Shown: positions 1 through 64,000 of the stretch, one piece after another
Position numbering within the stretch: the first letter of the stretch is position 1
Layout of the letters: each line of letters begins with the position of its first letter
Virus record (IMG/VR): IMGVR_UViG_3300042450_001700
Length of the DNA: 64,000 nt
From: an uncultured virus (IMG/VR IMGVR_UViG_3300042450_001700)
Lineage: Duplodnaviria > Heunggongvirae > Uroviricota > Caudoviricetes
Direction: 5' to 3' (one strand)
Notes under the pieces: generated by a model
The model's database searches: none
Seen by the model: only the letters and a program-made list of their open reading frames with translations
Told to the model about the DNA's origin: nothing
Program-made: the position numbers and the translations under genes

Positions 1-56
1 TGCAAAGCCCGCTCAGTAGCAGGCGGACGAACAACAGCTTCAGGTGAAATACCCAC
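1..56 (-). CDS. 5' end of a gene running off the window (virion operon)
   Basis: AGGAG SD followed by GTG at 56; the frame is open to the window edge (MGISPEAVVRPPATERAL...). Confidence 0.45.
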   Translation of the reverse strand, partial: MGISPEAVVRPPATERAL

Positions 57-130
57 AGGACCAACTCCTACTCAGGGAACAGACCCCAACACTAGCCTGA
101 ACACACCCAACGTAGGGTGAGAGTCAACAC

Positions 131-718
131 CTAAGCACCATGCGAGTTAGCCCAATGATGAGCGCCGAAAGTCCCCGGATGGCCCGTGTGATCCTCATTA
201 CGCCGATGTCGCTCATTCCAGTAATACGGCGAAAAAGACCGTGGCGGCAACAACAAAACATCAGCCTTATCCCTAAACAAGTCGTTCACCACTTTCGGAC
301 CCGAATGCAACGCACCCAAAGGTAGGCGTTCAATCGCCAAAGAGATAGCTTCACGAACAAGCGGATGACCAGCAACAGCACCCAACACAGCATCATTCAA
401 CGACCACGGTGATTCCCAAGTAGCAAACATGTCGTAAGGCAACAAACAGTCCAACGGCCTGAACACCTCAACATCAGAATCCAAATAGATTCCACCCCAA
501 TGCCACAACGCTTCCAACCGAACCAACCCCGCCATCTGAGCGCCAGACGCACAAGCCGCCCAGTGTGGCGAAGTCAGCGGGAACTTCACCGGGTCCAACG
601 GGTCACGCAACGTCACATAATCCCAATGAGGATGCAACCCGCACGCCCCACGCCAGAACCCTTCAACCTCATCAGAAGTCACTACAGGAACAGTGCGGAT
701 CAGCCGTGCAGGAATCAT
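131..718 (-). CDS. Glycosyltransferase, GT32/OCH1-like DXD sugar-binding family
   Basis: RLEALWHWGGIYLDSDVE motif, NDAVLGAVAGHP, GP and HHW..S motifs. Confidence 0.85.
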   Translation of the reverse strand: MIPARLIRTVPVVTSDEVEGFWRGACGLHPHWDYVTLRDPLDPVKFPLTSPHWAACASGAQMAGLVRLEALWHWGGIYLDSDVEVFRPLDCLLPYDMFATWESPWSLNDAVLGAVAGHPLVREAISLAIERLPLGALHSGPKVVNDLFRDKADVLLLPPRSFSPYYWNERHRRNEDHTGHPGTFGAHHWANSHGA

Positions 719-1317
719 CGTTCAGCAATCAACTTTCGCATCGCAACAGGTTTATCAACCGCCTGCCAATACCTATTCACAAGATCACGACTCGGTTGAG
801 CGCACACCCTTGCAGCATCACAATGCCACAAAGAAACAGCCAACCCCGGATGCCTCACCAAACCAGACAAGCAAGTCGCAACCGCAACCAACTGATCGTC
901 GTCGCCGCCCCAACCCACAAGCCGCTCGTCCTGACCGCCTATCGCATCCCAACCCGTTGGAGTCACAACATGAACCCCACCGTTAGCAAGCCCCGGCGGT
1001 GAATCCGTCCCCGCATAAACACACAAATCAAACGGGATATGCAACCTGTGATCGTCAGCTTCAGCAATCGCAGCAGCCAAACCAGTCGGAGGAGGAAGCG
1101 TGTCGGCATCCGAGATGACGACGACATCAGCGCCGATCCCTGCCGCTATCTCAACCGCAGCATTTCGGCACGCCGCAAGATTGAACACCTCGTGGCCCGT
1201 ATCAACCTCAACGATCTTCGCATCCGGCACATGAACCTCATACCACGCCCGTGTGACAGCGTAAGCGGCCATACGAGCGTCCTTAGCCCGCCAAGGGAAC
1301 ATCACCGCCACATTCAC
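715..1317 (-). CDS. Glycosyltransferase, GT-A fold (GT2/GT7-like)
   Basis: PWR, FNLAACRN, DAD and IGGQDERLVGWGGDD motifs. Confidence 0.8.
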   Translation of the reverse strand: MNVAVMFPWRAKDARMAAYAVTRAWYEVHVPDAKIVEVDTGHEVFNLAACRNAAVEIAAGIGADVVVISDADTLPPPTGLAAAIAEADDHRLHIPFDLCVYAGTDSPPGLANGGVHVVTPTGWDAIGGQDERLVGWGGDDDQLVAVATCLSGLVRHPGLAVSLWHCDAARVCAQPSRDLVNRYWQAVDKPVAMRKLIAER

Positions 1318-2258
1318 TCTACAAGCCCTTCAATAGCCTTCACGAAGCGCACAGCGCCATCATACGGGTCTAACTCTGAAACCCTTGCCAACGACTTAGC
1401 AGACGCAGCAGCCCACTCAACAGGGTCCAGAAGCCTTCTCAGTTCAGACATCCACCCCTTGAAATTGTTTGCATCGACAAACACCCCCGCCGCACCCAAC
1501 GATTCTTTCAACCCCGGAGTCGGAGAAGCCAACACAGGTATCCCCGAACACATCGCCTCAACACCAACCATCCCCCAAGTCTCAGCCTTAGAAGGCATCA
1601 ACAAAACACGGGTACGCGAATACACATCAGCGCGCATATCTTGAGTCACGCCAATAGTCTCAACATTCTGACCAACCAAAGATCGTTGCTTCCCATACCC
1701 CCCTTGGACACCCAAGAAGTCCACATCCGGCATAAACCGAATCAACTTCTGAAACATCCCCGCACCTTTAGGATCAGAAATATTCACAAGCGTTACAAGA
1801 TCACCCGGTGTAGTAGCAAAGTCCTGACGATCAAAAATCGGGTGAGCCACAATATGCGGGCAACGATGCCTAGCTATCTCAGCCGACGAGTCAGAATTGA
1901 ACACAAGCAAGTCAGGCGGGTACGCAGCTAACTGCCTCAAACCATCCTGACCGATCAAACCATGAACCATCCGAACCGATGGCTTGTTGTTGAACAACGC
2001 CAGCCGGTGTGCCTGCCCCGGATCACCAAGATGCGAAATAACAACATCAGCGCCGACCACAGTTTCTTCCATGCGCGCCAAACCCGGCACCACACGAACA
2101 CCATCCAAAACGTACTCATCGCCAACACCCATCACAGGGTTAGCAACAACATCATGTCCTGCCGCCCGCAGCACTTTTAGAAACTCATGTGTTGAAAGCC
2201 AAGACCCGACACGCGACCCCGGCGGGTACATCGGGACCACAGCACCAATTCGCATCAT
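1314..2258 (-). CDS. Glycosyltransferase, GT-B fold (GT4-like)
   Basis: KG motif and PSKAETWGMVGVEAMCSGIPVLAS (EX7E) motif. Confidence 0.88.
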   Translation of the reverse strand: MMRIGAVVPMYPPGSRVGSWLSTHEFLKVLRAAGHDVVANPVMGVGDEYVLDGVRVVPGLARMEETVVGADVVISHLGDPGQAHRLALFNNKPSVRMVHGLIGQDGLRQLAAYPPDLLVFNSDSSAEIARHRCPHIVAHPIFDRQDFATTPGDLVTLVNISDPKGAGMFQKLIRFMPDVDFLGVQGGYGKQRSLVGQNVETIGVTQDMRADVYSRTRVLLMPSKAETWGMVGVEAMCSGIPVLASPTPGLKESLGAAGVFVDANNFKGWMSELRRLLDPVEWAAASAKSLARVSELDPYDGAVRFVKAIEGLVE

Positions 2259-2292
2259 CGGATACTAACAAACAACCAACACCCCAAACGCG

Positions 2293-2320
2293 GAAAAGGG
2301 GGCCGGTTTCCCGACCCCCC
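2293..2320 (-). terminator. Intrinsic terminator after the major capsid gene
   Basis: GGGGGTCGG-GAAA-CCGGCCCCC hairpin followed by TTTT on the minus strand. Confidence 0.7.
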
Positions 2321-2343
2321 AAACCGCTAACCGTTCATTCCCT

Positions 2344-4338
2344 TCAATCGCCACACACAAGCGGTGTGACAGGCTCAGGGCCAGTTCCGTCAGGGCAAAG
2401 AGTGATCTCAAGTCGCAGCGACTCAAGACCAACTTGGCAAACCTGAACCCACTGCTCAGAGAAGATTTGCAGATCGTTGGTGCCGTTGAGGATTGAATCC
2501 CGCACGATACCGACATCAAGTGTTCCACCATCAAGACGGACATAGGTGCCGGGAGCGAACATGTAACCAACCACAGAAGTTGGGAACGGGTTGATCGCAC
2601 CTGCACCCTGAGCGCCATTGAAAGCCTGCCCAGCGCCGGTTGCCGAATCGTAGTACCACGCAATGTCAAGGTTCTCAGAAGCCAACCATGCGGTGACCTC
2701 AGCCTCTCCAGCGTTCAAGAAGTTCAAGCCGAGAGCATGATCGTTCACCATGTCAACCTTGATGAACTCAACAACCCATGAAGGAAGCATCAGGGTAAGA
2801 ACCGAGTTGATTCCCATGTGCTGACGACGACGGTAGTTCGCAGCAGCCGCAAGAATCGTCTGCGTCACACCACGAGTCGCGCCATAAGCGGGAGCAGCAG
2901 TGACAGCAGTAGACGTTGCGTCGATTGCGTCAAGGTAGAAGATTTCCTTGGTTGAAGTGAAAGCCACTGCAAGGTCTTCAAGGAAAGCAGCAACCTGCTC
3001 AGGGAACACCCGATAGTTCAGGTTGCCGAACTCCACACACTGAGACACTGCGTCAACGCGGCATTCCTCAATGGGTGGGCAGTCAACATGCACGCATGGC
3101 TTGGGAGCGGTAAGGCCGGAAGCGTCGCCGTAACCGGCAGCGTCCTCAGCTTCAGTCGTGACACGAACACCCGCAAGGGCATCGGTCCAGTCTGGAGGAG
3201 TGATGAAGCGGATGCCGCCACGAGGAGCCTCAACAGTTGGGAGAGCCTGCTCAACAGGGTTGATCTGCTCGGCCAGACGGAAGAAGTCATATGAAGGAGG
3301 CAACGGTGCGCAGTTACCACCAGAAGCAACAAGCGAAGTACGCTGTTGCGACTCAAGCGCCCAGTTGGTGCGGACGGTATCGAACACTGAGAAGTTTTCC
3401 TCAGCGCCACCGGCCACCTTGTTAGGCAGATCAGACTGTGCGGTCGCAAGAACGATCCGCTCATACGAACCAGAAGAAGCGTTGTTCATACCATGACGCT
3501 TCTTAGTGATCGCAGTAGCAAGCTCCATGCGGTCAAGAGAGGTGCCTTCACTGATACCGGGAACAGCGTTCGACGCGTGCAATGCAGCACCCGTAGAAAC
3601 CGTTTCACCGATAGGTGCAACACCGTCGGGGACAAGCCGGGTCAGTGCAGAACTGGCCTCGGCACCTGTAAGGGAACTGCTGTCTTCCATGCCGCTGACC
3701 TCCGTGGACAACTCGATTGTGGAATCTTCAACCACCTCAGACACGATGTCTGCGGCGGGTACTTCAACCTCAGCCTCAACCGCTAGTTCAGCAGTCTCAA
3801 CCTCGGGTACTACTTCTTCAACAACAACAACCTCTGCTACCTCAACCTCAACGGCTTCAGCAACTTCGACTGTCTCAACAACTTCGATTACTTCAACTAC
3901 TGCTTCTTCTTCAGAAAGTTCAGCAATAGCCTCAGCAACAACCTCAACCTCAACCTCAACTACAGGTTCAGGAGTTGGTTCGACCGGAGCTTCATCAGCA
4001 GCGAACTCTACAGACTCGTCAACAGACATCGGAGCGACTTCAATAGCATCTGCCATATCTCCCTCTTCTGCGACTAACTCTGGTGTTGCTTCTGCTAAAC
4101 GGCTAAGAGCCGCATCAACTCTGTCTGCACGATCTTTCCGTTGAGCGCTCCTTGCTGCAATCTCATTTGCAACACGGTCGTAGTCCGCTACAAGTTTTTC
4201 AACCTGTGCGAGTGCCTCATCTGATGCCGCTGCGTCAGCGCCAATCATTTCAGCTTCAGTGCGAATGGAATCGCTAAGAGCAGTTAGGTCGGCATCGACC
4301 ATTGCTGTTAGGTCTTCTGGTACCACGATTTCTGCCAA
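2344..4338 (-). CDS. Major capsid protein with long acidic N-terminal scaffold-like region
   Basis: 664 aa with TTG start after GGAGG. Acidic E/V-rich N-terminus, then LVASGGNCAP..., APRGGIRF and GGTLDVGIVRDSILNGTNDLQIFSE as in actinophage capsids. Lies downstream of portal and protease. Confidence 0.85.
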   Translation of the reverse strand: MAEIVVPEDLTAMVDADLTALSDSIRTEAEMIGADAAASDEALAQVEKLVADYDRVANEIAARSAQRKDRADRVDAALSRLAEATPELVAEEGDMADAIEVAPMSVDESVEFAADEAPVEPTPEPVVEVEVEVVAEAIAELSEEEAVVEVIEVVETVEVAEAVEVEVAEVVVVEEVVPEVETAELAVEAEVEVPAADIVSEVVEDSTIELSTEVSGMEDSSSLTGAEASSALTRLVPDGVAPIGETVSTGAALHASNAVPGISEGTSLDRMELATAITKKRHGMNNASSGSYERIVLATAQSDLPNKVAGGAEENFSVFDTVRTNWALESQQRTSLVASGGNCAPLPPSYDFFRLAEQINPVEQALPTVEAPRGGIRFITPPDWTDALAGVRVTTEAEDAAGYGDASGLTAPKPCVHVDCPPIEECRVDAVSQCVEFGNLNYRVFPEQVAAFLEDLAVAFTSTKEIFYLDAIDATSTAVTAAPAYGATRGVTQTILAAAANYRRRQHMGINSVLTLMLPSWVVEFIKVDMVNDHALGLNFLNAGEAEVTAWLASENLDIAWYYDSATGAGQAFNGAQGAGAINPFPTSVVGYMFAPGTYVRLDGGTLDVGIVRDSILNGTNDLQIFSEQWVQVCQVGLESLRLEITLCPDGTGPEPVTPLVCGD

Positions 4339-4764
4339 TTTAGAACTCCTCCAGCTTGAGCGTTAGGTGTTGTACCGCAGCTACGGACTAACCGTTACCG
4401 CTCAACCCCAGTGCTTCAGGGCTGTTAGCTGGATACTTTAGAACAAGATATAACAGTTTAGGTGCATAGCTAATCAACAGAGCGTTGAGCGCCCGGTGGC
4501 CGGGGCGGAGCGGGAGTCGATCTGCCCTCTCTGAACTGCATCGTTCCAAGAGGGTTTGATTCTGTTGGTGATGGTTCAGATTCACTCGCTGACGGCATTT
4601 CATCTTCAAGTTGTTGCAGCAAAACGCTAGAAGCTTGGCCGGTAAACAAGCTATAGATCGCAACAGCACCGGCAATCCAATTTGACTTGTTGGTCCGTTC
4701 TTCGCCGCGAGCTAGTCCTGCTTTACGCCATTCTGCACGGATGCGAGCAAGGCTTGGTTTGCTA

Positions 4765-5085
4765 TCAAATTTCTTCTGGCGGGTTTGTTTGTGTCGTGAA
4801 GTTTCTAATGTCAACACTAGTTTCAATCTGTTTCCTTTTGCGTTTATAACGGTTCATCGCCCGTCGCATCTCTTTGCGTTGCCGACCAGAAGTGCCACCG
4901 TAAACACCGTCGTCCTCGTCGATGTTTGCTGTCAAACATTCTTGTTGGACTTCACAGCCTAAGCAGAATTGTTTGGCTTTGGCTACCTCGTTGACTTGCC
5001 CTTGCTTAGGGAAGAACATGCTGGGCGGTTTGCCTCGGCAGCGTGCTTTGAGTTTCCAGTCATCGGGGCCGTCTTTGATCCGGTG
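4765..5085 (-). CDS. whiB: WhiB-family Fe-S transcription factor (start uncertain)
   Basis: In-frame DWKLKARCRGKPPSMFFP...AKQFCLGCEVQQECL...DGVYGGTSGRQR gives four Cys plus the G(V/I)(W/Y)GG turn. The first Cys lies upstream of the tracked ATG at 5019. Confidence 0.85.
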   Translation of the reverse strand, partial: HRIKDGPDDWKLKARCRGKPPSMFFPKQGQVNEVAKAKQFCLGCEVQQECLTANIDEDDGVYGGTSGRQRKEMRRAMNRYKRKRKQIETSVDIRNFTTQTNPPEEI

Positions 5086-5139
5086 ATGTTATACGAATGA
5101 CACGGGTGTAGTTCGATTCTTGGTTTTGTGATTGAAAAG

Positions 5140-5200
5140 AAATCTCAAGATTGTTTGTTATTGACTTTGATTCTGTAGTTGATCGTGCTATAGTAAAGAG
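5140..5200 (+). promoter_or_regulatory. Class I promoter with 17-bp operator
   Basis: AT-rich AAAGAAAT block, TTGATT-N16-TATAGT, GTAGTTGATCGTGCTAT at 5175-5191, ATG 6 nt after the -10. Confidence 0.7.
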
Positions 5201-5368
5201 ATGAGCAAGCCTTGCAACATCGACCAGCCGCACTGCCGAAGCTGCGGTTCCACCAACGAAGAAGACATTGGCTGGAGCGCACGAGAGCAAAACGAAGGTT
5301 ACAGCGATTGCTGCAACAAAATCATCGAAATTGACAACACCCGCTGCCGCAACCATCACAACGAATAG
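5201..5368 (+). CDS. Small Cys-rich protein (55 aa, leaderless)
   Basis: MSKPCNIDQPHCRSCGSTNEED...DCCNKIIEIDNTRCRNHHNE, read manually (below the track cutoff). Confidence 0.65.
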   Translation: MSKPCNIDQPHCRSCGSTNEEDIGWSAREQNEGYSDCCNKIIEIDNTRCRNHHNE

Positions 5369-5377
5369 GAGCAAACA

Positions 5378-5476
5378 ATGCCAAACGAACCAACAACTCA
5401 AGAGGAGTGGGATCAGGAAGACGAGGAATGGGACCGCAGTTGGGAAGAAGACGAGGAAACCGATGAGCGTGGCTAA
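5378..5476 (+). CDS. Very acidic Trp-containing peptide (32 aa)
   Basis: AGGAG SD; MPNEPTTQEEWDQEDEEWDRSWEEDEETDERG. Confidence 0.6.
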   Translation: MPNEPTTQEEWDQEDEEWDRSWEEDEETDERG

Positions 5477-5501
5477 CACGCTCAGTACCAAGGAGACAAC
5501 A

Positions 5502-5771
5502 ATGACCACCACCACAATCAAGTTCACCAAGACCACCGAGGGTTACGCGACACCTGACGGGCGATTCACAATCACCCCTTGGATGAACCGCACCAACAGC
5601 ACCTCCCGTGGCTCAGGTCGCCGCAACTGGCAGATCACCGATACCAGCGGTGCCGAACCGTTCGTGTTTGGCTCACGCCGATCACGCCAACCAATCAACA
5701 CTCGCACCGTTGAAACAGTCGCAGAAGCCCGCAGCGTTATCGCTCGGGTTATCTGGATCGAAACCCAATAA
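5502..5771 (+). CDS. Hypothetical protein
   Basis: AAGGAG SD before ATG 5502; 3' part of tracked ORF 5268..5771. Confidence 0.65.
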   Translation: MTTTTIKFTKTTEGYATPDGRFTITPWMNRTNSTSRGSGRRNWQITDTSGAEPFVFGSRRSRQPINTRTVETVAEARSVIARVIWIETQ

Positions 5772-5861
5772 CCAAACAGCCTATGCGGTCAGCGCAGCAC
5801 ACGAGCCAAGCGGACCAACGTCGCCCGCACCCCGCCCAGCCTGCGACGGCGGCGAGCCAAC

Positions 5862-6206
5862 CTAGACCTCACGCCCCATCTTCCTCCGCACCAAATGCAA
5901 AGCCCCGCACCCGGCAATCAAATCCCCATCCCAAGACTGCCCCTCACACCGGGCAATCCAAGCATTCCGATTCACCCGGCGAACCACAAACTCAGACAAC
6001 CCGCAACCATCGCACTGATCGCCCGCAACAACCTGACCCTCATCCGGCTCAGACTCAGACACAAAAAACCATTCATCAGGCAACCTGTCATTCGGGCGAA
6101 ACGCCCAAACCAGATCGCCATGCTGTTTACAAAACGTGTTGTTATCAGCAGAACGAGTCTCATGCGACAACACCACACCACAACCACGATCAGCGCACCT
6201 AGACAA
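5862..6206 (-). CDS. Hypothetical Cys-containing protein
   Basis: CxxxxC and CxxC motifs; overlaps the upstream gene. Confidence 0.55.
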   Translation of the reverse strand: MSRCADRGCGVVLSHETRSADNNTFCKQHGDLVWAFRPNDRLPDEWFFVSESEPDEGQVVAGDQCDGCGLSEFVVRRVNRNAWIARCEGQSWDGDLIAGCGALHLVRRKMGREV

Positions 6207-6786
6207 CTTTAGCCACCAAACGCTTCACACGGCTAGAGAACAACACGCCCTGATCCGGCTCATGGTTCCACGGGTTAGGCAAACCCAACAGTCGTGCAAC
6301 ACGGCTATGCACCGACATCACATCGCCGCCACGAGTCCCCGGAACAGCCCAACGAGAAGGCGGCTCAGTGTTCATCCGAGCCAACCCATACATCAAAGCG
6401 AGAGCGGCACGCAGTTCGTCAATCTCAGTTCTACCACTATCAACAGAATGAACCTTGCAGATCAGCGAAGTCCAAATCGTTGTCGCAGACCCATGCTTGC
6501 CCTGAGCGAGCGTGTTCTTCTTCCGACCAGAATTGCAGATCACACCATCACGAACAGCAGAACGGAACCTCGCGCCAAGCGCGCTGTTCGCCCCCGTCGG
6601 ATTAGCAGGCAAACCCATCCGCCACACATCTTCAGAAGTGAACTCCAACGACTTCTCAGCTAACCGAAAGATGTAGTCATCAGCAAGAGACTTCCACTCC
6701 TCAAGCGCATTCCCGTCAGACCTGTCAATACCAACATCCGCCGCTTTACTAGCAGCATCCCAATCCAAACCAATCTGCTCATTCAT
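6199..6786 (-). CDS. Hypothetical protein (leaderless)
   Basis: TGTCTA-N10-TATCCT-N6-ATG at 6786 (MNEQIGLDW...). Confidence 0.65.
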   Translation of the reverse strand: MNEQIGLDWDAASKAADVGIDRSDGNALEEWKSLADDYIFRLAEKSLEFTSEDVWRMGLPANPTGANSALGARFRSAVRDGVICNSGRKKNTLAQGKHGSATTIWTSLICKVHSVDSGRTEIDELRAALALMYGLARMNTEPPSRWAVPGTRGGDVMSVHSRVARLLGLPNPWNHEPDQGVLFSSRVKRLVAKVV

Positions 6787-6844
6787 ACCAACAGGATACA
6801 CGGGCGGGTAGACACCCCAGATGACCACCCGCCCGGTCCAGCGG

Positions 6845-9800
6845 TCAGATACCTGTGTCGCAGGAGCAACCCAACTCAGCATCATTGACCGGGGAAAGCG
6901 CTGCGAACTTCGCAGCAGCAGCAGCAGCACGAACAGGTCGAAGCGCCTCACGGAACTCGGCAAGCTCAACCCGGATACCGTCCAACTCCCGACGCATATC
7001 CGACTTCTCAGTGTCCGCAGTATGGATCATTCCCGCAGCAACCAAGGCAGTCACTTCACCGGCCACAGAATCCCACACACCACGAGGTGCGGAAACCTCA
7101 GCGCCAGAAGCGACAAGACCCTCAACAATGAAGCCTGACACGTTCACTGAGAGCAGACCAACAACTTCAAGCCTGCCACCCAACTGCCGCCAGTCAGGAG
7201 AAACATCCGAGCCACGGAACTTACGAACCTGCTCCGCAGACAAACCGGGGCGCAACGCCCCAGCCGCTACGATGCCGAACTCGTTTTCATAGAGCGCAAC
7301 ATCGGCCACAGCGCAACCCGTATCGGCATAGAACGCTTGCGAGTCAGAAGCGACCAACCTCAAGTTAGGGTGAACCGTGTCCATGTAAACCGGGCCGGTA
7401 GCAACAAGTGTTCCCTCAGCAGTCAACACGTTCTTGTTACGGAAATGCTTGTAAGCACAACCGGACTTAGGAACAGGAACACAACGATCAGCGAACCCGA
7501 TGTGGCAAGAACCCCAAGCAGCGACAAGCCCGTAGCAGCGCCCGTCCGGGTGAACCGTGAACGGCTCAACGCCTGTCATGTCTCCCGGTAGGAACCATTC
7601 CATCGGCGGGTTAGCAGGAACCTCAACAGACGCAGCAGCAGAAGCAACAAGACTTGCTAAACCTTGCTCTGCGTTACCTTTACCTGAAGGCCACACACCA
7701 AGCGGTGAAGGCACACGCCACACATCGCCCAATGTTTCAGCGCCAGAAGCAACAAGAGTCACATCAACTTCAACTTCGTCGCCAATCAAGACTGTGACGA
7801 ACGCTTCTTGGAACGCAGGGAACGGGGTAAGCGTAGCGCCCATCAAACGACCCGCAACAAGCACCTCAAGTGCGTCTACCCCACCGAACATCATGTCGTC
7901 AGCAGATACAGAAGCCCCGTCATCGGTCATAAACTCGATTTTCACAGAGTCGATGTCAGCAGACACACCACGCATGGTGCCTTCTTCGAGAAGCCGGTGT
8001 GCTTCAACACCAGCAACGCCTGAGTCAAAGAAACCTCGGCCAACAATGTTCTGACCCTGACGCTCAATCTCGTGGATCGAACCGGCGATCACAGCACCAT
8101 CATGGCCTGAAGCGTTCGCAGTCTGAAGCATCAGAGGCAATGGAAGCTCACGCCATGTCAAAGCGTTCTCAGCAATCTTCCGGCCATCACCCGAGGCAAG
8201 ACCCTCAACGATCAGAACGCCTTCCCAATCGTAGAGTGAGACAGGTGTGTCAACCATTTGTGGTTCATCAGCAAGAGTCACCCCATCGGTTGCCATCAGC
8301 ATCATCGGGCCACCTTCGCCGCCCATACCGTCTTTCTCTTTATGCTCTTCTTCTTCTTCTGCGGCTTCAATCGTGATGCAAGTCCCAGCAGGCAAGGTCA
8401 CAACGATCTCATCTTCGCTTTCTTTGTCGTATCCGCCTTCTTTCATACCTTTACCGCACTCGCATTCACCTTCGCCGCATTCACATTCGATTTCAGTTTC
8501 GATCTGGATAACCTCAACTTCAACCTCAAGCAGAGGATTATCAAACTCTGCTGGCCTTTCAGCCGAAAGGTTTTCAATCGTCTTCTCAGCCCAACGGCGG
8601 GCAAGTTCTGCCATTAGCTCATCATCTGACAAACCTGACATATCGCCATCAGTGACAACGATCTCACCTTCTTCAAGTTCGACCGGCTCAAGTTCATCTG
8701 TTTCAAGCGGGTCCATTAGTTCATCCTCGTGCATGTCAAATACTTCAGTTGAACTACTAGTTGTTTCCATATCTGCATCCCATGCTTTCTGATTGGTATT
8801 AGCTAACTCGGTATTCGCTGCCATCAAAGCAACCTCGTAATCGTCCTGTGATAACAACTTTGGTGCTATCCGCTGGTCATCACGCAAGTGTCGGGCAAGG
8901 TGGTCATACACTCCCTGACGGTCTACAAGTGGGATAGTGCTGCCACCACGAGCGCCATTCAAGATACCTATGCCACTAGAACACGCAACCCGTGAAGCGC
9001 TAATAGAAGCGCCAGTGTCGGAAACGAAATGGTGGAAGAACTTGTAAGAACCTTTGACGCTTGTGTCTTTAGCGTCATCTCTCCAAGCGTAGAAATCAGC
9101 GAAGTACTCTTCGCTATTAGGGGAGATGATTCTTACTTCGGAAGCAGACGGACCCACGAACCGTTGATCGCCAACAGGGGTGCTATGCGAAGCAATCGCA
9201 CCAAACTCGGCAGACTCAGCAGTCTGTGCTTTCATCTCATTCGACTTAGCAAGAGCAACTAGGTAATCCTCTTGAGATAGAAGTTCGATTACATCACGGC
9301 CTGCGTCACGCAGGTGACGAGCAAGATGGTTGTAGACGCTTTTACGGTCAGCTTCAGGAATTGTGGTCCCAGCGCCGCCACCGTTTAGAACACTGATCCC
9401 ACCAGAACACGCGATCCGAGAAGCAGCACCCGGTGTTCCGTCAGCATCAACAAAGTGATGCCGGAACTTGTAAGACGACTTGACTTCAGTGTTTCCGTTC
9501 CTATCACGCCACGCAAAAATCTTGGCGAAGTACTCCTCTTTATTAGGGGAGATGATCCTTGTTGCTTGAGCAGCAGGACTTGAAAAACTGTCCTCGCTCA
9601 GTGCCGACGAATGCGAAGCAATAGCCCCAAGCGAAACCGCATCCTCAATTTCCGTTGAAACCGGATCGACTCCCAGTTCTGACATCGCCCCGGCGAGCAT
9701 CGCAGATAGCATCGCTTCACGGTTCACAAACCCCGCAGGAGCAGCACTGTTAGTCGCTACTTCTGGCATCTCTGGTGGGAGCGCCTCGTCGGTCAGATCA

Positions 9801-9967
9801 ACGTCAGGGTTGTCCATCTGACCGATCCACGCTTCTGCTTCAGCGGCAGTCAGGTGACACGAGTCATGGATGATTGTGCCGTCATCGGCAGCGGACACTA
9901 CGGCTACTGCGAACCCCCCGGAGGGTAGCGGGCAGTACGGGCTGTCGGGTACAACTTGAAAGCTCAT
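6845..9967 (-). CDS. Capsid maturation protease fusion protein
   Basis: 1040 aa between portal and capsid. LTWRELPLPLMLQ...GHDGAVIAGSI...GVSAD...GATLTPFPAF protease-like domain, with an internal duplicated ~120-aa domain. Confidence 0.7.
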   Translation of the reverse strand: MSFQVVPDSPYCPLPSGGFAVAVVSAADDGTIIHDSCHLTAAEAEAWIGQMDNPDVDLTDEALPPEMPEVATNSAAPAGFVNREAMLSAMLAGAMSELGVDPVSTEIEDAVSLGAIASHSSALSEDSFSSPAAQATRIISPNKEEYFAKIFAWRDRNGNTEVKSSYKFRHHFVDADGTPGAASRIACSGGISVLNGGGAGTTIPEADRKSVYNHLARHLRDAGRDVIELLSQEDYLVALAKSNEMKAQTAESAEFGAIASHSTPVGDQRFVGPSASEVRIISPNSEEYFADFYAWRDDAKDTSVKGSYKFFHHFVSDTGASISASRVACSSGIGILNGARGGSTIPLVDRQGVYDHLARHLRDDQRIAPKLLSQDDYEVALMAANTELANTNQKAWDADMETTSSSTEVFDMHEDELMDPLETDELEPVELEEGEIVVTDGDMSGLSDDELMAELARRWAEKTIENLSAERPAEFDNPLLEVEVEVIQIETEIECECGEGECECGKGMKEGGYDKESEDEIVVTLPAGTCITIEAAEEEEEHKEKDGMGGEGGPMMLMATDGVTLADEPQMVDTPVSLYDWEGVLIVEGLASGDGRKIAENALTWRELPLPLMLQTANASGHDGAVIAGSIHEIERQGQNIVGRGFFDSGVAGVEAHRLLEEGTMRGVSADIDSVKIEFMTDDGASVSADDMMFGGVDALEVLVAGRLMGATLTPFPAFQEAFVTVLIGDEVEVDVTLVASGAETLGDVWRVPSPLGVWPSGKGNAEQGLASLVASAAASVEVPANPPMEWFLPGDMTGVEPFTVHPDGRCYGLVAAWGSCHIGFADRCVPVPKSGCAYKHFRNKNVLTAEGTLVATGPVYMDTVHPNLRLVASDSQAFYADTGCAVADVALYENEFGIVAAGALRPGLSAEQVRKFRGSDVSPDWRQLGGRLEVVGLLSVNVSGFIVEGLVASGAEVSAPRGVWDSVAGEVTALVAAGMIHTADTEKSDMRRELDGIRVELAEFREALRPVRAAAAAAKFAALSPVNDAELGCSCDTGI

Positions 9968-10062
9968 ATGGACTCCGAGGCTAACACGCCACTGGCGTTA
10001 GGCATGGTTGTTCTTGAAGTCTTGGACCTTACTATGAAGAAACCCAATCTACGGACGGGTTA

Positions 10063-12060
10063 TCAAATAGCAATCGTTGTGGTGTGTGTTTCGGACCTGA
10101 TGTTAGCGAAAGACCACAACGCTTTCTGCAAAGGAACAGACATCAAATCAAGAGGCACATCACCATCCCAATTATCACCAATCTGCGCCACATAGCCTGC
10201 ATACGAATCTAAGGCCATTACTAGCGGGCCAACCACATTCCCTGTCAATGCGGGAATAGACATAGGTTCTAGACCCGTGCCGACCAACCAGTCGGTAACC
10301 AAATCTTCTGCTGAAGCAACGAATCCGTTACTAGCAGAAAGAGTGACTTGCTCATCTGGATTCAACTTTTCGCCTAAAGCCAAATTCGCTGCACTTGTCA
10401 AAGCTTCAACAAGATCGTCGATTACAGCTAAACCTTCCGATGACTTCCCATCAGGACGAGGAACCGGAGGGGCGTTACCTTCAATACCTTTTGGCGTACT
10501 TGGTTGTGCTGCCGGAGCGTTATTTGTCGCCCCCGGATCGGCAAGAGGCTGATTCACCGGATCGGCAGGCAACGCAGCAGGAACAGCAGTACCACCCGCT
10601 TCTTCAGGGATATTGACACTCAACAAGTCAAAGTCCATGAACAGCCTTGCAAGCTCAGGATACAAAGCAGGCAGAAGCCTCGGACCGAAGTTACGCGGAT
10701 CAGATAAAACAACCTTCTCCAACAGTCTTCTCTGCCGCTCATCGCCAGTCGGGTAATCTTCCATATCGAAACCATTAGCCCGCAGATATGTTGCATCAGA
10801 TAAAGCCATCCGATCCCACGCACCTGTCGCAGCCGGACCTTCATCTTGCCGGGAAGTCAAAATGCGAGAATCGAAAAGTAGTTCAAATCGCAAAACATCT
10901 TGATCTGATAGATGCTCAAACTCTGCCAACATCGGGCGCAGATAAGCGACAGTGATGAACTCTGCGATCATCTCTCCAACAGGATTCACATGCTTACCGA
11001 TCAAATCGGCATCCACGTTGTACGACGACCAATGGTTCAACCCTGCTTTGCCGCCAATGATCTCAGGTGGAGCATCTAGACCCTTAGCGAGTCTATCTAG
11101 TAGTTCCATCCGCAGGCTTTGATAGGTGACATCCAAGTCTTGTGCTAATTCAATCAGTCTAATCTTGTCACCAAATTCGGCAGCACCACGAACAACAAGC
11201 GGGACCAGACCCGCGGCGGATGTCCTATCTCTCACCGGGGCAGACATGTGTTCTACCAGTGTCCCAATGAACTCGTCGAAGTCATCCGAATCGTTCGGTG
11301 CTTCAGTCTCGTTGATAGGGCCGAAACTCATCTCCTCGGGAATGAACAACATCCCCGAAGACAGCCGTGACTTAGCGATTGAATCAACAACCTCCGATAG
11401 AACAACCAGTTCACGACAGATCGGCAACACACGCTTCATCGGGGAATCAGCACGCATCGAATACCGTGGGTCCGGTCGCCACAACCGGGCAATGAAAGCC
11501 TCAACATCAACAAACCCTGCGTCGCCATCAGAAAGCCCACTAGCGTTCCGTTTGATCTGTTGCTTGCCTTGCCCAGCGGTGACCCGAATCTCCTCGGTGG
11601 ATAAGAACTCCCACATGAACCCTGCGGCCCGGTCGAACTTATCTTTCAGCGGGGTGCCTAACAGGAAACTTTCACCTGCTATTTGCAAGTGCATAGCAGC
11701 CCTGCGTTTCAACTCCTTCTGCCCACCTTGCGGCCCTGTGAACGCAGCCATGACCCGTGCTGCACGGCCATCATTGGAATCTTCTATCTCTACACCGCTA
11801 GGGGTTATACGTCGCTCTACCACCCGTAGTTCACAAGTTGAAACCAGATTAGCTACAAGGTTGTTGAGGTAGCCGATCTCACCGATTAGCTCGTTGAAGG
11901 AGAAAGCGTCACGTTGCCATTCGTGGCCTCTTCGGGGTGGGACCATCCATGAGTCGATCCGTGACAGCGCTGCGGATGACACGGACGCAAGGTTCGGCTG
12001 GGGTGCAACCATTGCGAACTCGGCACTGTTCTGTTGGTTCCATCTTGAAGCGCGAGGCAT
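10063..12060 (-). CDS. Portal protein
   Basis: 665 aa first gene of the head operon; IAGESFL, ADSP, SRLSSGMLFIPEE, RLAKGLDAPPE and NHWS motifs typical of actinophage portals. Confidence 0.8.
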   Translation of the reverse strand: MPRASRWNQQNSAEFAMVAPQPNLASVSSAALSRIDSWMVPPRRGHEWQRDAFSFNELIGEIGYLNNLVANLVSTCELRVVERRITPSGVEIEDSNDGRAARVMAAFTGPQGGQKELKRRAAMHLQIAGESFLLGTPLKDKFDRAAGFMWEFLSTEEIRVTAGQGKQQIKRNASGLSDGDAGFVDVEAFIARLWRPDPRYSMRADSPMKRVLPICRELVVLSEVVDSIAKSRLSSGMLFIPEEMSFGPINETEAPNDSDDFDEFIGTLVEHMSAPVRDRTSAAGLVPLVVRGAAEFGDKIRLIELAQDLDVTYQSLRMELLDRLAKGLDAPPEIIGGKAGLNHWSSYNVDADLIGKHVNPVGEMIAEFITVAYLRPMLAEFEHLSDQDVLRFELLFDSRILTSRQDEGPAATGAWDRMALSDATYLRANGFDMEDYPTGDERQRRLLEKVVLSDPRNFGPRLLPALYPELARLFMDFDLLSVNIPEEAGGTAVPAALPADPVNQPLADPGATNNAPAAQPSTPKGIEGNAPPVPRPDGKSSEGLAVIDDLVEALTSAANLALGEKLNPDEQVTLSASNGFVASAEDLVTDWLVGTGLEPMSIPALTGNVVGPLVMALDSYAGYVAQIGDNWDGDVPLDLMSVPLQKALWSFANIRSETHTTTIAI

Positions 12061-12097
12061 GGTGCAACTCTACCTCTCCGGTTAGTCGCAGAACGTG

Positions 12098-12202
12098 CTA
12101 CTTCTTGAATCGGCCTTCGACTGACATTTTCCAGAACAGGAGTGCGAGCGATGCGGTGATGTATCCGATTACAAGTGCGATGCCGATGTAAGTGTTTGTC
12201 AT
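12098..12202 (-). CDS. Small single-TM peptide (34 aa, leaderless)
   Basis: TATGAT-N6-ATG; MTNTYIGIALVIGYITASLALLFWKMSVEGRFKK; paralog at 42463-42555. Confidence 0.6.
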   Translation of the reverse strand: MTNTYIGIALVIGYITASLALLFWKMSVEGRFKK

Positions 12203-12237
12203 GCCATTATCATAGCACGATCTACCACAACATCAAG

Positions 12238-12735
12238 TCAGTGTGAAAGATTGTTTGATATTTCTTCAGAACCCAACCGGCCCACCCGAAGCTTCACATT
12301 CCCATCAACCACCGGCTCAGGACACACCACCGGCTCAGCGCCCAGCCACCGGAACACCGCATCAAAACTCTCAGGATCAGACAACACTTCCTCATAGACC
12401 AACGGATACACCCTGATCCCCCGAGCAACCGCCCAAGTCAATACCCGCATCTGCGCCTGCACAATGTTCGCCTCAGCTTCCTCACGGCAAGAAGCAATAC
12501 CACGATCCACCTGCGAACTAATCGTCGCCTCAAACGACCTCAACACAAGAACAACCGCCTGCGGCCACTCCCCGCCAAAGTCAAAATCCGTCGGCCAATG
12601 CGACATCCACTTATCACCCGACGGCATCGACCAGTGCCGAGCAACCACCGCAGGATTAGCTTCCAACCAACGAGACACAAACCTCGTAGCCGACCCAGCA
12701 GGCCCGGTCACGATCACGTTCACATGGTCACTCAC
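12238..12735 (-). CDS. Sulfotransferase/P-loop-like protein
   Basis: VIVTGPAGSATRFVSRWL..NP, LVLRS...TISS and LVYEEVLSDP resemble the sulfotransferase fold; GTG overlaps the upstream stop. Confidence 0.5.
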   Translation of the reverse strand: MSDHVNVIVTGPAGSATRFVSRWLEANPAVVARHWSMPSGDKWMSHWPTDFDFGGEWPQAVVLVLRSFEATISSQVDRGIASCREEAEANIVQAQMRVLTWAVARGIRVYPLVYEEVLSDPESFDAVFRWLGAEPVVCPEPVVDGNVKLRVGRLGSEEISNNLSH

Positions 12736-13307
12736 GCAATCCACTCACCAATCCACACAGACTCAGCCCAACCCGCTTCTTGACCATACGCCATGATCTC
12801 AACCTCGGATGTCTGTCGCCAATGCACACCATCCCTGACAAGCGTACAAGCCCTGTCAGTACCAGTTTCACCGCTCACAAGCCACTCATCCAACGGTGGG
12901 TTGCAACCAGTAGGAACAGTCACAAGCAAACGCCCGCCCGGTGCAAGCAAAGACCTCAAATGTTCAATCGCCCTAACCGACCCACCCGGCTCACGAGGCT
13001 TCTCATCCCAACGAACATGCTCAACCGTTGAGATAGAAAATATCTGATCCCACGAACCAGTCACCTCAAACACATCAAGGTTCCACACACCGGCAGAATG
13101 CTCCCAGCGGTCAACGACGGCACGTTCTGGTGCTTCAGGGTAATGCGCAAGAACATTACCAAGTTCAAGTATCGACCCTTGACGATCCAACCATTGACGC
13201 ACAATCGGTATCTCAACCGCACGTTCATTCAACCGGGTGGTGTTGTACTCGAAGTCAGCGTACTCAAGTACACGACCCCAATAAGTGAATACTTCCATCC
13301 GGTTCAT
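12732..13307 (-). CDS. Class I SAM-dependent methyltransferase-like protein
   Basis: ILELGN, WDQIFSISTVEHV and LLAPGGRLLVTVP motifs. Confidence 0.7.
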   Translation of the reverse strand: MNRMEVFTYWGRVLEYADFEYNTTRLNERAVEIPIVRQWLDRQGSILELGNVLAHYPEAPERAVVDRWEHSAGVWNLDVFEVTGSWDQIFSISTVEHVRWDEKPREPGGSVRAIEHLRSLLAPGGRLLVTVPTGCNPPLDEWLVSGETGTDRACTLVRDGVHWRQTSEVEIMAYGQEAGWAESVWIGEWIA

Positions 13308-13317
13308 TCAACCTCCC

Positions 13318-13530
13318 TCAAGGTTCATCAGGTTCATCGTAGTCAGGAATATCAAGGAAACACGGCAGGACCACCATCTCCTTACCCAACACCGACTCCA
13401 GCAGTTCAAGCTCAGTGAGTTTCGCAATCACCCGCTCGTAGTCCTTCGCAGTCAAAACGATGTACGCCCCGTAGCCTGCCCAGTTGTAGAGCGCTTGTTC
13501 GATTGACCCTTCGGTTGGTTCTAAGCCCAC
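13318..13530 (-). CDS. Hypothetical protein
   Basis: Coupled ORF within the operon. Confidence 0.5.
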   Translation of the reverse strand: MGLEPTEGSIEQALYNWAGYGAYIVLTAKDYERVIAKLTELELLESVLGKEMVVLPCFLDIPDYDEPDEP

Positions 13531-13850
13531 ACGACTTCCCTTCTTAGTTGTCGGGCCACAGTAGCAACCCTGATTACATCCGCCACCCTACGCGCTGTGA
13601 CGTTCTGCCAACCGCCTCCAACAACCCAAGTGGATTCGTAGCCGCCTGCCTTAGCCAACGGGTCTACGCCGCTGTCAAGGAACGCTTCCGCCGGGAGAGA
13701 ACCCACGACCTGATCTTCGACAGTCAGATCAAAACACTCCAACACGTTCGCCCACGAGGAGTACCCCATGTCAGCAGAATAGAAACCTTCCGACTCAAGA
13801 GCATTCCACTCCTGCGCTGTCTGGCATGACACTGATATTGAAATTCCCAT
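13521..13850 (-). CDS. Hypothetical protein
   Basis: ATG 13850 overlaps the upstream TAA (MGISISVSC...). Confidence 0.6.
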   Translation of the reverse strand: MGISISVSCQTAQEWNALESEGFYSADMGYSSWANVLECFDLTVEDQVVGSLPAEAFLDSGVDPLAKAGGYESTWVVGGGWQNVTARRVADVIRVATVARQLRREVVWA

Positions 13851-14020
13851 TAGGCTTCCTTTCCGAAGTCTTCGATCTTGACACCACGAACAATTTGTCC
13901 GGTACGGTTTTTGGTTAGGTCGTAAACGAACTTGCCGTTCAGCATCCAACACCTAGCGAGTGTGTGAGTTTCCCCGTCGTACTGGAAGCGCTCACCCGTC
14001 TTTGGCATCAGATAGCTCAC
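13850..14020 (-). CDS. Hypothetical protein
   Basis: GTGA overlap with the upstream stop. Confidence 0.5.
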   Translation of the reverse strand: MSYLMPKTGERFQYDGETHTLARCWMLNGKFVYDLTKNRTGQIVRGVKIEDFGKEA

Positions 14021-14388
14021 TTGGCTACCCACCAAGGCAACATGCGGTCAGGAATCTCGCCGGTGACAGTGCCGTCAGTGTCGATAACTCCGACGACTTC
14101 TGCTCCCTGAAATGAACATAGGATGCGATGGTTGAGTGATGAGCGAATGAAGAACCGATCACCTACCGCCATGTCTGCCGAACCGTATGAGGTATAAACC
14201 CGGAGGCTCTTTGTGGCGAAGCTTCCGTTTCCTCTGCGAATGCCATCGGCATCCTTTGGTGCATGAACAAAGTCTTTCGACACGTTGATGACGTACACGG
14301 CTGACCGTGCCTGCCACTCGCGTGAAGCTCTCGCCCCGGTTGGGTTCATCTTCTCTTTGGTATTCAGTGCGAAGTGTGTCATTTGCAT
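14017..14388 (-). CDS. Hypothetical protein
   Basis: GAGGAG SD; downstream of a class II promoter. Confidence 0.65.
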   Translation of the reverse strand: MQMTHFALNTKEKMNPTGARASREWQARSAVYVINVSKDFVHAPKDADGIRRGNGSFATKSLRVYTSYGSADMAVGDRFFIRSSLNHRILCSFQGAEVVGVIDTDGTVTGEIPDRMLPWWVAK

Positions 14389-14423
14389 TCTCCTCTGTTG
14401 TGACTGAGGTTCTCAGTCGATGT

Positions 14424-14510
14424 CATGTAGATAACCCTACAGCATGGGTCTGACATTATCAAACCAATAATGGTCAATATCGAAGATTTCTTCAGATTTC
14501 TTTTTCACCC
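14424..14510 (-). promoter_or_regulatory. Class II promoter cassette (TGTCAG-N10-TAGGGT) ending in ATGACATCGAC
   Basis: Near-identical to 17518-17592, 48245-48324 and 50557-50646. Confidence 0.75.
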
Positions 14511-14550
14511 CAAACCAAGCCCGTCCACCCGACATGCAATACTTGACCCG

Positions 14551-14645
14551 TCGGGCGTGGTCCCGTTGAAGCTTGAATCTCCTCTTAGTCGATGTCAGAT
14601 CAAGCCGAGGGCGACTCTCCTTGTCGTGTTGTGAGCCACGCCCGA
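14551..14645 (+). ncRNA. Candidate small structured RNA (strand uncertain)
   Basis: Closing stem TCGGGCGTGG/CCACGCCCGA, inner GCTTGA..ATCT/AGAT.CAAGC stem; intergenic. Confidence 0.35.
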
Positions 14646-14724
14646 CAACACTCTCCACTTCCTTTCATATACCTTTCACATCTGCTGAGCTTGTAGTTGC
14701 GCAGTGGAAGGCGCAGGAGGAAAC

Positions 14725-15009
14725 ATGAAAACAACCTTGCGAAAAGCATGGTGCAAAGCCAGACGGTTAGCGCGCCGCAAACACCGCTGGGTCATCATCC
14801 GCAGAATCGTTCCATCAAGTAAAGCGCTTGTCGGCAAAGCTAGAGAAGACCGGCGAACGATGTGGCTGCTTGAAGGGATAGATACGGAATGGGAAATCAC
14901 TTCAGATAGCAGGGAAGCAAACGGAATGGTTTGTTTTTGGTGTCGTGAGCAATGGTTGTGGGATGAACCAACTGTTGAGGGTTACAGAGATTGGTTGTTA
15001 GACAACTAA
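14725..15009 (+). CDS. Hypothetical basic protein with CxxC
   Basis: GGAGG SD before ATG 14725. Confidence 0.55.
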   Translation: MKTTLRKAWCKARRLARRKHRWVIIRRIVPSSKALVGKAREDRRTMWLLEGIDTEWEITSDSREANGMVCFWCREQWLWDEPTVEGYRDWLLDN

Positions 15010-15039
15010 CTGTCACACCCCTGTAGTAGTATCTGTTAC

Positions 15040-15270
15040 ATGATCTTGATACAGGAACTTGTAGGCGACAACACGGCAACCGGATCGGTATGGGAATGCG
15101 TCACACCCGTACCCCACGATTGCACCGGGGTAGCAACGGTCGCTGTCACTCAAACCCCTTGCTGCCCCGCAGGAGCGGTCACAGAGCAGTCATGGCAAGA
15201 AGCGCAAGCTGCTGCTGAACACGCCGAGGCATTAGCTGAAGCTGCCGCTCAGAACGCTTCAGAACTTTAG
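15040..15270 (+). CDS. Hypothetical protein (leaderless)
   Basis: TGTCAC-N10-TAGTAT-N7-ATG. Confidence 0.6.
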   Translation: MILIQELVGDNTATGSVWECVTPVPHDCTGVATVAVTQTPCCPAGAVTEQSWQEAQAAAEHAEALAEAAAQNASEL

Positions 15271-15438
15271 GAAGCAGTCAGGGCAAACATCATCCACGCC
15301 CGGACGCTGACGCTCCCAGCCGTAGGTGGCGGCGGCTTCCCTGATCGCATCGGCGGCGGCGGACTCTGCGACAGGCGCACACCGTTTGCAACGATCACAC
15401 CTAACCGTCCATCCCTTTTTCTTCAACGCTGTAGTCAT
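15259..15438 (-). CDS. Small zinc-ribbon-like protein (59 aa)
   Basis: MTTALKKKGWTVRCDRCKRC...GW...DVCPDCFLKF, read manually. Confidence 0.6.
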   Translation of the reverse strand: MTTALKKKGWTVRCDRCKRCAPVAESAAADAIREAAATYGWERQRPGVDDVCPDCFLKF

Positions 15439-15447
15439 GCAAACAGC

Positions 15448-15620
15448 TTACTCAGGGTCAGGCCATTCTGTTGCATCAAACATCACTGCTGCCTCCTGAG
15501 CGCACTGCCCGCAGATACCCCCGTACTGGTTCCATTCAGACGGCCAGTACACCGGGTTGATATGACGGCAAGGCCAACCGCAACGTGGGCAGTCCAACTT
15601 GAAAGAGTCTTTGCCAACAC
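15448..15620 (-). CDS. Small zinc-finger protein (start uncertain)
   Basis: CPRCGW...ICGQC pair in the 3' part of tracked ORF 15448..15864. Confidence 0.45.
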
Positions 15621-15689
15621 TCGGGGAAGTAATTTCGTGTCTAGGTAATCTGTTAGAACGTGTTCGTACTTCGATCAAAAAGGAATCCA

Positions 15690-15881
15690 ATGGGTGATGT
15701 GAAACAAGAAGTGTACTCGGGTGATATGCGTGGCTGTGATGAATGCGGGGTCGGGCCGGAAGATGAGTGTGTTCCTGATTGCCCGTGGGTTGCTGCGGCT
15801 GAAGACGCTGCCACCACTGGGTCGCCGCCCGGTTTGCTGTTAGATGTCCTGACGGACCTTCCACCTAATGTTACAGAATGA
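15690..15881 (+). CDS. Small acidic Cys-containing protein
   Basis: AAGGA SD; CDECG...CVPDCP. Confidence 0.5.
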   Translation: MGDVKQEVYSGDMRGCDECGVGPEDECVPDCPWVAAAEDAATTGSPPGLLLDVLTDLPPNVTE

Positions 15882-15980
15882 TTGCAATGCGTCTACTTGT
15901 GCGCGTAGCCTAGACACCTAACAGCCACCCGCTCATCCAAAACGGGTGGCTGTCGTGTATCTAACCGACAACTGAAAGAG

Positions 15981-16412
15981 GTGACCATGAGGCTCAATCT
16001 CAGGTCTGTATCCATTGCCGCAATCGTGATCTTAGCTGCGGTGTCAAGCGTTAGCTGTACCCCGGAAGAAATAGCGTCTTACGCGACGATGAACCCGGCG
16101 GAGCAGGCTGCTGTGAAAGCGCATCTGCAAGCGCAGGCGAAACCTGTTGAGCAGGCTCACACGCCTCCCGGTGGTTTCCTTGCTTGTGTTCGCAGGCATG
16201 AGAGCGGTGGAAGCTACACCGCCAAGAACCCCGTGAGTACCGCTTCAGGTGCGTACCAGTTCCTTGATTCGACTTGGCGGACTATGAGCGCCCGCGCAGG
16301 CCACGGCGGTTACGGCTCGGCCCGTCACGCCCCACCCCACATCCAAGATGCGGTTGCGATCTACACCGTGAACAGCGGGTGGCGTTCAGCTTGGAACGGC
16401 ACCGGCTGCTAA
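15981..16412 (+). CDS. Secreted/lipoprotein lytic transglycosylase (Rpf-like domain)
   Basis: Signal peptide ending SVSC; CVRRHESGG.Y...ASGAYQFLDSTW...QD..A...W motifs. Confidence 0.85.
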   Translation: MTMRLNLRSVSIAAIVILAAVSSVSCTPEEIASYATMNPAEQAAVKAHLQAQAKPVEQAHTPPGGFLACVRRHESGGSYTAKNPVSTASGAYQFLDSTWRTMSARAGHGGYGSARHAPPHIQDAVAIYTVNSGWRSAWNGTGC

Positions 16413-16425
16413 CACTGGGACTGCC

Positions 16426-16460
16426 GCCCGGTGGTGTCCCTTGCGGGGTGTCACCGGGCT
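16426..16460. terminator. Hairpin between convergent genes
   Basis: GCCCGGTG...CACCGGGC inverted repeat. Confidence 0.5.
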
Positions 16461-16686
16461 AACCCAACTTGAACATGTTGGCAAGGCGCTCCGGTCCGGG
16501 CTGGCCGTCAGCGGACCGTGGGTTGTGAAGCAGGTCATGCAACTCGTTCAACTCTCGCAACCGATCAGCAACAGGGTCTAGGAGATACCATTTTGCGCCC
16601 CACCCGTCTGCGAGAAAGTCGGTGTTGTTGTGCTTGGTCTTGAGGTGGATCATTGCGTCGCTGACACTTGTGAACTGTTCGTTCAT
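16459..16686 (-). CDS. Hypothetical protein
   Basis: ATGA-coupled start (MNEQFT...). Confidence 0.55.
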   Translation of the reverse strand: MNEQFTSVSDAMIHLKTKHNNTDFLADGWGAKWYLLDPVADRLRELNELHDLLHNPRSADGQPGPERLANMFKLG

Positions 16687-16988
16687 GGTTCCATCCTTCT
16701 TACGTCGAAGCCTGCAAGCGAGACACGCCACGGTTCGCAAAGTTGCATCCCGTTCTCACGGAACATCCACACGGTCATTTGACCTTTGTCGGTATCTTCT
16801 TGGAAGCGGTCAAAGACTCGGATGCCTGCTTCTTTGAGTTGCACTCTGAGAATCTCATCGGCCCGGAACATCTCCGCTTTACGGTCTTCGCCGCCGTTAC
16901 GGTCGTAGTCTTGACACGCCCGGTTCAATGCCTGAGCAACCTCGGTTTCCCGAATTGCTTTGATGACTGAGTGAGAGATTTCGTTCAT
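16683..16988 (-). CDS. Hypothetical protein
   Basis: ATGA-coupled ORF. Confidence 0.6.
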   Translation of the reverse strand: MNEISHSVIKAIRETEVAQALNRACQDYDRNGGEDRKAEMFRADEILRVQLKEAGIRVFDRFQEDTDKGQMTVWMFRENGMQLCEPWRVSLAGFDVRRMEP

Positions 16989-17233
16989 GCTGCCACCCGC
17001 TCAAAGACAAGAGCGATGGTCGCTGACATGGTTGCCTCGGAAGGCATCCGGGTGGTTCCCGCTGCGGCGGCGATGTCTGACCAGAAGATGTCGTCACCGA
17101 TGGAGTCCATCAGCATCGACAGATCGTCGGGGGTCGGCACTGCTTTGCCTTGAGCGACAAACAGGATTGCTTCGTCGGCCATGCGGCTTGCGAGTGCGAG
17201 TCGGTTGGTTAGGTGGGCTGGATGGACTGCCAT
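16985..17233 (-). CDS. HPxHL-family small protein, copy 1
   Basis: AAGGAG SD; MAVHPAHLTNR...; paralogs at 24751 and 33699. Confidence 0.7.
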   Translation of the reverse strand: MAVHPAHLTNRLALASRMADEAILFVAQGKAVPTPDDLSMLMDSIGDDIFWSDIAAAAGTTRMPSEATMSATIALVFERVAA

Positions 17234-17310
17234 TCTTCTTTGCTCCTTGTGTTGTGATTACTTGTTTGATTATATCAAACGGGTAGGACGCTTTGTCCCA
17301 CCCGTTTGCG

Positions 17311-17520
17311 TTAGGCGTTCAACTCGTTGACCCGAGCGATTGCTCGTTCGAGCAAGTCTGCATTCCGACGCAGACTTGCGATCTGGTCAAGGGCCATCTG
17401 CGTCATCCACGCTTCGCCTTCGATGACTCGGCGTGCGAGTCCTTCGGCCATGATTGCGTCATGCTCCAAAGCTCCGGCGCTTACAACTCTTTCGTATGTG
17501 ATGTTCTCGGTCGATGTCAT
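17311..17520 (-). CDS. Hypothetical protein (leaderless, MTST start)
   Basis: TGTCAC-N10-TATCGT-N7-ATG. Confidence 0.65.
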   Translation of the reverse strand: MTSTENITYERVVSAGALEHDAIMAEGLARRVIEGEAWMTQMALDQIASLRRNADLLERAIARVNELNA

Positions 17521-17684
17521 GTAGATAACGATACAGCATGGGTGTGACATTATCAAACCAATAACGAAGATTTCTTCAGATTTCTTTTTCGCTCCACCAA
17601 ACCCGATGACCAGTCCAGCGGTTTGCGTCCACCCCTCCACCTACAATGAAGCTCGTACATAGAAGGACTAGAGCGAGGTTGAAC

Positions 17685-18365
17685 ATGGCAGCAATAAGCG
17701 AGTTTTACGCATCCCCCGGTTTGCGATTGGGTCTTCTCTTAGATGACCACCCCGAAGCAACCTACGAGTTTCGACTCGCAACCGGAGCAGAGATCGGTGT
17801 CCCCGACAAGTTCGGTGCAGACAAACCATTCTGCGTAGCAACAATCAGATTCCCTAAAGGCCGTGCTGATGTCACTGCTTGGAAACCTGTCGCAGCATCG
17901 GGAACACCAGACGAGTGGAACATCCTTTGCACCAAGACGTTGGGTCGGGCGTTGAAGCGTGCCGGATACCCTGACGACTTGAAAGACCTAAAGGCTCTTG
18001 TCTTGTGGCGGCAGCGTGACGCAGAGATCGCAGCGATCCGCGGTGGCAACACAACACATGTCATGCCGTCGGCTAATGCTATCGCAGCAGCACCTTCATC
18101 TGATCCGATGCAAGTCGCGTTGGATGAAGCAGGAGTCACGAACGAGGAAGCAACCGGCGGCGATGAGGAAGCTGACATCTTAGATGTGTCGCCTAGCGAA
18201 GTGATCGACGATGAAACGCTGAATGAGATCACTGAGTTAGTCAACGGTCTAGATAAGACTGAAGAGAAAGTGTTCGTTGCTTTCCTGAAGAAACTTGGAA
18301 TCAGTAATCTGGTTTACGCATCGGCTACGGATGCTGAAGCGATCCTCGGATGGTTCGACGCATGA
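17685..18365 (+). CDS. Putative ssDNA-annealing (Rad52/Sak-like) protein
   Basis: GAGG SD; CTKTLGRALKRAGY resembles the T.A.GRAL..G motif of SSAPs; acidic tail; clustered with SSB. Confidence 0.45.
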   Translation: MAAISEFYASPGLRLGLLLDDHPEATYEFRLATGAEIGVPDKFGADKPFCVATIRFPKGRADVTAWKPVAASGTPDEWNILCTKTLGRALKRAGYPDDLKDLKALVLWRQRDAEIAAIRGGNTTHVMPSANAIAAAPSSDPMQVALDEAGVTNEEATGGDEEADILDVSPSEVIDDETLNEITELVNGLDKTEEKVFVAFLKKLGISNLVYASATDAEAILGWFDA

Positions 18366-18754
18366 GCAAACGAGTTGAGTTCAAGGTTGTCGGGTTGACG
18401 TTCATGGAACGCTACCCACAGAACTTGCAGACCATCGAAGCGTTTGTTATCGAAGCTCAAACGAAACAGCTTGGTTGGAATGGTGAAGCAGTAGATCAAC
18501 CTGTTGAGGTTGTGCTGATCCGTAACGCCGAGAATGAGTTTGACGAAAACGCTGTTGAGGTTCACATTCCTATGTTGGGGAGAAGGTCAATGATCGGCCA
18601 TGTTCCTCGTGACCTCGCAGCGAAGCTCGCCCCGTCACTTGACCGTGGTGACTTGTGGAAATGCGAAGTTGAGACTGTGTTGGTTTCACCGGAGAACCCG
18701 GACCTACCGGGAATCCAAATTGTGATTGAGCGTGCGGCACAAGCCGCAGCGTAA
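18362..18754 (+). CDS. HIRAN domain protein
   Basis: FKVVG..F, LIRNAENEFDENAVEVH and IGHVPR motifs. Confidence 0.8.
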   Translation: MSKRVEFKVVGLTFMERYPQNLQTIEAFVIEAQTKQLGWNGEAVDQPVEVVLIRNAENEFDENAVEVHIPMLGRRSMIGHVPRDLAAKLAPSLDRGDLWKCEVETVLVSPENPDLPGIQIVIERAAQAAA

Positions 18755-18769
18755 CTAGAGAGAGAGATT

Positions 18770-19225
18770 ATGGCAGCAGGCAATGAAGTCACACTGGTAG
18801 GAAACGTCACTTCTGACCCGGAGTTGCAGATCACCCCGTCAGGTGTTTCTGTCGCCCGGTTCGGGTTGGCTTGGAACAGGCGATTCCAGAAGGACGGCGA
18901 ATGGCAGGAGGAGCCAAACTTCTTCGACATCACTTGTTGGAAGGAGACTGCGGAGAACGTGGTGGAGTCGTTCCGTAAGGGTGATCGTGTTCTTGTCTCC
19001 GGTCGTCTTGAGCATTCCCGTTGGGAAGACAAGAAGACTGGGGAGAAGCGGTCGAAGGTTGGTGTCGTAGCTGATGAGGTTGCGGGGACTACTCGTTGGG
19101 CGACGGTTGAGATGCACAAGGTTGAGCAGGCTGGCGGGCGTAGCGATGATCGTGGGCGTAGTTCTGCTCCTCGTAAGCGTGCGCCACAGCGTGAGGAATC
19201 CTATGAGAACGAGGAACCTTTCTAA
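18770..19225 (+). CDS. ssb: Single-stranded DNA-binding protein
   Basis: VTLVGNVTSDPEL, AENVVESFRKGDRVLVSGRL and C-terminal EEPF. Confidence 0.95.
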   Translation: MAAGNEVTLVGNVTSDPELQITPSGVSVARFGLAWNRRFQKDGEWQEEPNFFDITCWKETAENVVESFRKGDRVLVSGRLEHSRWEDKKTGEKRSKVGVVADEVAGTTRWATVEMHKVEQAGGRSDDRGRSSAPRKRAPQREESYENEEPF

Positions 19226-19377
19226 ACCGTTTGCGTTGTTGTTGTTGGTTGCGGCCCGCTTTCTGCTTTTGCAGGGAGCGGGTTTCAGCTTTTCCAAAGA
19301 TATTTGTGAATGGGTTTGTAATTGTCACACCCATGTGATTGACTGTAGTCGTACTCACAACACGACAGGAGCAGGAC

Positions 19378-19521
19378 ATGAAGATCAAGGAAGCAGTAAA
19401 GGCCACGAGGATCGCAGAACGCAACGCACGAGTTGCAGCCATGCGTGACGGTCGCCGCCAAACCGCCCACAAGTTTGTGGATCGTAAGAAGGAAGCTTCC
19501 CGTCGGGCTTGCCGAGGCTAA
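19378..19521 (+). CDS. Small basic protein
   Basis: AGGAG SD; ...DRKKEASRRACRG end typical of small phage proteins. Confidence 0.6.
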   Translation: MKIKEAVKATRIAERNARVAAMRDGRRQTAHKFVDRKKEASRRACRG

Positions 19522-19581
19522 CCCTTCACTGTCACACCCACCCCGTATACTGATTCACAACACAACACAAGGAGAACAGCA

Positions 19582-19920
19582 ATGAACGCACTACAAGAAC
19601 TACTCAAGTTTCTACGGTCACTACCAGAGGTTGGCCTACTCGAAGATGCCGTCAAAGAACTTGCAGCCGCAAACGGTGGTCGTGAAGACGACACCTTCTG
19701 GAGCGAGGCAGAAGACCTCACCTACGAATGCGAGTTGCGGGCTATGGACCTGCAAGAGAAGCTTGACTCGTTGGGTATCAACTACCAATCACAGTGGGGT
19801 GTAAACAACTCGTGGTCCGTGCGACTCGGCACAAACGACCGCACCCTGAACGGTCACACCTTACCCGGCCCGGTCATCGCTGACTGCCGCACCACCACCG
19901 AAAGTTACTTCACGGAATGA
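19582..19920 (+). CDS. Hypothetical protein
   Basis: Class II promoter at 19530-19551 and AAGGAG SD. Confidence 0.7.
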   Translation: MNALQELLKFLRSLPEVGLLEDAVKELAAANGGREDDTFWSEAEDLTYECELRAMDLQEKLDSLGINYQSQWGVNNSWSVRLGTNDRTLNGHTLPGPVIADCRTTTESYFTE

Positions 19921-20111
19921 CACAACTCAGATTCACCGCAGCAGACATCGACCGGCTCAAAGCCACAGCAATCCTCATGGTCGGTTTCGACTGGCCCGAG
20001 GAAACAATCTGTAGAGCAATGGCTCACAGTGTCGGCTTAGGTTGGGAAGACTTCACGATGCCAGAGCGTGACTACACACTCATGCTGATCCGTGGAACCC
20101 TGATGGTCTAA
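19917..20111 (+). CDS. Hypothetical protein
   Basis: ATGA-coupled. Confidence 0.6.
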   Translation: MTQLRFTAADIDRLKATAILMVGFDWPEETICRAMAHSVGLGWEDFTMPERDYTLMLIRGTLMV

Positions 20112-20302
20112 CCCTCAACGTCGTGGTTCGCGTACTGAACACGCGCATCAGGAAACGCAGCACGCGCTTTGCGAACCGCATGCCACTTGAACCTGAACCC
20201 CTGCTCGGCAGAACCGATCACCCGGTTGTTACCCGCGACTGCCCGCCAGCGCCACAGCCCAGTCTCGTCGGCGTAGATGACAACCTTGTTCCCTTTAGCC
20301 AT
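20108..20302 (-). CDS. DUF1508/YegP-like small protein
   Basis: IYADETGLWRWRAVAGNNRVIGSAEQGF motif; ATG overlaps the endolysin stop. Confidence 0.65.
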   Translation of the reverse strand: MAKGNKVVIYADETGLWRWRAVAGNNRVIGSAEQGFRFKWHAVRKARAAFPDARVQYANHDVEG

Positions 20303-21069
20303 TACGACTGCAAACGCTGAGACAGAAGGTTCGCTGTTGCTGTCGCGTTTTCTGCCGACGACGGTGCAGCAGCCCCGCCGCCGGTAACGACAATCGGGTT
20401 CACCGTCTTGTTCGCCGTCAACGTATTGAAAGTTGCAAGCGTAACGTCCTGAACCTTCGCCCCAAAGAAAACGAGCAGTTGTAGCTCCTCCGGTGAAAGC
20501 CAACGACGGTTGAAATCGTCGATCACTTCGACACGCCCGTGGCTAGGATCACCGGGCTGATTTACTCTTAGATAACTGCTTGCCATTTCATCCTCCGGTG
20601 TTGGGATCGGTTGCGACCCGGTTGCTATTCCTGTTGCTATCTCGGCAGGGCTTGCGACGATCTCGTAGTGCATCGCATCTTTGTTGCCTGAGTAATCCCC
20701 GCCCCAACGGAACACGTTGACCCCGTTGTTTGTTCTGATCGCTTTGATCTCATCGACCATTCCGCGAGGCATGTCTGTTATCAGGACCGGCCCGTAGGGG
20801 TTCTGCTGCCAGTTGATGTCTGCCGCTATCCCGTAGGCGTGCAGGGAGTACTGCGTGCCGCCCGTTATGGCACGACAGTTGTACGCACCACAGTCGGGTG
20901 GGGTTGCCTTGTAGTTCCACTTGATGAGTACAGCGTTGAGTGCTTGCCATGCGTCAACGGTTGAAGCACGAACACTGATCGACGCACCGCCAAACAGGGG
21001 GACGGAAGCGAACGGCCCAGTGCAGGCGGGTTCCCAGAGGACTCGGAGTTGTGCTGTCGTCCGGCTCAT
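20302..21069 (-). CDS. Endolysin, M15 family peptidase
   Basis: R...SLHAYGIAADIN (SxHxxGxAxD) and WGG...DAMHYE motifs. Confidence 0.88.
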   Translation of the reverse strand: MSRTTAQLRVLWEPACTGPFASVPLFGGASISVRASTVDAWQALNAVLIKWNYKATPPDCGAYNCRAITGGTQYSLHAYGIAADINWQQNPYGPVLITDMPRGMVDEIKAIRTNNGVNVFRWGGDYSGNKDAMHYEIVASPAEIATGIATGSQPIPTPEDEMASSYLRVNQPGDPSHGRVEVIDDFNRRWLSPEELQLLVFFGAKVQDVTLATFNTLTANKTVNPIVVTGGGAAAPSSAENATATANLLSQRLQS

Positions 21070-21215
21070 ATCATTTCTTCTTCATCGTTCATGCCGTGCG
21101 GGGCGTTGTCGTCGGGGAATGCCCCGGCGTGGATGACGATTCCTTGTCGGGCGTATAGCTCGTGGTCAACAAGATCGACGTAGCGATCTAGGTCTTCTGC
21201 GGTGGGGTCGTCCAT
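21066..21215 (-). CDS. Small acidic protein (49 aa)
   Basis: MDDPTAEDLDRY..., ATGA overlap with endolysin; TACGAT-N7-ATG leaderless start. Confidence 0.5.
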   Translation of the reverse strand: MDDPTAEDLDRYVDLVDHELYARQGIVIHAGAFPDDNAPHGMNDEEEMI

Positions 21216-21284
21216 GTGGTTGATCGTAGTCGTGTGGTTGTGGGTTGGCAGGGTGGTATTGGCGATGTGACAAGAGTCACAAAC

Positions 21285-21334
21285 AAATAGTAGTTATTGA
21301 CTTGATTAGTGTAGAACCATCAACTACATTCATA
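21285..21334 (+). promoter_or_regulatory. Class I promoter with operator
   Basis: TTGATT(21302)-N17-TACATT(21325); operator GTAGAACCATCAACTAC at 21311-21327. Confidence 0.75.
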
Positions 21335-22015
21335 GGGGTAGGAGCAACCAACAGCAAGGAGCAACATCACTGAAGCAACCAAAACAAACAGAGAACGACC
21401 GCCACCCGAGCCAGACCCAAGGCTCCATCAAGACAGTTCGCTTGAGTCTTGAAAGGGTGAGGCGGCAGTAGCGCACCACTACAAATCACGGTGACGGTTC
21501 CAGCCGAGGAACAGAAAGTAACGGCAAAGCCTGAGAAACAACAGGCAACTCAGCTAGTCAAGCTGAAAGCGAAGCGTGCGCAATCCTTGGCACTTGAGGT
21601 GAAGAATCAAACGGCCACCGAGTAACCCATACAACCACAGCTCTTGGAATAGAGCCACGGAACTCATCGTACTCCTCTCCCTTGCAACATATCTAAGGGT
21701 TGCGCACACTTCGCTTCCAGTCCGACTAGCTACACAGAAACCGCAGAGACATCAGGGCAACCCTTGCAGGGTTGTAAACCTGTGACAGGTCACGGACCCG
21801 GCAAGAGTCCACTCAAGGCATTGAGGACCACACAGGCGACTGCGCCTGATGTACTGACTGCGGCGAGGTAGTTGGATAACGACCTGTGACAGGGTGCTAG
21901 TAGAGATTCACTCATTGGCTTGCCGCCAGACTGAGGCCCGAGCTAGATCACACCCCGAGCTTTTCCTGTCCTATACCGGCAGAACAGCCCCGCCTAGCGC
22001 GGGGCTTTCTGCTTT
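21335..22015 (+). ncRNA. Large structured ncRNA candidate A (~680 nt)
   Basis: No ORF >=60 aa in any frame; bounded by promoter and terminator; long helix 21552-21590/21694-21731; 5'/3' end pairing. Confidence 0.7.
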
Positions 22016-22017
22016 TT
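21979..22017 (+). terminator. Intrinsic terminator (possibly bidirectional)
   Basis: AGCCCCGC-CTAGC-GCGGGGCT hairpin followed by TTCTGCTTTTT. Confidence 0.8.
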
Positions 22018-22444
22018 AGTCAGCCATCGGCTCAGGAATAACCACAGCCGGAAGCAACGCAGCCGACTCCGGGTCACCAACCCGCCGAGCGCCTTCCGCC
22101 TTCAACGCCGCCACAGCGCCCACAGCCCCAGCCCCAAGCGCCGCCTTCCAGAAGTCACCCGACTGAACGTCCAACACGGGTGCCATCACCATGAACGCAA
22201 GGAACGCAGACGCACCTGACCGGGCGACACGCAACGTAAGGTCAGTGTAGAACGGCATACCCACCGGGATCACAGCGGAGTTGACTGAGTTGAGCGCAAG
22301 AGTGATAACCGCTGACACCCCAGCCAACGCTGCGCACTGAACAGCGGTCCAACCGAAAGCCATACCGCCGAACAACGCCACGACAAAAGCTTGAATAAAC
22401 TGAGCTAAAACCTTTTCAACGATTGGTGCAAGTAGCTGTTTCAT
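22016..22444 (-). CDS. Holin-like membrane protein
   Basis: Multiple TM segments, ...FIQAF and VGDPESAALLP ending, near the endolysin. Confidence 0.7.
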   Translation of the reverse strand: MKQLLAPIVEKVLAQFIQAFVVALFGGMAFGWTAVQCAALAGVSAVITLALNSVNSAVIPVGMPFYTDLTLRVARSGASAFLAFMVMAPVLDVQSGDFWKAALGAGAVGAVAALKAEGARRVGDPESAALLPAVVIPEPMAD

Positions 22445-22815
22445 TCTTCTCCTTCATCAGTTTTCCGGGTGCGTGCGGTCCGCTTGTAATCTACAAGCGA
22501 ATCCGGCATCGGCACGTTTACCTGTTTGAGATGTTCGACCAGTGCGACAAACCTGCGTTCCAACTCGTTACACCGAGCAGCCTCAGCAGCCGACTTCGCT
22601 TCAAGCCGGTCATACCGAGATTCGCTCTTACCAAGATCAACTTCTAACGCCGCCAGACGCTTGCCGAGCATCTCCGCTGCGGGGACTGTTGCGTTCAACA
22701 ACCTTTCCGCATAGTCAGCCTGCGAAGGTCTACGACCCGCAATATAAGTGAGGACAGTTGTTAGCGCGCCAAGACCAATCGCCACTAGCGTTGTCACTCC
22801 AAACTGTTCAGCCAC
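22441..22815 (-). CDS. Membrane-anchored coiled-coil protein (lysis region)
   Basis: N-terminal TM helix followed by a coiled coil. Confidence 0.65.
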   Translation of the reverse strand: MAEQFGVTTLVAIGLGALTTVLTYIAGRRPSQADYAERLLNATVPAAEMLGKRLAALEVDLGKSESRYDRLEAKSAAEAARCNELERRFVALVEHLKQVNVPMPDSLVDYKRTARTRKTDEGEE

Positions 22816-23144
22816 GCGTCGCCCCGTTCTATCTGTTCCATCAGTTCAGCCTGCTTTTTCATCAGCAGAGTTTCAAGCGAAGCGGACAACGCCACACAAC
22901 AAATCCCGAACGCTATACAAACAGCAAACGCCACAGAGATTGAAAGTTCGTAGCTCTCAGCAACAAACCCGTGTGCGAATAATACGGCACCGATAGCAAT
23001 TCCCCATGATGCTAAAGCAATCATTGTGAAACCGAACCGGGCGAGACGAGTCAAGTAAGCGTGAAGCACAACACTGCACACCAAAAGACCTACACCGCCC
23101 CATACAACAAAAATCAGACCCGCCGCTAACCACAAACCGTTCAT
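22794..23144 (-). CDS. Multi-pass membrane protein
   Basis: Three hydrophobic segments. Confidence 0.65.
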   Translation of the reverse strand: MNGLWLAAGLIFVVWGGVGLLVCSVVLHAYLTRLARFGFTMIALASWGIAIGAVLFAHGFVAESYELSISVAFAVCIAFGICCVALSASLETLLMKKQAELMEQIERGDAWLNSLE

Positions 23145-24067
23145 GCTTCTTCAGCCTCCAACAAGTCTGTCATCAGCAACGTGAACTTCCCGACGTTCGA
23201 CCCTGCCCAACTGCTACCTGTCTGAACTTGAATATGAGGTTGCAACGGTTTCGTAGGATCATTGTTTGTAAAGCCTGAACGGTCGATGATCCTCAACCCG
23301 TACAACGCAGCAGCCTCAGCAAGCGAACGGCACTCACCGCCAAGAGCAACCATCTGCTGATATGAACCAGACCCACGATCCAACACCAACTTCCCCCCGG
23401 CTCGTGGGCCAGTGGTAAGCGTCCCGTCGCAACCAACGTAATCCGGTAGGACAATCGCTAAGTCATGCGGGTCATCATGCGACCACGGGGTCCACAAGTG
23501 CATGTGATGGGCGTAACCGGTAGCGGTGCATGGTTTACCCTGAACGCACACACCGTCCAACCAGCGGCCCCACATGAGCGCCTGATTAGGTATAGGCGGT
23601 AACGCAGGGGCAGCAACCGGGTCGAACTGGATTAGCTCGTGAACCGTTCCATCCGGCGAGGTAATAACCTCGTGTCTGTCCCAGCTTGGGGTCGGCCAGC
23701 CTCGTGTGTAGTACTCGCCTGAGGCAGGCAACGGAATCACCGTCCGGGTTTGTTCCCACTTTCCGTACCCGCCGCCGTAAGTAAGAACCCTGTTCTGGTT
23801 CAACCCTTGTTGCATGAATGTTCCGGTTGAAATACCTGACGGGCCGACAACATCCGGGGAGAACGGGCGTGTTGTCAAACCGATGTACCAGTTAGGCCAT
23901 TGAACCGGCCCTGATGGGATAGCAACCGTTCTAGCTTTGGTTACTTCAACCCGACTACAAACAGGAAGCGTAAAGTACTTCCATTGGGTCGCCCTGTGTG
24001 CGAGGCGTGACCAAGTGTTGACGTTCTGCCCCCAAACCAGCCGCTCTAACGCGTTAGGTGTCGCCAT
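23141..24067 (-). CDS. Hypothetical protein (308 aa, leaderless)
   Basis: TACAAT-N6-ATG; long ORF rich in W/P/G. Confidence 0.7.
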   Translation of the reverse strand: MATPNALERLVWGQNVNTWSRLAHRATQWKYFTLPVCSRVEVTKARTVAIPSGPVQWPNWYIGLTTRPFSPDVVGPSGISTGTFMQQGLNQNRVLTYGGGYGKWEQTRTVIPLPASGEYYTRGWPTPSWDRHEVITSPDGTVHELIQFDPVAAPALPPIPNQALMWGRWLDGVCVQGKPCTATGYAHHMHLWTPWSHDDPHDLAIVLPDYVGCDGTLTTGPRAGGKLVLDRGSGSYQQMVALGGECRSLAEAAALYGLRIIDRSGFTNNDPTKPLQPHIQVQTGSSWAGSNVGKFTLLMTDLLEAEEA

Positions 24068-24107
24068 CCGCTAATTGTAAACCAGACTCTCAGGAATGTC
24101 GGGAGGG

Positions 24108-24380
24108 TTACGGGCAGACTTCCTCAAAGAACGCTTCTGCCACATCGGGGTCTACGTTGTTTTCGATAGCCGTTGATCTTGCGAGTGACGGGTCGATGTC
24201 GATAGCCATGCACACGTTTGCTTGACTTTCAATGTCTTCCTCGTCCCATGATTCTTGCAACCCGGCGTATTCGCTCAAGTCGGAACCGGTTATGCCGCTG
24301 TCGAAGCTGTTGCCGTCGTAGCTGTCAGAGCCGCACCCAGCGGCAGCGAACAAAGCGACGATTAGTAGTAGTTTCCTCAT
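24108..24380 (-). CDS. Acidic lipoprotein
   Basis: MRKLLLIVALFAAAGC lipobox. Confidence 0.7.
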   Translation of the reverse strand: MRKLLLIVALFAAAGCGSDSYDGNSFDSGITGSDLSEYAGLQESWDEEDIESQANVCMAIDIDPSLARSTAIENNVDPDVAEAFFEEVCP

Positions 24381-24415
24381 AGCGTCACCATATCCTCTGA
24401 GGTAGACAGAAAGCT

Positions 24416-24754
24416 TTAGTAGGCATCTAGGTTCACCCACCGTGCGACAACCGCTAACAAGTTGTCGTAGTCGCCGCCTGTTGCGTCATTGTTGAAATCG
24501 GTTGTCTGTTCCTTGGTTGCGCCTGCTGAATGCAGTGCTTGTGTCACAGCGCCGAGGATGTAGAAGGCGTTTCCTTCTGGCCCGTTCAAGTCGATTTCGA
24601 TTTCAACTTCAGGGAACATCGGAACCGTGTGTGTCGCTACGAACTGTTCGGCTTCTTGTTCAGTTGCGAACGTGCCGACGAGTGTGTCGTCTTCTGTTCG
24701 CACCATGAACGGAAGCGATGCCGAGGATTCAAGTTTGCTGATCGTGAGTGTCAT
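24416..24754 (-). CDS. Conserved phage hypothetical protein
   Basis: DLNGPEGNAFYILG.V..AL..AG...GDYDNLL motif; ATGA-coupled. Confidence 0.7.
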   Translation of the reverse strand: MTLTISKLESSASLPFMVRTEDDTLVGTFATEQEAEQFVATHTVPMFPEVEIEIDLNGPEGNAFYILGAVTQALHSAGATKEQTTDFNNDATGGDYDNLLAVVARWVNLDAY

Positions 24755-24975
24755 GCCGCCACCTGCCGAGCGGCAACGATTGCGACAGCGGCGGCGATTG
24801 TATCGACCGAGGGGCGGGTGGTGCAGCCTGCTCCTTCTGCGATGCGGGTCCAGATCAACCCGTCCAATGGGAAGTCGAACAGGTAACGGTTGGGGATTTC
24901 CCACTCAGCGGCGGAGTCCGCAATGCGGATCGCAAGTTCGATTCGGTTCTTCAGGTGTTCTGGATGTAGTGCCAT
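24751..24975 (-). CDS. HPxHL-family small protein, copy 2
   Basis: GAGGAG SD; MALHPEHLKNR...; class II promoter at 25010-25031. Confidence 0.7.
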   Translation of the reverse strand: MALHPEHLKNRIELAIRIADSAAEWEIPNRYLFDFPLDGLIWTRIAEGAGCTTRPSVDTIAAAVAIVAARQVAA

Positions 24976-25034
24976 GTTCTGTTCTCCTCGTTGTTGTGAC
25001 TTGTTAGTGATTGTAGCTAGGGGGTGGGACAGTA

Positions 25035-25238
25035 TTACTCTGCCCGCTCCCATTGTTCTGCTTGGCGGATGGCGATGACCCTGCGCAACATGTCACGCTT
25101 CAATTCGTGGTCCATAGCCTCGCTTTTCAATCCGCACTTGGATGCCATCTGGAACATTGCGTCCTCAAATGCTTCTTCGCGAATCATCTGATCGGTCGTG
25201 TTCTTGCGGATGTATTCTTGGATTGCTGTTTCTTTCAT
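25035..25238 (-). CDS. Hypothetical protein
   Basis: AAGGAG SD and its own class II promoter at 25273-25294. Confidence 0.65.
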   Translation of the reverse strand: MKETAIQEYIRKNTTDQMIREEAFEDAMFQMASKCGLKSEAMDHELKRDMLRRVIAIRQAEQWERAE

Positions 25239-25304
25239 CTTGGTTCTCCTTGGTTGTGATTACTTGTTAGTTATTGTAGTTGGGGGGTGTGACAGTAAGT
25301 TGGA

Positions 25305-25607
25305 TCAGCGAACGTGCTTGATGATCGCTCGGCGGGCTGCGGCGACTGTTGTGTAGTCCCGCTCGGTATCGTCAGGGAACTGAACCCGGACCATCTTGGT
25401 GCCGGGGTTCATCATGGAGCGCATCATCTCAGCGTCGGCTCCGAAGCGGATGACGTTCAAGTCCCACACCATGTAGTTGTCGAATGCTGGTCCGTAGGCG
25501 GTGAAAAGGCAGGCGGCGATTCCGTCGCGGTTGGTGATTCCTTCGCCGTCGGAGAAGCGAATCTGGAAGCCGGTTGCTGATGTTGCGAAGGTGTCGGTGT
25601 TGCTCAT
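25305..25607 (-). CDS. Hypothetical protein
   Basis: AGGAG SD; ~130-nt leader from the class II promoter at 25747-25768. Confidence 0.65.
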   Translation of the reverse strand: MSNTDTFATSATGFQIRFSDGEGITNRDGIAACLFTAYGPAFDNYMVWDLNVIRFGADAEMMRSMMNPGTKMVRVQFPDDTERDYTTVAAARRAIIKHVR

Positions 25608-25889
25608 GGTGCTTCTCCTAGATCGTTGTGTTGGGTTGGGAGCCTCGGTGTCTCCCGTGGGGGTGTCTCATCCTCCCCTGCGATGGCCTCGGATTTGTTA
25701 CAAGCTTTGACTCCGGTGCCGATCAACTGCTCGCTTGTGTAGATAACCATACAGCATGTCTGTGACAGTGAGTGACCAAAACGGAACATTTCTTCAAATT
25801 CTTTTCCAAACCCCAAACCCGACCCCGCCGATGAGCGCCCAACAGCGGGTTCCACGACCCGAGTCCATCACGCAAGGTAGACTCCGCCG

Positions 25890-26729
25890 ATGAGCAAACT
25901 TGTAGGGCTATCCCCATCCAGTGTTCAGCTATGGGAACAATGCCCACGCAAGTTCAAGGAAGAAAAGATGATGGGCCGATCAGGTGGCACAGGTGAAGCC
26001 GCGCTACTCGGCACGTTCGTCCATCTCGCACTCGAACATCTCATGCAACTACCAACCGAAGAACGAGTCATCGAAACAGCCCGCATGATCGCGCGTTCCT
26101 CGTGGGAAGAATTTGCTGCATCACGAGAATGGATCGGATGGGTTTCCGAAACAGGGTTTGATGATGAGCAAGCGTTTCGTCGTCGGGGCTGGGCAAGCAT
26201 CTGCGGCTATTTCCAAATGGAGAATCCGCAACAGGTTGAGGTTGTTGCAACCGAGCGTTTCATTTCGGCAACTCTTGAAGGTGTTCCTGTCAGGGGGATT
26301 GTTGACAGGCTTGATCGTGATGTGTTCGGCAATGTTGTGATCGTTGATTACAAGACAGGCAAGGTTCCATCCCCGTGGTTCCGCGCACCGAAGATGCAAC
26401 AACTCAACATCTATGCGGCGCTCGTTGAAGAGGTTGACGGGGTGCGACCTGATGAGGGCCGGTTGTTGTTCACTTCGTTCTCGGAGACTATTGCTACGGA
26501 TGTGACTGCGGAGTCTGTGTGGTCTGCGGTTGAGGTGTTGAAGAATGCGTGGGCGGCGATTGACCGGGCGGCGAACGATGATGTGTTCCCTGCGAAGGTT
26601 GGACCGTTGTGTGGTTGGTGTCCGTTTGTTGGTGAGTGTGTTGATGGGTTGGCTGAGGTGAAGTCTCGGCGGTCTGCGGGGAAGTTGAAGAAGACTGCTC
26701 CGGCTTGGGAGTTAGCGGCGGGCGAGTGA
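25890..26729 (+). CDS. PD-(D/E)XK RecB/Cas4-like exonuclease
   Basis: LSPSS...CP, GTFVH, RGIVDRLD, IVDYKTG, QLNIY and CGWCPF...C motifs; leaderless TAGACT-N6-ATG. Confidence 0.9.
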   Translation: MSKLVGLSPSSVQLWEQCPRKFKEEKMMGRSGGTGEAALLGTFVHLALEHLMQLPTEERVIETARMIARSSWEEFAASREWIGWVSETGFDDEQAFRRRGWASICGYFQMENPQQVEVVATERFISATLEGVPVRGIVDRLDRDVFGNVVIVDYKTGKVPSPWFRAPKMQQLNIYAALVEEVDGVRPDEGRLLFTSFSETIATDVTAESVWSAVEVLKNAWAAIDRAANDDVFPAKVGPLCGWCPFVGECVDGLAEVKSRRSAGKLKKTAPAWELAAGE

Positions 26730-26734
26730 CCCTG

Positions 26735-26800
26735 AAAAGGAATATCAAACAATCCGCTTTATTGAATTGACATGTGTAGTCGATGGGACTATCTTGATGG
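26735..26800 (+). promoter_or_regulatory. Class I promoter with operator
   Basis: TTGACA(26767)-N17-TATCTT(26790). Confidence 0.8.
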
Positions 26801-27197
26801 GGGTAAGGCAATACATCCGAAACGAACCGGCGCAACCGGGGGTCAAGGCGGGGGGACAACCGTAGCAAAAGGGTTCCAACAAGCACCAAGGTCAACGGCC
26901 CGCTAGTGGACATCAGACACTCAGCAGGGATACGGCAACGCATCCCCAACGCAAGCCAGCACGCATTAGCGGGAACACGAGTCTTGATGGCAGAAGCAAC
27001 GCACGAGCAATCTTGCATCGTTGAGAAACGAACAGACAAGAGGTTCAATCGTGACGTAAGAGCTACCGAAAGTAGTTCTGAATGTGAGGCGTGCCTGAGT
27101 TCGTGGATTGCGCATCTAGTAGCAAAAGCGCAGTAAGGGGTTTGGTGAATCAAACTTGTTGGAACCGGATTACGGTCCCCCCGCCCTTTTCGGTTTT
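26801..27197 (+). ncRNA. Structured ncRNA candidate B (~395 nt)
   Basis: Perfect long-range stems 26847-26857/27175-27185 and 26872-26883/27155-27166; many GNRA-type hairpins; U-rich 3' end. Confidence 0.75.
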
Positions 27198-27412
27198 TAC
27201 ACCGTCATCCGACGGGACTCCACCCGCACGCCCTGTTGCTCTGCGAAGACGCGTGCTTCACGCAGCGTGTAGAACACTGATTCTTCTCCGGCGGCAGTCA
27301 CGACGAACATCACTTTGGACCTAGCTACGCCACGCTCAAACGCCGCAGCCTGTAACTGGGTAGGCGCTGCCGTGGCTGTTGTACGTTTGGCTTTGCCGCA
27401 TCCGCATCCCAT
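27197..27412 (-). CDS. Small MGCGC-type protein
   Basis: MGCGCGKAKR...; ATG overlaps the upstream stop. Confidence 0.65.
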   Translation of the reverse strand: MGCGCGKAKRTTATAAPTQLQAAAFERGVARSKVMFVVTAAGEESVFYTLREARVFAEQQGVRVESRRMTV

Positions 27413-27648
27413 TAGGCGGGAACCTCGTCTGGTTCGGATCGTCCTTCGATGATCCAGCCCGGACCCTTCTGCCGTTGTGCGTACCAGCGGGCTTCGCGTA
27501 GTAGGTAGAACCGTACTGGTTCTAGTCCTGTGTGTTCTGGTGGGATTGCGTAGAACCAGACATGGGTTGGTTGGCCGGTGGTGGTTGGCGCTGATCTTGC
27601 TCCGCTGACTGGTGGGAGCCGTTTGTTCTTTCCGCAGTTGCAGGCCAT
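27412..27648 (-). CDS. Small MACNC-type protein
   Basis: MACNCGKNKR...FYLLREAR; paralog of the adjacent gene (FYTLREAR). Confidence 0.65.
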   Translation of the reverse strand: MACNCGKNKRLPPVSGARSAPTTTGQPTHVWFYAIPPEHTGLEPVRFYLLREARWYAQRQKGPGWIIEGRSEPDEVPA

Positions 27649-27807
27649 TGGGTGATGGTAGTTGGTGTCGGGTGTTGGGGGATAGCGTTGTCGGGTTTTG
27701 GGGGTCGAAAAGAAATCTGAAGAAATATCCTATTTGGACTTGCGGGCTGTAGTCGTATCGACTATCTTGATGGGGGTAAGGCAATTCACAACAAAGGAGC
27801 AAGGCAC

Positions 27808-28038
27808 ATGGGAATCGAAATCGAAGTACGGAACGGAATGGTCATCGAAGTTGATGAAGACTTCAACACAGAGTCCAATGACATAACCGTATGGGTGCTG
27901 GAAGTCGAAGTATTCGACCCTCAAGCGTCACCATGCTTTTCAAGCATCACCGAATACGGTGTCTTTGAGACATCCGCTGAGGCTGAGGCTGACGCACCTG
28001 AAGATGCGAAGCTTTACGAGGCGGAGGTGACAGCGTAA
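27808..28038 (+). CDS. Acidic hypothetical protein
   Basis: Class I promoter at 27740-27768, AAGGAG SD; paralog at 48690. Confidence 0.7.
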   Translation: MGIEIEVRNGMVIEVDEDFNTESNDITVWVLEVEVFDPQASPCFSSITEYGVFETSAEAEADAPEDAKLYEAEVTA

Positions 28039-28343
28039 TGGCAAAACACGCGGCACTCCCGATGAAGCCACTGTGGGACATCGCTCGCAGCATGAGTGAT
28101 GACCCGATGTTCAACCAGCGTGACTTCGCCCGAGCAGTCAACCATTCCACACGGGCCGTGACCCGTTGGATCACGGCAGGCGAAACCCTTTCGTGGGTGT
28201 CGGCAGACGAGGCGGCTATCGCACTCGGTTTGCATCCGATCCTTGTTTGGGGCGAAGCATGGTTGAACGTACGTGGCGAGTTGACTGATCTGGAAGCCGA
28301 AGTGATTGGCGATCTGGAAACGGAAGCACTCACCGATCTATAA
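28038..28343 (+). CDS. HTH-like DNA-binding protein
   Basis: NQRDFARAVNHSTRAVTRW...ADEAAIALGLHP..VWG pattern. Confidence 0.6.
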   Translation: MAKHAALPMKPLWDIARSMSDDPMFNQRDFARAVNHSTRAVTRWITAGETLSWVSADEAAIALGLHPILVWGEAWLNVRGELTDLEAEVIGDLETEALTDL

Positions 28344-28440
28344 ACAATCTGAGTTATAGGTGGTGTGGCGCTCAATAGTGTCACACCACCTAGATACACT
28401 TATCAAACAAGCAAGTCACAACTACCAAGGAGCGAGAGCA

Positions 28441-28671
28441 ATGGCAAAGAAGAAGGATTACCCGGCGATCAGCAAAGAGCAGAGGATCGAAGTCCTCTCG
28501 GTGTACCTCACCAAGATTGAATCAGGTCTTTCCGATCTGATCGCCAAGCGTGACAAGCTTCAAGACACCCCCGAGTCGGAATGGGCGCAACGCAACGTGC
28601 GAAACGCGACAGCACACATCGAAGTGACTCGCAACGAGCTTCACGCTCTCCTCGCAGAGGTGGCAGTCTGA
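28441..28671 (+). CDS. Hypothetical coiled-coil protein
   Basis: Class II promoter at 28379-28400, AAGGAG SD. Confidence 0.65.
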   Translation: MAKKKDYPAISKEQRIEVLSVYLTKIESGLSDLIAKRDKLQDTPESEWAQRNVRNATAHIEVTRNELHALLAEVAV

Positions 28672-29105
28672 TGGGGTCAGCAAACTTCCGCACAATCAAC
28701 ACAGGCGTGAACGCAGAAGCAGCATTCGATCAAGCCGTAGCTCAGGCATACGACGAGTACGGCTACGAGGGTTACACCGGCAGCATCGCTGAGAAAGACA
28801 GTTTCATAATCGTCCACCTCCCGCTCCACGCCGAAGCAGAACTGGTTGTAGGCGCTCTGGATCTCTCACAGTGCGCAGACTCCTACTACCCGACCGACAG
28901 AGAAGAAGCCGCTGCCGCCAAAACGTTACTCAACGCATACTTCGGTGAAAGCGACGCAGACCGGCTGATCGCCACCTACCTCAACAAGTGGGGACCGGCG
29001 CTCTGCTTCAAGCTTCGCCCACCCGAAATCGTCCAATGGGGCAGATACAACACGCTCCCAACTCACCAAGATGTGTTCTTGTTCGCAGGGTACGCATCCG
29101 AATGA
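28671..29105 (+). CDS. Conserved phage hypothetical protein
   Basis: MGSANF...AF..AV..A..EYG..GYTGSIAEK...KWGPA...FAGYASE. Confidence 0.75.
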   Translation: MGSANFRTINTGVNAEAAFDQAVAQAYDEYGYEGYTGSIAEKDSFIIVHLPLHAEAELVVGALDLSQCADSYYPTDREEAAAAKTLLNAYFGESDADRLIATYLNKWGPALCFKLRPPEIVQWGRYNTLPTHQDVFLFAGYASE

Positions 29106-29461
29106 ACCCACACACACTCGCCACCGGCAAAACCCCCGACCAAGCATTCAACAAAGCAACCCGCCAACCCGGAACCCACCTCACAAAAAAAGCGGGCTAC
29201 ACACACATCCCCCTCCCACCCAAAGTCATGGCACACAAAGTCCTAGCCGCCATCCAAGACACACAACACACAAACAACCCCAACGCAGACAACCGAGACA
29301 AACGAGCAGCCCAAAAAGCCGCCCAATGGCTCCAAACCCTCCCAACACCACCCCCACCCAACACCACCATCTGCCTACAACTAACAGGCCGACCCCTCAA
29401 CCAATACATCAACCAACACGGACCCCTCCCCAAAAACCACAACCTCTACATCTTCACCTAA
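29102..29461 (+). CDS. Diverged tandem paralog of the upstream gene, extremely C/A-skewed
   Basis: TGKTPDQAFNKA aligns with TGVNAEAAFDQA; ATGA-coupled. Confidence 0.55.
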   Translation: MNPHTLATGKTPDQAFNKATRQPGTHLTKKAGYTHIPLPPKVMAHKVLAAIQDTQHTNNPNADNRDKRAAQKAAQWLQTLPTPPPPNTTICLQLTGRPLNQYINQHGPLPKNHNLYIFT

Positions 29462-29632
29462 CCCCAAACCCAAACCCCCCCGAACAAACCCCACCCCCAA
29501 AACACAGGTCAGGAGTTTCAACCCACCACCTGTAGAAACATCGACTACAACAACATTTCGGATATACACAAACCGAACCACCCGGACTCAAAAAGAACCC
29601 ACAAAAAAAGATTGGGAGTTTCAAGTTGTCAA

Positions 29633-29822
29633 CTTTTCCAAAAAGTTATCCACAGGTTTTTCCACAGAGTTATCCACAGAACACCTGTTCGACGAACATT
29701 TGTTCGGAAAAGTTGTCCACAGGTTGTCCACAGGTTGTCCACAGCTTTATCCACAGAAAAGTTTTCCACAGGTTTTCCACAGGCAAAAGTTATCCACAGT
29801 TTGTCCACAGGTTTATCCCCAA
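29633..29822 (+). repeat. DnaA-box array with LexA-like boxes (left)
   Basis: TTATCCACA x4, TTGTCCACA x4 and TTTTCCACA x3, co-oriented at ~11-12 bp spacing; GAAC-N4-GTTC at 29679 and 29694. Confidence 0.85.
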
Positions 29823-29825
29823 CCT

Positions 29826-30602
29826 TGTTCGCTGTTCTCGGCTCGTGGTCGGCGCTCGTGGTCGGCTCTCGCTCTCTTGTTCTCGGCTCGTTCTCGGCTC
29901 TCGCTCTCGCTCTCATGTGGCTCTCATGTTGTGGCAATAGGTGAGACAGTAGGCGCGCGCTATCGGCTCTCTCTGTTCGCTCTCGTTCGTGTGGTCGGCG
30001 CGCTCTCGGCTCTCTCGTTCGTGCCGCTCGTGTTCGCTCTCGGCTCGTGGTCGGCTCTCTCTGTTCGTGGTTCGTTCGTGCCGCTCTCGCTCGTTCTCTT
30101 GGCTCGTGTTCGTGTGCGGCTCGTGGTCGGCTCTCTCTGTTCGTGGTTCGTTCGTGCCGCTCTCGCTCGTTCTCTTGGCTCGTGTTCGTGTGCCGCTCGT
30201 GGTCGGCTCTCGTGTTCGTGTGGCTCGTTCGCTCGTGTGGCTCGTGTGCCGCTCGTGTGGCTCTCTCTCGGCTCTCGTGTGCCGCTCTCGTGGCCCAGCA
30301 GCGCGTGCCGCTCTCGGCTCGTGGTTCGTGTGGCTCTCGTTCGTGTTCGTTCGCTCTCGTGGCTCTCGTGGCGCTCTCGTTCGTGGTCGGCGCTCATGGC
30401 TCTCTCGTGTGTTCTCTGTTCGCTCTCGGCTCTCGCTCTCGTGTGGCGCTCTCTCGCTCGTTCTCGTGGCTCGTGGTCGGCTCTCGTTGGCTCTCGCTCG
30501 TGGTGCCGCTCTCGTTCTCTCTCGTGGCTCGTGGCTCTCGCTCATGGCACTCACCCAGCAGCTCGTGCCGCTCGTGCCGCTCGTGCCGCTCGTTCTCGTT
30601 CT
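29826..30602. repeat. Adenine-free low-complexity tract 1
   Basis: Mosaic of GCTCTC/GCTCGTG/GTTC/GCC/GGTCG units. Confidence 0.9.
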
Positions 30603-30605
30603 CCC

Positions 30606-30646
30606 CAAAAACTAGAACGAGAGCCGACCGTTTTGGTCGGCTCTCG
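30606..30646 (-). terminator. Cassette terminator
   Basis: GAGAGCCGACC-AAAAC-GGTCGGCTCTC hairpin then GTTCTAGTTTTT; repeated at ~31641-31682, 32686-32728 and 33646-33684. Confidence 0.75.
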
Positions 30647-30657
30647 TTCTCGGCTCG

Positions 30658-30984
30658 TCAGTCCTTGAATATTGCTTTTAGCTCGGCAGTGATTGCCCGC
30701 TGAAGCGCTGGAATTTCGCGCACAAGAGCGTTGTACGTTTTCGGCTCAACCGCCAAAGTGTGAGTGCCAACACCTTGAGCGTTGAGAGTGCGAACCCACT
30801 TAGGCGTTCCGGCGTATCCTTCGTCAGTTGTGATGACTTTCGTGCCGTTCTCGTTGTAACCAACGAACACCCGGCGAGGATTTCCATGTACGTTGTTTGT
30901 TGTTGTGTAGTAGCCGATCGAACGGATGTTGAGCAGTAGCTCGTGTGCGGTCATTTGGTTGGCGAGTACTTCGTGGATTGCCAT
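30658..30984 (-). CDS. Cassette gene 1, hypothetical (108 aa)
   Basis: Normal-complexity ORF between the conserved leader and terminator. Confidence 0.75.
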   Translation of the reverse strand: MAIHEVLANQMTAHELLLNIRSIGYYTTTNNVHGNPRRVFVGYNENGTKVITTDEGYAGTPKWVRTLNAQGVGTHTLAVEPKTYNALVREIPALQRAITAELKAIFKD

Positions 30985-31172
30985 GATTTTTCTCTCATTC
31001 CCGAGCGGCTCGTGCCGCTCGTGTTGTTGGTGTGACTACATTCAACCAAAGATTGGAACAGAACGCAATAGCAAAACACCAGATTCTTTTTCTGACAGCG
31101 ATTTAGCCGCTAGAACTAGGGGGTTTTGCCCCAAAAGAAATATTTTGGAATCGCTCCAAAACGGTCGTTTTG
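30985..31172 (-). promoter_or_regulatory. Conserved ~185-bp cassette upstream block (4 copies)
   Basis: Homologous to 31961-32146, 33022-33208 and 33999-34180; includes TTGCGT, GTAGTCACACCAACAACACGAG and a hairpin before GAGAG. Confidence 0.75.
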
Positions 31173-31635
31173 GCGCTCTCGGCTCATGTTGCTCTCGGCT
31201 CTCGTGGTGCCGCTCATGTTGCTCTCGTGCCGCTCTCGCTCTCGGCTCTCGCTTGCCGCTCATGGCGCTCTCGTGTGGTCGGCGCTCGTGGCTCTCGGCT
31301 CGTGGTCGGCGCTCTCACCCAGCAGCGCTCTCGCGCGCTCTCGTGGCTCGTGGTCGGCGCTCGGCTCATGGTCGGCTCGTGCCGCTCTCACCCAGCGCTC
31401 GTGTGGCGCTCGTGTGGTGCCGCTCTCGGCTCGTTCTCTCTCGTGGTCGGCTCTCGTGCCGCTCGTGCCGCTCGTGGCGCTCTCGTGGCTCGTGGTGCCG
31501 CTCTCTCGGCTCTCGGCTCGTGTGCTTGCTCTCGCTCTCTCTCGTGCCGCTCTCGGCTCGTGTGGTGCCGCTCGTGGCTCATGCCGCTCTCGGCTCTCGC
31601 CCAGTCTTGTGTGGCGCTCGTGGCGCTCTCTCGTT
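31173..31635. repeat. Adenine-free low-complexity tract 2
   Basis: Same unit vocabulary as tract 1. Confidence 0.9.
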
Positions 31636-31693
31636 GGATCCAAAAACTAGAACGAGAGCCGACCGTTTTGGTCGGCTCTCGCTCTCGCTCGTT

Positions 31694-31960
31694 CTAGCCT
31701 AGTTGATCCTCTCGTTTTGGCAGTAGTTGGAGTTCTTCCCGATCTCCGGCGAGAGCGTCACAACATTCGCACAAGTTGCGGCTGAATGATCCCGAGAACC
31801 AATCCGAAGCCGGAACCAGATCAAAATCCTTGCTTAGTTCTTCGATCCCTTTTTGGCATGCAATCGAATCGGCTTCGCTCATTCCCGAGTCATCGCCATC
31901 AGCGATCATTTGGAGGCAGTTGAGGCAAACTCGGATGGTGATGATGTCTGACAGCTTCAT
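31694..31960 (-). CDS. Cassette gene 2, acidic Zn-binding-like (88 aa)
   Basis: VCLNC...FS...CECC...GDR motif. Confidence 0.75.
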   Translation of the reverse strand: MKLSDIITIRVCLNCLQMIADGDDSGMSEADSIACQKGIEELSKDFDLVPASDWFSGSFSRNLCECCDALAGDREELQLLPKREDQLG

Positions 31961-32146
31961 TTTTTTCTCTCATTCCCGAGCGGCTCGTGCCGCTCGTGTT
32001 GTTGGTGTGACTACATCAAAGCAAACATTTTGACTATACGCAATAGCAAAATGCGAGATTCTTTTTCTGACCGGGGTTTTGCCGCTAGTTCTAGGGGTTT
32101 TCACGCCAAAAGAAATATTTTGGAATACGTCCAAAACGGACGTTTT

Positions 32147-32685
32147 GCCGCTCTCGGCTCTCTTGTGCCGCTCGTGTTCTCGTGGTTCTCGCTCTCTCGT
32201 TCTCTCGGCTCGTGTGGCGCTCGTGTGGTCGGCTCATGGCGCTCTCGCTCGTGGTTCGTCCTAGTGCCGCTCTCGTGGCTCGTGGCGCTCGTGTGTGGCT
32301 CTCTCGTGGTTCTCGTGGCGCTCTCGTGTGGCGCTCGTTCTCATGCCGCTCTCGTGGCTCTCGTGTGGCTCGTGGTTCGTGCCGCTCGTGGTTCTCGGCT
32401 CTCACCCAGCAGCGCGCTCGTGTGGCTCGTGTGGTGCCGCTCGTGTTCGTTCGTGGTTCGTGGTCGGCGCTCGTGTTCTCTGTTCGCTCTCGTGGCTCGT
32501 GTGGCGCTCTCGTGGCGCTCATGGTGCCGCTCTCGTTCGTGGTCGGCTCATGTGGCTCTCTCGTGGCTCGTGGTTGCTCGTTCGTGGTTGCTCTCGGCTC
32601 ATGGCGCTCTCGTGTTCGTTCGTGCCGCTCTCGGCTCTCTCGTGGCTCTCACCCAGCGCTCGTGGTGCCGCTCTCGGCTCGTGCC
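32147..32685. repeat. Adenine-free low-complexity tract 3
   Basis: Same unit vocabulary. Confidence 0.9.
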
Positions 32686-32736
32686 AAAAACGGCAACAAG
32701 CGCCGACCGTTTTGGTCGGCGCTCGTTGCTCGTTTT

Positions 32737-33021
32737 CTAGAACGCTTGGAACAGAATCCCGTCGCAAAATTCGACTGCAAAAGTCATATCGTTGAGAGCG
32801 TCAAGCGAGTCGAAATTTTCGCCGTAGTTCTCGTTGATCTCTTCCAAGTCTGCCGCAAACATCCATTCTTGATCGAATGCGATTGGATCGAATTCAACCC
32901 CTTGGCCTTCTTCTTCTGCCGCTTCGATAAGCTCAAACAGTGCGTAGGATGCGTTGATCGGCCAGTTGCAAAGTGTGCGCATTGTTTGGGCAAACGTGCA
33001 GGCTGTCAGTAGTTCGTACAT
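32737..33021 (-). CDS. Cassette gene 3, very acidic protein (94 aa)
   Basis: SYALFELIE...EFDPIAFDQEW...LDALNDMT; D/E-rich. Confidence 0.75.
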   Translation of the reverse strand: MYELLTACTFAQTMRTLCNWPINASYALFELIEAAEEEGQGVEFDPIAFDQEWMFAADLEEINENYGENFDSLDALNDMTFAVEFCDGILFQAF

Positions 33022-33208
33022 TTTCTTTTCTCATTTCCCGAGCAGTTGGTGCCGCTCGTGTTGTTGGTGTGACTACATCAAAGCAAAGATTTGAAAGATA
33101 CGCAATAGCAAAACACGAGATTCTTTTTTCGACCGGGGTTTTCGCCCTAGAACTAGCGGGTTTTGCACCAAAAGAAATATTTTGGAATCGCTCCAAAACG
33201 GCAGTTTT

Positions 33209-33645
33209 CGCGCTCTCGCTCGTTCTCTCGTGTTGCTCGTTCTCGGCTCTCGGCTCATGGTTCTCTCGGCTCTCGTGTGGTGCCGCTCTCGCTCTCGGCT
33301 CTCGCTCTCGGCTCGTGTGCCGCTCTCGCCCAGCAGCGCGCTCGTGTGCCGCTCTCGTGTGGTTCGTGGTCGGCTCTCGGCTCTCGCTCATGGTTGCTCT
33401 CGTGTGCCGCTCGTGTTCGTGGCAGATACCCAGCGGCGCGTGCCGCTCTCGTGGCTCGTGTTTGCTCTCGGCTCATGCCGCTCTCGTGGTTGCTCTCTCG
33501 TGGCTCTCTCGGCTCGTGGTTGCTCTCTCGCTCGTGCCGCTCATGGTCGGCTCGTGGTGCCGCTCTCGGCTCTCGTGGTCGGCTCTCGTGCCGCTCTCGT
33601 TCTCGTGGCTCTCCCAGCCGCTCGTGGCGCTCGTGTGGCGCTCGC
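33209..33645. repeat. Adenine-free low-complexity tract 4
   Basis: Same unit vocabulary. Confidence 0.9.
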
Positions 33646-33698
33646 AAAAACGAGAATGAGCGCCGACCTTTTTGGTCGGCGCTCGTGGCTCGTGTGGT

Positions 33699-33998
33699 TC
33701 AGTCGTATTCAACCTCACCCCATTGATTTGTTCGTGAATGACAGAACTCTTCAACATAGTAAGAGTTGAGATCAACGTATTTTGGTGCCGCTTCAGCCGC
33801 TTCAGCCGCTTCAGCGATTTCCATGACTAGCGCCCTAGTCGAAACTGACGGAACCGATTTGCCGCCAGCGTTTTTGGCGATTTCAGTCCACTCAGAATCG
33901 GTCAAGTACTCGGGGTTTTTGCCGATAGTGGCGATTTCTGTCGCCATCTTCTTAGCAAGCTTTGCCCGATTTGCTAGGTGTGCCGGATGTGCTTTCAT
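33699..33998 (-). CDS. Cassette gene 4, HPxHL-family copy 3
   Basis: MKAHPAHLANR...W..IA..AG...PS..T. Confidence 0.75.
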   Translation of the reverse strand: MKAHPAHLANRAKLAKKMATEIATIGKNPEYLTDSEWTEIAKNAGGKSVPSVSTRALVMEIAEAAEAAEAAPKYVDLNSYYVEEFCHSRTNQWGEVEYD

Positions 33999-34180
33999 TC
34001 TGCTCTCTCTTCCCGAGCCGCTCGGCTCGTGTTGTTGGTGTGACTACATCAAAGCAAAGATTCCACACATAAGCAATAGCAAAATGCGAGATTCTTTTTG
34101 GAACAGCGGTTTTACCCCTAGAACTAGGGGGTTTTGCACCAAAAGAAATCTTTTGGAATCAGCCCAAAACGGTCGTTTTG

Positions 34181-34528
34181 GCTCTCGGCTCGCTCTCTCA
34201 TGGTCGGCTCTCGGCTCGTGTTCTCATGGCTCTCTCATGGCGCTCTCATGGTTCTCTCTCTCTTGTGCCGCTCTCGCTCTCTCATGCCGCTCTCGTGGTC
34301 GGCTCGTGGCTCGTGGCGCTCTCTCTTGCTCTCGGCTCTCGTGTGGCGCTCTCGTGGCTCGTGTGGTTGCTCTCTGTTCTCGTGGCGCTCTCTGTTCTCT
34401 CTCGGCTCGTGTTCTCTCTCTCATGGCGCGCTCGTTCTCGTGGTCGGCTCGTGGTCGGCTCGTGGTTGCTCTCGCTCTCTCGCTCTCGGCTCTCTCATGG
34501 TCGGCTCGTGTGGCGCTCTCGGCTCATG
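34181..34528. repeat. Adenine-free low-complexity tract 5
   Basis: Same unit vocabulary. Confidence 0.9.
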
Positions 34529-34614
34529 CAAAACATCTGCCGAACTCGTGACAGAAAACCGCCACTAGCGCGCGCGGTCGATTCCAAAACGACCAACACG
34601 AAAACGCCCGCGAG

Positions 34615-34846
34615 TTATCCCCAACCACACCAACCAGACGAGCCAAAAACAGCCAAAAGTTTTCCACAGGTTTTCCACAGGTTTTCCACAACTTTTTCCA
34701 CAGAACACCCGTTCCCCAAACGAATGTTCGATCAAAGTTATCCACAAGTTATCCACAGGTTTATCCACAGAACACCTGTTCGATCCGGTTATCCCCAGAG
34801 TTATCCACAGGTTTATCCACAGGTTTATCCACAGCCTGTGGATAAC
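34615..34846 (+). repeat. DnaA-box array with LexA-like boxes (right)
   Basis: TTATCCACA x6 plus one inverted copy (34837), TTTTCCACA x4; GAAC-N4-GTTC at 34703 and 34770. Confidence 0.85.
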
Positions 34847-35068
34847 CCAGCCCAGCCCAGCCCAGCCCCAAGCGGGCGGCGGCGGGCGGGCGGCAGCGGC
34901 GGCCCAGCCAGCGCGAGTTTTCCGGGCGGCGGGCGGCGGCGGCCAGCGCGAATTTCCGGGCGGGTGGGCGGCCCAGTCCGGCCCAGTCCGGCCCCGGATA
35001 AACGGCGGCCCAGCCAGCGCGAGTTTTCTAGGGGGCGGCGGGGCGGCGGGCCAGCGCGAATTTTCTAA
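34847..35068. repeat. GC-rich repeat block
   Basis: CCCAG tandem repeats, GGGC/GGC runs and four CCAGCGCGA(G/A)TTT units. Confidence 0.8.
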
Positions 35069-35074
35069 TTCGGA

Positions 35075-35461
35075 TTACCTATAAGGCGAAAGCGTCCCCG
35101 CAGCAGGAAACCCCCGTGATAACCACCCGCAAACCAAAAGCTCAATCGACGGGCGCACAACCAGAGCCGAAACCCCGGCAGCAGCCAGATCGTCTAGCCA
35201 TTCACGTTGTTCGACGGAAAGACGACCGACTTCCCGTTTGAGTTCAAGACATGCGAAACCGAAACGCGGGTGGACGAGCGCGAGGTCGGGGAACCCTTTA
35301 GCGTCTGCGTCACCGACGAAAACGCCTGCTGAGACTTGTCGTCGTGAATCGTGGAAGTGTGCGACACGCCATCCGTATAAACGGGCGAAAGTCATTATCC
35401 GGTTTTGTAGGTCTTTCTCGGTGATCTCTCGGAATGCTTTCTCTTCATTCGTAAGTCGCAT
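35075..35461 (-). CDS. VRR-NUC domain nuclease
   Basis: TEKDLQ, GFPDL, ELK...GRLS.EQ..WL motifs. Confidence 0.85.
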   Translation of the reverse strand: MRLTNEEKAFREITEKDLQNRIMTFARLYGWRVAHFHDSRRQVSAGVFVGDADAKGFPDLALVHPRFGFACLELKREVGRLSVEQREWLDDLAAAGVSALVVRPSIELLVCGWLSRGFPAAGTLSPYR

Positions 35462-35630
35462 TGTTATCCGTTCTGAACGCGTTGAAAGCCCCGAGGAGTG
35501 TTGCGAGTCCTCTGGTTTTGCAGATACCGCTTTTCACGATTCGTGGTCCACGCCAAACAACCCATACCCACTTTCGGTTGCTTCGCCGTTTCGTATCAAA
35601 CCAAATCCGATCAGTTGATGTATCTGTCAT
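35445..35630 (-). CDS. Hypothetical small protein
   Basis: Overlapping ORF within the operon. Confidence 0.45.
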   Translation of the reverse strand: MTDTSTDRIWFDTKRRSNRKWVWVVWRGPRIVKSGICKTRGLATLLGAFNAFRTDNNATYE

Positions 35631-35976
35631 TGCGTGAACCTAACTGTTCCCATTCTTCATCTCCTTCACGAACAACTAATACTTGACCAAACAGGTCACG
35701 AATCAGTTTTGGGTTGTCTTCGATGAACCCGTTTGACCAGTTACATGCAGGGATCAGGTTATTCGGGTTGATAAGGCTTCCACCTGCTGATCGTTTACGT
35801 CGTTCGTGTAAACCTTGGATTCCTGCGCATTGAGTTCGTATTGACTCGTCTTGTAACAGCGGGCAAATCAGGCAACCTATACCTGATTTGATTAGTGATT
35901 GGATAAGAGGAACCCTTGTTTCTTTCATCAGTGTTGAACGTTTTTCAGAACGTGGTCTGAGTTTGCGACCCTTCAT
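35611..35976 (-). CDS. HNH endonuclease-like protein
   Basis: CLIC, HERRKRSAGGS...NLIPACNWSN motif. Confidence 0.7.
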   Translation of the reverse strand: MKGRKLRPRSEKRSTLMKETRVPLIQSLIKSGIGCLICPLLQDESIRTQCAGIQGLHERRKRSAGGSLINPNNLIPACNWSNGFIEDNPKLIRDLFGQVLVVREGDEEWEQLGSRNDRYIN

Positions 35977-36070
35977 TGGCGACCGTTCATTGGCGACCGT
36001 CTAGGCTTGGCGACCGCCCATTGGCGACCGCCCAAGATTGGCGACCGATACCCCCTACTGGCGACCGATA
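35976..36070 (+). repeat. Six direct repeats of (T/C)TGGCGACCG
   Basis: Copies at 35976, 35990, 36007, 36021, 36038 and 36058. Confidence 0.85.
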
Positions 36071-36088
36071 CCGGTACAGCACATCTGC

Positions 36089-36316
36089 TCATTCGGCAGC
36101 GTCTTCCTCGTAGGCTAATAAGAGTATTTCTGATACCTGAACGGCAGTGAACGACACATTCATTACCCCACCAACTTTGCCCATCAGTTGCCCTTCGACC
36201 CCGTAAAGATTCGTTTGATTCAACGCAAGGATAACGCCATGCCCTTCGTTCTCTGCGTTTAGCAATGCCTCTTCAATCGTGTCAGGCGCTAACTTGAATT
36301 TGTTCTTCACGACCAA
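36089..36316 (-). CDS. Hypothetical protein
   Basis: AAGGAGG SD. Confidence 0.6.
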   Translation of the reverse strand: MVVKNKFKLAPDTIEEALLNAENEGHGVILALNQTNLYGVEGQLMGKVGGVMNVSFTAVQVSEILLLAYEEDAAE

Positions 36317-36368
36317 CCTCCTTGTTGTAGGAGATGCTACCTGTGGGGTTAGACCCGAATATGTCTAT

Positions 36369-36635
36369 ATGGGCAGTTATGGTTTACGGATGGATGAAGA
36401 ATCGTTTGACTACCCTGAAGACCCTTATCAGCTTGATGAGGTAGGTATAGGGACGGTTACGTCTTTAGAGGATGACGGGGTTGGAACCTACTTGTCTGTG
36501 TTGATTTCTGCGCATAACTCTTATGAGGGAGGTGCGTTCCACTTTGTTGTATCTCCTGAAGACGCGTTGAAGGTCGCCGCTTTGATTCTTGACTCTGTTG
36601 TGCTTATAAAGGCTTCTCTGACTGAGACTGAATAA
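36369..36635 (+). CDS. Acidic hypothetical protein (start 36369 or 36390)
   Basis: 3' part of tracked ORF 36279..36635. Confidence 0.55.
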   Translation: MGSYGLRMDEESFDYPEDPYQLDEVGIGTVTSLEDDGVGTYLSVLISAHNSYEGGAFHFVVSPEDALKVAALILDSVVLIKASLTETE

Positions 36636-36637
36636 GC

Positions 36638-36902
36638 GGCTTGGTCCAGTCCCGTCACGGCTGGGCGAAGCCGGTATCGGGTTTCAGTAAATGCGAAAGG
36701 ACCGGAAGTCTGTGCTTCAGTGCTTCGCTCCTGCGGAGCTTCTCTGTCGCTCACTTCTCCGGTCCTTTGTAGCTTGAGCTTCTCTATCCTCGTTCCTACG
36801 GAACTTCAGTGCTTCGCTCAGTTGCTTTGTAGCTAGTGGCTAGGCCGTCCGTTCCCGGTTTCATTCCCGGACTTGACCGCTTTGCGCAGGTACTCGCTAC
36901 CC
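36638..36902 (-). ncRNA. Structured ncRNA candidate F (~265 nt)
   Basis: Class I promoter TTGCGC-N17-TACGGT at 36908-36936; closing stem GGTC-A-AGTCC/GGACT-G-GACC; duplicated internal motifs. Confidence 0.65.
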
Positions 36903-37033
36903 CCATTACCGTATCAGGGTTTACTACAGTGCGCAAGTCAATAACGAAACAATCTCAGATTTCTTTTTGACCACCATCGGGCCACCACCACCAGTTTCCT
37001 GTTTGCGTCCATAGAGAATGTTATTGTTGAAGT

Positions 37034-37420
37034 ATGGAATCAGAAACAGTACAACCAATGAAGCAACGCAAGTCAGGCCGTCCCCTCAAAACAGACGAAC
37101 CACTCAAGACCTACTCGTTCAGTCTGAGCGAAAACCAGATCGCACTTCTTGACGGTTGGGCTAAAGCGAAGGGCGAGTCGCGATCCGCAGTGTTGCGTTC
37201 ACTCGTTATGCGTTTGGAAGCAGCGCCGGTGGTTGAGCCTAAGCCGCTTCAACTGAACCCGGTTGAAGTGCAGCCTGTAGCAGATGCGCCTCGCCCGCCG
37301 AGCGACATCGCTGTTGAAGCAGCAGTAGCGGCTGTTGAGTACGATGCGGCAGTTGAGCCTCCGGTTGAACTGACTGTTGCTCAACGCATCGCAGCAGCTC
37401 TTGCATCTCTTGATGCGTAG
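37034..37420 (+). CDS. Ribbon-helix-helix (CopG-like) DNA-binding protein
   Basis: GRP...YSFSLS....LLD.WA...GESRSAVLR pattern; leaderless. Confidence 0.75.
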   Translation: MESETVQPMKQRKSGRPLKTDEPLKTYSFSLSENQIALLDGWAKAKGESRSAVLRSLVMRLEAAPVVEPKPLQLNPVEVQPVADAPRPPSDIAVEAAVAAVEYDAAVEPPVELTVAQRIAAALASLDA

Positions 37421-37611
37421 TGGAACCTGAACCTCCTGTAGAGGTTGACCCTCCGGTTGATAACCCGATGCTTGACGTTTATAAAGCGGCTACCGAGTTG
37501 TTGCGGCGGAACCGTCCTGTGAAACAGAACCGTGAGCAGCGGCGTGCAGCGTTACGGGCGAAGAAGTCTAAAGGTCGTTGACCGCTGGGTCTGAGTTGTG
37601 GGGTCACCGTA

Positions 37612-37688
37612 AAATGGAAGAAGCCCGGTGCGTAAGGGGGAGCTTCTTGATGCTCAACCCCCGACAACCGGGCTTGCGTTCCTATGTG
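37612..37688 (-). ncRNA. Small hairpin RNA candidate G (~77 nt)
   Basis: Class I promoter TTGATA-N17-TACAGT; AAGCCCGGT/ACCGGGCTT closing stem followed by a U-rich tail. Confidence 0.5.
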
Positions 37689-37752
37689 TCTTTGACTGTA
37701 GTTGATGGTTCTACAGTTATCAAGTCTATTTGCAAATAGTTTTCGGATTTCT

Positions 37753-38529
37753 TTACAACCCCAAAACCGTGTACTCAACCACACACTGACAATTCACTGA
37801 CTCAGCAGCAGGCAAAGCAATATCCCCCGGATACTCAGCAAAGAACCCACCAACAACAAACAACTCACCCGGACCCACCACCTGCCCATTAGCAGCAGCA
37901 TGAGACTCCCTACTATCCACCAACTGGCAAATCCAAACCTTCGACCCCTCAACACCAACAGCGATCAACTCATCAGGAATATCAACATCGTCCAACTCCG
38001 CCAACAAATCAAAAGCAGAACCAGCCGCAGCGTTCAACCCGCTGTTCGTTTCAGTAACAGTCATAACCCGTGCCACCCCCTGAGACAACGGTCCAGACAC
38101 ACCACCATCAAACAACCCCAGCCGGTCTAACAGCCAACCCGGAGCCTGACCAGATGCCTCCGTTGAAGCAACCGCAACCCGCCCATCAACAGTTGCGCCA
38201 ACCTTGTAAATCACAACCATCCGTGCAGCCAACATCTCCTCAGCCGCACTCTCCACAACATTAGAACGCAACAACCACACCAACCCCAAAGCAATCGCAG
38301 CATCACGAGCAATCTCCCGATACATCCGATCCAAAACAGGCTTCACTTCAGAATCAACAGCCTCAACCCACCAGCCCTGATCCCACAAGTCCTCATACAT
38401 CCCATCAGACTTCGTGACTCTCGCCCTCAACTTCGCTCTCACATCATCAAACGCAAAGCCAATAGCACGCCCAACCCTATAATTCCACAACGCACGGTCA
38501 GCATCAGATAACAGATACGACCCGGCCAT
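37753..38529 (-). CDS. MuF-like minor head protein
   Basis: TETN, KVW...SRESH...NGQ...F.VGG...YPGD...ESVNCQC motifs. Confidence 0.8.
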   Translation of the reverse strand: MAGSYLLSDADRALWNYRVGRAIGFAFDDVRAKLRARVTKSDGMYEDLWDQGWWVEAVDSEVKPVLDRMYREIARDAAIALGLVWLLRSNVVESAAEEMLAARMVVIYKVGATVDGRVAVASTEASGQAPGWLLDRLGLFDGGVSGPLSQGVARVMTVTETNSGLNAAAGSAFDLLAELDDVDIPDELIAVGVEGSKVWICQLVDSRESHAAANGQVVGPGELFVVGGFFAEYPGDIALPAAESVNCQCVVEYTVLGL

Positions 38530-39056
38530 CAGATAGATTCGATCTGTCTAAGGCGTGCATCTGCCCAAGTCTTACCCGGATCGCCACCCCACAACGCCCA
38601 AGCGATACGCCCAGCCGATGGGTAACCTTCTTCTCCACGACGGAACCCTTCAGCATCCTTATCAACCTCATGCCGAGCGAAGAACGATGCCATCCTGCGA
38701 ACAGTGTCAGGTGACAACCGAACCCTATTGGAAATATCGCGCGCTCGTGCAACACCAACCGCAGTGCCACCCCGCTTGAACTCAGCCCGCCAAGCCAAAC
38801 CCCTCTCAGCTTCAGCAACCATCGCGTCCGTAGGATTCAAGTCCAGATCAGCAAGCGAAACATAAGCAGCGAGCGCCGATAGCGCAGCGCCAGACAAACG
38901 GCCCTGAAGGTTTTCATTAGCGTGCAACGCAGCCACCTGAGCTAACGCATCACGCTTCGACCCATGACACGACAACAACCGACCTGTCTCTAAACGAACA
39001 CCCCACGGGGTAGATACCGGGCAACCCTGATCGTTACCAACAATATCCCAAGGCAT
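38529..39056 (-). CDS. Conserved phage head-associated hypothetical protein
   Basis: AERGLAWR..GGT.VG..RA...RMASFFARH...GYPSAGRIAWALWGGD motif common in phage head loci. Confidence 0.7.
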   Translation of the reverse strand: MPWDIVGNDQGCPVSTPWGVRLETGRLLSCHGSKRDALAQVAALHANENLQGRLSGAALSALAAYVSLADLDLNPTDAMVAEAERGLAWRAEFKRGGTAVGVARARDISNRVRLSPDTVRRMASFFARHEVDKDAEGFRRGEEGYPSAGRIAWALWGGDPGKTWADARLRQIESI

Positions 39057-39289
39057 CAGAAACTAAACATCCACTTCGCAACAGTCCACACCAACCACAC
39101 CGCAGGCATCAACATGGCTATAACAAACAACCATGTTGCGAAGACAGTGAAAAATGAGACAGCCATCTTCGCCCCAGCGGGGGTTTCCCTTTTCAGGGGG
39201 GAAGGCGTGGCAGCAGGAAAGCTTTCACCGGTCATCTCGTCAAATATCCTTGACTGTTGTTCATAGTCCCACTCTCGCCCATTACTCAT
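39056..39289 (-). CDS. Small membrane protein
   Basis: C-terminal hydrophobic segment. Confidence 0.6.
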   Translation of the reverse strand: MSNGREWDYEQQSRIFDEMTGESFPAATPSPLKRETPAGAKMAVSFFTVFATWLFVIAMLMPAVWLVWTVAKWMFSF

Positions 39290-39320
39290 AGTCGTACCCT
39301 TGTCTGCTGTTCAGAGTCCA

Positions 39321-40595
39321 TCAGTACGGCACCTCTTCATCCCAATGGTCTTTCGGTTGTTGCCATCCCGAGTCTAGTTCCCAAACACCTTTCCAAGGCC
39401 ACGGTGTGGAACGCTCAATCACATCAGGCCAATCATTCTCCAGACGGTCGCCACGCCAACGCCCAACCTGCATGATCTCATTGCCATCTTCTTTCGATTC
39501 CAGCTTCAACCCGATCTCAGGCCACCGCAACCACAGGCTCGAACCATACGGCATCAAGTCACGAGTACCGCCTGACCCTTTCGGTGCGTGATGCTCAAGG
39601 ATCAGCCCGAACCCGTAACGGACACGCAGATCGTCAAACACAGACATCACCTCAGAAGAAGCCTGCTCATCGGATTCTCGTGCTTCCACCCGGTACGCCT
39701 TGTAGATCGGCCCCAAGCAAACGAGTGTGGGGCGCACATGGGCGATCACAGCTTCCAGTTCAGACCTGTCACGCCTTGACCGCAGATTCACACCACCGGG
39801 CCGGTGCCATAGCCATGCTCTATCAGGATCGTATTCTTCAGCAACCGAACCAACTTGTGTTCTGATCGGATTACAAACGTCGATAATCGAATCATCAGGA
39901 TTCTCAAGATCAACAATCAGCGTCCTACAAGGCGGTATCGGCGTGAACCGCAAAGGATGAATCCCCTGCGCAGCAGCAATACCCAACTGCCGCAGCAGAA
40001 CCGTCTTACCGATCCCCTCCTGAGCAACAACCATCACCCGCCACCCGACACGCATCAAACCCGGAATCACCCAAGCAGGACGCTCCGAAACAGGCCGATC
40101 CAAGAACCCGTCAATCGTCCACACATCCCCCGGCACCTCAACCACATCCGACTTATGAATATCCAGCACCGCAGCATTCAACATGTCACCAAGCTCAGAT
40201 GGATCACCGTCCTGCCCGTAAGACCGTTCCCCTATTTCCTTGCAAGCGCTAATCAGCTTCCTGTACGCAGCGCACTTCACAACCCTTGTCGCATACGCAG
40301 ACACGTTTGACACGAACCCAGCGTTCGCCACCAATGACATAATCCCCGCAGCACCCCCATAAGCGCCTTCCCCCTCAGACAGCGTGAGCGCCCCCGTAAG
40401 CGTCGTAGCGTCCACAGGCTCCCCACGCCCATACATCCCCGCAATCGTCGCATACAGCACCCTCAGACGAGGCGTGTAGAGGTCTTCAGCGGAACACAGC
40501 GGCAATACCTCACCGATAGCCTCGTTATTCAAGATCATCGCACCAACAAGCGCTTCCTCAGCCTGCTCGTCATACGGCGGCGATTGTTCCTTCAT
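39321..40595 (-). CDS. Replicative helicase (DnaB N-terminal domain plus RecA-like/AAA_25 ATPase)
   Basis: PPYDEQAEEALVGAM N-domain; Walker A EGIGKT; LILEHH..K and YGSS motifs. Confidence 0.85.
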   Translation of the reverse strand: MKEQSPPYDEQAEEALVGAMILNNEAIGEVLPLCSAEDLYTPRLRVLYATIAGMYGRGEPVDATTLTGALTLSEGEGAYGGAAGIMSLVANAGFVSNVSAYATRVVKCAAYRKLISACKEIGERSYGQDGDPSELGDMLNAAVLDIHKSDVVEVPGDVWTIDGFLDRPVSERPAWVIPGLMRVGWRVMVVAQEGIGKTVLLRQLGIAAAQGIHPLRFTPIPPCRTLIVDLENPDDSIIDVCNPIRTQVGSVAEEYDPDRAWLWHRPGGVNLRSRRDRSELEAVIAHVRPTLVCLGPIYKAYRVEARESDEQASSEVMSVFDDLRVRYGFGLILEHHAPKGSGGTRDLMPYGSSLWLRWPEIGLKLESKEDGNEIMQVGRWRGDRLENDWPDVIERSTPWPWKGVWELDSGWQQPKDHWDEEVPY

Positions 40596-41029
40596 GCTTC
40601 CAACTCCTTCAACCCGGACAACTTGCCCTGAACCAGCGCTTCATACGAACCCTTGAACCGTGATTGCCAACCAAACATCCCCGCAGACAAACCAGCACAC
40701 GACTCAATGACCAGATCATGCACGACAGGACGGACGGGAACATGCCCCGAACCATTCACAAACCGCATCTGCTCCCGATAAGCCAACCAGCGCTCGGCAC
40801 CAGCCAACGCCGCAGCTTCATCCGGCGCTCCAGTAGCAGCACGACACACAGCAGCCACAGACGGACGGAACTCCTCAGTCCTCAACATTGCCTGAACACC
40901 CATATTGGTTGGCCCAAACGGAAGACCCCTCAAACACTCCACATAGATCAACGCCATCTCAGGAGGGAACTTCTGCGACCACCCAAACTCCAACAACCGG
41001 ACAACCTGCCCTGCCTCACCAAGGTTCAT
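40592..41029 (-). CDS. Putative helicase loader/inhibitor (G39P-like)
   Basis: Position between initiator and helicase; FRPSVA motif. Confidence 0.5.
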   Translation of the reverse strand: MNLGEAGQVVRLLEFGWSQKFPPEMALIYVECLRGLPFGPTNMGVQAMLRTEEFRPSVAAVCRAATGAPDEAAALAGAERWLAYREQMRFVNGSGHVPVRPVVHDLVIESCAGLSAGMFGWQSRFKGSYEALVQGKLSGLKELEA

Positions 41030-41973
41030 CCCTGCTCCTGAGCGTACAAAGCCATCACCTGATCCGTAGCCGACATCTTCCCGCGTTCCCCTCCAGCCTC
41101 AAAGATGTCCCTAAACCGCTCAACCCGCTCACCATCCCTGATCGCAACAAGCAGATCATCAAACTTCTTCCCATCAGGGTTATCCCCTGTATGCCACGCA
41201 GACAACGCAATCCCCCGTGCAGCAGCCACCAAGTCCTCCTCGGTGTAACCCTCGCGCAAACGGGCAGCAACAGCAGACCTCCGTTTCGCGTTCAACTTCA
41301 CTTTCCCCGGTGCGCGCCCAGTCGCCAGCACCCACGCTTCCATCACCCGCTCCGCCGTCCCCGCGTTTTTCGTTATCTGCCCTGCGTCAACGAGTTGAAG
41401 TTCAGAACGAGGCGGTAAAGAAACGGATTCCGTTTCCGCGTTTTCTGTTTCGTTGACATAAGTCTTTATAGTCTTTTTATAGTCTTGACTCTTAGTACTG
41501 ATAATAGGGCCTGAAAAACCGGAACCCGTTTCTCCGGCTCCGGTTATCCGGCGACGGGTTTCCAGTCCCCGGTCAATATGACTATCAGATAAGTCGTCGT
41601 CTGTTTCGACCAGTGGCCGCTCCCGAACCACAGCTTCATTCACCCAACGCCCATCCGGGCCACGATACTTTTCACGCGTGATATAGCCAGCTTCTTCAAG
41701 CTCCGCTAACGCAGCACGAACAGCATCACGACCCTCCTTGCATCGTTTACTGATCTCTATTGAGTTGATCCGCCAACCATCAGGCTTGTCCAAAAGCCAC
41801 ACGAGCAGCCCAGTGGCACGCAACGACAAGGCTTCATCGTTGATAGTCCGTGAGTCAATGACTGTGAACTGTTTGCGGTGTTCAACTCTGATCGTCACTT
41901 CAGTCCTTCCCTGCCGGACCCGAAGTGTGCAACCTTGACCAAGTGCTGTATGCTTGGACTCAGGAACTGACAC
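41026..41973 (-). CDS. Replication initiator-like protein with N-terminal HTH (start may be GTG 41898)
   Basis: FTVI...LSLRATGLLVWLL..PDGW...EGRDAVR.AL.ELE.AGY; C-terminal ARLREGYT..DL domain. Confidence 0.75.
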   Translation of the reverse strand: MSVPESKHTALGQGCTLRVRQGRTEVTIRVEHRKQFTVIDSRTINDEALSLRATGLLVWLLDKPDGWRINSIEISKRCKEGRDAVRAALAELEEAGYITREKYRGPDGRWVNEAVVRERPLVETDDDLSDSHIDRGLETRRRITGAGETGSGFSGPIISTKSQDYKKTIKTYVNETENAETESVSLPPRSELQLVDAGQITKNAGTAERVMEAWVLATGRAPGKVKLNAKRRSAVAARLREGYTEEDLVAAARGIALSAWHTGDNPDGKKFDDLLVAIRDGERVERFRDIFEAGGERGKMSATDQVMALYAQEQG

Positions 41974-42103
41974 GCCAAATGGGTATGGCGGAGGTGTCTT
42001 AGAAGAGTCGGGCGAGTACTAATCGTCCGGCTTCTTCGCGTATTGGGCTACCGACCCCATGAGTGTTTTGGACCCGGTAGCGGCAAGTGTACCAGATGGG
42101 TGT

Positions 42104-42466
42104 TCAGATTTCTTTCTCCACATAAACCACTCTGCCGTCAATGATGACGATGCCTTCTGGCAATATCGCATGATCCAGTATCGCCCCACGCAGATCAGCT
42201 CCGAATAGGCTTGCTCCGAATAGGTGTGCGTTCGTGAGGTTCGCTCTGCGTAGGTCGGCTCTGCGTAGGTCGGCGTTATGCAGGTTTGCGCAGATGAGGT
42301 CGGCTCCGATGAGGTTCGATCCGAATAGGTCGGCGTTTGTCAGGTTCGCTCCGAACAGAACGGCTCCCATTAGGTTTGTGTCGGATAGGTCTGCCCCGTA
42401 GAGGTTCACTCCGGTTAGGTCGGCTCGTTCCATGTTGCGGACTTCGTGTCCGATGATTGTGGTCAT
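42104..42466 (-). CDS. Pentapeptide repeat protein
   Basis: A(D/N)Lxx repeats throughout. Confidence 0.9.
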   Translation of the reverse strand: MTTIIGHEVRNMERADLTGVNLYGADLSDTNLMGAVLFGANLTNADLFGSNLIGADLICANLHNADLRRADLRRANLTNAHLFGASLFGADLRGAILDHAILPEGIVIIDGRVVYVEKEI

Positions 42467-42555
42467 CCTTCGACCCATATTCTCCAGCAGAGCATTCCTA
42501 CGCTTGCGATGTTTCCTACGATTGCGATTGCTATGTGAATCTCGGTCTGTGTCAT
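42463..42555 (-). CDS. Small single-TM peptide (30 aa, leaderless)
   Basis: TTGATT-N16-TATACT-N6-ATG; MTQTEIHIAIAIVGNIASVGMLCWRIWVEG. Confidence 0.6.
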   Translation of the reverse strand: MTQTEIHIAIAIVGNIASVGMLCWRIWVEG

Positions 42556-42656
42556 ACCCCTAGTATAGTCATATGAACTACAGAATCAAGTCAATATCAA
42601 ACAAATATCAAGATTTCTTTCAGCACCAAACACCACACAACGGCTACCCTAAACAT

Positions 42657-44228
42657 GTGGAACCACTCGTAGTAATCCCATCGGAACTACTTGCACTCGC
42701 AACAGACCACGAACGCGAGCAATACCGCCTATACCTAATCGACGCAGCAGTCACCACCGACGACTGGGAAACATGGCTACTCGGAATGGCCCCCGGCTAC
42801 GCATCAGCCCCATTCGGTGACCACCACAAACAATTCTGGAACTGGGCATGGGAAGTAGAAACAGGTGAACGACCCCGACCGTTCGTCGCTATCTGGCCCC
42901 GAGGCGGCGCAAAGAGTACCAGCGCCGAGATGTGCGTCGTCGCTCTCGGCGCACGACAGAAACGCCACTACTGCCTATACGTCAGCGAAACACAAGATCA
43001 GGCAGACGACCACGTTGCCAACATCGCATCACTACTCGAAGACACCGAAATCGGATTCGCATACCCCGAACTAGGCGAACGAATGATGGGTAAGTTCGGA
43101 TCAGCAAAAGGTTGGCGGCGCAACCGAATCCGAACCGGAACCGGGTTCACCGTTGACGCTGTAGGACTTGACTCAGCATCACGAGGCATCAAACTCGAAA
43201 ACCTGCGACCCGACCTAATGGTCTTCGATGACATCGACAGCGAATCCGACGGGCCATCAGCCACAGACAAAAAGATCCGAACCATCACCCGCAAACTTCT
43301 CCCAGCGGGATCAAACGCTTGCGCTGTTATCGCCATCCAGAACAAGGTCCACGACAACTCCATCTTCGCACGACTCGCAGACGGACGAGCAGACTTTCTC
43401 CGTGACCGAATTGTGTCCGGGCCAATCCCATCAGTATGGAACCTTGAATGGGTAGAACAAGAAGGCTTGTTCAACATCGTCACAGGGCAAGCGGCATGGG
43501 AAGGCCAGCCACTCGAATCGTCACAAGCGCTCCTCAACGACATCGGACTAACAGCGTTCCTCGCAGAGTGCCAACACGCGACAGTCACGATGACCGGCGG
43601 GATGTTCGACCACATCAACTGGCCGAACCTTCATGTCACCGAAGCAGAACTACCAGTTATGAAACGCGTAGTCGTCTGGTTGGACCCTGCTGTCACCTCA
43701 AACGACCAATCAGACTGCCAAGGCATCCAATGCGATGGGCTGGGTTCCGACGGTTTGATCTACCGTCTTTGGTCATGGGAGGGGCGCACCACACCACTTG
43801 ACGCTGTGATGCGTGGAATCAGAATCGCTCTTCAATGGAACGCCGACACGCTCGGAGTTGAATCCGACCAAGGCGGCGATACATGGCAAACGGTTTACCA
43901 TCAGGCTTGCGAGAACTTGCGTGACGCAGGGGAACTTGAAGGATCAGCACCACGGTTCGCTTCAGCGAAAGCAGGCGCAGGGCATGGATCGAAGATGGCT
44001 CGTGCGCAACGGATGCTTGTCGATTACGAACGGAACCAGATCAGGCATCTCCTTGGCACACACCAAGTGTTAGAACTTGGACTCATGCGTTTCCCTAAGA
44101 TCAAACCATACGATCTTGTTGACGCAGCGTACTGGGCGTGGGCGGACATCTCGAAGAAGACGAACAGGTCGAAGTCTCGTATCGGGTCTGCGGCTAACTC
44201 AACTATCGGTGCGTTCAACTTCAACTAA
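42657..44228 (+). CDS. terL: Terminase large subunit
   Basis: WPRGGAKST Walker A, RPDLMVFDDID Walker B, WLDPA and DLVDA nuclease motifs; probable leaderless GTG 42657. Confidence 0.9.
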   Translation: MEPLVVIPSELLALATDHEREQYRLYLIDAAVTTDDWETWLLGMAPGYASAPFGDHHKQFWNWAWEVETGERPRPFVAIWPRGGAKSTSAEMCVVALGARQKRHYCLYVSETQDQADDHVANIASLLEDTEIGFAYPELGERMMGKFGSAKGWRRNRIRTGTGFTVDAVGLDSASRGIKLENLRPDLMVFDDIDSESDGPSATDKKIRTITRKLLPAGSNACAVIAIQNKVHDNSIFARLADGRADFLRDRIVSGPIPSVWNLEWVEQEGLFNIVTGQAAWEGQPLESSQALLNDIGLTAFLAECQHATVTMTGGMFDHINWPNLHVTEAELPVMKRVVVWLDPAVTSNDQSDCQGIQCDGLGSDGLIYRLWSWEGRTTPLDAVMRGIRIALQWNADTLGVESDQGGDTWQTVYHQACENLRDAGELEGSAPRFASAKAGAGHGSKMARAQRMLVDYERNQIRHLLGTHQVLELGLMRFPKIKPYDLVDAAYWAWADISKKTNRSKSRIGSAANSTIGAFNFN

Positions 44229-44263
44229 AAATGCAAGAAGCCCCTCCGTTGTGGAGGGGCTGA
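44227..44263 (-). terminator. Intrinsic terminator between terL and ncRNA C
   Basis: AGCCCCTCC-N5-GGAGGGGCT hairpin followed by TCTTGCATTTT on the minus strand. Confidence 0.75.
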
Positions 44264-45007
44264 AGCCATCTTGCTGACTAACCGAGAAGGCAATACGTCC
44301 TTCTGTCGGCATCGGTTGATACCGCCAAATTTTTGCACCATTGGGGGTGCCTGCAACCGCCCTTGCAGGTGGGTTCCTATCTTCTGTCACCCGAGGTCTA
44401 CAACCCTTGGAACACCGGAAGATTCGTTCAGCGGCGGGACTTTGTTTCAGGCGATATTCCCTGTGCTGCTTTTTGCCTGTACTGCTTGTTGATCGCAGAA
44501 CCGTTGAGTTAGCAGGAAGAGCGGCGGGAGAGATGCACCAACAACGCGCCCATCTTCGCTTCACATCAGAAGCTCGTTACCTAGCCGGGAGGGGAGAGAT
44601 GCACCAACAACGCTCCACCGGGTAGGGAATGGCTAACTGGCGGGAAGTATATCTTCCCGCTAACTCAACGGTCCTACGAATCAAGTTCTTAGAAGATGCT
44701 CTTGGACCGGCTACTTGCTTTCGTTCTTACTACTCCACGGATTGTGCGCACGCACCGCTTCACCTCAGAACTAGTTGCTTTCACCGTTCTCCGCATTCAC
44801 TCGCGCTATGTCAACATCCATCCACCACCTTCATAAGCACATCTCTGTGTGCCGTAGGGCGCTTCACTTGGCGATCAGCCCGGTACTTCTGCGGTTCCAA
44901 GTTCATCATCTAAGAACTTGATTCCTGTACTTGAGAGTCTTTGGTGTGCGGACCCTAGCCGCCATGCTCCCCGGTCGTTCCGGTTCTTTAGGTTGTATTG
45001 CCTTACC
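44229..45007 (-). ncRNA. Large structured ncRNA candidate C (~780 nt)
   Basis: Promoter TTGACA-N17-TATCTT at 45014-45042; 5'/3' stem 44995-45004/44287-44296; perfect 16-bp stem 44678-44693/44909-44924; stem 44498-44520/44652-44674. Confidence 0.75.
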
Positions 45008-45077
45008 CCCATAAAGATAGTCGATGCGACTACACATGTCAAGTCAATAATCAAGATTGTTTGATATTTCTTTTCGG

Positions 45078-45981
45078 CACCAACCCCAGCCTTCACGACT
45101 GGCACTGAATGACTGGTCAAGCTCCATTGGATGCCACACGCCCATTTCACCGTCAAGCTCAACGGTCCGGTAGGTCAACTTCCGGTGTGGACTCACCCTT
45201 CTGCTCTCCGCCAGTCGGCGGTGTTGCTCAAACTGCACCTGCTTTCTCTAGTTGGAATGATCTAAACGAATGTGTGGGGAATCCGGTTTTCCGGGCTACA
45301 GTCCAGCGGCGGTCTCTCCCTTGCGCACGACACGCGGGCTAGGTGCTTGTCTGCGGAATACCGGCCTAACCGGACTCCCCTTGAATCTTGAGTTGACGCT
45401 TGGATCGTTTGGGAGTGACCCGACGAACTCCGCATATCTCATCAAGATTCAGTACTTGACCGTTTCGCAATGAACAGCATTTCTGCTGTCGCCTAATGGC
45501 CGTCCGGTCAAGATCGCTTGGCATTGAATGCCTTATAGGTTACTCACGCTCCGGGTAATTAGTCCGTTTGATTAGCGTAGGGCGGTATGGATCGGTGTCA
45601 GCTAAAGACTTCAGTGTTTATCACCCTTCCAGTTTCGATCCGCAGCGTTCGAGGAGAACTCGTAAACCCCGGAACCATCTTGGTTTCCGCACTGTCGTAG
45701 CTGCTGTTCAGGTACCTAACTCAGGTTCCTACTGCCAGTCGCCGCTGCCGACAGTTTCCGACTTGCGGACATCTGCTGAACTTTGACTGGTGCTGCTAAT
45801 TGCGTGAGCGACCTATAAGACGCTCATTGCTTTCTTGAGAGCTAAGAGTCTGTTGAAGGTTTGTCACGTTGTTACCGGTTTGGAATGTCCCGTTCTTTGC
45901 GTGGGGGCCTTGCTGATCTCTTAGCCGCTCAAGCTTGTCTCTGTTTTCAAGTTGCTGTTGTGAGGCTGTTGCTCCCCCACA
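45078..45981 (-). ncRNA. Large structured ncRNA candidate D (~900 nt)
   Basis: Promoter TTGCGG-N17-TACTGT at 45988-46016; 5' TGTGTGGGG pairs with 45271-45279; many internal stems; no credible ORF. Confidence 0.65.
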
Positions 45982-46047
45982 CACAAGACAGTAGTCGATA
46001 CGACTACAGTCCGCAAGTCGAAACAGAAGATTGTTTGATATTTCTTT

Positions 46048-46599
46048 TGGTTGGTCAGTGAAACCGATGTTCTGAATAAGAGCTGCAAGTTTCTATCCCT
46101 GTGACGCAACATCGGGCTGCCTTGCTCCCCGACCGAATACGCTTCGGTGATTACGCTCTTGACGACGCTTTCACTTGACTCTGTGTGCCTGTCTGTCTCC
46201 AGACGATTCCACTGACCAACCACTCAAGTTGCTGCGGAGGTGCCGTACTAGGGATGTGTTGGGAGAGCAAGGCTTACGTCTTTCGACTACTTGGTCACCT
46301 CAATCGTCTTGGGTCCGATACCGCAAGTTTCAACTTGAGTCATTCTAGTTACTGTTGAGGAAGCCGTACTGAGGATGTCTTAGGAGAGGAAGGCTTACAC
46401 CCGAGGGCTACTTCTTGCACTTCAATCGTCTTCTGGTATCAAACAGAATCTAACTAGCACTCGCTGTTTCTGTTGCTGAGTGTGCAACCGTCACATTTCC
46501 TTGAGGTGGTGTGTCACCCGGAATCCGCTACACGCTTTGTGCGTCTTGCTGCGATTCGCCCCCGGTTGTGTCTCCGGTTCGTACTGCTCACTTCCTTAT
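46048..46599 (-). ncRNA. Large structured ncRNA candidate E (~550 nt)
   Basis: Class II promoter at 46607-46629; duplicated ~77-nt domain; stem GGTTGGTCAGTG/CACTGACCAACC at the 3' end. Confidence 0.7.
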
Positions 46600-46746
46600 G
46601 TAGATAAAGATACTACAGGTGTCTGACATTATGCGAATCCAAATGGTGTGACTCTTGTCACACGCCAAATCGGAGCCGCCAGCACACCCAGCCGACACGC
46701 GACAAAGGGACCGGAGCTACCCGGTCCCCTCATCACCAACAACAAC

Positions 46747-47736
46747 TCACAAGCCGTTACGAGCAGACTCAGCGAACACCGCCTGAGTCACCTTCTGGTC
46801 ATCAAGGTCAATCGCACCCGACAGGAAGTCAGTCATCGTGCGACCAAGACGAGAAGTTGAACCAGCAGTACCGTTCGCACGGAACGGACGCTCGTGCTGA
46901 CGGTAGGTGTTGAACGCCTGCACAACTCCCCATCCGGTTCCACGGAAGTCACCGACACGCTCATCGTTGCGATAGATGTTGGACACCGACTCCACACGGT
47001 TCTCCCAACGAGTACGAGCAGCCTCGGTTGCGGACTCAGGTGGCATCGGAGCCAAGCGGTTCACGATCCGGTAGAACTCGGTGTCGGTCACCGAAAGGTT
47101 GATTAGCGTGTTGACTTCCTCGTTGAACGACTCAGCCTGCTTCCACATCAGACCGAGAGTGTTGCGAGCGGTCGTGAAGTTCATCGACGAGTTGAGCGTG
47201 TGACGCAACTTGAACACGTTGTCGCTTTTGCGTCGGAGAGCGCCGATCTGGTTTGAGCAGATGAAGCGGAACATTCCCATCCGGTATGAAGTCGCAAGCG
47301 AACCATCGTGCGAGGATGCGAGTGTGAGTGTTGGTGCAACGTCACCCTCACCGGCTTCCAAGCATGGTGCCTGAACCTGAACCCATCCGACCGCACCGTT
47401 CTTCAGCAGGCCCGCACCCGAAACCTGAAGGTCGGTGTCGGACGCATCCAAGAGTGTGAACAGGTTGTCCACGAGTACGTCGCTGAACTGGTGAAGTCCG
47501 TGTGACTTGGACACCGTGTTGAGAACCATGCCCGTGTCGGTTCGGCGGATGGCTTGCTTGTTCTCAAGCGCCACCATCGAATCGGAACCCGAGTCGTGTG
47601 TGTAGAGCGGGGTGTACTCCACAGTGAAGTTGAACAGGTCACGCACCCGCTCAAACGGAACAGGTCCGGCGTGCTTCTCGTTTGCGTGGACGCTTCCACC
47701 ATTGCCGAGGATTGTGATGTCTGTGTTGTTTGCCAT
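46747..47736 (-). CDS. DUF932 family protein
   Basis: AGLLKNG, LASSHDGS, RFICSNQ and RHT motifs; GT.WG..QA...Y..H. Confidence 0.85.
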   Translation of the reverse strand: MANNTDITILGNGGSVHANEKHAGPVPFERVRDLFNFTVEYTPLYTHDSGSDSMVALENKQAIRRTDTGMVLNTVSKSHGLHQFSDVLVDNLFTLLDASDTDLQVSGAGLLKNGAVGWVQVQAPCLEAGEGDVAPTLTLASSHDGSLATSYRMGMFRFICSNQIGALRRKSDNVFKLRHTLNSSMNFTTARNTLGLMWKQAESFNEEVNTLINLSVTDTEFYRIVNRLAPMPPESATEAARTRWENRVESVSNIYRNDERVGDFRGTGWGVVQAFNTYRQHERPFRANGTAGSTSRLGRTMTDFLSGAIDLDDQKVTQAVFAESARNGL

Positions 47737-48008
47737 TGTGATTGCCTCCGTGTTAGTTGTTGCTGTTGGTTGTTGTACGACTCACTATATAGATCGGTGT
47801 GGACGCTAAATGACTTTCCACTAAACTTTTCTTTGGATTCGTTTACAAACCTAAACCCTCAACCACTACTTCACCCCCGCACCACCAACCCCGACGCTGG
47901 GCAAACCCTCAACCTCAACCACAGGTTTACAGTTAGACACTCGGAACCGGAACGCCGCCCAGTACGTCGAAGGTTTGCGTCCACACTGCTCTATAGACTG
48001 TTGAACAT

Positions 48009-48245
48009 ATGACTACTGAACAAGAAGTGAGCAGCAACTACACGCCTGCACAGCAATGGCTTGCAGCACTAGACCTTATGGTCAAGGCCACCGAGGAACT
48101 GGGCGTGAACCATGCCGAGTATCCGCGGGCGGCGGTTGAGTGTGGGCCGGAGATGGTTCGTGAGATTGACCGTGTGATTCGGATTGCTCAACGGTTGACT
48201 GATGGTTGTGATGTTGAGTTTCAGCGGAAGCGTTTGAGCGTCTAA
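48009..48245 (+). CDS. Hypothetical protein
   Basis: CGTCCA-N10-TAGACT promoter just upstream. Confidence 0.6.
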   Translation: MTTEQEVSSNYTPAQQWLAALDLMVKATEELGVNHAEYPRAAVECGPEMVREIDRVIRIAQRLTDGCDVEFQRKRLSV

Positions 48246-48313
48246 AAAGAAATATCAAACAATCTTGGTTATTGACTTGATAATGTCCCACAGGTGCAGT
48301 AACTTGATCTACA

Positions 48314-48606
48314 TGACATCGACCGAGATCATCCAGACAATCAACAACAACTACTGCAACCGTGCGACCATCGCAGCGGATGCCGCTGCGAACAACACCG
48401 ACGAGGCATTCGCCATCCGAGCGATTGCAACGCGCCGGACAAACGCACAGGAGACAGTGTTCGCACTGTTCATCGCAATGAGCGGCGGAACTTGCACCCG
48501 AGCGATTCACTCGGATCGCATCGACCGGGAGATCGCAGCTTGCGCCGGATTCACGCAAGCGGAGATTGACTTCGCTCGTCGGGCCAACGCCGAGTGCGTC
48601 AACTAA
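48314..48606 (+). CDS. Hypothetical protein (leaderless, MTST start)
   Basis: TGTCCC-N10-TAACTT-N7-ATG. Confidence 0.65.
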
Positions 48607-48689
48607 AACCTCAAGCGGGTGTGGCACGACAAAGTGTCACACCCACCCATTACAATCACAACCAAGTTCACAACCAAGGAGCAAGCAAG

Positions 48690-48929
48690 ATGACAACGAT
48701 CAAAGTAAACACACCACGGTTCACAGTGACCACAGAGGTCAGCCGCCACTTCGATATTGAGTCAAACGACATTCACGTTTGGTTCTCCAACTGCGAGTAC
48801 GGGGTCTTCGACACCAAAGCCGCAGCGGAGCGCAGCGCACCTGCACGAGCGAAGGTTGAGCGTGCAATCGACATCACGATCAACGGCAACACTTCACTTT
48901 TGATTCCAGTAACCGAGGTGATCTTCTAA
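48690..48929 (+). CDS. Hypothetical protein, paralog of 27808-28038
   Basis: ESNDI.VW...EYGVF.T.A.AE..AP shared; AAGGAG SD. Confidence 0.7.
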   Translation: MTTIKVNTPRFTVTTEVSRHFDIESNDIHVWFSNCEYGVFDTKAAAERSAPARAKVERAIDITINGNTSLLIPVTEVIF

Positions 48930-49153
48930 TGGAAACAGCAGCATATTCAGCAACAGCAACAGCAACAGCAACATTGCATTTCACAGCGAGGGTTAGCGGC
49001 TCATCGTTCGCCGGTTTCGATGTGCCAATAGGCTACTTCGCCAATGCCGACCAAGCTACGCAGTACGCAGATCAGCTCTTTCCGTGCGGTATGCCCTACT
49101 CAGGGTCTAACGGGACACTTGATTTTGTGTTTCTCACAGCGGCAGCGGGCTGA
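48929..49153 (+). CDS. Hypothetical protein (tandem paralog a)
   Basis: HFTARVSGS...G.F.NA..A.Q.A.Q...GTL.FVFLTA. Confidence 0.7.
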   Translation: METAAYSATATATATLHFTARVSGSSFAGFDVPIGYFANADQATQYADQLFPCGMPYSGSNGTLDFVFLTAAAG

Positions 49154-49359
49154 TGGAACCCTCATACGGAATCTTCCCATCCGAACCAGCAGCAGTTCAC
49201 TTCACTGCGAGGGTCAGCGGTTCAGACATGCCGCTCGGTTTCTTCTCCAACGCCGCTGAAGCACAACAGTTCGCAGAGCAGTTCATCGGACGAGGCAACG
49301 CCGACGGCTACAATGTTGGGACACTTGAGTTTGTGTTCCTCACAGCAGGAGCATTCTGA
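49153..49359 (+). CDS. Hypothetical protein (tandem paralog b)
   Basis: Same motif as the preceding ORF. Confidence 0.7.
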   Translation: MEPSYGIFPSEPAAVHFTARVSGSDMPLGFFSNAAEAQQFAEQFIGRGNADGYNVGTLEFVFLTAGAF

Positions 49360-49688
49360 TGATGGTGAGAGACTGGAACATCGACACACTCCGGGAGGAG
49401 TGGAACAAGGTTGACGACCAACGCCTTGAAGCGATACGCGACGAGAACCTTGAAATGGAAATCATCGCGATGGCACAGCTAGACGTTTTGGAAGACCAGA
49501 TCGAAAGAAGGATGGCGAAGATGGAACAACAGGATCGCTCACGAGGTTTCATCACGTTCGACGGTCGCTACCAGTGGAACTATCGGAACGCTGACGGACC
49601 GATTACTAAGGGTGCTTCTGAGGGTTACGCGTCGCACGCCGAAGCAGCTATCGGTCTTGTCGCTTTCATCGAAAGCCTTGACGACTGA
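49359..49688 (+). CDS. Hypothetical protein
   Basis: Coupled ORF. Confidence 0.65.
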   Translation: MMVRDWNIDTLREEWNKVDDQRLEAIRDENLEMEIIAMAQLDVLEDQIERRMAKMEQQDRSRGFITFDGRYQWNYRNADGPITKGASEGYASHAEAAIGLVAFIESLDD

Positions 49689-49838
49689 TGGGTGTTGAAC
49701 GGTTGGCTCGTGAGATCGTTGCGAACTCGGATGGCAAGGTGTCGTGGGAGGAAGCTTTGCGTGAAGCGTGGTGGACCACAATGGCAGGCTGGGGCGAGAT
49801 CGAAAACCCTGAACCTGTAGTTGAGGTTGAGGGTTAGG

Positions 49839-50570
49839 GTGAACCACACGACTCATAACATCGACTGCATCAACCTGCCATCACTGGGACTTGAACCAGT
49901 CCAACTTGTTTACGCTGACCCACCGTTCAACACAGGCAGAGACTTCGGAGAATGGGCCGACAACCACTGGGCCACAACGAGCGATTACATCCGGTGGCTT
50001 ACCCCACGCCTTGAAGCGTGTTGGGAGCAGCTTTCGCCTAACGGCAATCTGGTCTTGCATTTGGATTGGCGGACAGCGCACAGAGCGAAGATCGCTTTGG
50101 ACGACATCGCTGGGGAGCAGAACTTCTTGAATGAGATTGTGTGGGCGTACCGTTCTGGCGGTGCGTCGAAGCGGCATCTGTCTAGGAAGCATGACACGTT
50201 GTTGTGGTATGCGAAGGGTGATGGTTACACGTTCAATCCGCAGCGTGTGCCGTATGCGCCGGGGACTGATGTGAGCAGGCCGGGGTTTCATCCTGATGGG
50301 AAGTTGATGACTGATGTGTGGGACATCTCTTTCATTTCGACTAGCTCGCATGAGCGCACTGGGTGGCCTACGCAGAAGCCGGTGACGTTGTTGTCTCGTG
50401 TGGTTGAGTTGTTTAGCAATCGGGGTGATGTTGTGTTGGACCCGTTTTGTGGTTCTGGTACGACTGGGGTTGCGGCGAAGCGGTTGGGGCGTGGTTCGGT
50501 GTTGTTGGATGTGAACCCGGATGCGACTGCGTTGGCGGGGGAGCGTGTTTGGGGTGAAAAAGAAATCTGA
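49839..50570 (+). CDS. N6-adenine/N4-cytosine DNA methyltransferase (beta class)
   Basis: DPPF, PTQKP and VLDPFCGSGTT motifs. Confidence 0.9.
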   Translation: MNHTTHNIDCINLPSLGLEPVQLVYADPPFNTGRDFGEWADNHWATTSDYIRWLTPRLEACWEQLSPNGNLVLHLDWRTAHRAKIALDDIAGEQNFLNEIVWAYRSGGASKRHLSRKHDTLLWYAKGDGYTFNPQRVPYAPGTDVSRPGFHPDGKLMTDVWDISFISTSSHERTGWPTQKPVTLLSRVVELFSNRGDVVLDPFCGSGTTGVAAKRLGRGSVLLDVNPDATALAGERVWGEKEI

Positions 50571-50635
50571 AGAAATGTTCCATATTGGGCATTATTGGTT
50601 TGATAATGTCATACCCATGCTGTAGGGTTATCTAC

Positions 50636-50803
50636 ATGACATCGACCTTCTACACCATCTTCCACAAGCCAACCAACTGCAACGTGCGCTTGACCCACGA
50701 GGTCACCGAGCGAGAGTGGCAAGCAGCTATGGACTGGATGGTCGGTCAGGCCAACCCGGTTCTGTCAGGCAGCGAGTACAGCCCACTCGTCTTCGAGAAA
50801 TAA
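50636..50803 (+). CDS. Hypothetical protein (leaderless, MTST start)
   Basis: TGTCAT-N10-TAGGGT-N7-ATG. Confidence 0.6.
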   Translation: MTSTFYTIFHKPTNCNVRLTHEVTEREWQAAMDWMVGQANPVLSGSEYSPLVFEK

Positions 50804-50829
50804 ACCAACTCACAACAACAGGAGCAGAC

Positions 50830-50994
50830 ATGACAAACGACGAGTTCACCAAAATCGTAGAGAAGGTACAGGCCACACACGCTGCCGACGCAGCAACCTG
50901 CACCGAATGCGAGTCCGTAAAAGGACTTGTTGCTACCACCACGTTCTGCACGATCTGCTTCCTCAAAGCAGTAGAGAAAGAAGACGCACTGTGA
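50830..50994 (+). CDS. Small zinc-finger protein
   Basis: AGGAG SD; CTEC...CTIC. Confidence 0.6.
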   Translation: MTNDEFTKIVEKVQATHAADAATCTECESVKGLVATTTFCTICFLKAVEKEDAL

Positions 50995-51170
50995 ACATCG
51001 AAGCCCTACTCCAAGAAGCAACCAAATCCGGTGAAACCGACATCTGCCCCGACTGCCAATGGGACCGACACCTAGTCCCCGAAACCGGGCGTTGCGTGGA
51101 CTGCGAAATCGCAGCAGAGCAATTCCGCATCATGCAGGCATCGTGTGACGGCTACCAGCCGATCTACTAA
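50991..51170 (+). CDS. Small zinc-finger protein
   Basis: GTGA-coupled; CPDC...CVDC. Confidence 0.6.
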   Translation: MNIEALLQEATKSGETDICPDCQWDRHLVPETGRCVDCEIAAEQFRIMQASCDGYQPIY

Positions 51171-51203
51171 CCACCTACTAATCAAAGTCAAATTAGGAGC
51201 AAC

Positions 51204-51452
51204 ATGACCGCACCAACCTTCACACCGATCAAAGCAACAGGGCAACGCCACGCCACCACCGAACCCCACACATGGTGGAACGCCAACATCGAAAACGGCG
51301 CACGCATCATCATCTTCCCAAGGCCAAGCGGATACCAGATCGCTGTTACCCGACCAGCCGGAGCAGGCCAGTCATACGGCATGTACCCAACACTTGAAGC
51401 CGCCTACCTAGAAGCCTGCGTGATCCACACCGAAATCCTCGCAGACAACTGA
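51204..51452 (+). CDS. Hypothetical protein
   Basis: AGGAG SD. Confidence 0.65.
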   Translation: MTAPTFTPIKATGQRHATTEPHTWWNANIENGARIIIFPRPSGYQIAVTRPAGAGQSYGMYPTLEAAYLEACVIHTEILADN

Positions 51453-51614
51453 GCGGTGACCGGCCCTTACCGGGCAGGGACAGAACCGGCCACCACAACC
51501 AAAACCCGCTTACCCGCCGGTGGACGACCCGCACTTCGCCCAGCAACGGCGCGGGTTTCCAAAACCAGACACCACCAAAACCACCCAAAACAGCCCTAAA
51601 CCAAATAGGAAACC

Positions 51615-52112
51615 CTACTCAAGTTCGGTCGAATCAGCCTCAACAGCACGACGACGAGACTCCAACTTCATAGCCAAACTCTCAATCGCAGACGAGTCAA
51701 CACCTAACGTAACCCGCATATCAACAGGGCCACCGTCAGCGCCAGTAACTTCAATCTTCGATGCGTCCCTACGCCCCCACCGTTCAGGGTTCTTGCGTTC
51801 ACGAATCCATGCGGCGGCTTGCCATTGTCCGTCTTGGGCGGATCTGCGGATGAGGGCTATGTCTGCGACTTCTGCGTCGGCTTCTGCTTTTTCTATTGCG
51901 GCTAAGAATGCTAGGTATTCTGGTGGTGCGTCGGGGTTTTCGGCTTGTTTCAACCAGTTTCGGAGTGTTTGGTTGCTTATGCCTGCGTAGCGGCAGGCTA
52001 CTTCTCGGTAGTTGCCTGCTTGGAGTGCGGTGATTATTTTGTCGCAGCGTTCTTTGTTGAACTTGGTTGGTCTGCCGGGGTGGTCGTATGAGGTTATAGG
52101 GGGCGTTGGCAT
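51615..52112 (-). CDS. terS: Terminase small subunit-like protein
   Basis: GRPTKF...ACRYAGIS..T..NW, WQAAAW..ER..PE.WGR and EVTGADGGP motifs. Confidence 0.75.
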   Translation of the reverse strand: MPTPPITSYDHPGRPTKFNKERCDKIITALQAGNYREVACRYAGISNQTLRNWLKQAENPDAPPEYLAFLAAIEKAEADAEVADIALIRRSAQDGQWQAAAWIRERKNPERWGRRDASKIEVTGADGGPVDMRVTLGVDSSAIESLAMKLESRRRAVEADSTELE

Positions 52113-52585
52113 GTGGGGCAGTTTCCTTGTCCGTGTTCTGTGTTGTCTTTTTCTGGTGGTTGGAAGGCGGCGGGGTTGTCGGTGGTTTGGAGGAGGGCTT
52201 GGAGGTCTTCGGGTGTGAAGCTTGTTGCTTCTAGGAGTTGGGTGTTGTTGTTTGAGATGTTGGTGAGCATTGTTGTGAGTTCTTTGTTGTCCCAGCGGGA
52301 GAGGTCGGAGGTGTGGTTATCGGCTATTGCGAATGCTTGTGCTTCTTCTAGGGTGAGGTTGACTGTGATGGCGGCGATGTGGTCCCAGCCGAGTTGGACG
52401 GCGGCGGCGTGGGTGTGGTTCCCTGCGAGGATTTGTCCGTCTTGGTTTACGACTAACGGTTTGAGTTGCCCGAATTGGGTGAGGCTTGCTTTGATTGCGT
52501 TGACGTTGCCGCGGCGGGGGTTGTGGTGTAGGGGTGTGAGGGTTTCGATTGGGACGAGTAGTTCTTGGAGGTCGTCTGCAATCAT
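52094..52585 (-). CDS. ParB/Srx N-terminal domain protein
   Basis: NPRRG, SL..FGQ.KP, ILAGNHT..AA and ADN motifs. Confidence 0.85.
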   Translation of the reverse strand: MIADDLQELLVPIETLTPLHHNPRRGNVNAIKASLTQFGQLKPLVVNQDGQILAGNHTHAAAVQLGWDHIAAITVNLTLEEAQAFAIADNHTSDLSRWDNKELTTMLTNISNNNTQLLEATSFTPEDLQALLQTTDNPAAFQPPEKDNTEHGQGNCPTCQRPL

Positions 52586-52640
52586 GGTTGTGATTCTACC
52601 ATACGTTTAGGCATTATTTGGGGTATGATCGGTTTTCTAT

Positions 52641-53312
52641 TTGGAGGTTGTTGTGTCGAATGTTGTTCCGCAGTTGCAGGGGTTGTGTGTTCCTGTTGAG
52701 GGGTTGAGAACGATGACTGGTAATCCGCGTCGGGGTGATGTGGATGCGGTGATGCGTTCGTTGGATGCTTTTGGTCAGCGGAAACCGATTGTTGCTCGTG
52801 AGAGTACGGGCGAGGTGATCGCTGGGAACCATACGTTTATGGCGGCGGTGAAGTTGGGTTGGTCTGAGATTGCGGTTGTGTGGGTTGATGATGATGATGC
52901 GACGGCTAAGGCGTTTGCGTTGGCTGATAATCGGACTGCCGAGTTGGGTGGTTATGATGATGAGTTGTTGGCGGGGATGATCGCTGAGGTGATGTCTGCT
53001 GACTTGGGGTTGTTGGCTGCGGCTTCGTATACGGCTGACGATTTGGATGCGTTGTTGGCGGATACTTTGCCTGTTGAGGAGTTGCCGGTTCCTGAGACTC
53101 GTAAGGCCCCGGTGAAGTTGGCTGAACGGTTTGTTGGTTTGCCTGTGAGTGTGTTGAACAGTCGTGAGGGTTGGTGGCAGGATCGGAAACGGGCGTGGAC
53201 TGATCTTGGGATTGAGTCTGAGTTGGGTCGTGATGGTAAACCGTTGACTTGGAATGTTGCTGTGCCGCAGGGTCACGGCCATCAGGCGACGGATATGGTG
53301 CAAAATGGTTGA
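52641..53312 (+). CDS. ParB/Srx domain protein carrying the N-terminal segment of a DNA methyltransferase
   Basis: NPRRG...IAGNHT...LADNRTAE; ends with LAERF..P.SVL..R.GWWQDRKRAW..LGI.SELGR. Confidence 0.8.
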   Translation: MEVVVSNVVPQLQGLCVPVEGLRTMTGNPRRGDVDAVMRSLDAFGQRKPIVARESTGEVIAGNHTFMAAVKLGWSEIAVVWVDDDDATAKAFALADNRTAELGGYDDELLAGMIAEVMSADLGLLAAASYTADDLDALLADTLPVEELPVPETRKAPVKLAERFVGLPVSVLNSREGWWQDRKRAWTDLGIESELGRDGKPLTWNVAVPQGHGHQATDMVQNG

Positions 53313-54876
53313 ACCTGTTGTTGAGGTTGAGGGTTACGGTGAGGGTTCAACTTCTTTGTTTGACCCGGTTTTGTGTGAACTGGTTTATAGGTGGTTTTGT
53401 CCACCGGGCGGTCAGGTGTTGGACCCGTTCGCCGGGGGTTCTGTTCGTGGGGTTGTTGCGTCGAAGTTGGGTCGGGAGTACACGGGGATTGACGTTCGCC
53501 CGGAGCAGGTTGAGGCGAACAGGTTGCAGGGTGAAAGGCTTTGCCGCGGGTTGTCGTTTGTGCCGGATGTCCCTGAGGATCACATGCCTGAGCTGACACC
53601 GGTTGAAACTCATGGTGACATCTGGTTGAAACGTGAGGATCATTATGTTTTTGGTGGGGTGAGGGGTGCGAAAGTTCGGACTTGTATGCTTCTGGTTGAG
53701 CGTGCGCGTGAACAAGGGGTTGGGGTTGTCACGGCTGGGTCACGGCAGTCGCCGCAGGTGAACTTTGTGGCTCAGATTGCAGCGGCGTTGGGTGTGAAGT
53801 GTCGGGCGCATGTGCCTTCTGGCGATTTGACACCGGAGCTTCTTGCGGCTCGTGGCGCTGGTTGCGAGTTGATTCAACATCAGGCGGGGTATAACACGGT
53901 GATCGTTGCGCGTGCGCGTGAGGATGCGTTGCAGTCTGGTTGGGTTGAGATTCCGTATGGGATGGAAGCGCCGGAGGCGGTTGAGTTTACGAAACCGCAG
54001 GTTGCGAATATCCCTGACGGGGTTCAGCGGATTGTGAACAGTGTCGGGTCAGGAATGACTCTTGCGGGCATCCTGTGGGGTCTAGTTGAGTCGGGGAGGG
54101 ATATTCCGGTAGTTGGTGTGTGTGTCGGTCATCCGCCGTTAGAACGCCTTGAGAGGCACGCACCACCGGGTTGGCAGGAAATGGTGACGATTGTGGACCA
54201 CCCGTCCGATTACCACGACGAGGCAGCGGTGACTGTGTTCCGTGGGGTGCAGTTGGACCCGTGGTACGAGGCGAAGTGCATTCCGACTTTGGAACCGGGT
54301 GACTTGTTATGGGTGAGCGCTATCCGACCGTCAGTTGTTCTCGCCGCAGCACCGTTACCCCAGTGGGTTGAGGGTGACGCTTCAGAGGTGGGCGAGTTGT
54401 GTCAAGGTTTAGAAGCCGATTTGTGGTTTTCTTGTCCGCCTTATGGTGATCTTGAAGTGTACTCGGATGATCCGCGTGATCTTTCAACGATGGATTACTC
54501 AACTTTTATTGAGTCATTCCGACAGATTGTTGATACGTCAACAAAACTGTTGAAGGACGACAGGTTCGCTGTTGTTGTTGTCGGTGACTTCCGTGGCCCC
54601 GACGGGAACTACCGCAACTTTGTTTCAGATACGATCAGCGCTTTCCAAGACGCAGGACTCAGCTTGTATAACGAGGCGATCCTTGTAACGAATCTTGCTT
54701 CACTGATTCTGCGTGTCGGTAAACAGTTTGATGTGTCCCGCAAGATGGGCAAGTCGCATCAGAATGTTCTTGTGTTCTTGAAGGGTGACGCACGCGCAGC
54801 GACACGCGCTTGCGGTCCGGTGCAGGCCGGTGATCTGACGGCTGAGGCCACGGAAAGCGTCCAACCGGAATCGTAG
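53305..54876 (+). CDS. DNA methyltransferase with inserted PLP-dependent (fold type II) domain
   Basis: TSLFDPVLCE...VLDPFAGGSVRG; insert LTPVE...LKRED...GAKVR...VGSGMTLAGI...DPWYEAK; then FSCPPY...K.HQNVLVF.KG. Confidence 0.85.
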   Translation: MVEPVVEVEGYGEGSTSLFDPVLCELVYRWFCPPGGQVLDPFAGGSVRGVVASKLGREYTGIDVRPEQVEANRLQGERLCRGLSFVPDVPEDHMPELTPVETHGDIWLKREDHYVFGGVRGAKVRTCMLLVERAREQGVGVVTAGSRQSPQVNFVAQIAAALGVKCRAHVPSGDLTPELLAARGAGCELIQHQAGYNTVIVARAREDALQSGWVEIPYGMEAPEAVEFTKPQVANIPDGVQRIVNSVGSGMTLAGILWGLVESGRDIPVVGVCVGHPPLERLERHAPPGWQEMVTIVDHPSDYHDEAAVTVFRGVQLDPWYEAKCIPTLEPGDLLWVSAIRPSVVLAAAPLPQWVEGDASEVGELCQGLEADLWFSCPPYGDLEVYSDDPRDLSTMDYSTFIESFRQIVDTSTKLLKDDRFAVVVVGDFRGPDGNYRNFVSDTISAFQDAGLSLYNEAILVTNLASLILRVGKQFDVSRKMGKSHQNVLVFLKGDARAATRACGPVQAGDLTAEATESVQPES

Positions 54877-54885
54877 AATGGTCGT

Positions 54886-55362
54886 ATGTCAGACCATTAC
54901 GATCCGAGAACAGCCCGACCTGCTAGGCACGTTGACCAGCGCGCACGAAACGGGCGGACAAGAGACAACGGGGGGCAGATGCTTCCCGAGCTTCCGTCGC
55001 TAGGCGAGGTGGAGCGGCGGATCATGCGGGTGGATGACGAGTTGGCTGATCTGGTTGAGCAGCATTACTCGGCGGCGGAGCAAGCGGCTGGGGCAGAAGC
55101 GGATTGGAAAAGCCATCGTGATCGGATACTGGTTGGGATCGCTGATCGGGGCGATAAGGAAGCGGCGGATATTCGTGAGGCTCGTGCGAAGCGTGCGAGG
55201 GTTGATCCGTCTGATCCTGATTCTGCGATTGGTGATGACTTGTACCGGCTATACAAGATTTTTGAGGCTCGTGAGAAGTCGATTGACCGGCATATCCGTG
55301 CTGTTCAGACGAGAGCAACAGCTTTGATGTCGGTCGCCAAGGGCATCCGTGGTGTGACTTGA
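54886..55362 (+). CDS. Hypothetical coiled-coil protein (leaderless)
   Basis: CGTCCA-N10-TAGAAT-N6-ATG. Confidence 0.7.
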   Translation: MSDHYDPRTARPARHVDQRARNGRTRDNGGQMLPELPSLGEVERRIMRVDDELADLVEQHYSAAEQAAGAEADWKSHRDRILVGIADRGDKEAADIREARAKRARVDPSDPDSAIGDDLYRLYKIFEAREKSIDRHIRAVQTRATALMSVAKGIRGVT

Positions 55363-55442
55363 TACGCCTTTCTATTAGTAATCTGATTTGTCGTCCATCA
55401 TGCGATGTAAGATACTCAAACAGCTAAAGGAAAGGGGCAGAC

Positions 55443-56315
55443 ATGCTACTCACCAAGAAGAACATGAAGGCAATCCGAGCAGAACAAGAAGAAAAACACC
55501 GTGAAGCTACGCGCAGTCTTCGCAAATTGCGTGTAGAACAAATGTACGAACAGCGCGCCAGCGGCATGTCTTTCCAAGAGATCGCCACAAACTTTGGTGT
55601 GACCCGTGAACGTGTCCGGCAGATACTCGCTGAGTTCCCTGAACTAAAAGCCGAATCCACTAAAGCAAGAGAAGCTGAGAAGTGGGCTGAAGTCTTAGAT
55701 CATGCAGACGAGATCGACGCATCGTTTATGCGAACCCACAAGAAGTCAAAGGTGATTGAGGAGTTCCCTTTCATCACTGCTGCAAGAATGAACCGCTACT
55801 TGACTGAACGGTTTCCTCTGCATCCATCTAGCAGATCGAATGCGGGACACTGGTCTGTTGAAGAGTTGGTTGGGTTTCTTCAAGAGGCAGCGGCCTCACG
55901 GCATTCACTTTCTGTCAACGACTACAGAAAGTGGAGCGAACGTGTCCGTAGCGAAGGTCGTAGAGTCCCCGTTGTGCTAACCGTTGTGACCCGATTCGGG
56001 CAATGGAATGAAGCAATCCGGCAGGCAGGTTTAGAACCAAAAGAACGGTATAACGAATACCGTGTCTGGAGTGATGAAGATGTAGAGAGCATTATGCGCT
56101 CGTTCATCTCTTATCAGATTGAACACGCTGAACGAATCAGCATTAGCAACCTTGACAAGTGGCTCTTGGAGCAACCTGTCGGGAGTGTTCCTTCTGAGGG
56201 GTTGTTCAGGAATCGAATCCCGAATTGGGCGGAGTACGTTGACGTTGCCTTAGCGGAAATGCAAACAACAGATCAAACAAACAAACAGAAAGCGGAAGCA
56301 AATGACCACATTTAG
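55443..56315 (+). CDS. Sigma70 region-4-like HTH protein with homing-endonuclease-associated repeats
   Basis: GMSFQEIATNFGVTRERVRQI; WS.EE...L..A...S...Y...P......RFG.WNEA...AGL. Confidence 0.7.
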   Translation: MLLTKKNMKAIRAEQEEKHREATRSLRKLRVEQMYEQRASGMSFQEIATNFGVTRERVRQILAEFPELKAESTKAREAEKWAEVLDHADEIDASFMRTHKKSKVIEEFPFITAARMNRYLTERFPLHPSSRSNAGHWSVEELVGFLQEAAASRHSLSVNDYRKWSERVRSEGRRVPVVLTVVTRFGQWNEAIRQAGLEPKERYNEYRVWSDEDVESIMRSFISYQIEHAERISISNLDKWLLEQPVGSVPSEGLFRNRIPNWAEYVDVALAEMQTTDQTNKQKAEANDHI

Positions 56316-56529
56316 TATCCAGACCGAACAGAAGTTCAGTGTTACTTACGAAATCGTTGCAGACAGTGCCAGCGAAGCGTGGGAGTTGCTGACAGGCAAT
56401 GCAGAACTGAACTGCGAACCTTCAGCCCGTGGGTGGTACTTGACCTGCGTCGATCAGCAGCCAAGTGACATCATTGCCACAATGGAAGAATCAACAATTC
56501 AGGTCTTGAAAGGACAAGCAGATGACTAA
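56302..56529 (+). CDS. Hypothetical protein
   Basis: Coupled ORF. Confidence 0.6.
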   Translation: MTTFSIQTEQKFSVTYEIVADSASEAWELLTGNAELNCEPSARGWYLTCVDQQPSDIIATMEESTIQVLKGQADD

Positions 56530-56830
56530 CAAAGAAATGGTTTCTCGAAAGCACCGAGGGGCAAGGACAAACCTTGAGTTTCTTGACAAGCTGAAGTGGC
56601 ACGATGCCCAAGCGAAACGCTTTGATCGGGCTGTCAAGAATCACCCGACTGCGACGCACTGGACGCGTTCGATACCCGGACTGCCGTCAGCTTGGCAGGA
56701 CAGCAATCAAGGTGGCACCGACCTGTGGGACGACTACTACATCCATCACGCCGACGGGAGCTTTGAGTACATCCAAGCTTTGCCGTTCGTTGAAGAATGG
56801 GAAACAGAACGCCCCGCTCCTCATAACTGA
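56522..56830 (+). CDS. Hypothetical protein
   Basis: Coupled ORF. Confidence 0.6.
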   Translation: MTNKEMVSRKHRGARTNLEFLDKLKWHDAQAKRFDRAVKNHPTATHWTRSIPGLPSAWQDSNQGGTDLWDDYYIHHADGSFEYIQALPFVEEWETERPAPHN

Positions 56831-56842
56831 GCGGGACTAGTC

Positions 56843-57056
56843 CTCGGCACCACCTCTCCTTTCCATCTCCACCTCGTGGTGCCGGGGCAATCTTTCTAAC
56901 TGAACGATCAGGTGGTGGTCGGGCCACCGTCCCTTCTCAGAGGGTTAGTAGTGGTCCCTCGCAGCAACGCACCGCACCACAGTGTCACGCCTTTAGGCTT
57001 TCGCAGGAGCAACGCCGAGCTAACACGCACCACACGCCCGGTCACCTCCTGATCTT
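56843..57056. ncRNA. Candidate structured intergenic RNA
   Basis: CTCGGCACCAC/GTGGTGCCGGG hairpin with a C/T loop; GATCAGG.GGTG/CACC.CCTGATC long-range stem. Confidence 0.35.
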
Positions 57057-57107
57057 TCAAGTCCACACCGTGTGGCAGCATGTAAACATTCAACAAGGGA
57101 GAAGATA

Positions 57108-57536
57108 ATGAATAAGAAAATTGGTTTAGCTTTGATCGTGATGATCGCAGCAAGCGGATGCGGTTCAACAATCGCAAGCGACGAACCCTACGCAGCGCCC
57201 GCGCCGCAAAGCATGAAGGATTACTTCAACGCTGAACCATCCTTCATGGATGACCTAAGCGGAGTCCAAGCAGACATGAGCGGAGTCAGCGCAGCAACAA
57301 AGACCGGCAACGTCGGAGTGGTTGACATAGCTTGCGAGAATCTGAGCGAGTCCGCATCTGAAGCGCTCGCCAAGTACAGTGACGCACCGGTGCAGCCGAT
57401 GCTTGACGCATTCCAAAACCTTGTTGACTCAGCAGCAGCGTGCATGGCAGGCGACTACGATAGCGCCACCACCTACGTCAACCAAGCAAGTGACAACTTC
57501 ACCGCGGCCACCGCTCAGATCAACGCCGCCGGTTAG
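57108..57536 (+). CDS. Lipoprotein
   Basis: MNKKIGLALIVMIAASGC lipobox; GGGAG SD. Confidence 0.75.
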   Translation: MNKKIGLALIVMIAASGCGSTIASDEPYAAPAPQSMKDYFNAEPSFMDDLSGVQADMSGVSAATKTGNVGVVDIACENLSESASEALAKYSDAPVQPMLDAFQNLVDSAAACMAGDYDSATTYVNQASDNFTAATAQINAAG

Positions 57537-57724
57537 ACAGGTTGCAACCAGCCCGCTTGTATCATGCCGGGAACGTGCGAACCACGCACCCAAGTAAGTT
57601 CCCCCGCCCGAGCGCCTAGCACCGCGACAGTGGCCCTAACGTGTTGTGTGTCGCCAACGTCATCACCGAGGATCGACGGGTTCGCTTCAGTAGCGGCTTT
57701 GCCTTGGTTGCATGAACAGGCCAT
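57533..57724 (-). CDS. Small MACSC-type protein
   Basis: MACSCNQGK...; end of the tail operon. Confidence 0.6.
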   Translation of the reverse strand: MACSCNQGKAATEANPSILGDDVGDTQHVRATVAVLGARAGELTWVRGSHVPGMIQAGWLQPV

Positions 57725-58107
57725 CAGTCAGACAGGTTCCAAGAAGTCATCACCGACGAGGGGGCTTCAACCGTGATCGTGTCAGGCTGGGCAGGCGTGG
57801 CGGCGGTTTCGTCTGAACCCTCAACCTGTACTTGAGGGTTAGGGTTAGGAGTCTCAACCTGTGGTTCAGGCTTCTTGCGGGCCGCACGTTTCTTAGGAGC
57901 AGGCGCAACTTCAACCGGAGCAACTTCAACCGGTGCTTCCACAGGCGCTTCAGTGGCCCACACAGGCGTTGTTGCGCCCGCCGGGGTAACGGCTACTAGC
58001 ATCCCCGATTTGACCCGCTGGGCGACCACAGGGTCCGCAGGGTCAAGGTCTTGGACTGTTCCGAACGGATGTTTGGGGAGACTGAACATTGCTTTGTAGA
58101 GAGTCAT
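57724..58107 (-). CDS. Hypothetical Pro/Ala-rich protein
   Basis: AGGA SD before ATG 58107; PKKRAARKK motif. Confidence 0.6.
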   Translation of the reverse strand: MTLYKAMFSLPKHPFGTVQDLDPADPVVAQRVKSGMLVAVTPAGATTPVWATEAPVEAPVEVAPVEVAPAPKKRAARKKPEPQVETPNPNPQVQVEGSDETAATPAQPDTITVEAPSSVMTSWNLSD

Positions 58108-58115
58108 GTTTGGTC

Positions 58116-58637
58116 CTAGAGGATGATGTTGACGAGGTTGCCGTTGATTGTTTGCACACCCGGTGTGAGCGTAGCCACATATGCTACCGCCTCGGGTTGC
58201 ACAAAGACGAGTTGCGCGCAGATCGTGTCGCAATCCGCTTGCGACCATCCATTCCAAAGAATGCAATCTCTGGTTGCTTGCTCAGGGAACGTCAAGTACC
58301 CCAAGTAGAAACCGACCAGCAAGTCTACGGGTTTGATCGGAGCGAGGATGTCGGGGTCCAACCCGAGTTCCCTTATCGCTTCTCGTTGGGCCAAGTACTC
58401 AGCCGATGGCAGTAACAGCGGATTAGGGTTGTTGACATAAAATTCCAGTGATGCAGCCGAATCAGTTGGTTGGTCTTCAGGCTGAACTGATCTTTTCAGT
58501 GATGTTGCAATCCTGTCCGCAAAGAAAGCAACAACACCGGGAATGGTGTCTGGCAGCGTTTCCCATGTTTGCGTTGTAGGTACCGTGTCAGCGTCAGCAT
58601 TTTCGCTTGTCATTGGTTCATCTCCGTTATCACTCAT
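58116..58637 (-). CDS. Hypothetical tail-region protein
   Basis: ATGA-coupled within the tail operon. Confidence 0.6.
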   Translation of the reverse strand: MSDNGDEPMTSENADADTVPTTQTWETLPDTIPGVVAFFADRIATSLKRSVQPEDQPTDSAASLEFYVNNPNPLLLPSAEYLAQREAIRELGLDPDILAPIKPVDLLVGFYLGYLTFPEQATRDCILWNGWSQADCDTICAQLVFVQPEAVAYVATLTPGVQTINGNLVNIIL

Positions 58638-59611
58638 ATCAGCGTCAACATTGTGAATCCATAAGAACCTTCAAATAGCGACGAGTAGCTCGCAGTCCAC
58701 GGCGGATTAGGAAAACCACTCGGAGGTAAAGGGAAGACGTTTGCGAAACCTGTTACTGCGTTCAGCCCAAAACTGACTCTTACCGACTCGCCCGGTTGAA
58801 GGGTGATGAAGCCGGTTGTTGTTCCAAGTTCAGTGATGGCGGCAACAAGACCCGTACCGCCGCCATCCAAGTTGTATCCAGAAAGATCAGGTGTTGCCCA
58901 ACCAGAACCCATTAGATCGCCACCGTAAGGGAAGACGAATGGGTAGCCCACAGAGTTCGTGTTATTGCTCGCTACTTGGTATGCGGTAGCAAACGGAACA
59001 TGGGTAACTGTCATGGATGGTTTGTTGGACATTGCGACGGGTGGTGGAGCGGCTGTTGGAAAAATCTGGAAGTAGGTCTTACCAACGATCTCTACCCACG
59101 GTGACTGCAAAGTCACATAATCTTGTACCCGTGGATATTTTATATCTATTAGAACCCTACGGGCAATCGGAGAAGTGTTAGCAATCGTTGCATGATTGCC
59201 AACATTGTCAGGGTCTATCATCTTGAAGTTTGCCCTCTGACTCAAAGCAACGTATGCCCGATTCCACCATATGCAATGTCTGCCCTCATACGGGCTTGTC
59301 TGAAACTGCCAGTAACCAGCCACATCAGGAGTCACAACAGGGACCACCTGAACAATGGAATGGTTGGTACAGGACTCAGGTCGCGCCCACACCTTACATT
59401 TCGCAGCATCCCAATAGAGTCCGTTCCCGCTAGGTGAACCAGCATCTATGTTGGCGGGGGCAGCAAAGAAACCCCTCGCAGGAACCTGTGTAGACATCCC
59501 CGGTTCAACCCAAAACTTGTTCGTCGTGTCATCCCAATGCAAACCGTTATTGAGGTCAACATCACCACACGCAAACGGCCACGCCGCTGTTGGTACACCA
59601 CACTGTGCCAT
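58634..59611 (-). CDS. Putative minor tail/fibre protein
   Basis: 325 aa, beta-rich, in the tail operon. Confidence 0.55.
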   Translation of the reverse strand: MAQCGVPTAAWPFACGDVDLNNGLHWDDTTNKFWVEPGMSTQVPARGFFAAPANIDAGSPSGNGLYWDAAKCKVWARPESCTNHSIVQVVPVVTPDVAGYWQFQTSPYEGRHCIWWNRAYVALSQRANFKMIDPDNVGNHATIANTSPIARRVLIDIKYPRVQDYVTLQSPWVEIVGKTYFQIFPTAAPPPVAMSNKPSMTVTHVPFATAYQVASNNTNSVGYPFVFPYGGDLMGSGWATPDLSGYNLDGGGTGLVAAITELGTTTGFITLQPGESVRVSFGLNAVTGFANVFPLPPSGFPNPPWTASYSSLFEGSYGFTMLTLI

Positions 59612-59622
59612 TCAGAATCCTC

Positions 59623-60180
59623 TCAAGGGAGCGTCGCAAGATAAGTAGTCGTCGCCGCTTGCGCCGCAGCAAAGTTGACTGCGCCTTCAACCGCTTGCAG
59701 CCATGTCTTGAAGGCGGGTCCACCGGCGATCAAACCAGTTGCACCGCAAGTCAAAATGTTCCCCGTCGAAAACGGGACAACAGGTTGCGCAAGTAGCGGA
59801 TTAGCAATAGTCCCATCGCCGCTCAGAAGAATGCACTGAGTGTCACCAACGCCCGCAACAGGAACGTTTGACCCATCAACAAACAAGCCCGCGATACCGC
59901 ATTCCAAAATGTTGTCAAGATCAGGGTCGATCACAGGAGTAATCACATACGGGTCAGCCTCGGTTCCCAACCCGCCAACCTCAATGCAAGAAGTGTTCTC
60001 AACTACAAGCGGCACCGCCAACAAACCATCAGGACCACAAGTCAACGTGTTACTAACCACAGGGTCAATAATCGGTGCGAGTACAAACGGCGCGCCCGTC
60101 GAACCATTACCAGAAACAGTAATGCAAGCTGAAGGACTAATACTGCAAACACAAGTAGAGGAACAACCGCAACGTGCCAT
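59623..60180 (-). CDS. Putative minor tail protein with repeated G.G...P..P motifs
   Basis: MARCGC...; three C-I-x-V/L-x-G-x-G-T..P repeats. Confidence 0.6.
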   Translation of the reverse strand: MARCGCSSTCVCSISPSACITVSGNGSTGAPFVLAPIIDPVVSNTLTCGPDGLLAVPLVVENTSCIEVGGLGTEADPYVITPVIDPDLDNILECGIAGLFVDGSNVPVAGVGDTQCILLSGDGTIANPLLAQPVVPFSTGNILTCGATGLIAGGPAFKTWLQAVEGAVNFAAAQAATTTYLATLP

Positions 60181-60194
60181 ATCAGAATCCTAAC

Positions 60195-60383
60195 TCATTG
60201 ACTACCAATAATCGGTCCGTACACCCCAGTTGGGACGTACAGGTATTTGAGGTCCGTGCCGACCTGAGCGAGAATCCAACCCCTGTCAGGCGGCAACGCC
60301 CCCGGCTGTTCTAGCGCACGAACACGCGCTTCCAATACTTCGATCCGGTGACCAAGATTGCGTTCATCATCACGAAAAGACAT
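60195..60383 (-). CDS. Small tail-associated coiled-coil protein
   Basis: LEARVRALE; directly after the minor tail gene. Confidence 0.6.
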   Translation of the reverse strand: MSFRDDERNLGHRIEVLEARVRALEQPGALPPDRGWILAQVGTDLKYLYVPTGVYGPIIGSQ

Positions 60384-62305
60384 CAGGTGCCAACCGTTCC
60401 AAGAGGTTGCAAGTCGATAGACACGCTACCATCAAACCCGACTTTCACAGACTTCAACCGGAAGTCCGCTACAACTTGACGGCATGAAGCACTGCTGTCA
60501 ACTCGCACTCTGATTCCCGGTATCAACTCCGGCAGCGTGATCGGCGCTGTTGGTTTCAGACCACCGCCAGAACCAGAGTCAATGTATAACTGGTCTTGCA
60601 GCAGAGCGAGTCGTGTGTTTGCCGCAGCTTGCGCAGACGCAACATCTTCGATTTCTGTTTCGCTGAAGGTTCGCACGAGGAGGCCGTAGAAGTCCGTATA
60701 AGGCGTGGTAGCAGTCGCGATGCCCGTAACGCCTTTCCCTAGAACGATCACCTGTGTGGCTTGATCGTTGCCTCTAGCGCTGATCGTGGGTGGCTGAACC
60801 CAGAACTCGTCCGTCAGAACAACGTATGGGTCAGCGGGGACTTGCTCGCCGCCGCAAAGAATGGTCCGCCCGTATGCCGAGTAGTCAATTCCTGTCTTAG
60901 CTAGTTCAGATAAAAGATCAGACGCATACTTGTAATCTGTTTGTAAATAGGTTCGTGAACCGAGGATGCCTGTCGGAGTCGTCGTGATACTAAAGTTCGC
61001 AACCGGATCAGTAGACATCGCAGAAGTAACAACAGACTCAAAAATCGTCGCAAGGTCCACGTTCACAAAGTTCAGATCGGCAGGCAACACACGCCTATCC
61101 CACCACGCGGTAAGATCAGCAGCAGTAACCTTGACCGTCCCGTAACCAAACTCCACGCCCGTCACTGGGCCGCACCACGCGTCTCGCCCGTCACGGTAAA
61201 CGATGATCTCGGTATTCCACGGGTACACTTCTTCCCAATTATCGCAGCAGGATTCTCCGAGTAGACCAGAAGTTACGCCGGTCATTTCTAGGGTTGAAGT
61301 TGCGTCAACGTCGCGGGTGAAGGAACCGGATACGGGGTTGAGTTCTGCGATGACACTTCCGCCGCCGCGGGTCATTAGTAGGACTTGTATGTCCTCGCCT
61401 ACGCCGAGTGTTGCACCGGGCAGACAGGTCGGGGTGAGAACGGATTGAAACGGTGGGATCAACACGCCCGCAACAACTTGTCCTGCGAAAGCATCTTCAG
61501 GGGGGCTATCGAAAGCGCTGAACATGGCTGTCAGCAGCACATGTACTTCTTCGACCGTAGGTATCGTGGCCGAGGTAACAACAACATCACCGGGAGCCAA
61601 CGCACTGTCGTTCGTCCAAGCATCACCAAACGGTGGAGGCCCTGAAGGAGTGAAGCTTGTCGCAGTACTAGAAATTGCAGCCGTGACCAATGGGCCGACC
61701 GTTGTTGGGCTAACCCACGGGGGAACCGCATCAGCAGAAAATGTTGCGGCACCTGTTGCCCAGTAGCCGTCGGGGTCCATCGGCAAGGTCATCGTTGTGG
61801 TTGTTTCCAAGTACATACCACCGGGAACAACGGTTGCTGTTGTCACACAGGTTGCACCGGAGAAAGACCACGAGAATGGGTTGCCGTAATCAGGTGCGAA
61901 GAAACCGTCCAAACTATTGTTGCAAACACCCGCATCGCTGGACTTGCCAAACTCAACAACCTCGCCAAACTGATTCGGCACAGACCCCGTAAAAACCTCA
62001 TACGGTTGTATGCGTACAAGTCCTTGAATGAGTTGTGTGTTGCCAAGAGAATCTTCAAGCAGACAAGTAACTGATTCGCAGCCCGGACTTGTAACAGGGC
62101 CACAAGTGTAAGCCTGCGGTAACGCATCAAACACGACGAGCGGGTTAGGAGAAAATCCTCCCCCCGAGTAAGTCCACTTGACTATCGGGTTGGTAGATGA
62201 GGTGACTGCACCTGTTACTTGTACGACAGCGCCGGGGTAACCAACCTCTGTGTAGCTGATTGAGAGTGCGGAGTAGTCAACTTGTATCTGACCGCTGATC
62301 GGCAT
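60383..62305 (-). CDS. Minor tail protein (ReqiPepy6 Gp37-like baseplate hub in the C-terminal half)
   Basis: PW..EIIVYRDG..AWCGPV, AADL.AWWDRR and LIPG motifs. Confidence 0.7.
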   Translation of the reverse strand: MPISGQIQVDYSALSISYTEVGYPGAVVQVTGAVTSSTNPIVKWTYSGGGFSPNPLVVFDALPQAYTCGPVTSPGCESVTCLLEDSLGNTQLIQGLVRIQPYEVFTGSVPNQFGEVVEFGKSSDAGVCNNSLDGFFAPDYGNPFSWSFSGATCVTTATVVPGGMYLETTTTMTLPMDPDGYWATGAATFSADAVPPWVSPTTVGPLVTAAISSTATSFTPSGPPPFGDAWTNDSALAPGDVVVTSATIPTVEEVHVLLTAMFSAFDSPPEDAFAGQVVAGVLIPPFQSVLTPTCLPGATLGVGEDIQVLLMTRGGGSVIAELNPVSGSFTRDVDATSTLEMTGVTSGLLGESCCDNWEEVYPWNTEIIVYRDGRDAWCGPVTGVEFGYGTVKVTAADLTAWWDRRVLPADLNFVNVDLATIFESVVTSAMSTDPVANFSITTTPTGILGSRTYLQTDYKYASDLLSELAKTGIDYSAYGRTILCGGEQVPADPYVVLTDEFWVQPPTISARGNDQATQVIVLGKGVTGIATATTPYTDFYGLLVRTFSETEIEDVASAQAAANTRLALLQDQLYIDSGSGGGLKPTAPITLPELIPGIRVRVDSSASCRQVVADFRLKSVKVGFDGSVSIDLQPLGTVGT

Positions 62306-62309
62306 TAGG

Positions 62310-64000
62310 TCAGCCGCCCGAGGCTAGGAACTTGCCCGCCGCACCAATCGTCACCCACGCACTATCAGACACCCGTGCATCAACCGAAATAATGAAACAC
62401 AACGTCGCGCACTGCGGCAGATCAAACCACTGAAACCCGGCGAACCCCGCCGACCCAACAATGCCCTGACCAGAGGTGTAAGTACCGCCCGCAAGTTCCA
62501 ACGAAACAATCCGGGTACGAGAGTCAATCGTCAGCGTCGAACCCGACGGGAGTTGCGAAACGGTTAGCTCCTGACACGGGACAATACATTTCCAATATTC
62601 ATCGTCTGCGATAATTCCACAAGGGCAAGGAATAGGCGGATCAAGATCAGCACGAGGATTCTCGTAAGCCGAGATTTTGAGGTTCCGCAGATCGGTAGCG
62701 CCCGCAAAAATTTGGATGAAAGAAGTCGCACTATTCCAGTCGGAAACATTTGTGTAAGACGCGCATATCTGTTTCGTTACCCACGGCTCGCACCAACAAT
62801 CATCGTCAGGAATGAACGGCAACGGTGGCGGGGTACGAACTACACCGCAGTCCGGTATGAACGAAATCGGTTCAATCTCAGGGCAGTCAATGCAGTCAGT
62901 AAAACACTTTTCATAAAGTTCAGCAGGGAACGGTTCCTCAAACACAGGGAACGTCAGATCAGAAAAGATGTACGGCAACTCAGATGCAATCGTGAACTGA
63001 ACCTTCAACGTCGTGTACCCGCACTGATCGCAGCAGGTGCCGAACTTGTCCACGACCTTCGGACCGTCTACTAGCCCTGTGCGGTGCAGGACACGACCGT
63101 AGTCCAACGGGTCAGCCTCAGCGGGTGGGCAGCACTTCAACATGAAGAAGTCACCCAACGCGCAATCAAAGCACCCAGTGGCACCGATCAGCGCTTCGTT
63201 CAACCAGTGCAGCCCGTACTCTGAACCACAACAAGTCTTTGCAAACAGGTAACCCGTTACGGTTAGTGTTCGTGGCCCCAACTTTAGTGGCCCCAAACTT
63301 CCACCATAGATGGAAGCGGGAGCTAGATCGCGTTGCACAACAGAATCAAAACCGGTTATGTCTTCAACGAACAGACCGTAGAAGTCACCTGACTCAGGCA
63401 CCTCTGGATCAAACCACGCAGGGCTATCAACGCCGCCTGTCAGATCAAGCTCATAGATTCCCGACGGCCCGGTCACTTCCCATATCCAAGTCCACCCCGT
63501 TGCAGAGATACTTACCGGGGCGATACCACTGCCGAAATCAAAGCAAACAAAACTAACTGCCGGAAACGATGCACCCACGATAGGTGTGTCCCAACGAAAC
63601 TCAACATCAACCGCGCCCGCAGGTTGAGACACAACTTGCGACGCTGTTCCTGATGGAAAGAAGTTCCAGCCCGCAGAACCAGTACCAGTCACAGATGTTG
63701 AACCCGGCAGCGGATTAGTAAAATCGTCAACCGACCACAAGTACATTCCCGAATCTGCTGAAGTCCACAAACCCGTGTCAACGGTGATGCAACTAATTCT
63801 GCAACCAACAAGAACCGCCCCCGGCACAGGTGGAACTACCGGCATCGGAACACCCGCACCCATAAAATCTGAAGCAAAAGGCAGAGGAAACGTATCGAAC
63901 AGCAAATTGAGTGAAGCAGGATTGAGACTTGAACCGGGCAGCAGCGGGATACCACCAAAGTCGCCTGCGTCGATCAAGTCGTCCGTCTGCTCAACCTCAA
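62310..64000 (-). CDS. Minor tail / distal tail protein (5' end probably beyond the window)
   Basis: SPAWFDPEVPES.DF.G, CCGSEYGL.WL and IDSRTR motifs; frame open to the window edge. Confidence 0.65.
   Translation of the reverse strand, partial: EVEQTDDLIDAGDFGGIPLLPGSSLNPASLNLLFDTFPLPFASDFMGAGVPMPVVPPVPGAVLVGCRISCITVDTGLWTSADSGMYLWSVDDFTNPLPGSTSVTGTGSAGWNFFPSGTASQVVSQPAGAVDVEFRWDTPIVGASFPAVSFVCFDFGSGIAPVSISATGWTWIWEVTGPSGIYELDLTGGVDSPAWFDPEVPESGDFYGLFVEDITGFDSVVQRDLAPASIYGGSLGPLKLGPRTLTVTGYLFAKTCCGSEYGLHWLNEALIGATGCFDCALGDFFMLKCCPPAEADPLDYGRVLHRTGLVDGPKVVDKFGTCCDQCGYTTLKVQFTIASELPYIFSDLTFPVFEEPFPAELYEKCFTDCIDCPEIEPISFIPDCGVVRTPPPLPFIPDDDCWCEPWVTKQICASYTNVSDWNSATSFIQIFAGATDLRNLKISAYENPRADLDPPIPCPCGIIADDEYWKCIVPCQELTVSQLPSGSTLTIDSRTRIVSLELAGGTYTSGQGIVGSAGFAGFQWFDLPQCATLCFIISVDARVSDSAWVTIGAAGKFLASGG

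Follow-up and report, generated by a model that had tools for sequence, protein, structure and literature searches.

A lake-water phage island of four single-gene units set apart by selected three-letter tracts

Why should a phage keep four small genes apart by long stretches of DNA from which one base is almost missing? The locus that raises this question spans positions 29620-35068 of the window, by which we mean the whole 64-kb stretch of DNA from a lake-water phage that was analysed. It contains four minus-strand genes of 88-108 codons, each with its own upstream block and intrinsic terminator, which are set apart by five A-poor tracts of 347-783 bp. A preliminary description, made from the sequence alone, had recognized four repeated modules and a fifth tract, conserved flanks around unrelated cargo, DnaA-box arrays on both sides and a GC-rich repeat on the right, and all of these elements lie where it had placed them. 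Our analysis adds three points to it: the tracts are under purifying selection, they are paired one-to-one with terminators, and the island is missing from the next relatives.

Anatomy of the island

The preliminary description had left the assembly to be confirmed. The same order of elements is found in two IMG/VR contigs from other assemblies, at 99.2-99.7% identity. Moreover, Logan contigs from three lake-water runs are exact pieces of the island, and contig depth inside it is similar to that of the flanks. Since independent assemblies and runs agree and the depth is normal, an assembly artefact was rejected.

Our observations support the view that single-gene units are arrayed in tandem, the regulatory flanks being conserved and the cargo unrelated. 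Cargo genes 1 (30658-30984, 108 aa, pI 9.05), 2 (31694-31960, 88 aa including six cysteines, pI 4.1) and 4 (33699-33998, 99 aa, pI 5.4) are orphans, and gene 3 (32737-33021, 94 aa, pI 4.05) is a member of phrog_9974, a small acidic phage family. The AlphaFold2 model of protein 3 has a mean pLDDT of 81.5, and its comparison with solved structures gave no convincing match. When the four proteins were compared pairwise by blastp (E<=10), each of them hit only itself. Set against the orthologues of a relative, termed L012, gene 1 is 96% identical (dN/dS 0.04), gene 4 has a dN/dS of 0.08, and gene 2 is fast-evolving (53.5% amino acid identity, dN/dS 0.45). The range of 0.04-0.45 against a relative indicates that the cargo genes are real. 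They may have early or host-directed roles; that they encode anti-defence or host-takeover proteins is a guess.

The conserved upstream block is present in four minus-strand copies of 199 nt (30985-31185, 31961-32160, 33022-33222 and 33999-34193), which are 75-86% identical to the reference copy. As listed for block 1, it contains two CCAAAA-N6-TTTTGG palindromes, a 25-nt core (ATGTAGTCACACCAACAACACGAGC), a 5'-UTR hairpin and a purine-rich ribosome-binding stretch. The window holds eight of the palindromes, all of them within the blocks (0.22 expected), and four copies of a 20-nt core motif (0.01 expected). The 25-nt core is unchanged in nine of nine copies from three lineages, and one of the seven pairs of the UTR hairpin covaries (GC in four copies, CG in four and GU in one). 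The blocks therefore look regulatory. Since a consensus scan gave no sigma-70-type promoter in them, it is their conservation and position that suggest promoter activity.

Directly 3' of the genes are four minus-strand intrinsic terminator hairpins with 11-16 pairs and a T-run, belonging to gene 1 (30614-30650, 16-pair stem), gene 2 (31649-31685), gene 3 (32693-32729) and gene 4 (33658-33684, 11-pair stem). A minus-strand linker (34530-34654) carries a weaker terminator-like hairpin of six pairs (34555-34536), which is predicted to stop transcription from the right immediately before tract T5. Tracts and terminators are thus paired in five of five cases, tracts and blocks in just four of five.

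Finally, the motif TTDTCCACA occurs 22 times in the window versus 2.08 times expected, a number reached in none of 100 shuffles. All 22 perfect DnaA boxes fall within two plus-strand arrays of 11 boxes each, at a spacing of 11-12 bp. The left array (29620-29820) combines perfect boxes at 29646-29809 with degenerate ones and has LexA-like palindromes at 29678 (AGAACACCTGTTCG) and 29693 (CGAACATTTGTTCG). In the right array (34655-34849) the perfect boxes lie at 34660-34845, the last one inverted, and the LexA-like palindromes at 34717 and 34769. Judged by their motifs, both arrays are putative binding sites of host DnaA, and perhaps of LexA. The right array on one side and the stop codon of a VRR-NUC gene on the other enclose the GC-rich repeat (34846-35068, no strand assigned), which consists of (CCCAG)x4.6 followed by about five copies of a 35-37-nt unit with GCGCTGGC(TGGG).

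Composition of the tracts and selection acting on them

All five tracts are T-poor on the minus strand, which is without exception the cargo genes' sense strand. T1 (29821-30603), at 783 bp the longest, follows terminator 1 and adjoins the left DnaA array, with no gene beyond; it holds a recent tandem duplication (76 bp x2.6). The others are T2 (31170-31640, trimmed to 31186-31640), T3 (32150-32683, trimmed to 32161-32683), T4 (33211-33644, trimmed to 33223-33644) and T5 (34183-34529, trimmed to 34194-34529). In a first parse, 62 of 2569 plus-strand bases were A, 26 of them in CATG; in T5 this applies to all eight. Later counts use the slightly trimmed bounds, 2519 bp in total. In the 64-kb window, 100-nt windows with three or fewer A are found only in the tracts. 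Their sense strand is made of A, C and G almost alone, with AA and GG rare and a purine content of 66.5%; the GC content is 65%.

Counted on both strands of the 2519 bp and compared to the rest of the window, the tracts are poor in signals. They contain a single -10-like TANNNT (0.40 versus 8.19 per kb), two GGAG/GAGG/AGGA words (0.79 versus 19.0 per kb) and two A/T runs of four (0.79 versus 41.6 per kb). Stop codons are found at 14.3 versus 70.0 per kb, and 4.9% versus 19.8% of the steps are A/T to A/T. The near-exclusion of A, together with T on the other strand, and the rarity of AA and GG thus leave few -10 hexamers, ribosome-binding words, start and stop codons or A/T runs.

The tracts form a patchwork of short tandem duplications, whose periods range from 6 to 89 bp. 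They can be parsed into approximately 206 units (C...GAG|C, 6-17 nt) of a single polarity, most often CCGAGAG (24) and CGAGAG (16), and their dominant heptamers are GCTCTCG (83) and GCTCGTG (64). Helical-phase periodicity was not detected (spectral power 3.1 or less), nor was RNA structure in T2 (z = -1.97 on the sense strand, -0.27 on the antisense strand), and no Rfam family matches the tracts. Within one genome they are about 66-72% alike, without long identical stretches, and they resemble the cassettes only where these form the 5' arms of the two hairpins, in the UTR and in the terminator. In 185,579 species genomes, a 20-mer from the tract vocabulary gave five chance hits and was otherwise absent, and our searches brought up no natural phage sequence of this kind. 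A coding role was rejected, since the indels relative to L012 measure 1-116 nt and are mostly not multiples of three.

Compared to their L012 counterparts, T2, T4 and T5 are 96.0%, 93.8% and 91.7% identical, and T3 is 96.0% identical over aligned columns, L012 being longer by about 219 bases in six insertions. The cargo genes, in contrast, are 66-89.5% identical, with a synonymous p-distance of 0.29-0.50. At the level of this sequence comparison, T2-T5 are under purifying selection, because they retain 91.7-96.0% identity while the cargo differs at 29-50% of synonymous sites. A regional mutation bias was rejected, since T makes up 17-25% of cargo third codon positions on the sense strand versus 2.5% of the tracts. 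The T content of the tracts is 2.5-3.6% in both lineages, and 22 of 93 mismatches in the MAFFT-based alignments involve T, which is therefore disfavoured rather than forbidden. Non-T substitutions comprise 46 transversions versus 21 transitions, an excess that would be predicted if most transitions were forbidden by the compositional rules.

Do these rules alone account for the conservation? A model in which only T, AA and GG are excluded allows 37% of substitutions and predicts a divergence of approximately 11-19%; the observed 4-8% is below this expectation. Moreover, the GAG core of (C/T)GAG is two to three times more conserved (1.9-2.5% mismatches versus 5.7% elsewhere), and the connectors between the cores are likewise conserved. 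Low divergence and the conserved core together hint at sequence-specific recognition over pure negative design. The tracts tolerate indels and tandem duplications, and their copy number is free to vary.

Competing explanations for the island

The explanation we tentatively rank highest, while granting that it may well be wrong, is that the single-gene units form an array of insulated expression units, with signal-free spacers in between and DnaA/LexA boxes as boundaries. Each of the four unrelated small proteins would be made from its own transcription unit, running from block through gene to strong terminator. The selected spacer after each terminator would act as a signal-free, hard-to-melt insulator that prevents cross-interference among four promoters, five terminators and two flanking nucleoprotein arrays, and it may restrict melting driven by supercoiling to the AT-rich blocks. 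The arrays, by binding host DnaA and perhaps LexA, could serve as boundaries, roadblocks or sinks. Spacer-like redundancy fits the indel and duplication tolerance of the tracts. It speaks against insulation that 350-780 bp per spacer, or 4% of the phage genome, are not obviously needed, and that T1 has no downstream promoter to insulate. A somewhat less probable, still plausible reading sees the tracts as dense one-directional arrays of short sites for a phage or host DNA-binding protein, which would form a coat, a centromere-like scaffold or a sink, next to those for DnaA and LexA at the island ends. The single polarity of the units and their dominant heptamers, the conserved GAG cores, the divergence below the rule-only expectation and a copy number as variable as in iteron or centromere arrays all argue for it, and a weak ribbon-helix-helix ORF lies nearby (37034-37420, E=0.0095). 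However, unit length varies without helical phase, the connectors are conserved too, a candidate binding protein was not found, and the absence of the 20-mer from species genomes, chance hits apart, argues against a copied host site array. That the tracts act as RNA seems unlikely, be it as a U-free, purine-rich read-through RNA (R-loops, resistance to U-dependent RNases) or as an A-free antisense ncRNA from divergent promoters in the blocks. The constant T-free sense strand would fit such a role, as would matches of about 90-95% to T2 and T3 among the contigs of one RNA-seq run from soil, although DNA may be present in that library. Yet a strong sense-strand terminator precedes each tract, -10-like elements are almost missing on either strand, and neither folding of T2 nor Rfam gave a signal.

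No more probable than an RNA role is that a DnaA-dependent replication origin zone coincides with the island or lies within it. The flanking arrays would draw in host DnaA, and cassette transcription would help to open or prime the DNA. The two 11-box arrays at one-turn spacing do resemble oriC, genes for a DnaB-like helicase and an O-like initiator follow immediately on the right, as do six iterons, and the window's strongest switch in amino/keto skew (+0.61 to -0.33), toward which the skew climbs from 28.0 kb, falls exactly at the left array. Its negative side, however, is made by the A-poor tracts themselves, and comparable saw-teeth occur without DnaA boxes, e.g. at 51.6 kb. The arrays are absent from relatives whose replication genes are 71-91% identical, the phage brings an initiator and iterons of its own, and GC-rich tracts with almost no A/T runs are the opposite of an unwinding element. 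The preliminary description had proposed that the island is a terminal region, injected first and serving host takeover or anti-defence, in which cassettes are exchanged through the conserved flanks, and this we now consider improbable. In such a model the DnaA boxes would act like the injection-stop region of T5. In its favour are the unrelated orphan cargo between conserved flanks, the fast gene 2, the strongly acidic protein 3, and two precedents, the T4-type PeSL cassettes (Arbiol et al., PMC2839356) and the DnaA boxes in an untranslated repeat region of T5 (Davison, bioRxiv 10.1101/866236). Against it, cassette exchange is not supported, because L012 keeps all four genes in unchanged order despite a dS of 0.4-0.8, and the gene-2 unit recurs in L099; no long identical stretches are shared by tracts within one genome, contig depth, as judged from contigs rather than raw reads, shows no two-fold terminal redundancy, and searches for homologues of T5 A1, A2 and dmp and of known anti-defence families found none. 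Very improbable, and disfavoured, is that the tracts are an assembly artefact, or else functionless by-products of replication slippage that enlarged T-free seeds, namely the 5' arms of both hairpins. The duplication mosaics, the similarity confined to these arms and a tendency of assemblies to break in the island would fit, but the 92-96% identity between lineages against the synonymous difference of the cargo and the T content held low in both contradict slippage, and identical pieces at normal depth contradict an artefact.

Relatives and similar systems

The island is restricted to one phage lineage. Carriers found are this phage, L012 (about 85% identical) and, for the gene-2 unit, L099, all with orthologous cargo; more distant relatives lack it. 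The phage looks like an actinophage and its host is probably Gram-positive, as hinted at by an Rpf-like transglycosylase domain, minor-tail PHROGs and LexA-like boxes of Gram-positive type.

PeSL (promoter-early stem-loop) cassettes were reportedly described by Comeau et al. 2014 (PMC4122927) in hyperplastic regions of T4-type phages. They are units of promoter and stem-loop that shuffle small ORFs (Arbiol et al. 2010). As far as that account extends, both systems consist of small, mostly orphan genes that follow one another in tandem with the same orientation, each framed by a recurring regulatory motif and an effective stem-loop terminator, but PeSL has one short composite motif where the island has a selected three-letter tract of 350-780 bp between the two. 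Moreover, the scan of our blocks gave no sigma-70 consensus, cargo replacement was not seen between the lineages compared, and the host is probably Gram-positive.

In the first-step-transfer DNA of T5, eight DnaA boxes lie in a conserved untranslated repeat region beside pre-early genes, and their role is a hypothesis (Davison 2020). To the extent covered by that preprint, the two phages share a large repeat-rich untranslated region adjoining small early genes, a cluster of closely spaced DnaA boxes, and non-coding repeats better conserved among relatives than adjacent ORFs. The T5 boxes, however, are paired in inverted repeats, whereas ours form two sets of 11 in direct orientation; the T5 region described there has no base-excluded tracts and lies in the terminal repeat.

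The host-takeover module of Bacillus phage SPO1 gathers many small genes in one region, in short operons that each run from a strong early promoter to a terminator. The island resembles it in its clustered small genes, each in a putative unit of its own, but the module is located in the terminal redundancy of SPO1 and is not known to have DnaA arrays or three-letter spacers. Clusters of DnaA boxes have reportedly been studied on the B. subtilis chromosome (PMC3245932). Like these and datA-type titration sites, our arrays are clusters of high-affinity boxes that lie away from a canonical origin and might capture or titrate the initiator; unlike them, they are phage-borne, paired around a gene island and interleaved with LexA-like palindromes. 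Finally, U-less, A-less and G-less cassettes, of which PMC8969151 reportedly makes mention, are used in the laboratory to stall RNA polymerase. They share with the tracts a strand without (here almost without) one nucleotide for hundreds of bases, but they are man-made, whereas the tracts are natural.

Layout of the island and its boundaries

Read along the minus strand, which encodes the four genes, the island (29620-35068) begins with the right array of DnaA boxes (34660-34845). A linker with a weak terminator-like hairpin follows and leads to T5, one of five tracts (T1-T5, 347-783 bp) that are almost devoid of A on the plus strand and of T on the sense strand. Then come block 4, gene 4, its terminator and T4; block 3, gene 3, its terminator and T3; block 2, gene 2, its terminator and T2; and block 1, gene 1, its terminator and T1, which is followed by the left array (29646-29809). 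We thus recovered the arrays, tracts, blocks, genes and terminators in the order stated in the preliminary description. Its claim that conserved flanks surround unrelated cargo also stands: the four copies of the 199-nt block share 75-86% identity, and the four proteins have no mutual similarity. The concern that the repeats are an assembly artefact was dispelled by two independent IMG/VR contigs, which show the same order at 99.2-99.7% identity. Moreover, Logan contigs from three sequencing runs are exact pieces of the island, with a depth as in the flanks (in run X1, 21-30 in island pieces vs. 21.7 and 31.1 in flanks). At the island site, a replication-gene operon that runs leftward meets another operon that runs rightward.

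All 22 perfect DnaA boxes (TTDTCCACA) of the window lie within the two arrays, 11 in each, with a spacing of 11-12 bp (expected: 2.08). Of nine LexA-like palindromes found in the window with no more than one mismatch, four also lie in the arrays, including the sole perfect one; the consensus behind these boxes is what we take to be the Gram-positive-type LexA consensus. One Logan contig each of the runs X6 and X7 shows a joint, 29667->34816, in which the left and the right array are fused and 5148 bases, the whole island, are skipped; the short side of the joint has just 23 letters. It may reflect a variant without the island, made when the homologous arrays recombined, or an artefact of the repeats. 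Just left of the left array, the minus strand carries a G-run cluster (GGGGG-T-GGGG-N7-GGGGGGG-TTT-GGG-TTT-GGGG, 29460-29510), and plus-strand G-rich repeats lie just right of the right array, which gives the island G-rich flanks in a mirror-like arrangement. Next to the replication genes, about 1 kb to the right of the island, TTGGCGACCG occurs six times at 35960-36070, spaced by 14-17 nt, just upstream of a 121-aa ORF (35611-35976). Judged by their sequence, these copies look like iterons or operators. A putative ribbon-helix-helix ORF is located further right, at 37034-37420.

Each block starts with two CCAAAA-N6-TTTTGG palindromes; the window contains eight of these, all in blocks, compared to an expectation of 0.22. 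A 25-nt core, identical in nine out of nine copies from three lineages, is present in every block and nowhere else in the window. The block ends with a 7-pair hairpin just ahead of a purine-rich ribosome-binding stretch, and one pair of this hairpin covaries (GC in four copies, CG in four, GU in one). A consensus scan detected no sigma-70-type promoter in any block, and we therefore infer promoter function from position and conservation. The invariant core could, by its sequence, be a non-canonical promoter. Terminator hairpins of 11-16 pairs with T-runs are predicted after all four genes.

Composition and conservation of the tracts

The five tracts contain 62 A in 2569 plus-strand bases, 26 of them within CATG, and are the only A-depleted stretches of the window. 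A terminator directly precedes the tract in all five cases and a block follows it in four. Since A and T never occur together on one tract strand, signals are nearly missing on both strands. The 2519 bp of tract used for signal counts contain a single TANNNT hexamer (0.40 per kb vs. 8.19 in the rest of the window), and Shine-Dalgarno-like tetramers (0.79 vs. 19.0 per kb), runs of four A/T (0.79 vs. 41.6 per kb), stop codons (14.3 vs. 70.0 per kb) and A/T-A/T steps (4.9% vs. 19.8%) are likewise depleted. The sense strand parses into approximately 206 units with C at the start and GAG at the end. Homodinucleotides are rare (observed/expected 0.33 for AA and 0.22 for GG), and the tracts are a mosaic of short tandem duplications, whose periods range from 6 to 89 bp.

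To analyze their divergence, we used L012, an IMG/VR contig approximately 85% identical to the window, whose island has orthologous cargo and whose T1 is clipped by the contig end. In MAFFT alignments the tracts are 96.0% (T2), 96.0% (T3), 93.8% (T4) and 91.7% (T5) identical, the genes 66-89.5%, the blocks 87-98.5% and the terminators 89-100%. The proteins share 96% (gene 1), 53.5% (gene 2), 89% (gene 3) and 93% (gene 4) amino acid identity. For the cargo genes and the nearby VRR-NUC gene, the synonymous p-distance is 0.29-0.50 and dN/dS is 0.04-0.45. A model that contains only the composition rules (T, AA and GG forbidden) still allows 37% of substitutions and predicts a divergence of approximately 11-19%. 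Tract substitutions that do not involve T comprise 46 transversions vs. 21 transitions in pairwise alignments, and the MAFFT-based spectrum leans likewise. This excess fits rules that bar most transitions, so the expected divergence may drop further. The GAG core of the units is 2-3 times better conserved than the rest of the tract. Finally, T is involved in 22 of the 93 tract mismatches, mostly as CpG to TpG changes that give CATG. Thus, T does arise in the tracts, which indicates that it is selected against and not impossible.

Other accounts of the tracts were considered and rejected. A regional mutation bias does not fit the third positions of the cargo genes, which have 17-25% T on the same strand. 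Tracts as coding DNA are at odds with inter-lineage indels of 1, 2, 3, 9, 11, 12, 20, 25, 33, 38 and 116 nt, mostly non-multiples of three, and with mismatches that occur in all three codon phases and lack a coding-type bias to one. Hypermutated cassette copies, for which T was collapsed to C, A or G, gave matches of 19-61 nt only; among the top matches seen, the likeness of tracts to cassettes is confined to the T-free 5' arms of UTR and terminator hairpins.

Nearly all sense-strand T outside CATG falls within a recurring motif, GC(GC)(TGC)TGGG(T/C/A)GAG, which has ten copies in T1-T4, none in T5, and a uniform direction (e.g., 30547-30565, 31314-31330, 32400-32415, 32648-32660, 33327-33340 and 33610-33620). 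Past every one of the four gene terminators, a copy lies at a distance of approximately 30-45 nt. A kindred GCGCTGGCTGGG / (GCTGG)n is present in the GC-rich repeat (34846-35068).

Distribution, cargo genes and related systems

Tract vocabulary and blocks were found further only in five IMG/VR contigs, which represent two lineages, and in one short JGI contig, recovered with a 21-mer in JGI metagenomes, which is a third lineage near L012. Patterns from the blocks (a 25-mer and a 20-mer) return the identical set of five IMG/VR contigs. A tract 16-mer returns 41 loci; depleted tracts of more than 200 nt are confined to loci from those five contigs, and a lone A-poor window of 100 nt occurs in one further locus, L044. 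In 185,579 species genomes a tract 20-mer gave five chance matches only. Contigs approximately 90-98% similar to 31134-31500, 32231-32726, 34706-34838 and 36513-36820, with indels, are present in a soil oligo-dT RNA-seq run (X24). They reach parts of T2-T4, the right array and the region at 36.5 kb, but no cargo gene, have low coverage and are possibly DNA. They may derive from a relative living in soil.

Relatives of the VRR-NUC gene were recovered at 18 loci with 40-81% identity, 16 of which have at least 1.9 kb of downstream sequence. DnaA arrays and long depleted tracts are absent from all 18, with at most two boxes in any one locus. In the related locus L085, whose DnaB helicase is 91.5% and whose initiator is 71% identical, VRR-NUC is followed by ordinary small genes and then by structural genes. 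The lack of the island at these loci points to a recent, lineage-specific construction. In two relatives, L090 (7536-9240) and L087 (2558-4483), the PD-(D/E)XK and VRR-NUC genes are same-strand neighbours. Their counterparts in the window (25890-26729 and 35075-35461) lie on opposite strands, separated by 8.3 kb that include the island. The adjacency in the two relatives suggests that a rearrangement took place at the island, which would mark the breakpoint of an inversion or of an insertion.

Searches with the four cargo proteins against Pfam, PHROG and NCBIfam gave no match to a family with an assigned function. Gene 1, which is basic, and gene 4 have homologues in the same lineages only, except for a 72%-identical relative of gene 1 encoded on a 22-kb ENA contig. 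The model of gene 1 (mean pLDDT 55.5) is too poor for a fold search, and the ESM Atlas gave no usable matches for either protein. Gene 2 is Cys-rich and fast-evolving. For gene 3 (pI 4.05), an exhaustive search returned 16 matches at E<=0.001: the orthologue of the L012 lineage, fourteen distant relatives (92-106 aa) and one 1868-aa protein. Gene 3 and its fifteen small relatives all (16/16) match phrog_9974, a family of unknown function, and gene 3 has no Pfam match. Its model (pLDDT 81.5) has structural matches only to uncharacterised viral proteins. In the PDB there was no fold match at E<=0.001 (best VIA Z 5.2), and the profile found nothing below E=0.26 among PDB sequences. Gene 3 is acidic like the DNA-mimic anti-restriction proteins of the ArdA/Ocr type, but an ArdA fold is unsupported, as its similarity to ArdA 2w82 (Foldseek E=5, VIA Z 4.1, rmsd 4.0 over 81 residues) is within noise. 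A host-directed role for such small, separately expressed orphans is plausible, and the four proteins are candidates for such functions in freshwater bacteria.

Elements of this organisation have precedents. Tandem cassettes of promoter, gene and terminator are found in T4-type phages as PeSL cassettes, which, as described in PMC2839356, resemble our units in architecture: copies of a conserved motif flank each small ORF, and a stem-loop terminator, here predicted, follows every gene. The PeSL motif contains a strong sigma-70-like early promoter; the consensus scan detected no such site in our blocks, whose invariant core may be a non-canonical promoter. Unlike in PeSL cassettes, there is no insertion, deletion or replacement of cargo between the two to three lineages available. 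In the first-step-transfer region of T5, according to bioRxiv 10.1101/866236, DnaA boxes also lie beside early-type genes and non-coding repeats are better conserved than ORFs, as they are here in comparison with L012. However, the cargo does not match the T5 pre-early genes A1, A2 and dmp, and the T5 region lies in a long direct repeat at the leading terminus, a position for which contig depth, similar in the island and in its flanks, gives no sign here. Integron cassettes, in contrast to our units with their own upstream block and terminator, are promoter-less and depend on attC and an integrase; the 80 window ORFs that were scanned include no member of an integrase family. Long conserved stretches lacking one base were found neither in 2.9 million viral contigs, the 20-mer scan of the species genomes and Rfam nor in the full texts searched. 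The literature searched on phage DnaA titration and on actinophage DnaA boxes with intergenic repeats, including the consulted part of PMC7302621, contains no such tracts or arrays.

The window is a segment of a tailed-phage genome that encodes a major head protein, a portal, large and small terminase and minor tail proteins. It also encodes SSB, a PD-(D/E)XK nuclease, VRR-NUC, a DnaB-like helicase, a lambda-O-like initiator, an M15 peptidase and an Rpf-like transglycosylase domain, and contains no tRNAs. The 50,697 deposited phages include no close relative, and blastn of 29000-36200 against these records gave two chance Microviridae matches only. Of the 24 public runs listed for the window, 23 are lake-water metagenomes from 2020-2024, which contain 63-98% of the words sampled from 28000-37000. 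Three features hint at an actinobacterial host: the Rpf-like domain, the minor-tail families and LexA-like boxes of the Gram-positive type. Three glycosyltransferase-family genes in tandem (131-2258, minus strand) adjoin the gene of the 664-aa major head protein. A 124-aa pentapeptide-repeat protein (42104-42478, minus strand), a stand-alone ParB-N-like protein beside the small terminase (52094-52585, minus strand), an N6/N4 methylase (49821-50570, plus strand) and a separate 540-aa protein (53254-54876, plus strand) that matches both DNA-methylase (PF01555) and PLP-dependent-enzyme (PALP) families are also encoded. The pentapeptide-repeat, ParB-N-like and methylase genes suggest DNA modification and possibly interaction with gyrase.

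Possible roles of the tracts and arrays

We tentatively propose that the island consists of insulated single-gene expression units, in which the tracts might be selected signal-free spacers and the DnaA/LexA arrays boundaries or sinks. The three-letter tracts would then be hard-to-melt spacers, free of signals, behind every terminator, and the arrays would engage host proteins. Transcripts would begin just upstream of the CACACCAACAAC leader, stop at the four hairpins and leave the tracts silent. It is also conceivable, if doubtful, that the tracts are a new selected non-coding phage element that acts by base exclusion, several hundred bases long, with three letters per strand and one-directional C...GAG units, and that together with the arrays they form a domain manipulating host replication and SOS proteins. 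Possible roles of such an element are those of a natural all-purpose insulator, of a strand-specific substrate or decoy for some host system directed at T or A in single-stranded DNA or RNA, or of a coat-forming array.

The main rival, one-directional arrays of binding sites for a putative protein, is rather unlikely in our estimate: it would account for the extra conservation of the GAG cores, but unit length is variable and the tract motifs show neither helical periodicity nor phasing. Less weight is given to the remaining alternatives. As for a function of the tracts at the RNA level, no signal of RNA structure was detected in them (z = -1.97 and -0.27), and Rfam returned two matches only, both far under the gathering score. 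A DnaA-dependent origin zone would agree with the clustered boxes and with the position of the left array, where the amino/keto skew of the window switches most sharply. This switch is confounded by the tracts themselves, however, and the arrays are missing in relatives that have the replication genes, both at the 18 VRR-NUC loci and in L085; the tracts that adjoin the arrays have 65% GC and almost no A/T runs. The preliminary description had combined first injection with exchange of cassettes between the conserved blocks. Its exchange component did not hold up in the two to three lineages compared, as all four genes recur in unchanged order in L012 and the gene-2 unit recurs in L099. Functionless slippage, finally, is contradicted by the conservation of the tracts.

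If the tracts are functional, they would demonstrate that selection can work on an alphabet rule instead of a motif, and they would be ready-made natural insulator parts and a pointer to an unstudied phage means of organising or protecting early genes. The paired 11-box DnaA arrays with their LexA-like boxes would then offer a testable case of a phage that engages host replication and SOS regulators by DNA sites and not by proteins.

Along the window, (A+C)-(G+T) follows a saw-tooth course with sharp bipolar switches at approximately 29.6 kb (+0.61 to -0.33) and 51.6 kb (+0.36 to -0.49), each of which fades over 1.5-3 kb. The amino/keto bias at third codon positions is extreme and opposite between genes: 29228-29461 (plus strand) has 97% A/C (T 0%, G 3%) and the ParB-like gene 94% A/C, 37753-38529 (minus strand) has 88% G/T, and 12238-12744 (minus strand) is another extreme. 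This bias is independent of gene orientation, and genes with G/T-ending codons are also found in relatives such as the locus L092.

What the first reader, a model, noticed from the sequence alone, without database searches (positions are those of the whole stretch)
29633..34846. Twin arrays of DnaA boxes interleaved with LexA-like SOS boxes
Seen: about 11 boxes per array (TTATCCACA, TTGTCCACA, TTTTCCACA), nearly all co-oriented at about one helical turn, with GAAC-N4-GTTC sites embedded (29679, 29694, 34703, 34770). Known: TT(A/G)TCCACA is the DnaA box, CGAAC-N4-GTTCG is the Gram-positive/actinobacterial LexA box, and datA-type loci titrate DnaA. The phage has its own initiator and helicase. 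Inference: decoy sites that soak up DnaA (blocking host initiation) and LexA (derepressing SOS), or a DnaA-assisted origin.
Basis: partly seen in the sequence, partly recalled or inferred. Interest (0 to 1): 0.8.

Follow-up and report, generated by a model that had tools for sequence, protein, structure and literature searches.

The report
Twin DnaA/LexA docking arrays in phage
A lake-water phage carries two matching arrays of DnaA-box and LexA-box sequences that bracket four small genes, a layout parallel to phage T5's unexplained injection-stop region, and the arrays likely dock these two host proteins on the incoming phage DNA rather than serve as a replication origin.

Summary
Each array has 11 TT(A/G/T)TCCACA boxes (21 of 22 co-oriented, 11-12 bp apart), and 4 of the genome's 6 GAAC-N4-GTTC sites lie inside them. 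In close kin the box cores (0/84) and LexA arms (0/24) are unchanged while tolerated positions change (15/114). Phage T5's twin injection-stop repeats also pair DnaA boxes with a LexA box, there of the E. coli type. Tandem DnaA boxes recur in 62 viral clusters, often near terminase genes, and lie 48 bp from the record end of two cultured Arthrobacter phages. An origin is unlikely (no DnaA-trios, GC clamp, own initiator). Best reading (0.40): cis-acting host-protein platforms bounding an early block during entry. A DnaA sink is a strong rival (0.27): one genome holds as many perfect boxes as candidate host genomes. Terminal position and binding are unproven. The scan noted similar DnaA+LexA arrays in at least six other phages.

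The parts
29634..29821 (+). Left array: 11 TTDTCCACA DnaA boxes plus 2 one-mismatch boxes, all co-oriented
29679..29706 (.). Pair of LexA-type boxes 15 bp apart (29679-29690; 29693-29706 is a perfect CGAAC-N4-GTTCG)
29830..30600 (+). Adenine-free spacer 1 (18 A in 771 nt; C/G/T word salad)
30614..30650 (-). Intrinsic-terminator-like hairpin of cassette 1
30658..30984 (-). Cassette ORF1, 108 aa, no family; 96% aa / 89% nt identical in kin L125
30987..31185 (-). Conserved 199-nt upstream module, copy 1 (contains the phage-wide TGTAG-N9-CTACA-like motif)
31170..31630 (+). Adenine-free spacer 2
31649..31685 (-). Terminator-like hairpin of cassette 2
31694..31960 (-). Cassette ORF2, 88 aa, acidic, 6 Cys, resembles unnamed phage protein clusters; 52% aa identical in L125
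31962..32160 (-). Upstream module, copy 2 (86% identical to copy 1)
32150..32685 (+). Adenine-free spacer 3
32693..32729 (-). Terminator-like hairpin of cassette 3
32737..33021 (-). Cassette ORF3, 94 aa, very acidic (20 D/E, 1 K/R), weak phrog_9974 match; fold matches only uncharacterised phage proteins
33024..33222 (-). Upstream module, copy 3 (81%)
33205..33645 (+). Adenine-free spacer 4
33658..33684 (-). Terminator-like hairpin of cassette 4
33699..33998 (-). Cassette ORF4, 99 aa, no family; 93% aa / 86% nt identical in L125
33995..34193 (-). Upstream module, copy 4 (75%)
34180..34528 (+). Adenine-free spacer 5
34615..34845 (+). Right array: 10 co-oriented and 1 inverted TTDTCCACA plus 2 TTATCCCCA; colinear diverged direct repeat of the left array
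34703..34781 (.). LexA-type boxes 34703-34714, 34718-34729 (imperfect) and 34770-34781
34847..35050 (.). GC-rich repeat clamp after the right array; among the most duplex-stable DNA in the genome
41026..41973 (-). Context: the phage's own replication initiator; the least stable 50-mer of the genome starts at 41457 (candidate own origin, inferred)

Best explanation
The two arrays are duplicated, selected clusters of DnaA-box and LexA-box sequences that bracket a block of four small genes, and they likely act in cis as loading platforms on which host DnaA would assemble head-to-tail with LexA filling the gaps, forming two protein-coated boundaries that would anchor, protect or pace this probably early-expressed block while the phage DNA enters and establishes itself. 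Shown: the sequences, their duplication, the conservation pattern, the cassette anatomy, the parallel layout in T5, and the end-proximal position of DnaA arrays in other phages. Inferred: binding by DnaA and LexA, early expression, an Acidimicrobiia host, the block's place near a physical genome end, and the effect on entry. Titration of host DnaA would follow as a side effect once genomes multiply.
For: (1) The left and right arrays align colinearly over about 230 bp with the LexA pair at the same place, so the layout, not only the box number, is kept. (2) Right array against three kin records of one lineage: box core 0/84 and LexA arms 0/24 changed, against 15/114 at tolerated box positions, spacers and the central N4 (L122; Fisher p 4e-5). 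(3) In T5 the two inverted repeats at 6022-6152 and 9332-9462 each carry DnaA boxes and the same E. coli-type LexA box (6137, 9332) and enclose 3.2 kb of small pre-early ORFs with promoters and terminators. The LexA box type here matches the predicted host: the SSB's named relatives are Acidimicrobiales/Acidimicrobiaceae, and 22 of 46 GTDB loci with a DnaA-box/LexA-box pair are Actinomycetota by title. (4) Tandem DnaA boxes occur in 62 clusters among 120 viral loci. In 17 lineages they lie nearer terL than uniform placement would give (mean quantile 0.32, p about 0.004; 5 of 17 within 1 kb; 12 of 17 upstream). In cultured Arthrobacter phages Seahorse and Tiff81 three boxes end 48 bp from the record end, and in Seahorse terS starts at base 64. 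(5) An unrelated virus (G051) has the same 15-bp LexA pair next to 4 DnaA boxes. (6) Neither array overlaps a cassette promoter module: the right array is 567 bp from the nearest shared motif, and the left lies between convergent units. (7) Contig depth is 1.2-1.5 times higher from 34.9 kb rightwards than left of the block in 4 of 4 runs.
Against: No binding or expression data exist; no RNA run covers the region. A terminal position is not shown: here the arrays are 7.8 and 12.8 kb from terL (quantiles 0.20 and 0.32) and about 17 kb from terS. The depth plateau (34.9-50.7 kb) fits packaging leftwards from terS (51.6-52.1 kb), replication from the initiator gene at 41.5 kb, or strain mixing at least as well, and the short contigs inside the block give intermediate depths (X1 21-30). 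With headful packaging from terS the block would not enter first. No T5 A1, A2 or dmp homologue was found (best tblastn E 0.51). The arrays are direct repeats, whereas T5's are inverted. In relatives at about 70-85% nucleotide identity neither flanking gene is followed by the block (all fragments), and G001 has only a 4-box run upstream of its initiator gene where G011 has an unrelated 11-bp repeat, so the element is labile. The terL test uses a uniform null and does not control for arrays sitting in large intergenic gaps. The T5 DnaA model is itself an untested in-silico proposal (bioRxiv 10.1101/866236).
Confidence: 0.4

Rival explanations
1. DnaA sink (datA or DnaA-box-cluster type decoy): the arrays titrate host DnaA in trans and so delay or block chromosome initiation, with weaker LexA titration after the phage DNA has replicated.
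For: The arrays hold 15 perfect TTRTCCACA (22 with TTTTCCACA) against 21, 14, 15, 24 and 19 in five Acidimicrobiia-type MAGs of 1.5-2.6 Mb, none of which has a tandem pair. Strict LexA sites number 3 against 3-10 per MAG. The arrays are larger than any of the 62 other viral clusters (3-10 boxes), box number varies 13-15 among kin, and they lie away from promoters. An ectopic DnaA-box cluster partly suppresses early initiation in B. subtilis (PMC3245932, abstract). The phage has its own initiator and helicase.
Against: It does not need two colinear copies bracketing a gene block, nor a fixed LexA pair. Most other phage arrays have only 3-4 boxes (40 of 62), too few for a sink, and tend to lie near terminase genes. 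The MAGs are not proven hosts, were chosen for holding one box pair, and may be incomplete. Weaker host sites and DnaA abundance are unknown.
Confidence: 0.27
2. Polar transcription roadblocks: DnaA bound to co-oriented boxes stops leftward transcription, the right array shielding the cassettes from read-through of the VRR-NUC unit and the left array catching read-through from the cassettes; LexA cleavage would loosen the block.
For: Both arrays have the same polarity relative to minus-strand transcription and lie downstream of minus-strand units (right array 230 bp after the VRR-NUC stop). Orientation-dependent termination by DnaA boxes is reported (Schaefer and Messer 1989; title only, seen in the reference list of PMC13438810; the text is not held; the active orientation is recalled, not checked). 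DnaA and LexA act jointly at E. coli uvrB and recN (PMC6015884, abstract).
Against: Each cassette already ends in a terminator-like hairpin. Eleven boxes exceed what a roadblock needs. The active orientation could not be verified.
Confidence: 0.12
3. DnaA-assisted (possibly bipartite) phage replication origin.
For: 11-bp co-oriented box runs resemble oriC arrays (PMC4285127, passages). An AT-rich 50-mer at 29600 is in the least stable 0.4% of the genome. Relative G001 has 4 boxes upstream of its initiator gene.
Against: No DnaA-trio-like run lies within 40 nt 3' of any box, whereas 7 of 120 other viral loci have one, clearly in L012 and L112. The right array is followed by a GC clamp, and the least stable 50-mer of the genome is inside the phage's own initiator gene. 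G011 and this phage lack boxes at the initiator gene.
Confidence: 0.07
4. Slippage-expanded repeats with little present function: a short DnaA/LexA-containing promoter fragment amplified in a repeat-prone spacer region.
For: Box number varies among kin. At one locus G001 has a perfect 12-bp DnaA-box tandem and G011 an unrelated 11-bp tandem. The spacers between the arrays are low-complexity. The block is not found beside its flanking genes in more distant relatives.
Against: Substitutions avoid box cores and LexA arms (0/108 against 15/114), and two of them restore the consensus. The two arrays have diverged to roughly 70% yet keep the LexA pair in place.
Confidence: 0.08

Closest known systems
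Phage T5 first-step-transfer repeats / injection stop signal (IRC-spacer-IRD and IRD'-spacer-IRC'; bioRxiv 10.1101/866236)
   Same: Two homologous non-coding modules, each with DnaA boxes 12 bp apart and a host-type LexA box, enclosing a variable block of small ORFs with their own promoters and terminators.
   Different: Here the modules are direct, not inverted, repeats; 11 boxes each rather than up to 4; a GAAC-N4-GTTC LexA box rather than CTG-N10-CAG; adenine-free spacers (none in the T5 stretch); no A1, A2 or dmp; no proven long terminal repeat or two-step entry.
Chromosomal DnaA-box clusters outside oriC (B. subtilis DBCs, PMC3245932; E. coli datA, recalled)
   Same: Dense clusters of high-affinity boxes with no unwinding element, able in principle to bind much of the cell's DnaA.
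   Different: Phage-borne, duplicated, strictly co-oriented, interleaved with LexA boxes; no IHF site was tested; no effect on initiation shown.
DnaA/LexA co-regulated SOS promoters (E. coli uvrB, recN: PMC6015884; single pairs at recA, lexA and dnaE-type genes seen)
   Same: A DnaA box directly adjacent to a LexA box of the host's type.
   Different: Hosts have one pair at a promoter. The DnaA-LexA-DnaA sandwich was found in 0 GTDB genomes and 0 JGI metagenome records, and here it is not at a promoter.
End-proximal tandem DnaA boxes of other phages (Arthrobacter phages Seahorse and Tiff81; a T7-like left end in L011; Streptomyces phage Faust)
   Same: Co-oriented TTATCCACA runs at 11-12 bp in non-coding DNA near a genome end or among small early-type genes.
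   Different: 2-6 boxes, a single array and no LexA box beside them (L011); unannotated in the records fetched.
Bacterial oriC / basal unwinding system
   Same: 11-bp-period co-oriented DnaA boxes.
   Different: No DnaA-trios, no adjacent unwinding element on the downstream side, and a GC clamp instead.

Membership tests
T5-type injection stop signal | Twin non-coding modules with paired DnaA boxes enclosing small ORFs | tested here: met
   against T5
T5-type injection stop signal | Modules arranged as inverted repeats | tested here: not met
   direct repeats, 21 of 22 boxes on one strand
T5-type injection stop signal | A1, A2 and dmp genes | tested here: not met
   tblastn of the three T5 proteins against G000: one hit at E 0.51; remote analogues not excluded
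T5-type injection stop signal | Location in a long terminal repeat at the first-entering end | tested here: inconclusive
   depth step in contigs of 4 runs is ambiguous; no raw reads
T5-type injection stop signal | Two-step DNA transfer | not testable with these tools
   uncultured phage
oriC / DnaA-dependent origin | Cluster of DnaA boxes | tested here: met
oriC / DnaA-dependent origin | DnaA-trios 3' of the boxes (pattern recalled) | tested here: not met
   0 in this genome; 7 of 120 other viral loci
oriC / DnaA-dependent origin | Adjacent AT-rich unwinding element | tested here: inconclusive
   weak AT-rich 50-mer upstream of the left array (29600); GC clamp after the right array
datA / DnaA-box-cluster titration locus | Many high-affinity boxes relative to the host complement | tested here: met
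   15 against 14-24 per candidate-host MAG; host not proven
datA / DnaA-box-cluster titration locus | Lowers initiation frequency in vivo | not testable with these tools
   needs ori/ter measurement
datA / DnaA-box-cluster titration locus | IHF-binding site (datA proper; recalled) | not tested
   no search made; actinobacteria use a different protein (recalled)
LexA-repressed promoter (SOS operator) | Palindrome matching the host group's SOS box | tested here: met
   same GAACA-N2-TGTTCG upstream of lexA and recA
LexA-repressed promoter (SOS operator) | Overlap with a promoter | tested here: not met
   no sigma-70-like site at the arrays; 567 bp to the nearest cassette motif; other promoter types not covered

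The most novel reading that the evidence does not exclude
Unrelated phages have converged on a host-matched DnaA+LexA nucleoprotein switch (E. coli-type LexA box in T5, actinobacterial-type box here) that gates DNA entry or the first-expressed gene block by the host's replication and damage state. This phage carries the most expanded form seen here, two 11-box arrays that could loop out a block insulated by adenine-free spacers, and tandem DnaA boxes near genome ends are a general, unrecognised phage cis-element.
Probability: 0.2. Interest if true: 0.85.

Novelty: new variant of a known kind. Interest (0 to 1): 0.6.

Why it matters
Why T5 DNA stops entering at its injection stop signal is still poorly understood (PMC13250531, passage). 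Finding the same two host sites paired in twin modules of an unrelated phage, with the LexA box switched to the predicted host's type, points to DnaA and LexA as the bound proteins. It gives a direct test in T5 itself, whose LexA boxes are not mentioned in the main text of the preprint read or found by search. Cultured Arthrobacter and Streptomyces phages offer laboratory models for end-proximal DnaA arrays. If the sink reading holds, it would be a DNA-encoded host-takeover tool that needs no gene expression. The scan has noted similar arrays in several other phages, so this locus is a strong example of a recurring element, not a unique one.

Tried and rejected
Origin inside the arrays: rejected for lack of trios and of a downstream unwinding element. 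Iterons in the initiator gene: only a 2 x 11-bp repeat and two short inverted repeats, inconclusive. Assembly artefact: rejected; independent IMG/VR assemblies and Logan contigs of 4 of 4 runs cover the pieces with 0-2 differences. Excision of the block by recombination between arrays: a joint 29667-34816 appears in 2 of 4 runs with only 23 letters on the short side, which other organisms' DnaA repeats can give; not counted. Packaging type from TerL relatives: only 20-29% identity to mixed types, uninformative. Cassette proteins as known anti-defence factors: no Pfam family, no solved-structure match; ORF3 has only a non-significant ArdA-like hit (E 1.0, TM 0.47), so 'DNA mimic' is not claimed. 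Cassette module in JGI metagenomes: 1 of 27 matches was a relative (L175). Distant relatives: 15 records searched for boxes (G005 twice), only G001 had a run (4 boxes); 14 of the 15 rows are under 90% complete, so absence is not shown. No tRNA genes in the window. No integrase or repressor among 74 + 43 proteins scanned (not every small ORF was scanned). Literature: ten searches gave no paper on phage DnaA+LexA arrays or phage DNA decoys for DnaA; the library lacks most subscription journals, and the bioRxiv supplements of the T5 preprint were not seen.


Full report
Context. The window is bases 1-64000 of an 81,270-bp single contig whose ends overlap by 127 nt, i.e. a complete circular assembly. 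It encodes a major head protein, portal, terminase subunits, tail proteins, an initiator (41026-41973), a DnaB-like helicase, SSB and methyltransferases (74 ORFs scanned) and a tape-measure-like tail protein (43 ORFs). No integrase or repressor was among them. 23 of the 24 sequencing runs listed as holding the region are lake-water metagenomes. The named bacterial relatives among the SSB's best 120 hits are Acidimicrobiales or Acidimicrobiaceae, and the helicase's cultured relatives are mostly actinophages. The host is therefore probably a freshwater Acidimicrobiia; this is inferred.

Observation. Each has 11 TT(A/G/T)TCCACA; 21 of 22 are on the + strand, and 22 of the genome's 23 TTNTCCACA fall in 434 bp. 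Runs have 11-12 bp spacing, with best phase at 11 bp. Four of six GAAC-N4-GTTC, and three of three GAACA-N2-TGTTC, in the genome lie in the arrays. Shuffling the letters between the boxes 20,000 times never gave two such sites. An assembly artefact is excluded: two IMG/VR records of the same phage and contigs of four runs cover the pieces.

The arrays align colinearly as a diverged direct repeat of about 230 bp, with the 15-bp LexA pair at the same place. Between them lie four cassettes on the minus strand, each a conserved 199-nt upstream module (75-86% identical), an 88-108 aa ORF and a terminator-like hairpin. Five spacers with about 2% adenine on the + strand separate them. ORFs 1, 3 and 4 are 89-96% identical in protein and 86-89% in DNA to their copies in kin record L125; ORF2 is 52% identical. 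None has a Pfam family. ORF3 is very acidic and folds (pLDDT 78) like uncharacterised phage proteins only. The modules carry a TGTAG-N9-CTACA-like motif found 13 times in the genome, once at 29531 just left of the left array; only one sigma-70-like promoter passed my genome-wide scan, and it is not at the arrays. That the cassettes are early genes is an inference from this anatomy.

Selection on the sites. Three records of one kin lineage (L122, L125, L134; about 84% nucleotide identity) cover the right array, with 13, 14 and 15 boxes counted by the broader pattern. Against L122, 0 of 84 box-core positions and 0 of 24 LexA-arm positions differ, whereas 4 of 24 tolerated box positions, 8 of 78 spacer positions and 3 of 12 central LexA positions do (0/108 against 15/114, p 4e-5). 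The alignment is anchored on the boxes and this is one lineage. No kin record covers the left array.

Motif identity. In GTDB, a TTATCCACA within 12 bp of GAACA-N2-TGTTCG occurs at 46 loci; by record title 22 are Actinomycetota, 8 Chloroflexota and 5 Bacillota. Of 87 flanking ORFs I scanned 63, which include recA (2), lexA (2), a dnaE-type polymerase, DUF222 (2) and divIC. So the pair is a real host promoter feature, as reported for E. coli uvrB (PMC6015884, abstract and outline). The sandwich DnaA-LexA-DnaA gave 0 hits in GTDB and 0 in JGI metagenomes, and 3 in IMG/VR, all close kin.

Origin test. No DnaA-trio-like run (pattern recalled) lies 3' of any box in this genome, whereas 7 of 120 other viral loci have one, clearly so in L012 and L112. 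The right array is followed by some of the most stable DNA in the genome. The least stable 50-mer is at 41457 inside the initiator gene, where lambda-type origins lie (recalled). An AT-rich 50-mer at 29600 ranks in the lowest 0.4% and is the only point for the origin reading. Per PMC4285127 (passages), the unwinding element lies beside the box cluster at a critical distance, and TTGTCCACA is the high-affinity box of Mycobacterium and Streptomyces.

T5 comparison. The T5 preprint (bioRxiv 10.1101/866236; parts 1-4 of 6 read) describes two inverted repeats with paired DnaA boxes enclosing a variable pre-early region. It proposes, in silico only, that membrane-bound DnaA halts injection. Earlier scan notes suggested T5 also has LexA sites, so I checked: both repeats carry the same perfect E. 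coli-type box, at 6137 and 9332, beside DnaA boxes, and they enclose seven small ORFs with promoters and terminators. The preprint's main text does not contain the word LexA; its supplements were not seen. The present phage lacks A1, A2 and dmp homologues and has direct, not inverted, modules. It works like the T5 layout but is not a member of that family.

Other phages. Three tandem boxes occur in about 370 IMG/VR stretches (estimated from 22 of 64 parts); the 120 loci held fall into 62 clusters with 3-10 boxes (the 11-12 bp spacing there is partly forced by my pattern). I searched the 36 records of 20 kb or more for terL. It was found in 28, 8 were dropped, and 12 related gut records were counted as one, leaving 17 lineages. 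Arrays were nearer terL than uniform placement would give (p about 0.004; 5 within 1 kb; 12 upstream), but 5 lay more than 15 kb away and the null ignores intergenic bias. Among GenBank phages the arrays matched 24 and 84 records. In Arthrobacter phages Seahorse and Tiff81, three boxes end 48 bp from the right end of the record, and Seahorse terS starts at base 64; Streptomyces phage Faust has three boxes in a 1.5-kb gap among small ORFs; none has a LexA box beside them. G051, an unrelated virus, has three CGAAC-N4-GTTCG, two of them 15 bp apart, directly before four DnaA boxes.

Position in this genome. Contig depth in run X1 is 21.7 over 14.4-30.1 kb, 21-30 on short pieces inside the block, 31.1 over 34.9-50.7 kb, and 21.0 and 20.4 over 58.6-81.3 kb. 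X6, X7 and X9 show the same direction (about 8.5 to 10.6, 7 to 9.1, 5.4 to 7.1), though some distant short contigs in those runs are as deep. The block thus lies at one edge of an over-represented sector. That fits a terminal repeat beginning at the block, but equally headful packaging leftwards from terS, replication from 41.5 kb, or strain mixing; 50.7-58.6 kb was not measured. Gene order is shuffled among relatives. In G001 and G011 the gene left of the block is followed by other genes, and in L135-L144 and L290 the VRR-NUC gene is not followed by the block. All are fragments, and G002 breaks off 150 bp before the left array. G001 has four boxes upstream of its initiator gene where G011 has a different 11-bp repeat.

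Stoichiometry. Five actinobacterial MAGs, four labelled Acidimicrobiia-type and one a close homologue at the locus (chosen for holding one box pair; completeness unknown), have 14-24 TTRTCCACA, no tandem pairs, and 3-10 strict LexA sites. The arrays hold 15 and 3. One incoming genome would roughly double the perfect DnaA boxes in such a cell, which keeps the sink reading strong. An ectopic cluster does dampen initiation in B. subtilis (PMC3245932, abstract).

Verdict. The arrays are real and selected, and likely bind host DnaA and LexA. I favour cis-acting platforms that bound an early block during entry and establishment (0.40) over a DnaA sink (0.27), polar roadblocks (0.12), near-neutral repeats (0.08) and an origin (0.07); the first two are compatible. 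This is a new variant of a known kind. The scan has noted DnaA+LexA arrays in at least six other phage genomes (unchecked notes), none a look-alike of this stretch. Ten literature searches found no paper on the combination in phages. Interest 0.6.

Noticed in passing
window 29229-29463: Short + strand ORF in an extremely C/A-rich stretch, opposite to the G/T-rich coding strand elsewhere; conserved in G002, and two assemblies (G002, L133) break off next to it.
   Followed up: partly
window 29830-34528: Five spacers with about 2% adenine on one strand, built from words such as CTCTC, CTCGT and GGCTC; conserved in character in kin L125 and L175; function unexplained.
   Followed up: partly
13 sites, e.g. 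window 5174, 21310, 29531, 31022, 37697, 42564, 46599: Phage-wide palindromic TGTAG-N9-CTACA motif in intergenic DNA, a likely operator or promoter core.
   Followed up: partly
G001:C1:2659-2703 and L288:9725-9830: At the same place upstream of the initiator gene, one relative has four 12-bp DnaA-box repeats and another has about six 11-bp CCGCC-containing repeats, each after a conserved, possibly structured non-coding stretch.
   Followed up: partly
L012:8002-8200 and L112: Large viral records (95 and 159 kb) with an oriC-like arrangement: DnaA boxes followed by DnaA-trios.
   Followed up: no
L014, L058, L060 and hits H41-H45: Microvirus genomes carry tandem DnaA boxes in their intergenic region, possibly for DnaA-dependent priming (idea recalled, untested).
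   Followed up: no
AY587007 6137 and 9332 (L299): Phage T5's two injection-stop repeats each contain a perfect E. coli-type LexA box that is not annotated in the record.
   Followed up: yes
MH910041 56390-56433; PV105567 50439-50482: Cultured Arthrobacter phages Seahorse and Tiff81 have unannotated tandem DnaA boxes 48 bp from the record end, next to a G-run/C-run motif also seen beside many other arrays.
   Followed up: partly
L219, L226, L234, L235 and related loci: Freshwater Acidimicrobiia-type genomes share a DnaA box + LexA box pair downstream of enolase; in L226 the next gene is divIC/ftsB, a possible replication and damage checkpoint on cell division.
   Followed up: no
window-wide against G001, G002, G011: Gene order is heavily shuffled among relatives at about 80-90% identity, with many breakpoints near repeated intergenic elements.
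   Followed up: no
window 34904-50700: Sequencing depth plateau about 1.2-1.5 times the rest in four runs; cause unresolved (pac at terS, origin, terminal repeat or strain mix).
   Followed up: partly

Follow-up and report, generated by a model that had tools for sequence, protein, structure and literature searches.

At one locus of this genome, five non-coding, A-poor tracts (353–779 bp) alternate with four small genes on the minus strand, and we tentatively interpret the tracts as polar, signal-free spacers in a gene-cassette array similar to the promoter-early stem-loop (PeSL) promoter–terminator cassettes of T4-type phages. This is the most probable of the readings considered here, although it falls short of an even chance. 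The source is an uncultured lake-water actinophage, and the window (the whole stretch of DNA analyzed) is 64 kb long. In the gene direction (minus strand), each unit consists of a terminator, a T-free tract, a conserved upstream/leader element and a small gene, in this order. T1 is the last tract in this direction, where the final terminator is followed by T1 and then by a DnaA-box array. Arrays of DnaA-box-like 9-mers, 11 in each, lie on both sides of the whole locus. The phage is densely coding outside the locus, and the tracts (2.55 kb) make up 54% of the locus. The initial annotation described positions 29826–34528 as one tract with about 2.5 kb of three-letter, strand-asymmetric DNA. The amount and the asymmetry are real, but the single span is not, and only 54–55% of the 4.7-kb span is tract because four gene cassettes interrupt it. 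This annotation had missed the context of the tracts, namely the genes with their terminators, the repeated elements upstream of them and the arrays of DnaA boxes.

On the plus strand, the tracts are T1 (29826–30604, 779 nt, A 2.3%), T2 (31166–31636, 471 nt, A 2.3%), T3 (32147–32688, 542 nt, A 2.6%), T4 (33202–33645, 444 nt, A 2.7%) and T5 (34176–34528, 353 nt, A 2.3%). T1 contains a 76-nt tandem duplication and an A-containing island of 35 nt (29926–29960), which is excluded from the totals. Together, the tracts comprise 2,554 nt (C 887, T 826, G 786 and A 55). Their A content is 2.15%, compared with 24.4% in the rest of the window, and outside 29000–35500 every base accounts for at least 9.4% in all 350-nt windows. 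The longest A-free runs in the tracts are 334, 186, 147, 138 and 109 nt. Elsewhere in the window, runs lacking any one base do not exceed 74 nt, and those of 60–74 nt are located in the flanks of the locus. As noted initially, A is mostly confined to CTCATG (25) and CCCAGC contexts, the latter as a C(A)CCCAGC(AGC) motif (20), which together hold 45 of the 55 A's. A/T runs of at least four number 1.5 per kb within the tracts and 13.2 per kb elsewhere. The T-free strand is the gene-sense strand in all five tracts. No period-3 signal was found in the tracts, only 3 of the 16 indels between lineages (T2–T5) are divisible by three, and the tracts are non-coding. They are strictly polar and have no room for signals that require A and T together on a strand. 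The spacer reading describes them best among the three offered initially (a binding or translocation track, a nuclease-attenuating signal and a spacer).

The tracts are real DNA and not an assembly artefact. Contigs from three independent lake-water runs fall on the tracts with zero differing letters in the pieces listed, and at least half of the sampled words are present in 22 of the 24 runs listed. No tracts were seen in the examined genome parts of relatives with 89–92% identical DnaB. The architecture was found in two or three close lineages only (five IMG/VR contigs and one metagenome contig), and no counterpart of the tract–cassette locus was found in the literature and sequence collections searched. 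Over 21 kb, record G001 differs from the window solely by one 76-nt tandem copy in T1 (30119–30194). All four comparable positions (T2–T5) have retained a tract in two lineages, and T1 is only partly covered in the second. Between the T2–T5 orthologues of these lineages, which are themselves mosaics (72–100% identical per 200 nt over 16 kb), 74 of 1,789 aligned sites differ (4.1%), compared with 26.6% of the third codon positions of the adjoining genes. T2 is 96.2% identical to its counterpart in the second lineage, and T3 shows 95–96% identity in all three pairs of three lineages, with indels of 9–116 nt.

The four small genes are mutually unrelated, are found almost nowhere else, and matched no Pfam families. 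All on the minus strand, they encode 108 aa (gene 1, 30658–30984, pI 9.05, no family), 88 aa with six Cys (gene 2, 31694–31960, pI 4.12), an acidic 94 aa (gene 3, 32737–33021, pI 4.05) and 99 aa (gene 4, 33699–33998). Between lineages they differ at 81 of 304 third codon positions but at only 27 of the 608 positions that are first or second, and in gene 1 the third position accounts for 32 of the 36 differences from the second lineage. Judging from this pattern, the four genes are under purifying selection. Their minus-strand terminators belong to one family of the strong intrinsic type, located at 30614–30650 (gene 1; a 16-pair stem and a 5-nt loop followed by a T5 run), 31649–31685 (gene 2), 32693–32729 (gene 3) and 33658–33684 (gene 4; an 11-pair stem). 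Read in the gene direction, T5 is directly preceded by a weak terminator-like hairpin of six pairs (34536–34555, minus strand). In this direction, a terminator-like hairpin with a T-run, strong in four cases and weak in one, stands directly upstream of all five tracts, and hairpin and T-rich sites are found on both sides of every cassette, in both directions.

The upstream/leader element is present in four minus-strand copies (30985–31165, 31961–32146, 33022–33201 and 33999–34175) of approximately 180–199 nt, which are 75–86% identical. In copy 1, a pair of CCAAAA..TTTTGG palindromes is accompanied by a 26-mer that is invariant, a leader hairpin of 8 pairs and a purine-rich stretch for ribosome binding. 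The element probably contains a promoter. However, no conserved TANNNT hexamer (no canonical −10) was found on the gene strand of the elements, and therefore independent transcription of each cassette stays a proposal only.

Comparable modules are the PeSLs of T4-type phages, located in their hyperplastic regions. In the accounts consulted, PeSLs form repeated promoter–terminator cassettes around small homolog-less genes, each being a small composite motif whose promoter follows the sigma-70 consensus (Arbiol et al. 2010, PMC2839356; Comeau et al. 2014, PMC4122927). As far as these accounts describe PeSLs, both systems combine a terminator stem-loop and the regulatory region of the gene that follows in a repeated intergenic module, the modules flank small, unrelated, homolog-less genes, and the enclosed genes are exchanged mosaically between close relatives. 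In contrast, the module described here measures 0.6–1 kb and consists mostly of a three-letter tract without a PeSL counterpart in those accounts, it lacks a canonical −10 hexamer, and the host is an actinobacterium, whereas the PeSL hosts are Gram-negative. The PeSL precedent also lends some support to the tracts being homology linkers for the swap, duplication and loss of cassettes by recombination. PeSLs have this role in T4-type phages, but for the tracts we consider it very unlikely. Unrelated genes do lie between homologous intergenic modules, and gene 2 is mosaic (66% identity between the alleles of the lineages, with flanks of 96–100%), with a recombinant allele at locus L055. Nevertheless, the longest exact words common to two different tracts are 19–27 nt, which is the chance level, compared with 25–55 nt for the upstream elements, which are much shorter than the tracts, and up to 42 nt for the terminators; the elements and terminators are therefore better crossover sites. 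The four genes and their order are, moreover, unchanged in both lineages.

The left DnaA-box-like array (29646–29809, plus strand) consists of 11 9-mers (TT[A/T/G]TCCACA) with GAACA..TGTTC palindromes in between, and the right array (34660–34845, plus strand) consists of 11 9-mers, 10 on the plus strand and the last inverted. The 64-kb window has 22 matches in total, against a chance expectation of 2.08; every one belongs to these arrays, and 21 are co-oriented. By the right array, about five iteron-like repeats of 35–37 nt are located in a T-poor, G+C-rich stretch (34887–35065, plus strand). Their CCAGCGCG-type core recurs in the A-containing C(A)CCCAGC(AGC)GC motif, of which 10 conserved copies are embedded in the tracts. 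These features suggest that the tracts might be a sequence-specific, strand-polar platform for a phage or host protein tied to the DnaA-box arrays and iteron-like repeats; the whole 5-kb locus would then be one nucleoprotein domain, e.g., an extended origin, a DnaA sink or a silencing domain. The low divergence of the tracts, including T3 in three lineages, and modest periodicities of GCTC, G and C at 10.0 and 11.5 nt (z 3.3–4.9 versus order-3 Markov texts) are consistent with a platform. However, no coherent 10.5-nt peak was found in the tracts (z −1.8), and no single site is repeated, the words shared between tracts being no longer than random. There is no protection at the motif level, as the commonest word, GCTC, received 27 of the 74 substitutions while covering 34% of the sites. 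The low divergence could also stem from the mosaic genome, and a candidate for the binding protein was not found. We regard a platform as possible but rather unlikely.

A related arrangement is present in the first-step-transfer region of phage T5, where, as described in a preprint, repeat regions that are not translated occur together with paired clusters of DnaA boxes (Davison 2020, 10.1101/866236). Both phages have large untranslated regions that are more conserved than the surrounding small genes and two separated DnaA-box clusters near small genes, with a function hypothesized only in either case. The T5 repeats are described in that source as palindromes and inverted and direct repeats of four-letter composition with eight boxes in inverted pairs, whereas this locus has 22 boxes in two direct arrays and a one-stranded three-letter text.

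Tandem Repeats Finder gave 50 overlapping rows for 29500–35200, in which short local arrays form a patchwork. Within the tracts, the arrays are short and imperfect, with periods of 7–89 nt (the biggest, 76 nt × 2.6 copies), in agreement with the initial statement that this is no simple tandem repeat. The tract words match those in the A-free arms of the locus's own terminator and leader hairpins. The 8-mers that also occur in these arms cover 78% of the tract bases; in the same measure, real tract pieces reach 87%, an order-1 composition control reaches 34% and reversed arms reach 41%. Different tracts are as dissimilar as random texts from one vocabulary; the exact words common to them average 21.8 nt, versus 19.9–22.1 nt in random texts with the same statistics. 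The proposed depletion of palindromes was not observed, as the density of four-letter palindromes (32 per kb versus 39 elsewhere) is not reduced, and they are limited only in kind (GCGC 45, CATG 25 and CGCG 9).

The initial annotation also pointed to an octamer one mismatch from E. coli Chi, and the tracts could be dense arrays of such octamers, keeping a RecBCD- or AddAB-type nuclease of the host in check. GCTCGTGG occurs 29 times in the tracts, all on the plus strand, and genes for a phage PD-(D/E)XK nuclease and a VRR-NUC protein are located nearby. However, an order-3 Markov text of the tracts yields 26 ± 5 copies, and in the 58.5 kb outside the locus only three plus-strand copies and one minus-strand copy are present, so the octamer shows no genome-wide over-representation. 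The tracts contain no copy of E. coli Chi itself. To our knowledge, a Chi sequence has not been described for actinobacteria. A Chi-like role is highly improbable. The interpretation offered initially is partly supported, with its spacer component fitting best and its nuclease-attenuating component finding no support.

The match with hairpin arms raises another question, namely whether RNA from the tracts is a functional product, which we consider unlikely. An A-free plus-sense RNA might act in trans as an antisense or sponge against the 5′ arms of the leader and terminator hairpins of the cassette mRNAs, since tract words complement the A-containing arms; for example, GTGCCGCTC occurs 36 times in the tracts versus 0.8 expected from an order-2 model. 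Alternatively, a U-free minus-sense read-through RNA might form unusually stable RNA–DNA hybrids (R-loops) near the origin-like region. The most stable hybrids are those between purine-rich RNA and pyrimidine-rich DNA, and the weakest pairs are rU:dA. The tracts are better conserved than the adjoining genes, and one soil RNA library gives a weak hint. Contigs of a relative in this library, 90–99% alike, cover parts of T1, T2 with its terminator, the right DnaA-box array and the iteron-like repeats beyond, but none of the four genes. These are the only RNA-library contigs; they may derive from DNA, their ends track repeats, and they do not demonstrate transcription. No promoter directed into any tract was found, and the tracts appear shielded from transcription because hairpin and T-rich sites bound each cassette both ways. 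Hairpins are only partly suppressed, contrary to the initial annotation, as T2 RNA still folds (−145 kcal/mol for minus and −186 kcal/mol for plus); these energies are nevertheless unremarkable against shuffles (z −2.1 and −0.55, respectively). No Rfam family approached its threshold.

The tracts may also have no function. Cryptically simple sequence, as Tautz and co-workers reportedly described it in 1986, consists of scrambled over-represented short motifs arising from slippage and local duplication, and runaway DNA of this kind, grown from hairpin-arm words, might merely be tolerated. Like such sequence, the tracts share the vocabulary of one terminator-hairpin arm and vary in copy number between near-identical genomes. 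They change mostly by indels (16 versus 74 substitutions in T2–T5), including tandem copies of 76 and 116 nt. The array patchwork, the mutual dissimilarity of the tracts and their restriction to a few close lineages also agree with this explanation. In contrast, the tracts are five non-periodic texts following a terminator T-run at fixed phage positions, retained with similar aligned lengths at all comparable positions (net gains through indels of about 7% in T2, 8% in T4 and 1% in T5, and about 40% in T3), and their point divergence is about six times below that of the adjoining third codon positions. They would also amount to 2.55 kb of ballast in an otherwise densely coding phage. An absence of function is doubtful.

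The spacer reading, which we prefer, also has evidence against it. If the tracts were spacers and nothing more, free drift among C, G and T would be expected, so the low divergence of T2–T5 indicates a constraint on the exact sequence, with the caveat that the lineages are mosaic. The U-free tract RNA (C 31%, G 35%) would be atypical for a Rho loading zone, lengths of 0.35–0.8 kb far exceed the need of known promoter–terminator cassettes, and the lack of tracts in the examined parts of relatives with 89–92% identical DnaB counts against it as well. The nearest three-letter transcription templates are synthetic G-less or U-less cassettes for in vitro transcription, whose transcripts lack one nucleotide; these are laboratory constructs and are silent on a natural role. 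The lack of signals is a direct consequence of the tract composition. Because one strand has T but lacks A, no TANNNT −10 hexamer is possible on either strand. Each tract begins right after the terminator T-run, and RNA in the gene direction would therefore lack U and thus contain no start codon, stop codon or U-run terminator. The tracts grow and shrink through local duplications of 9–116 nt. A polymer of only one hairpin arm would presumably keep three letters on one strand; with both arms polymerized, a giant palindrome would result instead. For this phage, the tracts may serve as polar insulators, placing the control region of each gene 0.35–0.8 kb from the end of the preceding gene, so that read-through past a terminator would remain untranslatable.

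The A-poor DNA noticed in the initial annotation resolves into five non-coding tracts on the plus strand, located at 29826-30604 (T1), 31166-31636 (T2), 32147-32688 (T3), 33202-33645 (T4), and 34176-34528 (T5). They alternate with four minus-strand cassettes, each consisting of an upstream element, a small gene, and a terminator. The 4,703-nt locus is composed of 55% tract (including a 35-nt island in T1), 25% gene, and 20% other control DNA. Without the island, the tracts contain 2,554 nt (C 887, T 826, G 786, and A 55), corresponding to an A content of 2.15% compared with 24.4% in the remainder of the window. The longest A-free runs are 334, 186, 147, 138, and 109 nt; base-lacking runs elsewhere in the window are at most 74 nt. 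As had also been described, A is largely confined to two contexts, with 45 of the 55 residues in CTCATG (25) or in the C(A)CCCAGC(AGC) motif (20). The A residues of CTCATG look like recent G-to-A changes because CTCATG and CTCGTG toggle between lineages (12 of 74 substitutions), whereas the CCCAGC motif is conserved.

The tract text is built from shuffled short words and is not a simple tandem repeat, in agreement with the initial annotation. Tandem Repeats Finder reported many short, imperfect, and overlapping arrays (periods of 7-89 nt, mostly 2-5 copies), and a micro- or minisatellite was rejected because no one unit runs through a tract. Cutting at GCTC yielded 208 units of 103 distinct types, the commonest of which are GCTCTCG (27) and GCTCTC (17). 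In the k-mer enrichment check, the frequent word GTGCCGCTC occurs 36 times where an order-2 model predicts 0.8, and GGTCGGC occurs 24 times where 0.3 is expected, indicating higher-order structure in the text. Helical phasing at 10.5 nt was not found in the tracts; modest periodicities are present at 10.0 and 11.5 nt (z up to 4.9). No protection of GCTC from substitution was seen, as 27 of the 74 substitutions fall within GCTC, which covers 34% of the text.

A coding function was rejected on three grounds: letter identity is 0.268 at lag 3 versus 0.413 at lag 2, the period-3 spectral power is at chance level (z from -0.3 to 1.0), and only 3 of the 16 indels between lineages are divisible by 3. 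Open frames are uninformative in the tracts because a stop codon requires both T and A. An assembly artefact was also rejected. Contigs from X3, X9, and X16, which are independent lake-water DNA sequencing runs, match the tracts without a mismatch in any of the pieces listed (the check covers contigs from 4 of the 24 runs listed), and the same architecture is present in five IMG/VR contigs. Lake-water metagenomes contain the stretch, with at least half of the sampled words present in 22 of the 24 runs listed, two of which are flagged as possible sources of it.

The words of the tracts are the A-free arms of the hairpins of the locus itself. The 8-mers from about 210 nt of A-free hairpin arms cover 78% of the tract bases; the controls reach 87% with real tract pieces, 41% with reversed arms, and 34 ± 12% with order-1 composition. 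Exact words common to different tracts are 19-27 nt long (mean 21.8), and random order-3 and order-4 texts give 19.9-22.1. Because the shared words match those of random texts, we regard the tracts as independent texts in one vocabulary, not as recent copies of each other, and neither selection for nor selection against long inter-tract repeats was seen. That the tracts serve as recombination linkers is very unlikely. The idea is weakened by the longer exact matches within the upstream elements (25-55 nt) and the terminators (up to 42 nt), although the tracts are by far the longer sequences.

Change within the tracts is dominated by duplication and deletion. G001, the nearest record (a 25.6-kb fragment), shows no mismatch to the window over 21,015 nt and one gap, which is a single 76-nt tandem copy in T1. 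A second lineage differs from the window by indels of 1-116 nt, including an apparent 116-nt tandem copy in T3. A polymer of one hairpin arm alone could persist, whereas combining both arms in a polymer would produce a long palindrome; such persistence, if it operates, would by itself hold the text polar and three-lettered.

An octamer of the tracts, GCTCGTGG, is one mismatch from E. coli Chi, and a Chi-like signal had been suggested on this basis. It occurs 29 times in the tracts, all on one strand, compared with an order-3 Markov expectation of 26 ± 5; in the remaining 58.5 kb, it is found 3 times on the plus strand and once on the minus strand. The tracts do not contain E. coli Chi itself. 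The suggestion was therefore dropped: the octamer is not over-represented genome-wide, and Chi activity is extremely unlikely as an explanation, with the reservation that the reference is the Chi of E. coli, which may not be the one recognized by the RecBCD- or AddAB-type enzyme of the host. The proposal that the composition suppresses hairpins and palindromes survives in part. The kinds of palindrome are limited to GCGC, CGCG, and CATG, but a general depletion was not found, because the palindrome density is normal and tract 2 as RNA folds about as well as shuffled sequences on both strands (z of -2.1 and -0.55).

The upstream element is present in four copies (199 nt, 75-86% identical). It contains two CCAAAA..TTTTGG palindromes and an invariant 26-mer along with an 8-pair hairpin, and a purine-rich stretch precedes the start codon. 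Each small gene is followed by a predicted intrinsic terminator, a minus-strand hairpin of 11-16 pairs and then a T-run; the stem has 16 pairs and is followed by five T residues in three cassettes, and has 11 pairs in the fourth. No further copies of the element and terminator families are present elsewhere in the 64 kb. Read in the gene direction, all five tracts begin directly after a hairpin with a T-run (four strong, one weak) and end at the next upstream element, except that T1 ends at a DnaA-box array. No promoter-like site was detected in the element copies, the sole site in 29000-35500 being inside gene 3, and the four copies do not share a conserved TANNNT hexamer on the gene strand. 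A non-canonical promoter in the element is possible. Two rightward promoters of the canonical type (TTGACA or TTGCGG, 17 nt, TATCTT) are located at 26767-26795 and 27739-27767, both with a TAGTCG..CGACTA-type palindrome over the spacer followed by a common GATGGGGGTAAGGCAAT leader; in contrast to these, the cassette elements have no canonical -10 hexamer.

The small genes 1-4 have 108, 88, 94, and 99 codons, respectively. No similarity was found among them, none belongs to a Pfam family, and only two weak PHROG matches of unknown function were obtained (E of 7.5e-5 and 2e-4). A tblastn search of the four genes in 50,697 phage records gave no match, and the ESM Atlas provided no useful lead on their function. 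Gene 1 falls in only two clusters among 5.8 billion proteins; its 72%-identical relative, P0002, is not placed on a viral contig. Between the window and the second lineage, genes 1, 3, and 4 differ at 81 of 304 third codon positions but at 27 of 608 first and second positions, and this excess at third positions indicates that the small genes are real. From the sequence, we interpret the locus as a series of apparently autonomous cassettes, built around genes with almost no counterparts elsewhere.

What is new in this arrangement is the tracts, post-terminator spacers in a restricted alphabet. This alphabet excludes the TANNNT-type -10 hexamer on both strands and, in the gene direction, start codons, stop codons, and U-runs. 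Our tentative preference, held at somewhat less than even confidence, is that the tracts would act as polar, signal-free insulators. Three observations speak against this reading: the upstream element has no conserved canonical promoter, the tracts are more conserved than a mere spacer would need, and their RNA would be atypical for Rho loading. A wider proposal, which we hold to be rather doubtful, is that they form a new functional strand-polar class of constrained "one-armed hairpin polymers" after every terminator, serving as directional insulators or as a one-strand protein track, with the alphabet itself under selection. As directional insulators, they would be a U-free, untranslatable, and promoter-proof sink for read-through, possibly Rho-loading or R-loop-forming; as a track, they would be coupled to the flanking origin-like region of DnaA boxes and iterons.

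Sites for Rho loading (rut) are untranslated and weakly structured RNA in which C is well above G. The gene-direction tract RNA would have no U and be untranslatable, and it folds at -145 kcal/mol compared with -186 kcal/mol for the other strand (tract 2). Its composition departs from the rut type, with C at 31% and G at 35%, and the RNA would be atypical as a Rho loading zone because C is below G. A search of 26500-36500 against Rfam 15 gave only three chance-level matches (E of 0.21-0.75; 19-26 bits compared with gathering scores of 53-80), and no tRNAs were found. X23, a soil oligo-dT RNA run containing 5% of the words, provided seven contigs on the tracts and the right array region, which cover parts of T1, T2 with its terminator, and the right DnaA array with the repeats beyond it. 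Because these contigs come from a relative and were found in an RNA library, they show neither transcription nor its strand and were rejected as proof of transcription. A functional RNA or R-loop formed by the tracts is quite unlikely as an explanation.

The locus is bracketed by two arrays of DnaA-box-like 9-mers. The pattern TT[A/T/G]TCCACA has 22 matches in the window (2.08 expected), all of them in these arrays of 11 at 29646-29809 and 34660-34845, with 21 of the 22 on the plus strand at 11-12-nt spacing and GAACA..TGTTC palindromes in between. Bacterial genomes from several phyla contain an identical triple box whose spacing is also the same, and in one complete chromosome it lies at bases 78-110; this fits genuine DnaA boxes. 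One relative, G003, carries a four-box DnaA array beside its HTH-type replication gene. About five iteron-like repeats of 35-37 nt (34887-35065) lie beyond the right DnaA array and a short way downstream of the VRR-NUC gene, within a T-poor, G+C-rich stretch; their core, ..CCAGCGCGA[G/A]TTT.., is similar to the A-containing motif that occurs within the tracts. Judged by sequence, the DnaA boxes and iteron-like repeats look like a replication origin. The tracts as a protein platform tied to this region are an unlikely alternative, to which their position between the arrays would lend itself; the 10.5-nt phasing and protected GCTC words looked for in them were not seen. An X16 contig that joins the left and right arrays and skips 5,137 nt might be taken as an "empty site", but the joint is too weak to count (a shorter side of 20 letters and 17 unmatched letters in between).

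A 515-nt stretch at 29106-29620, located after the last rightward gene and before the left DnaA-box array, consists almost entirely of A and C on the plus strand (37.7% A, 42.1% C, 11.1% G, and 9.1% T) and is crossed by long plus-strand frames. It may encode a low-complexity protein tail, or it may be a region of the Rho-loading type, rich in C and poor in G, for the rightward operon.

Among 17 loci around DnaB relatives, tracts are present in five, two of the window's lineage and three of the second lineage, which has about 85% DNA identity to the former. Five loci with enough downstream DNA, whose DnaB is 47-92% identical, have no tracts and a different gene order. A whole-record search of five relatives, all fragments, found no tract and only the four-box DnaA array of G003. 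The metagenome motif scan returned 22 loci, consisting of one relative (L055), which is a short contig of a third variant, and 21 chance matches; motif scans of IMG/VR retrieved only the five contigs already known, and megablast and blastn searches of INPHARED with the tracts gave nothing. In the portions of the literature available to us, we found no description of base-lacking phage tracts or strand-asymmetric intergenic DNA.

Identity between the lineages is 94-97% in T2-T5 (74 differences among 1,789 aligned positions) and 86-90% in genes 1, 3, and 4, and falls to 66% in gene 2. Among three lineages, T3 is 95-96% identical in all three pairs, compared with 66-88% for the adjoining gene 2. 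The low tract divergence suggests constraint on the exact sequence, a reading qualified by the mosaic nature of the lineages (72-100% identity per 200 nt over 16 kb) and by recombination in gene 2. The tract changes include 17 G/A and 18 C/T; because the two are about equally frequent, there is no strong purge of new A residues at the depth of this comparison, which spans two to three close lineages. Neutral expansion, which the prevalence of duplication and deletion would favor, is distinctly improbable given that the tracts diverge less than the genes. Elsewhere, tandem TTGGCGACCG-type repeats at 35960-36070, between the HNH gene and the next gene, differ in copy number in the second lineage. 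In its loci L018, L019, and L032, the counterparts of 38554-39063 and 37765-38533 are in exchanged order relative to the window, which on alignment is a local rearrangement in a head-morphogenesis-like gene region.

By its predicted gene content, the window is phage DNA. PHROGs and Pfam matches in the window include a major head protein, portal proteins, a large terminase, minor tail proteins, and an endolysin-type peptidase, together with a DnaB-like helicase and PD-(D/E)XK, VRR-NUC, and HNH nucleases. A tblastn search with the portal protein matched 877 phage records, nearly all of actinophages (Mycobacterium 496, Gordonia 198, and Microbacterium 131). No close DNA-level relative was found among the phage records searched, and no match to the terminase exceeds about 27% identity. 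A 540-residue protein encoded at 53254-54876 fuses an N6_N4_Mtase fragment (residues 46-88) to a PALP pyridoxal-phosphate enzyme domain (119-314), and a glycosyltransferase gene is located at 1314-2258; together, these domain matches may hint at DNA base modification.

The cassettes resemble the promoter-early stem-loop elements (PeSLs) of T4-type phages, repeated motifs that flank such rarely found genes in hyperplastic regions and mediate their exchange (PMC2839356, PMC4122927). The likeness lies in a predicted terminator stem-loop between genes, here after all four small genes, and in repeated copies (75-86% identical) around unrelated, poorly conserved small genes. In contrast, the PeSL motif includes a strong early promoter of the sigma-70 consensus, and none was found in the upstream element; the intergenic modules here are about 0.6-1 kb (with a tract of 353-779 nt), whereas PeSLs are "small" in the papers' description (PMC2839356, PMC4122927). 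The first-step-transfer region of phage T5 offers a further parallel: it has large untranslated repeat regions better conserved than the adjoining small genes, and two DnaA-box clusters near small genes, with an equally unsettled role (10.1101/866236). The T5 region belongs to a terminal repeat, at the genome end that is first to enter the cell. Here, likewise, 22 boxes lie in two arrays, and the tracts are better conserved than the genes.

Phage genomes are gene-packed, yet this one carries 2.55 kb of DNA in which neither a promoter nor a start or stop codon can be written, and which is nevertheless steadier than the adjoining genes. Either an undescribed function is being paid for, or the locus is an example of fast "junk" build-up even in a phage. 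A protein-binding or RNA role, if the tracts have one, would make them a new regulatory element beside a host-DnaA-binding region. If they are insulators, synthetic biology could make direct use of them as natural genetic insulators that depend on orientation, and the idea of the mobile promoter-terminator cassette would reach from T4-type phages to actinophages.
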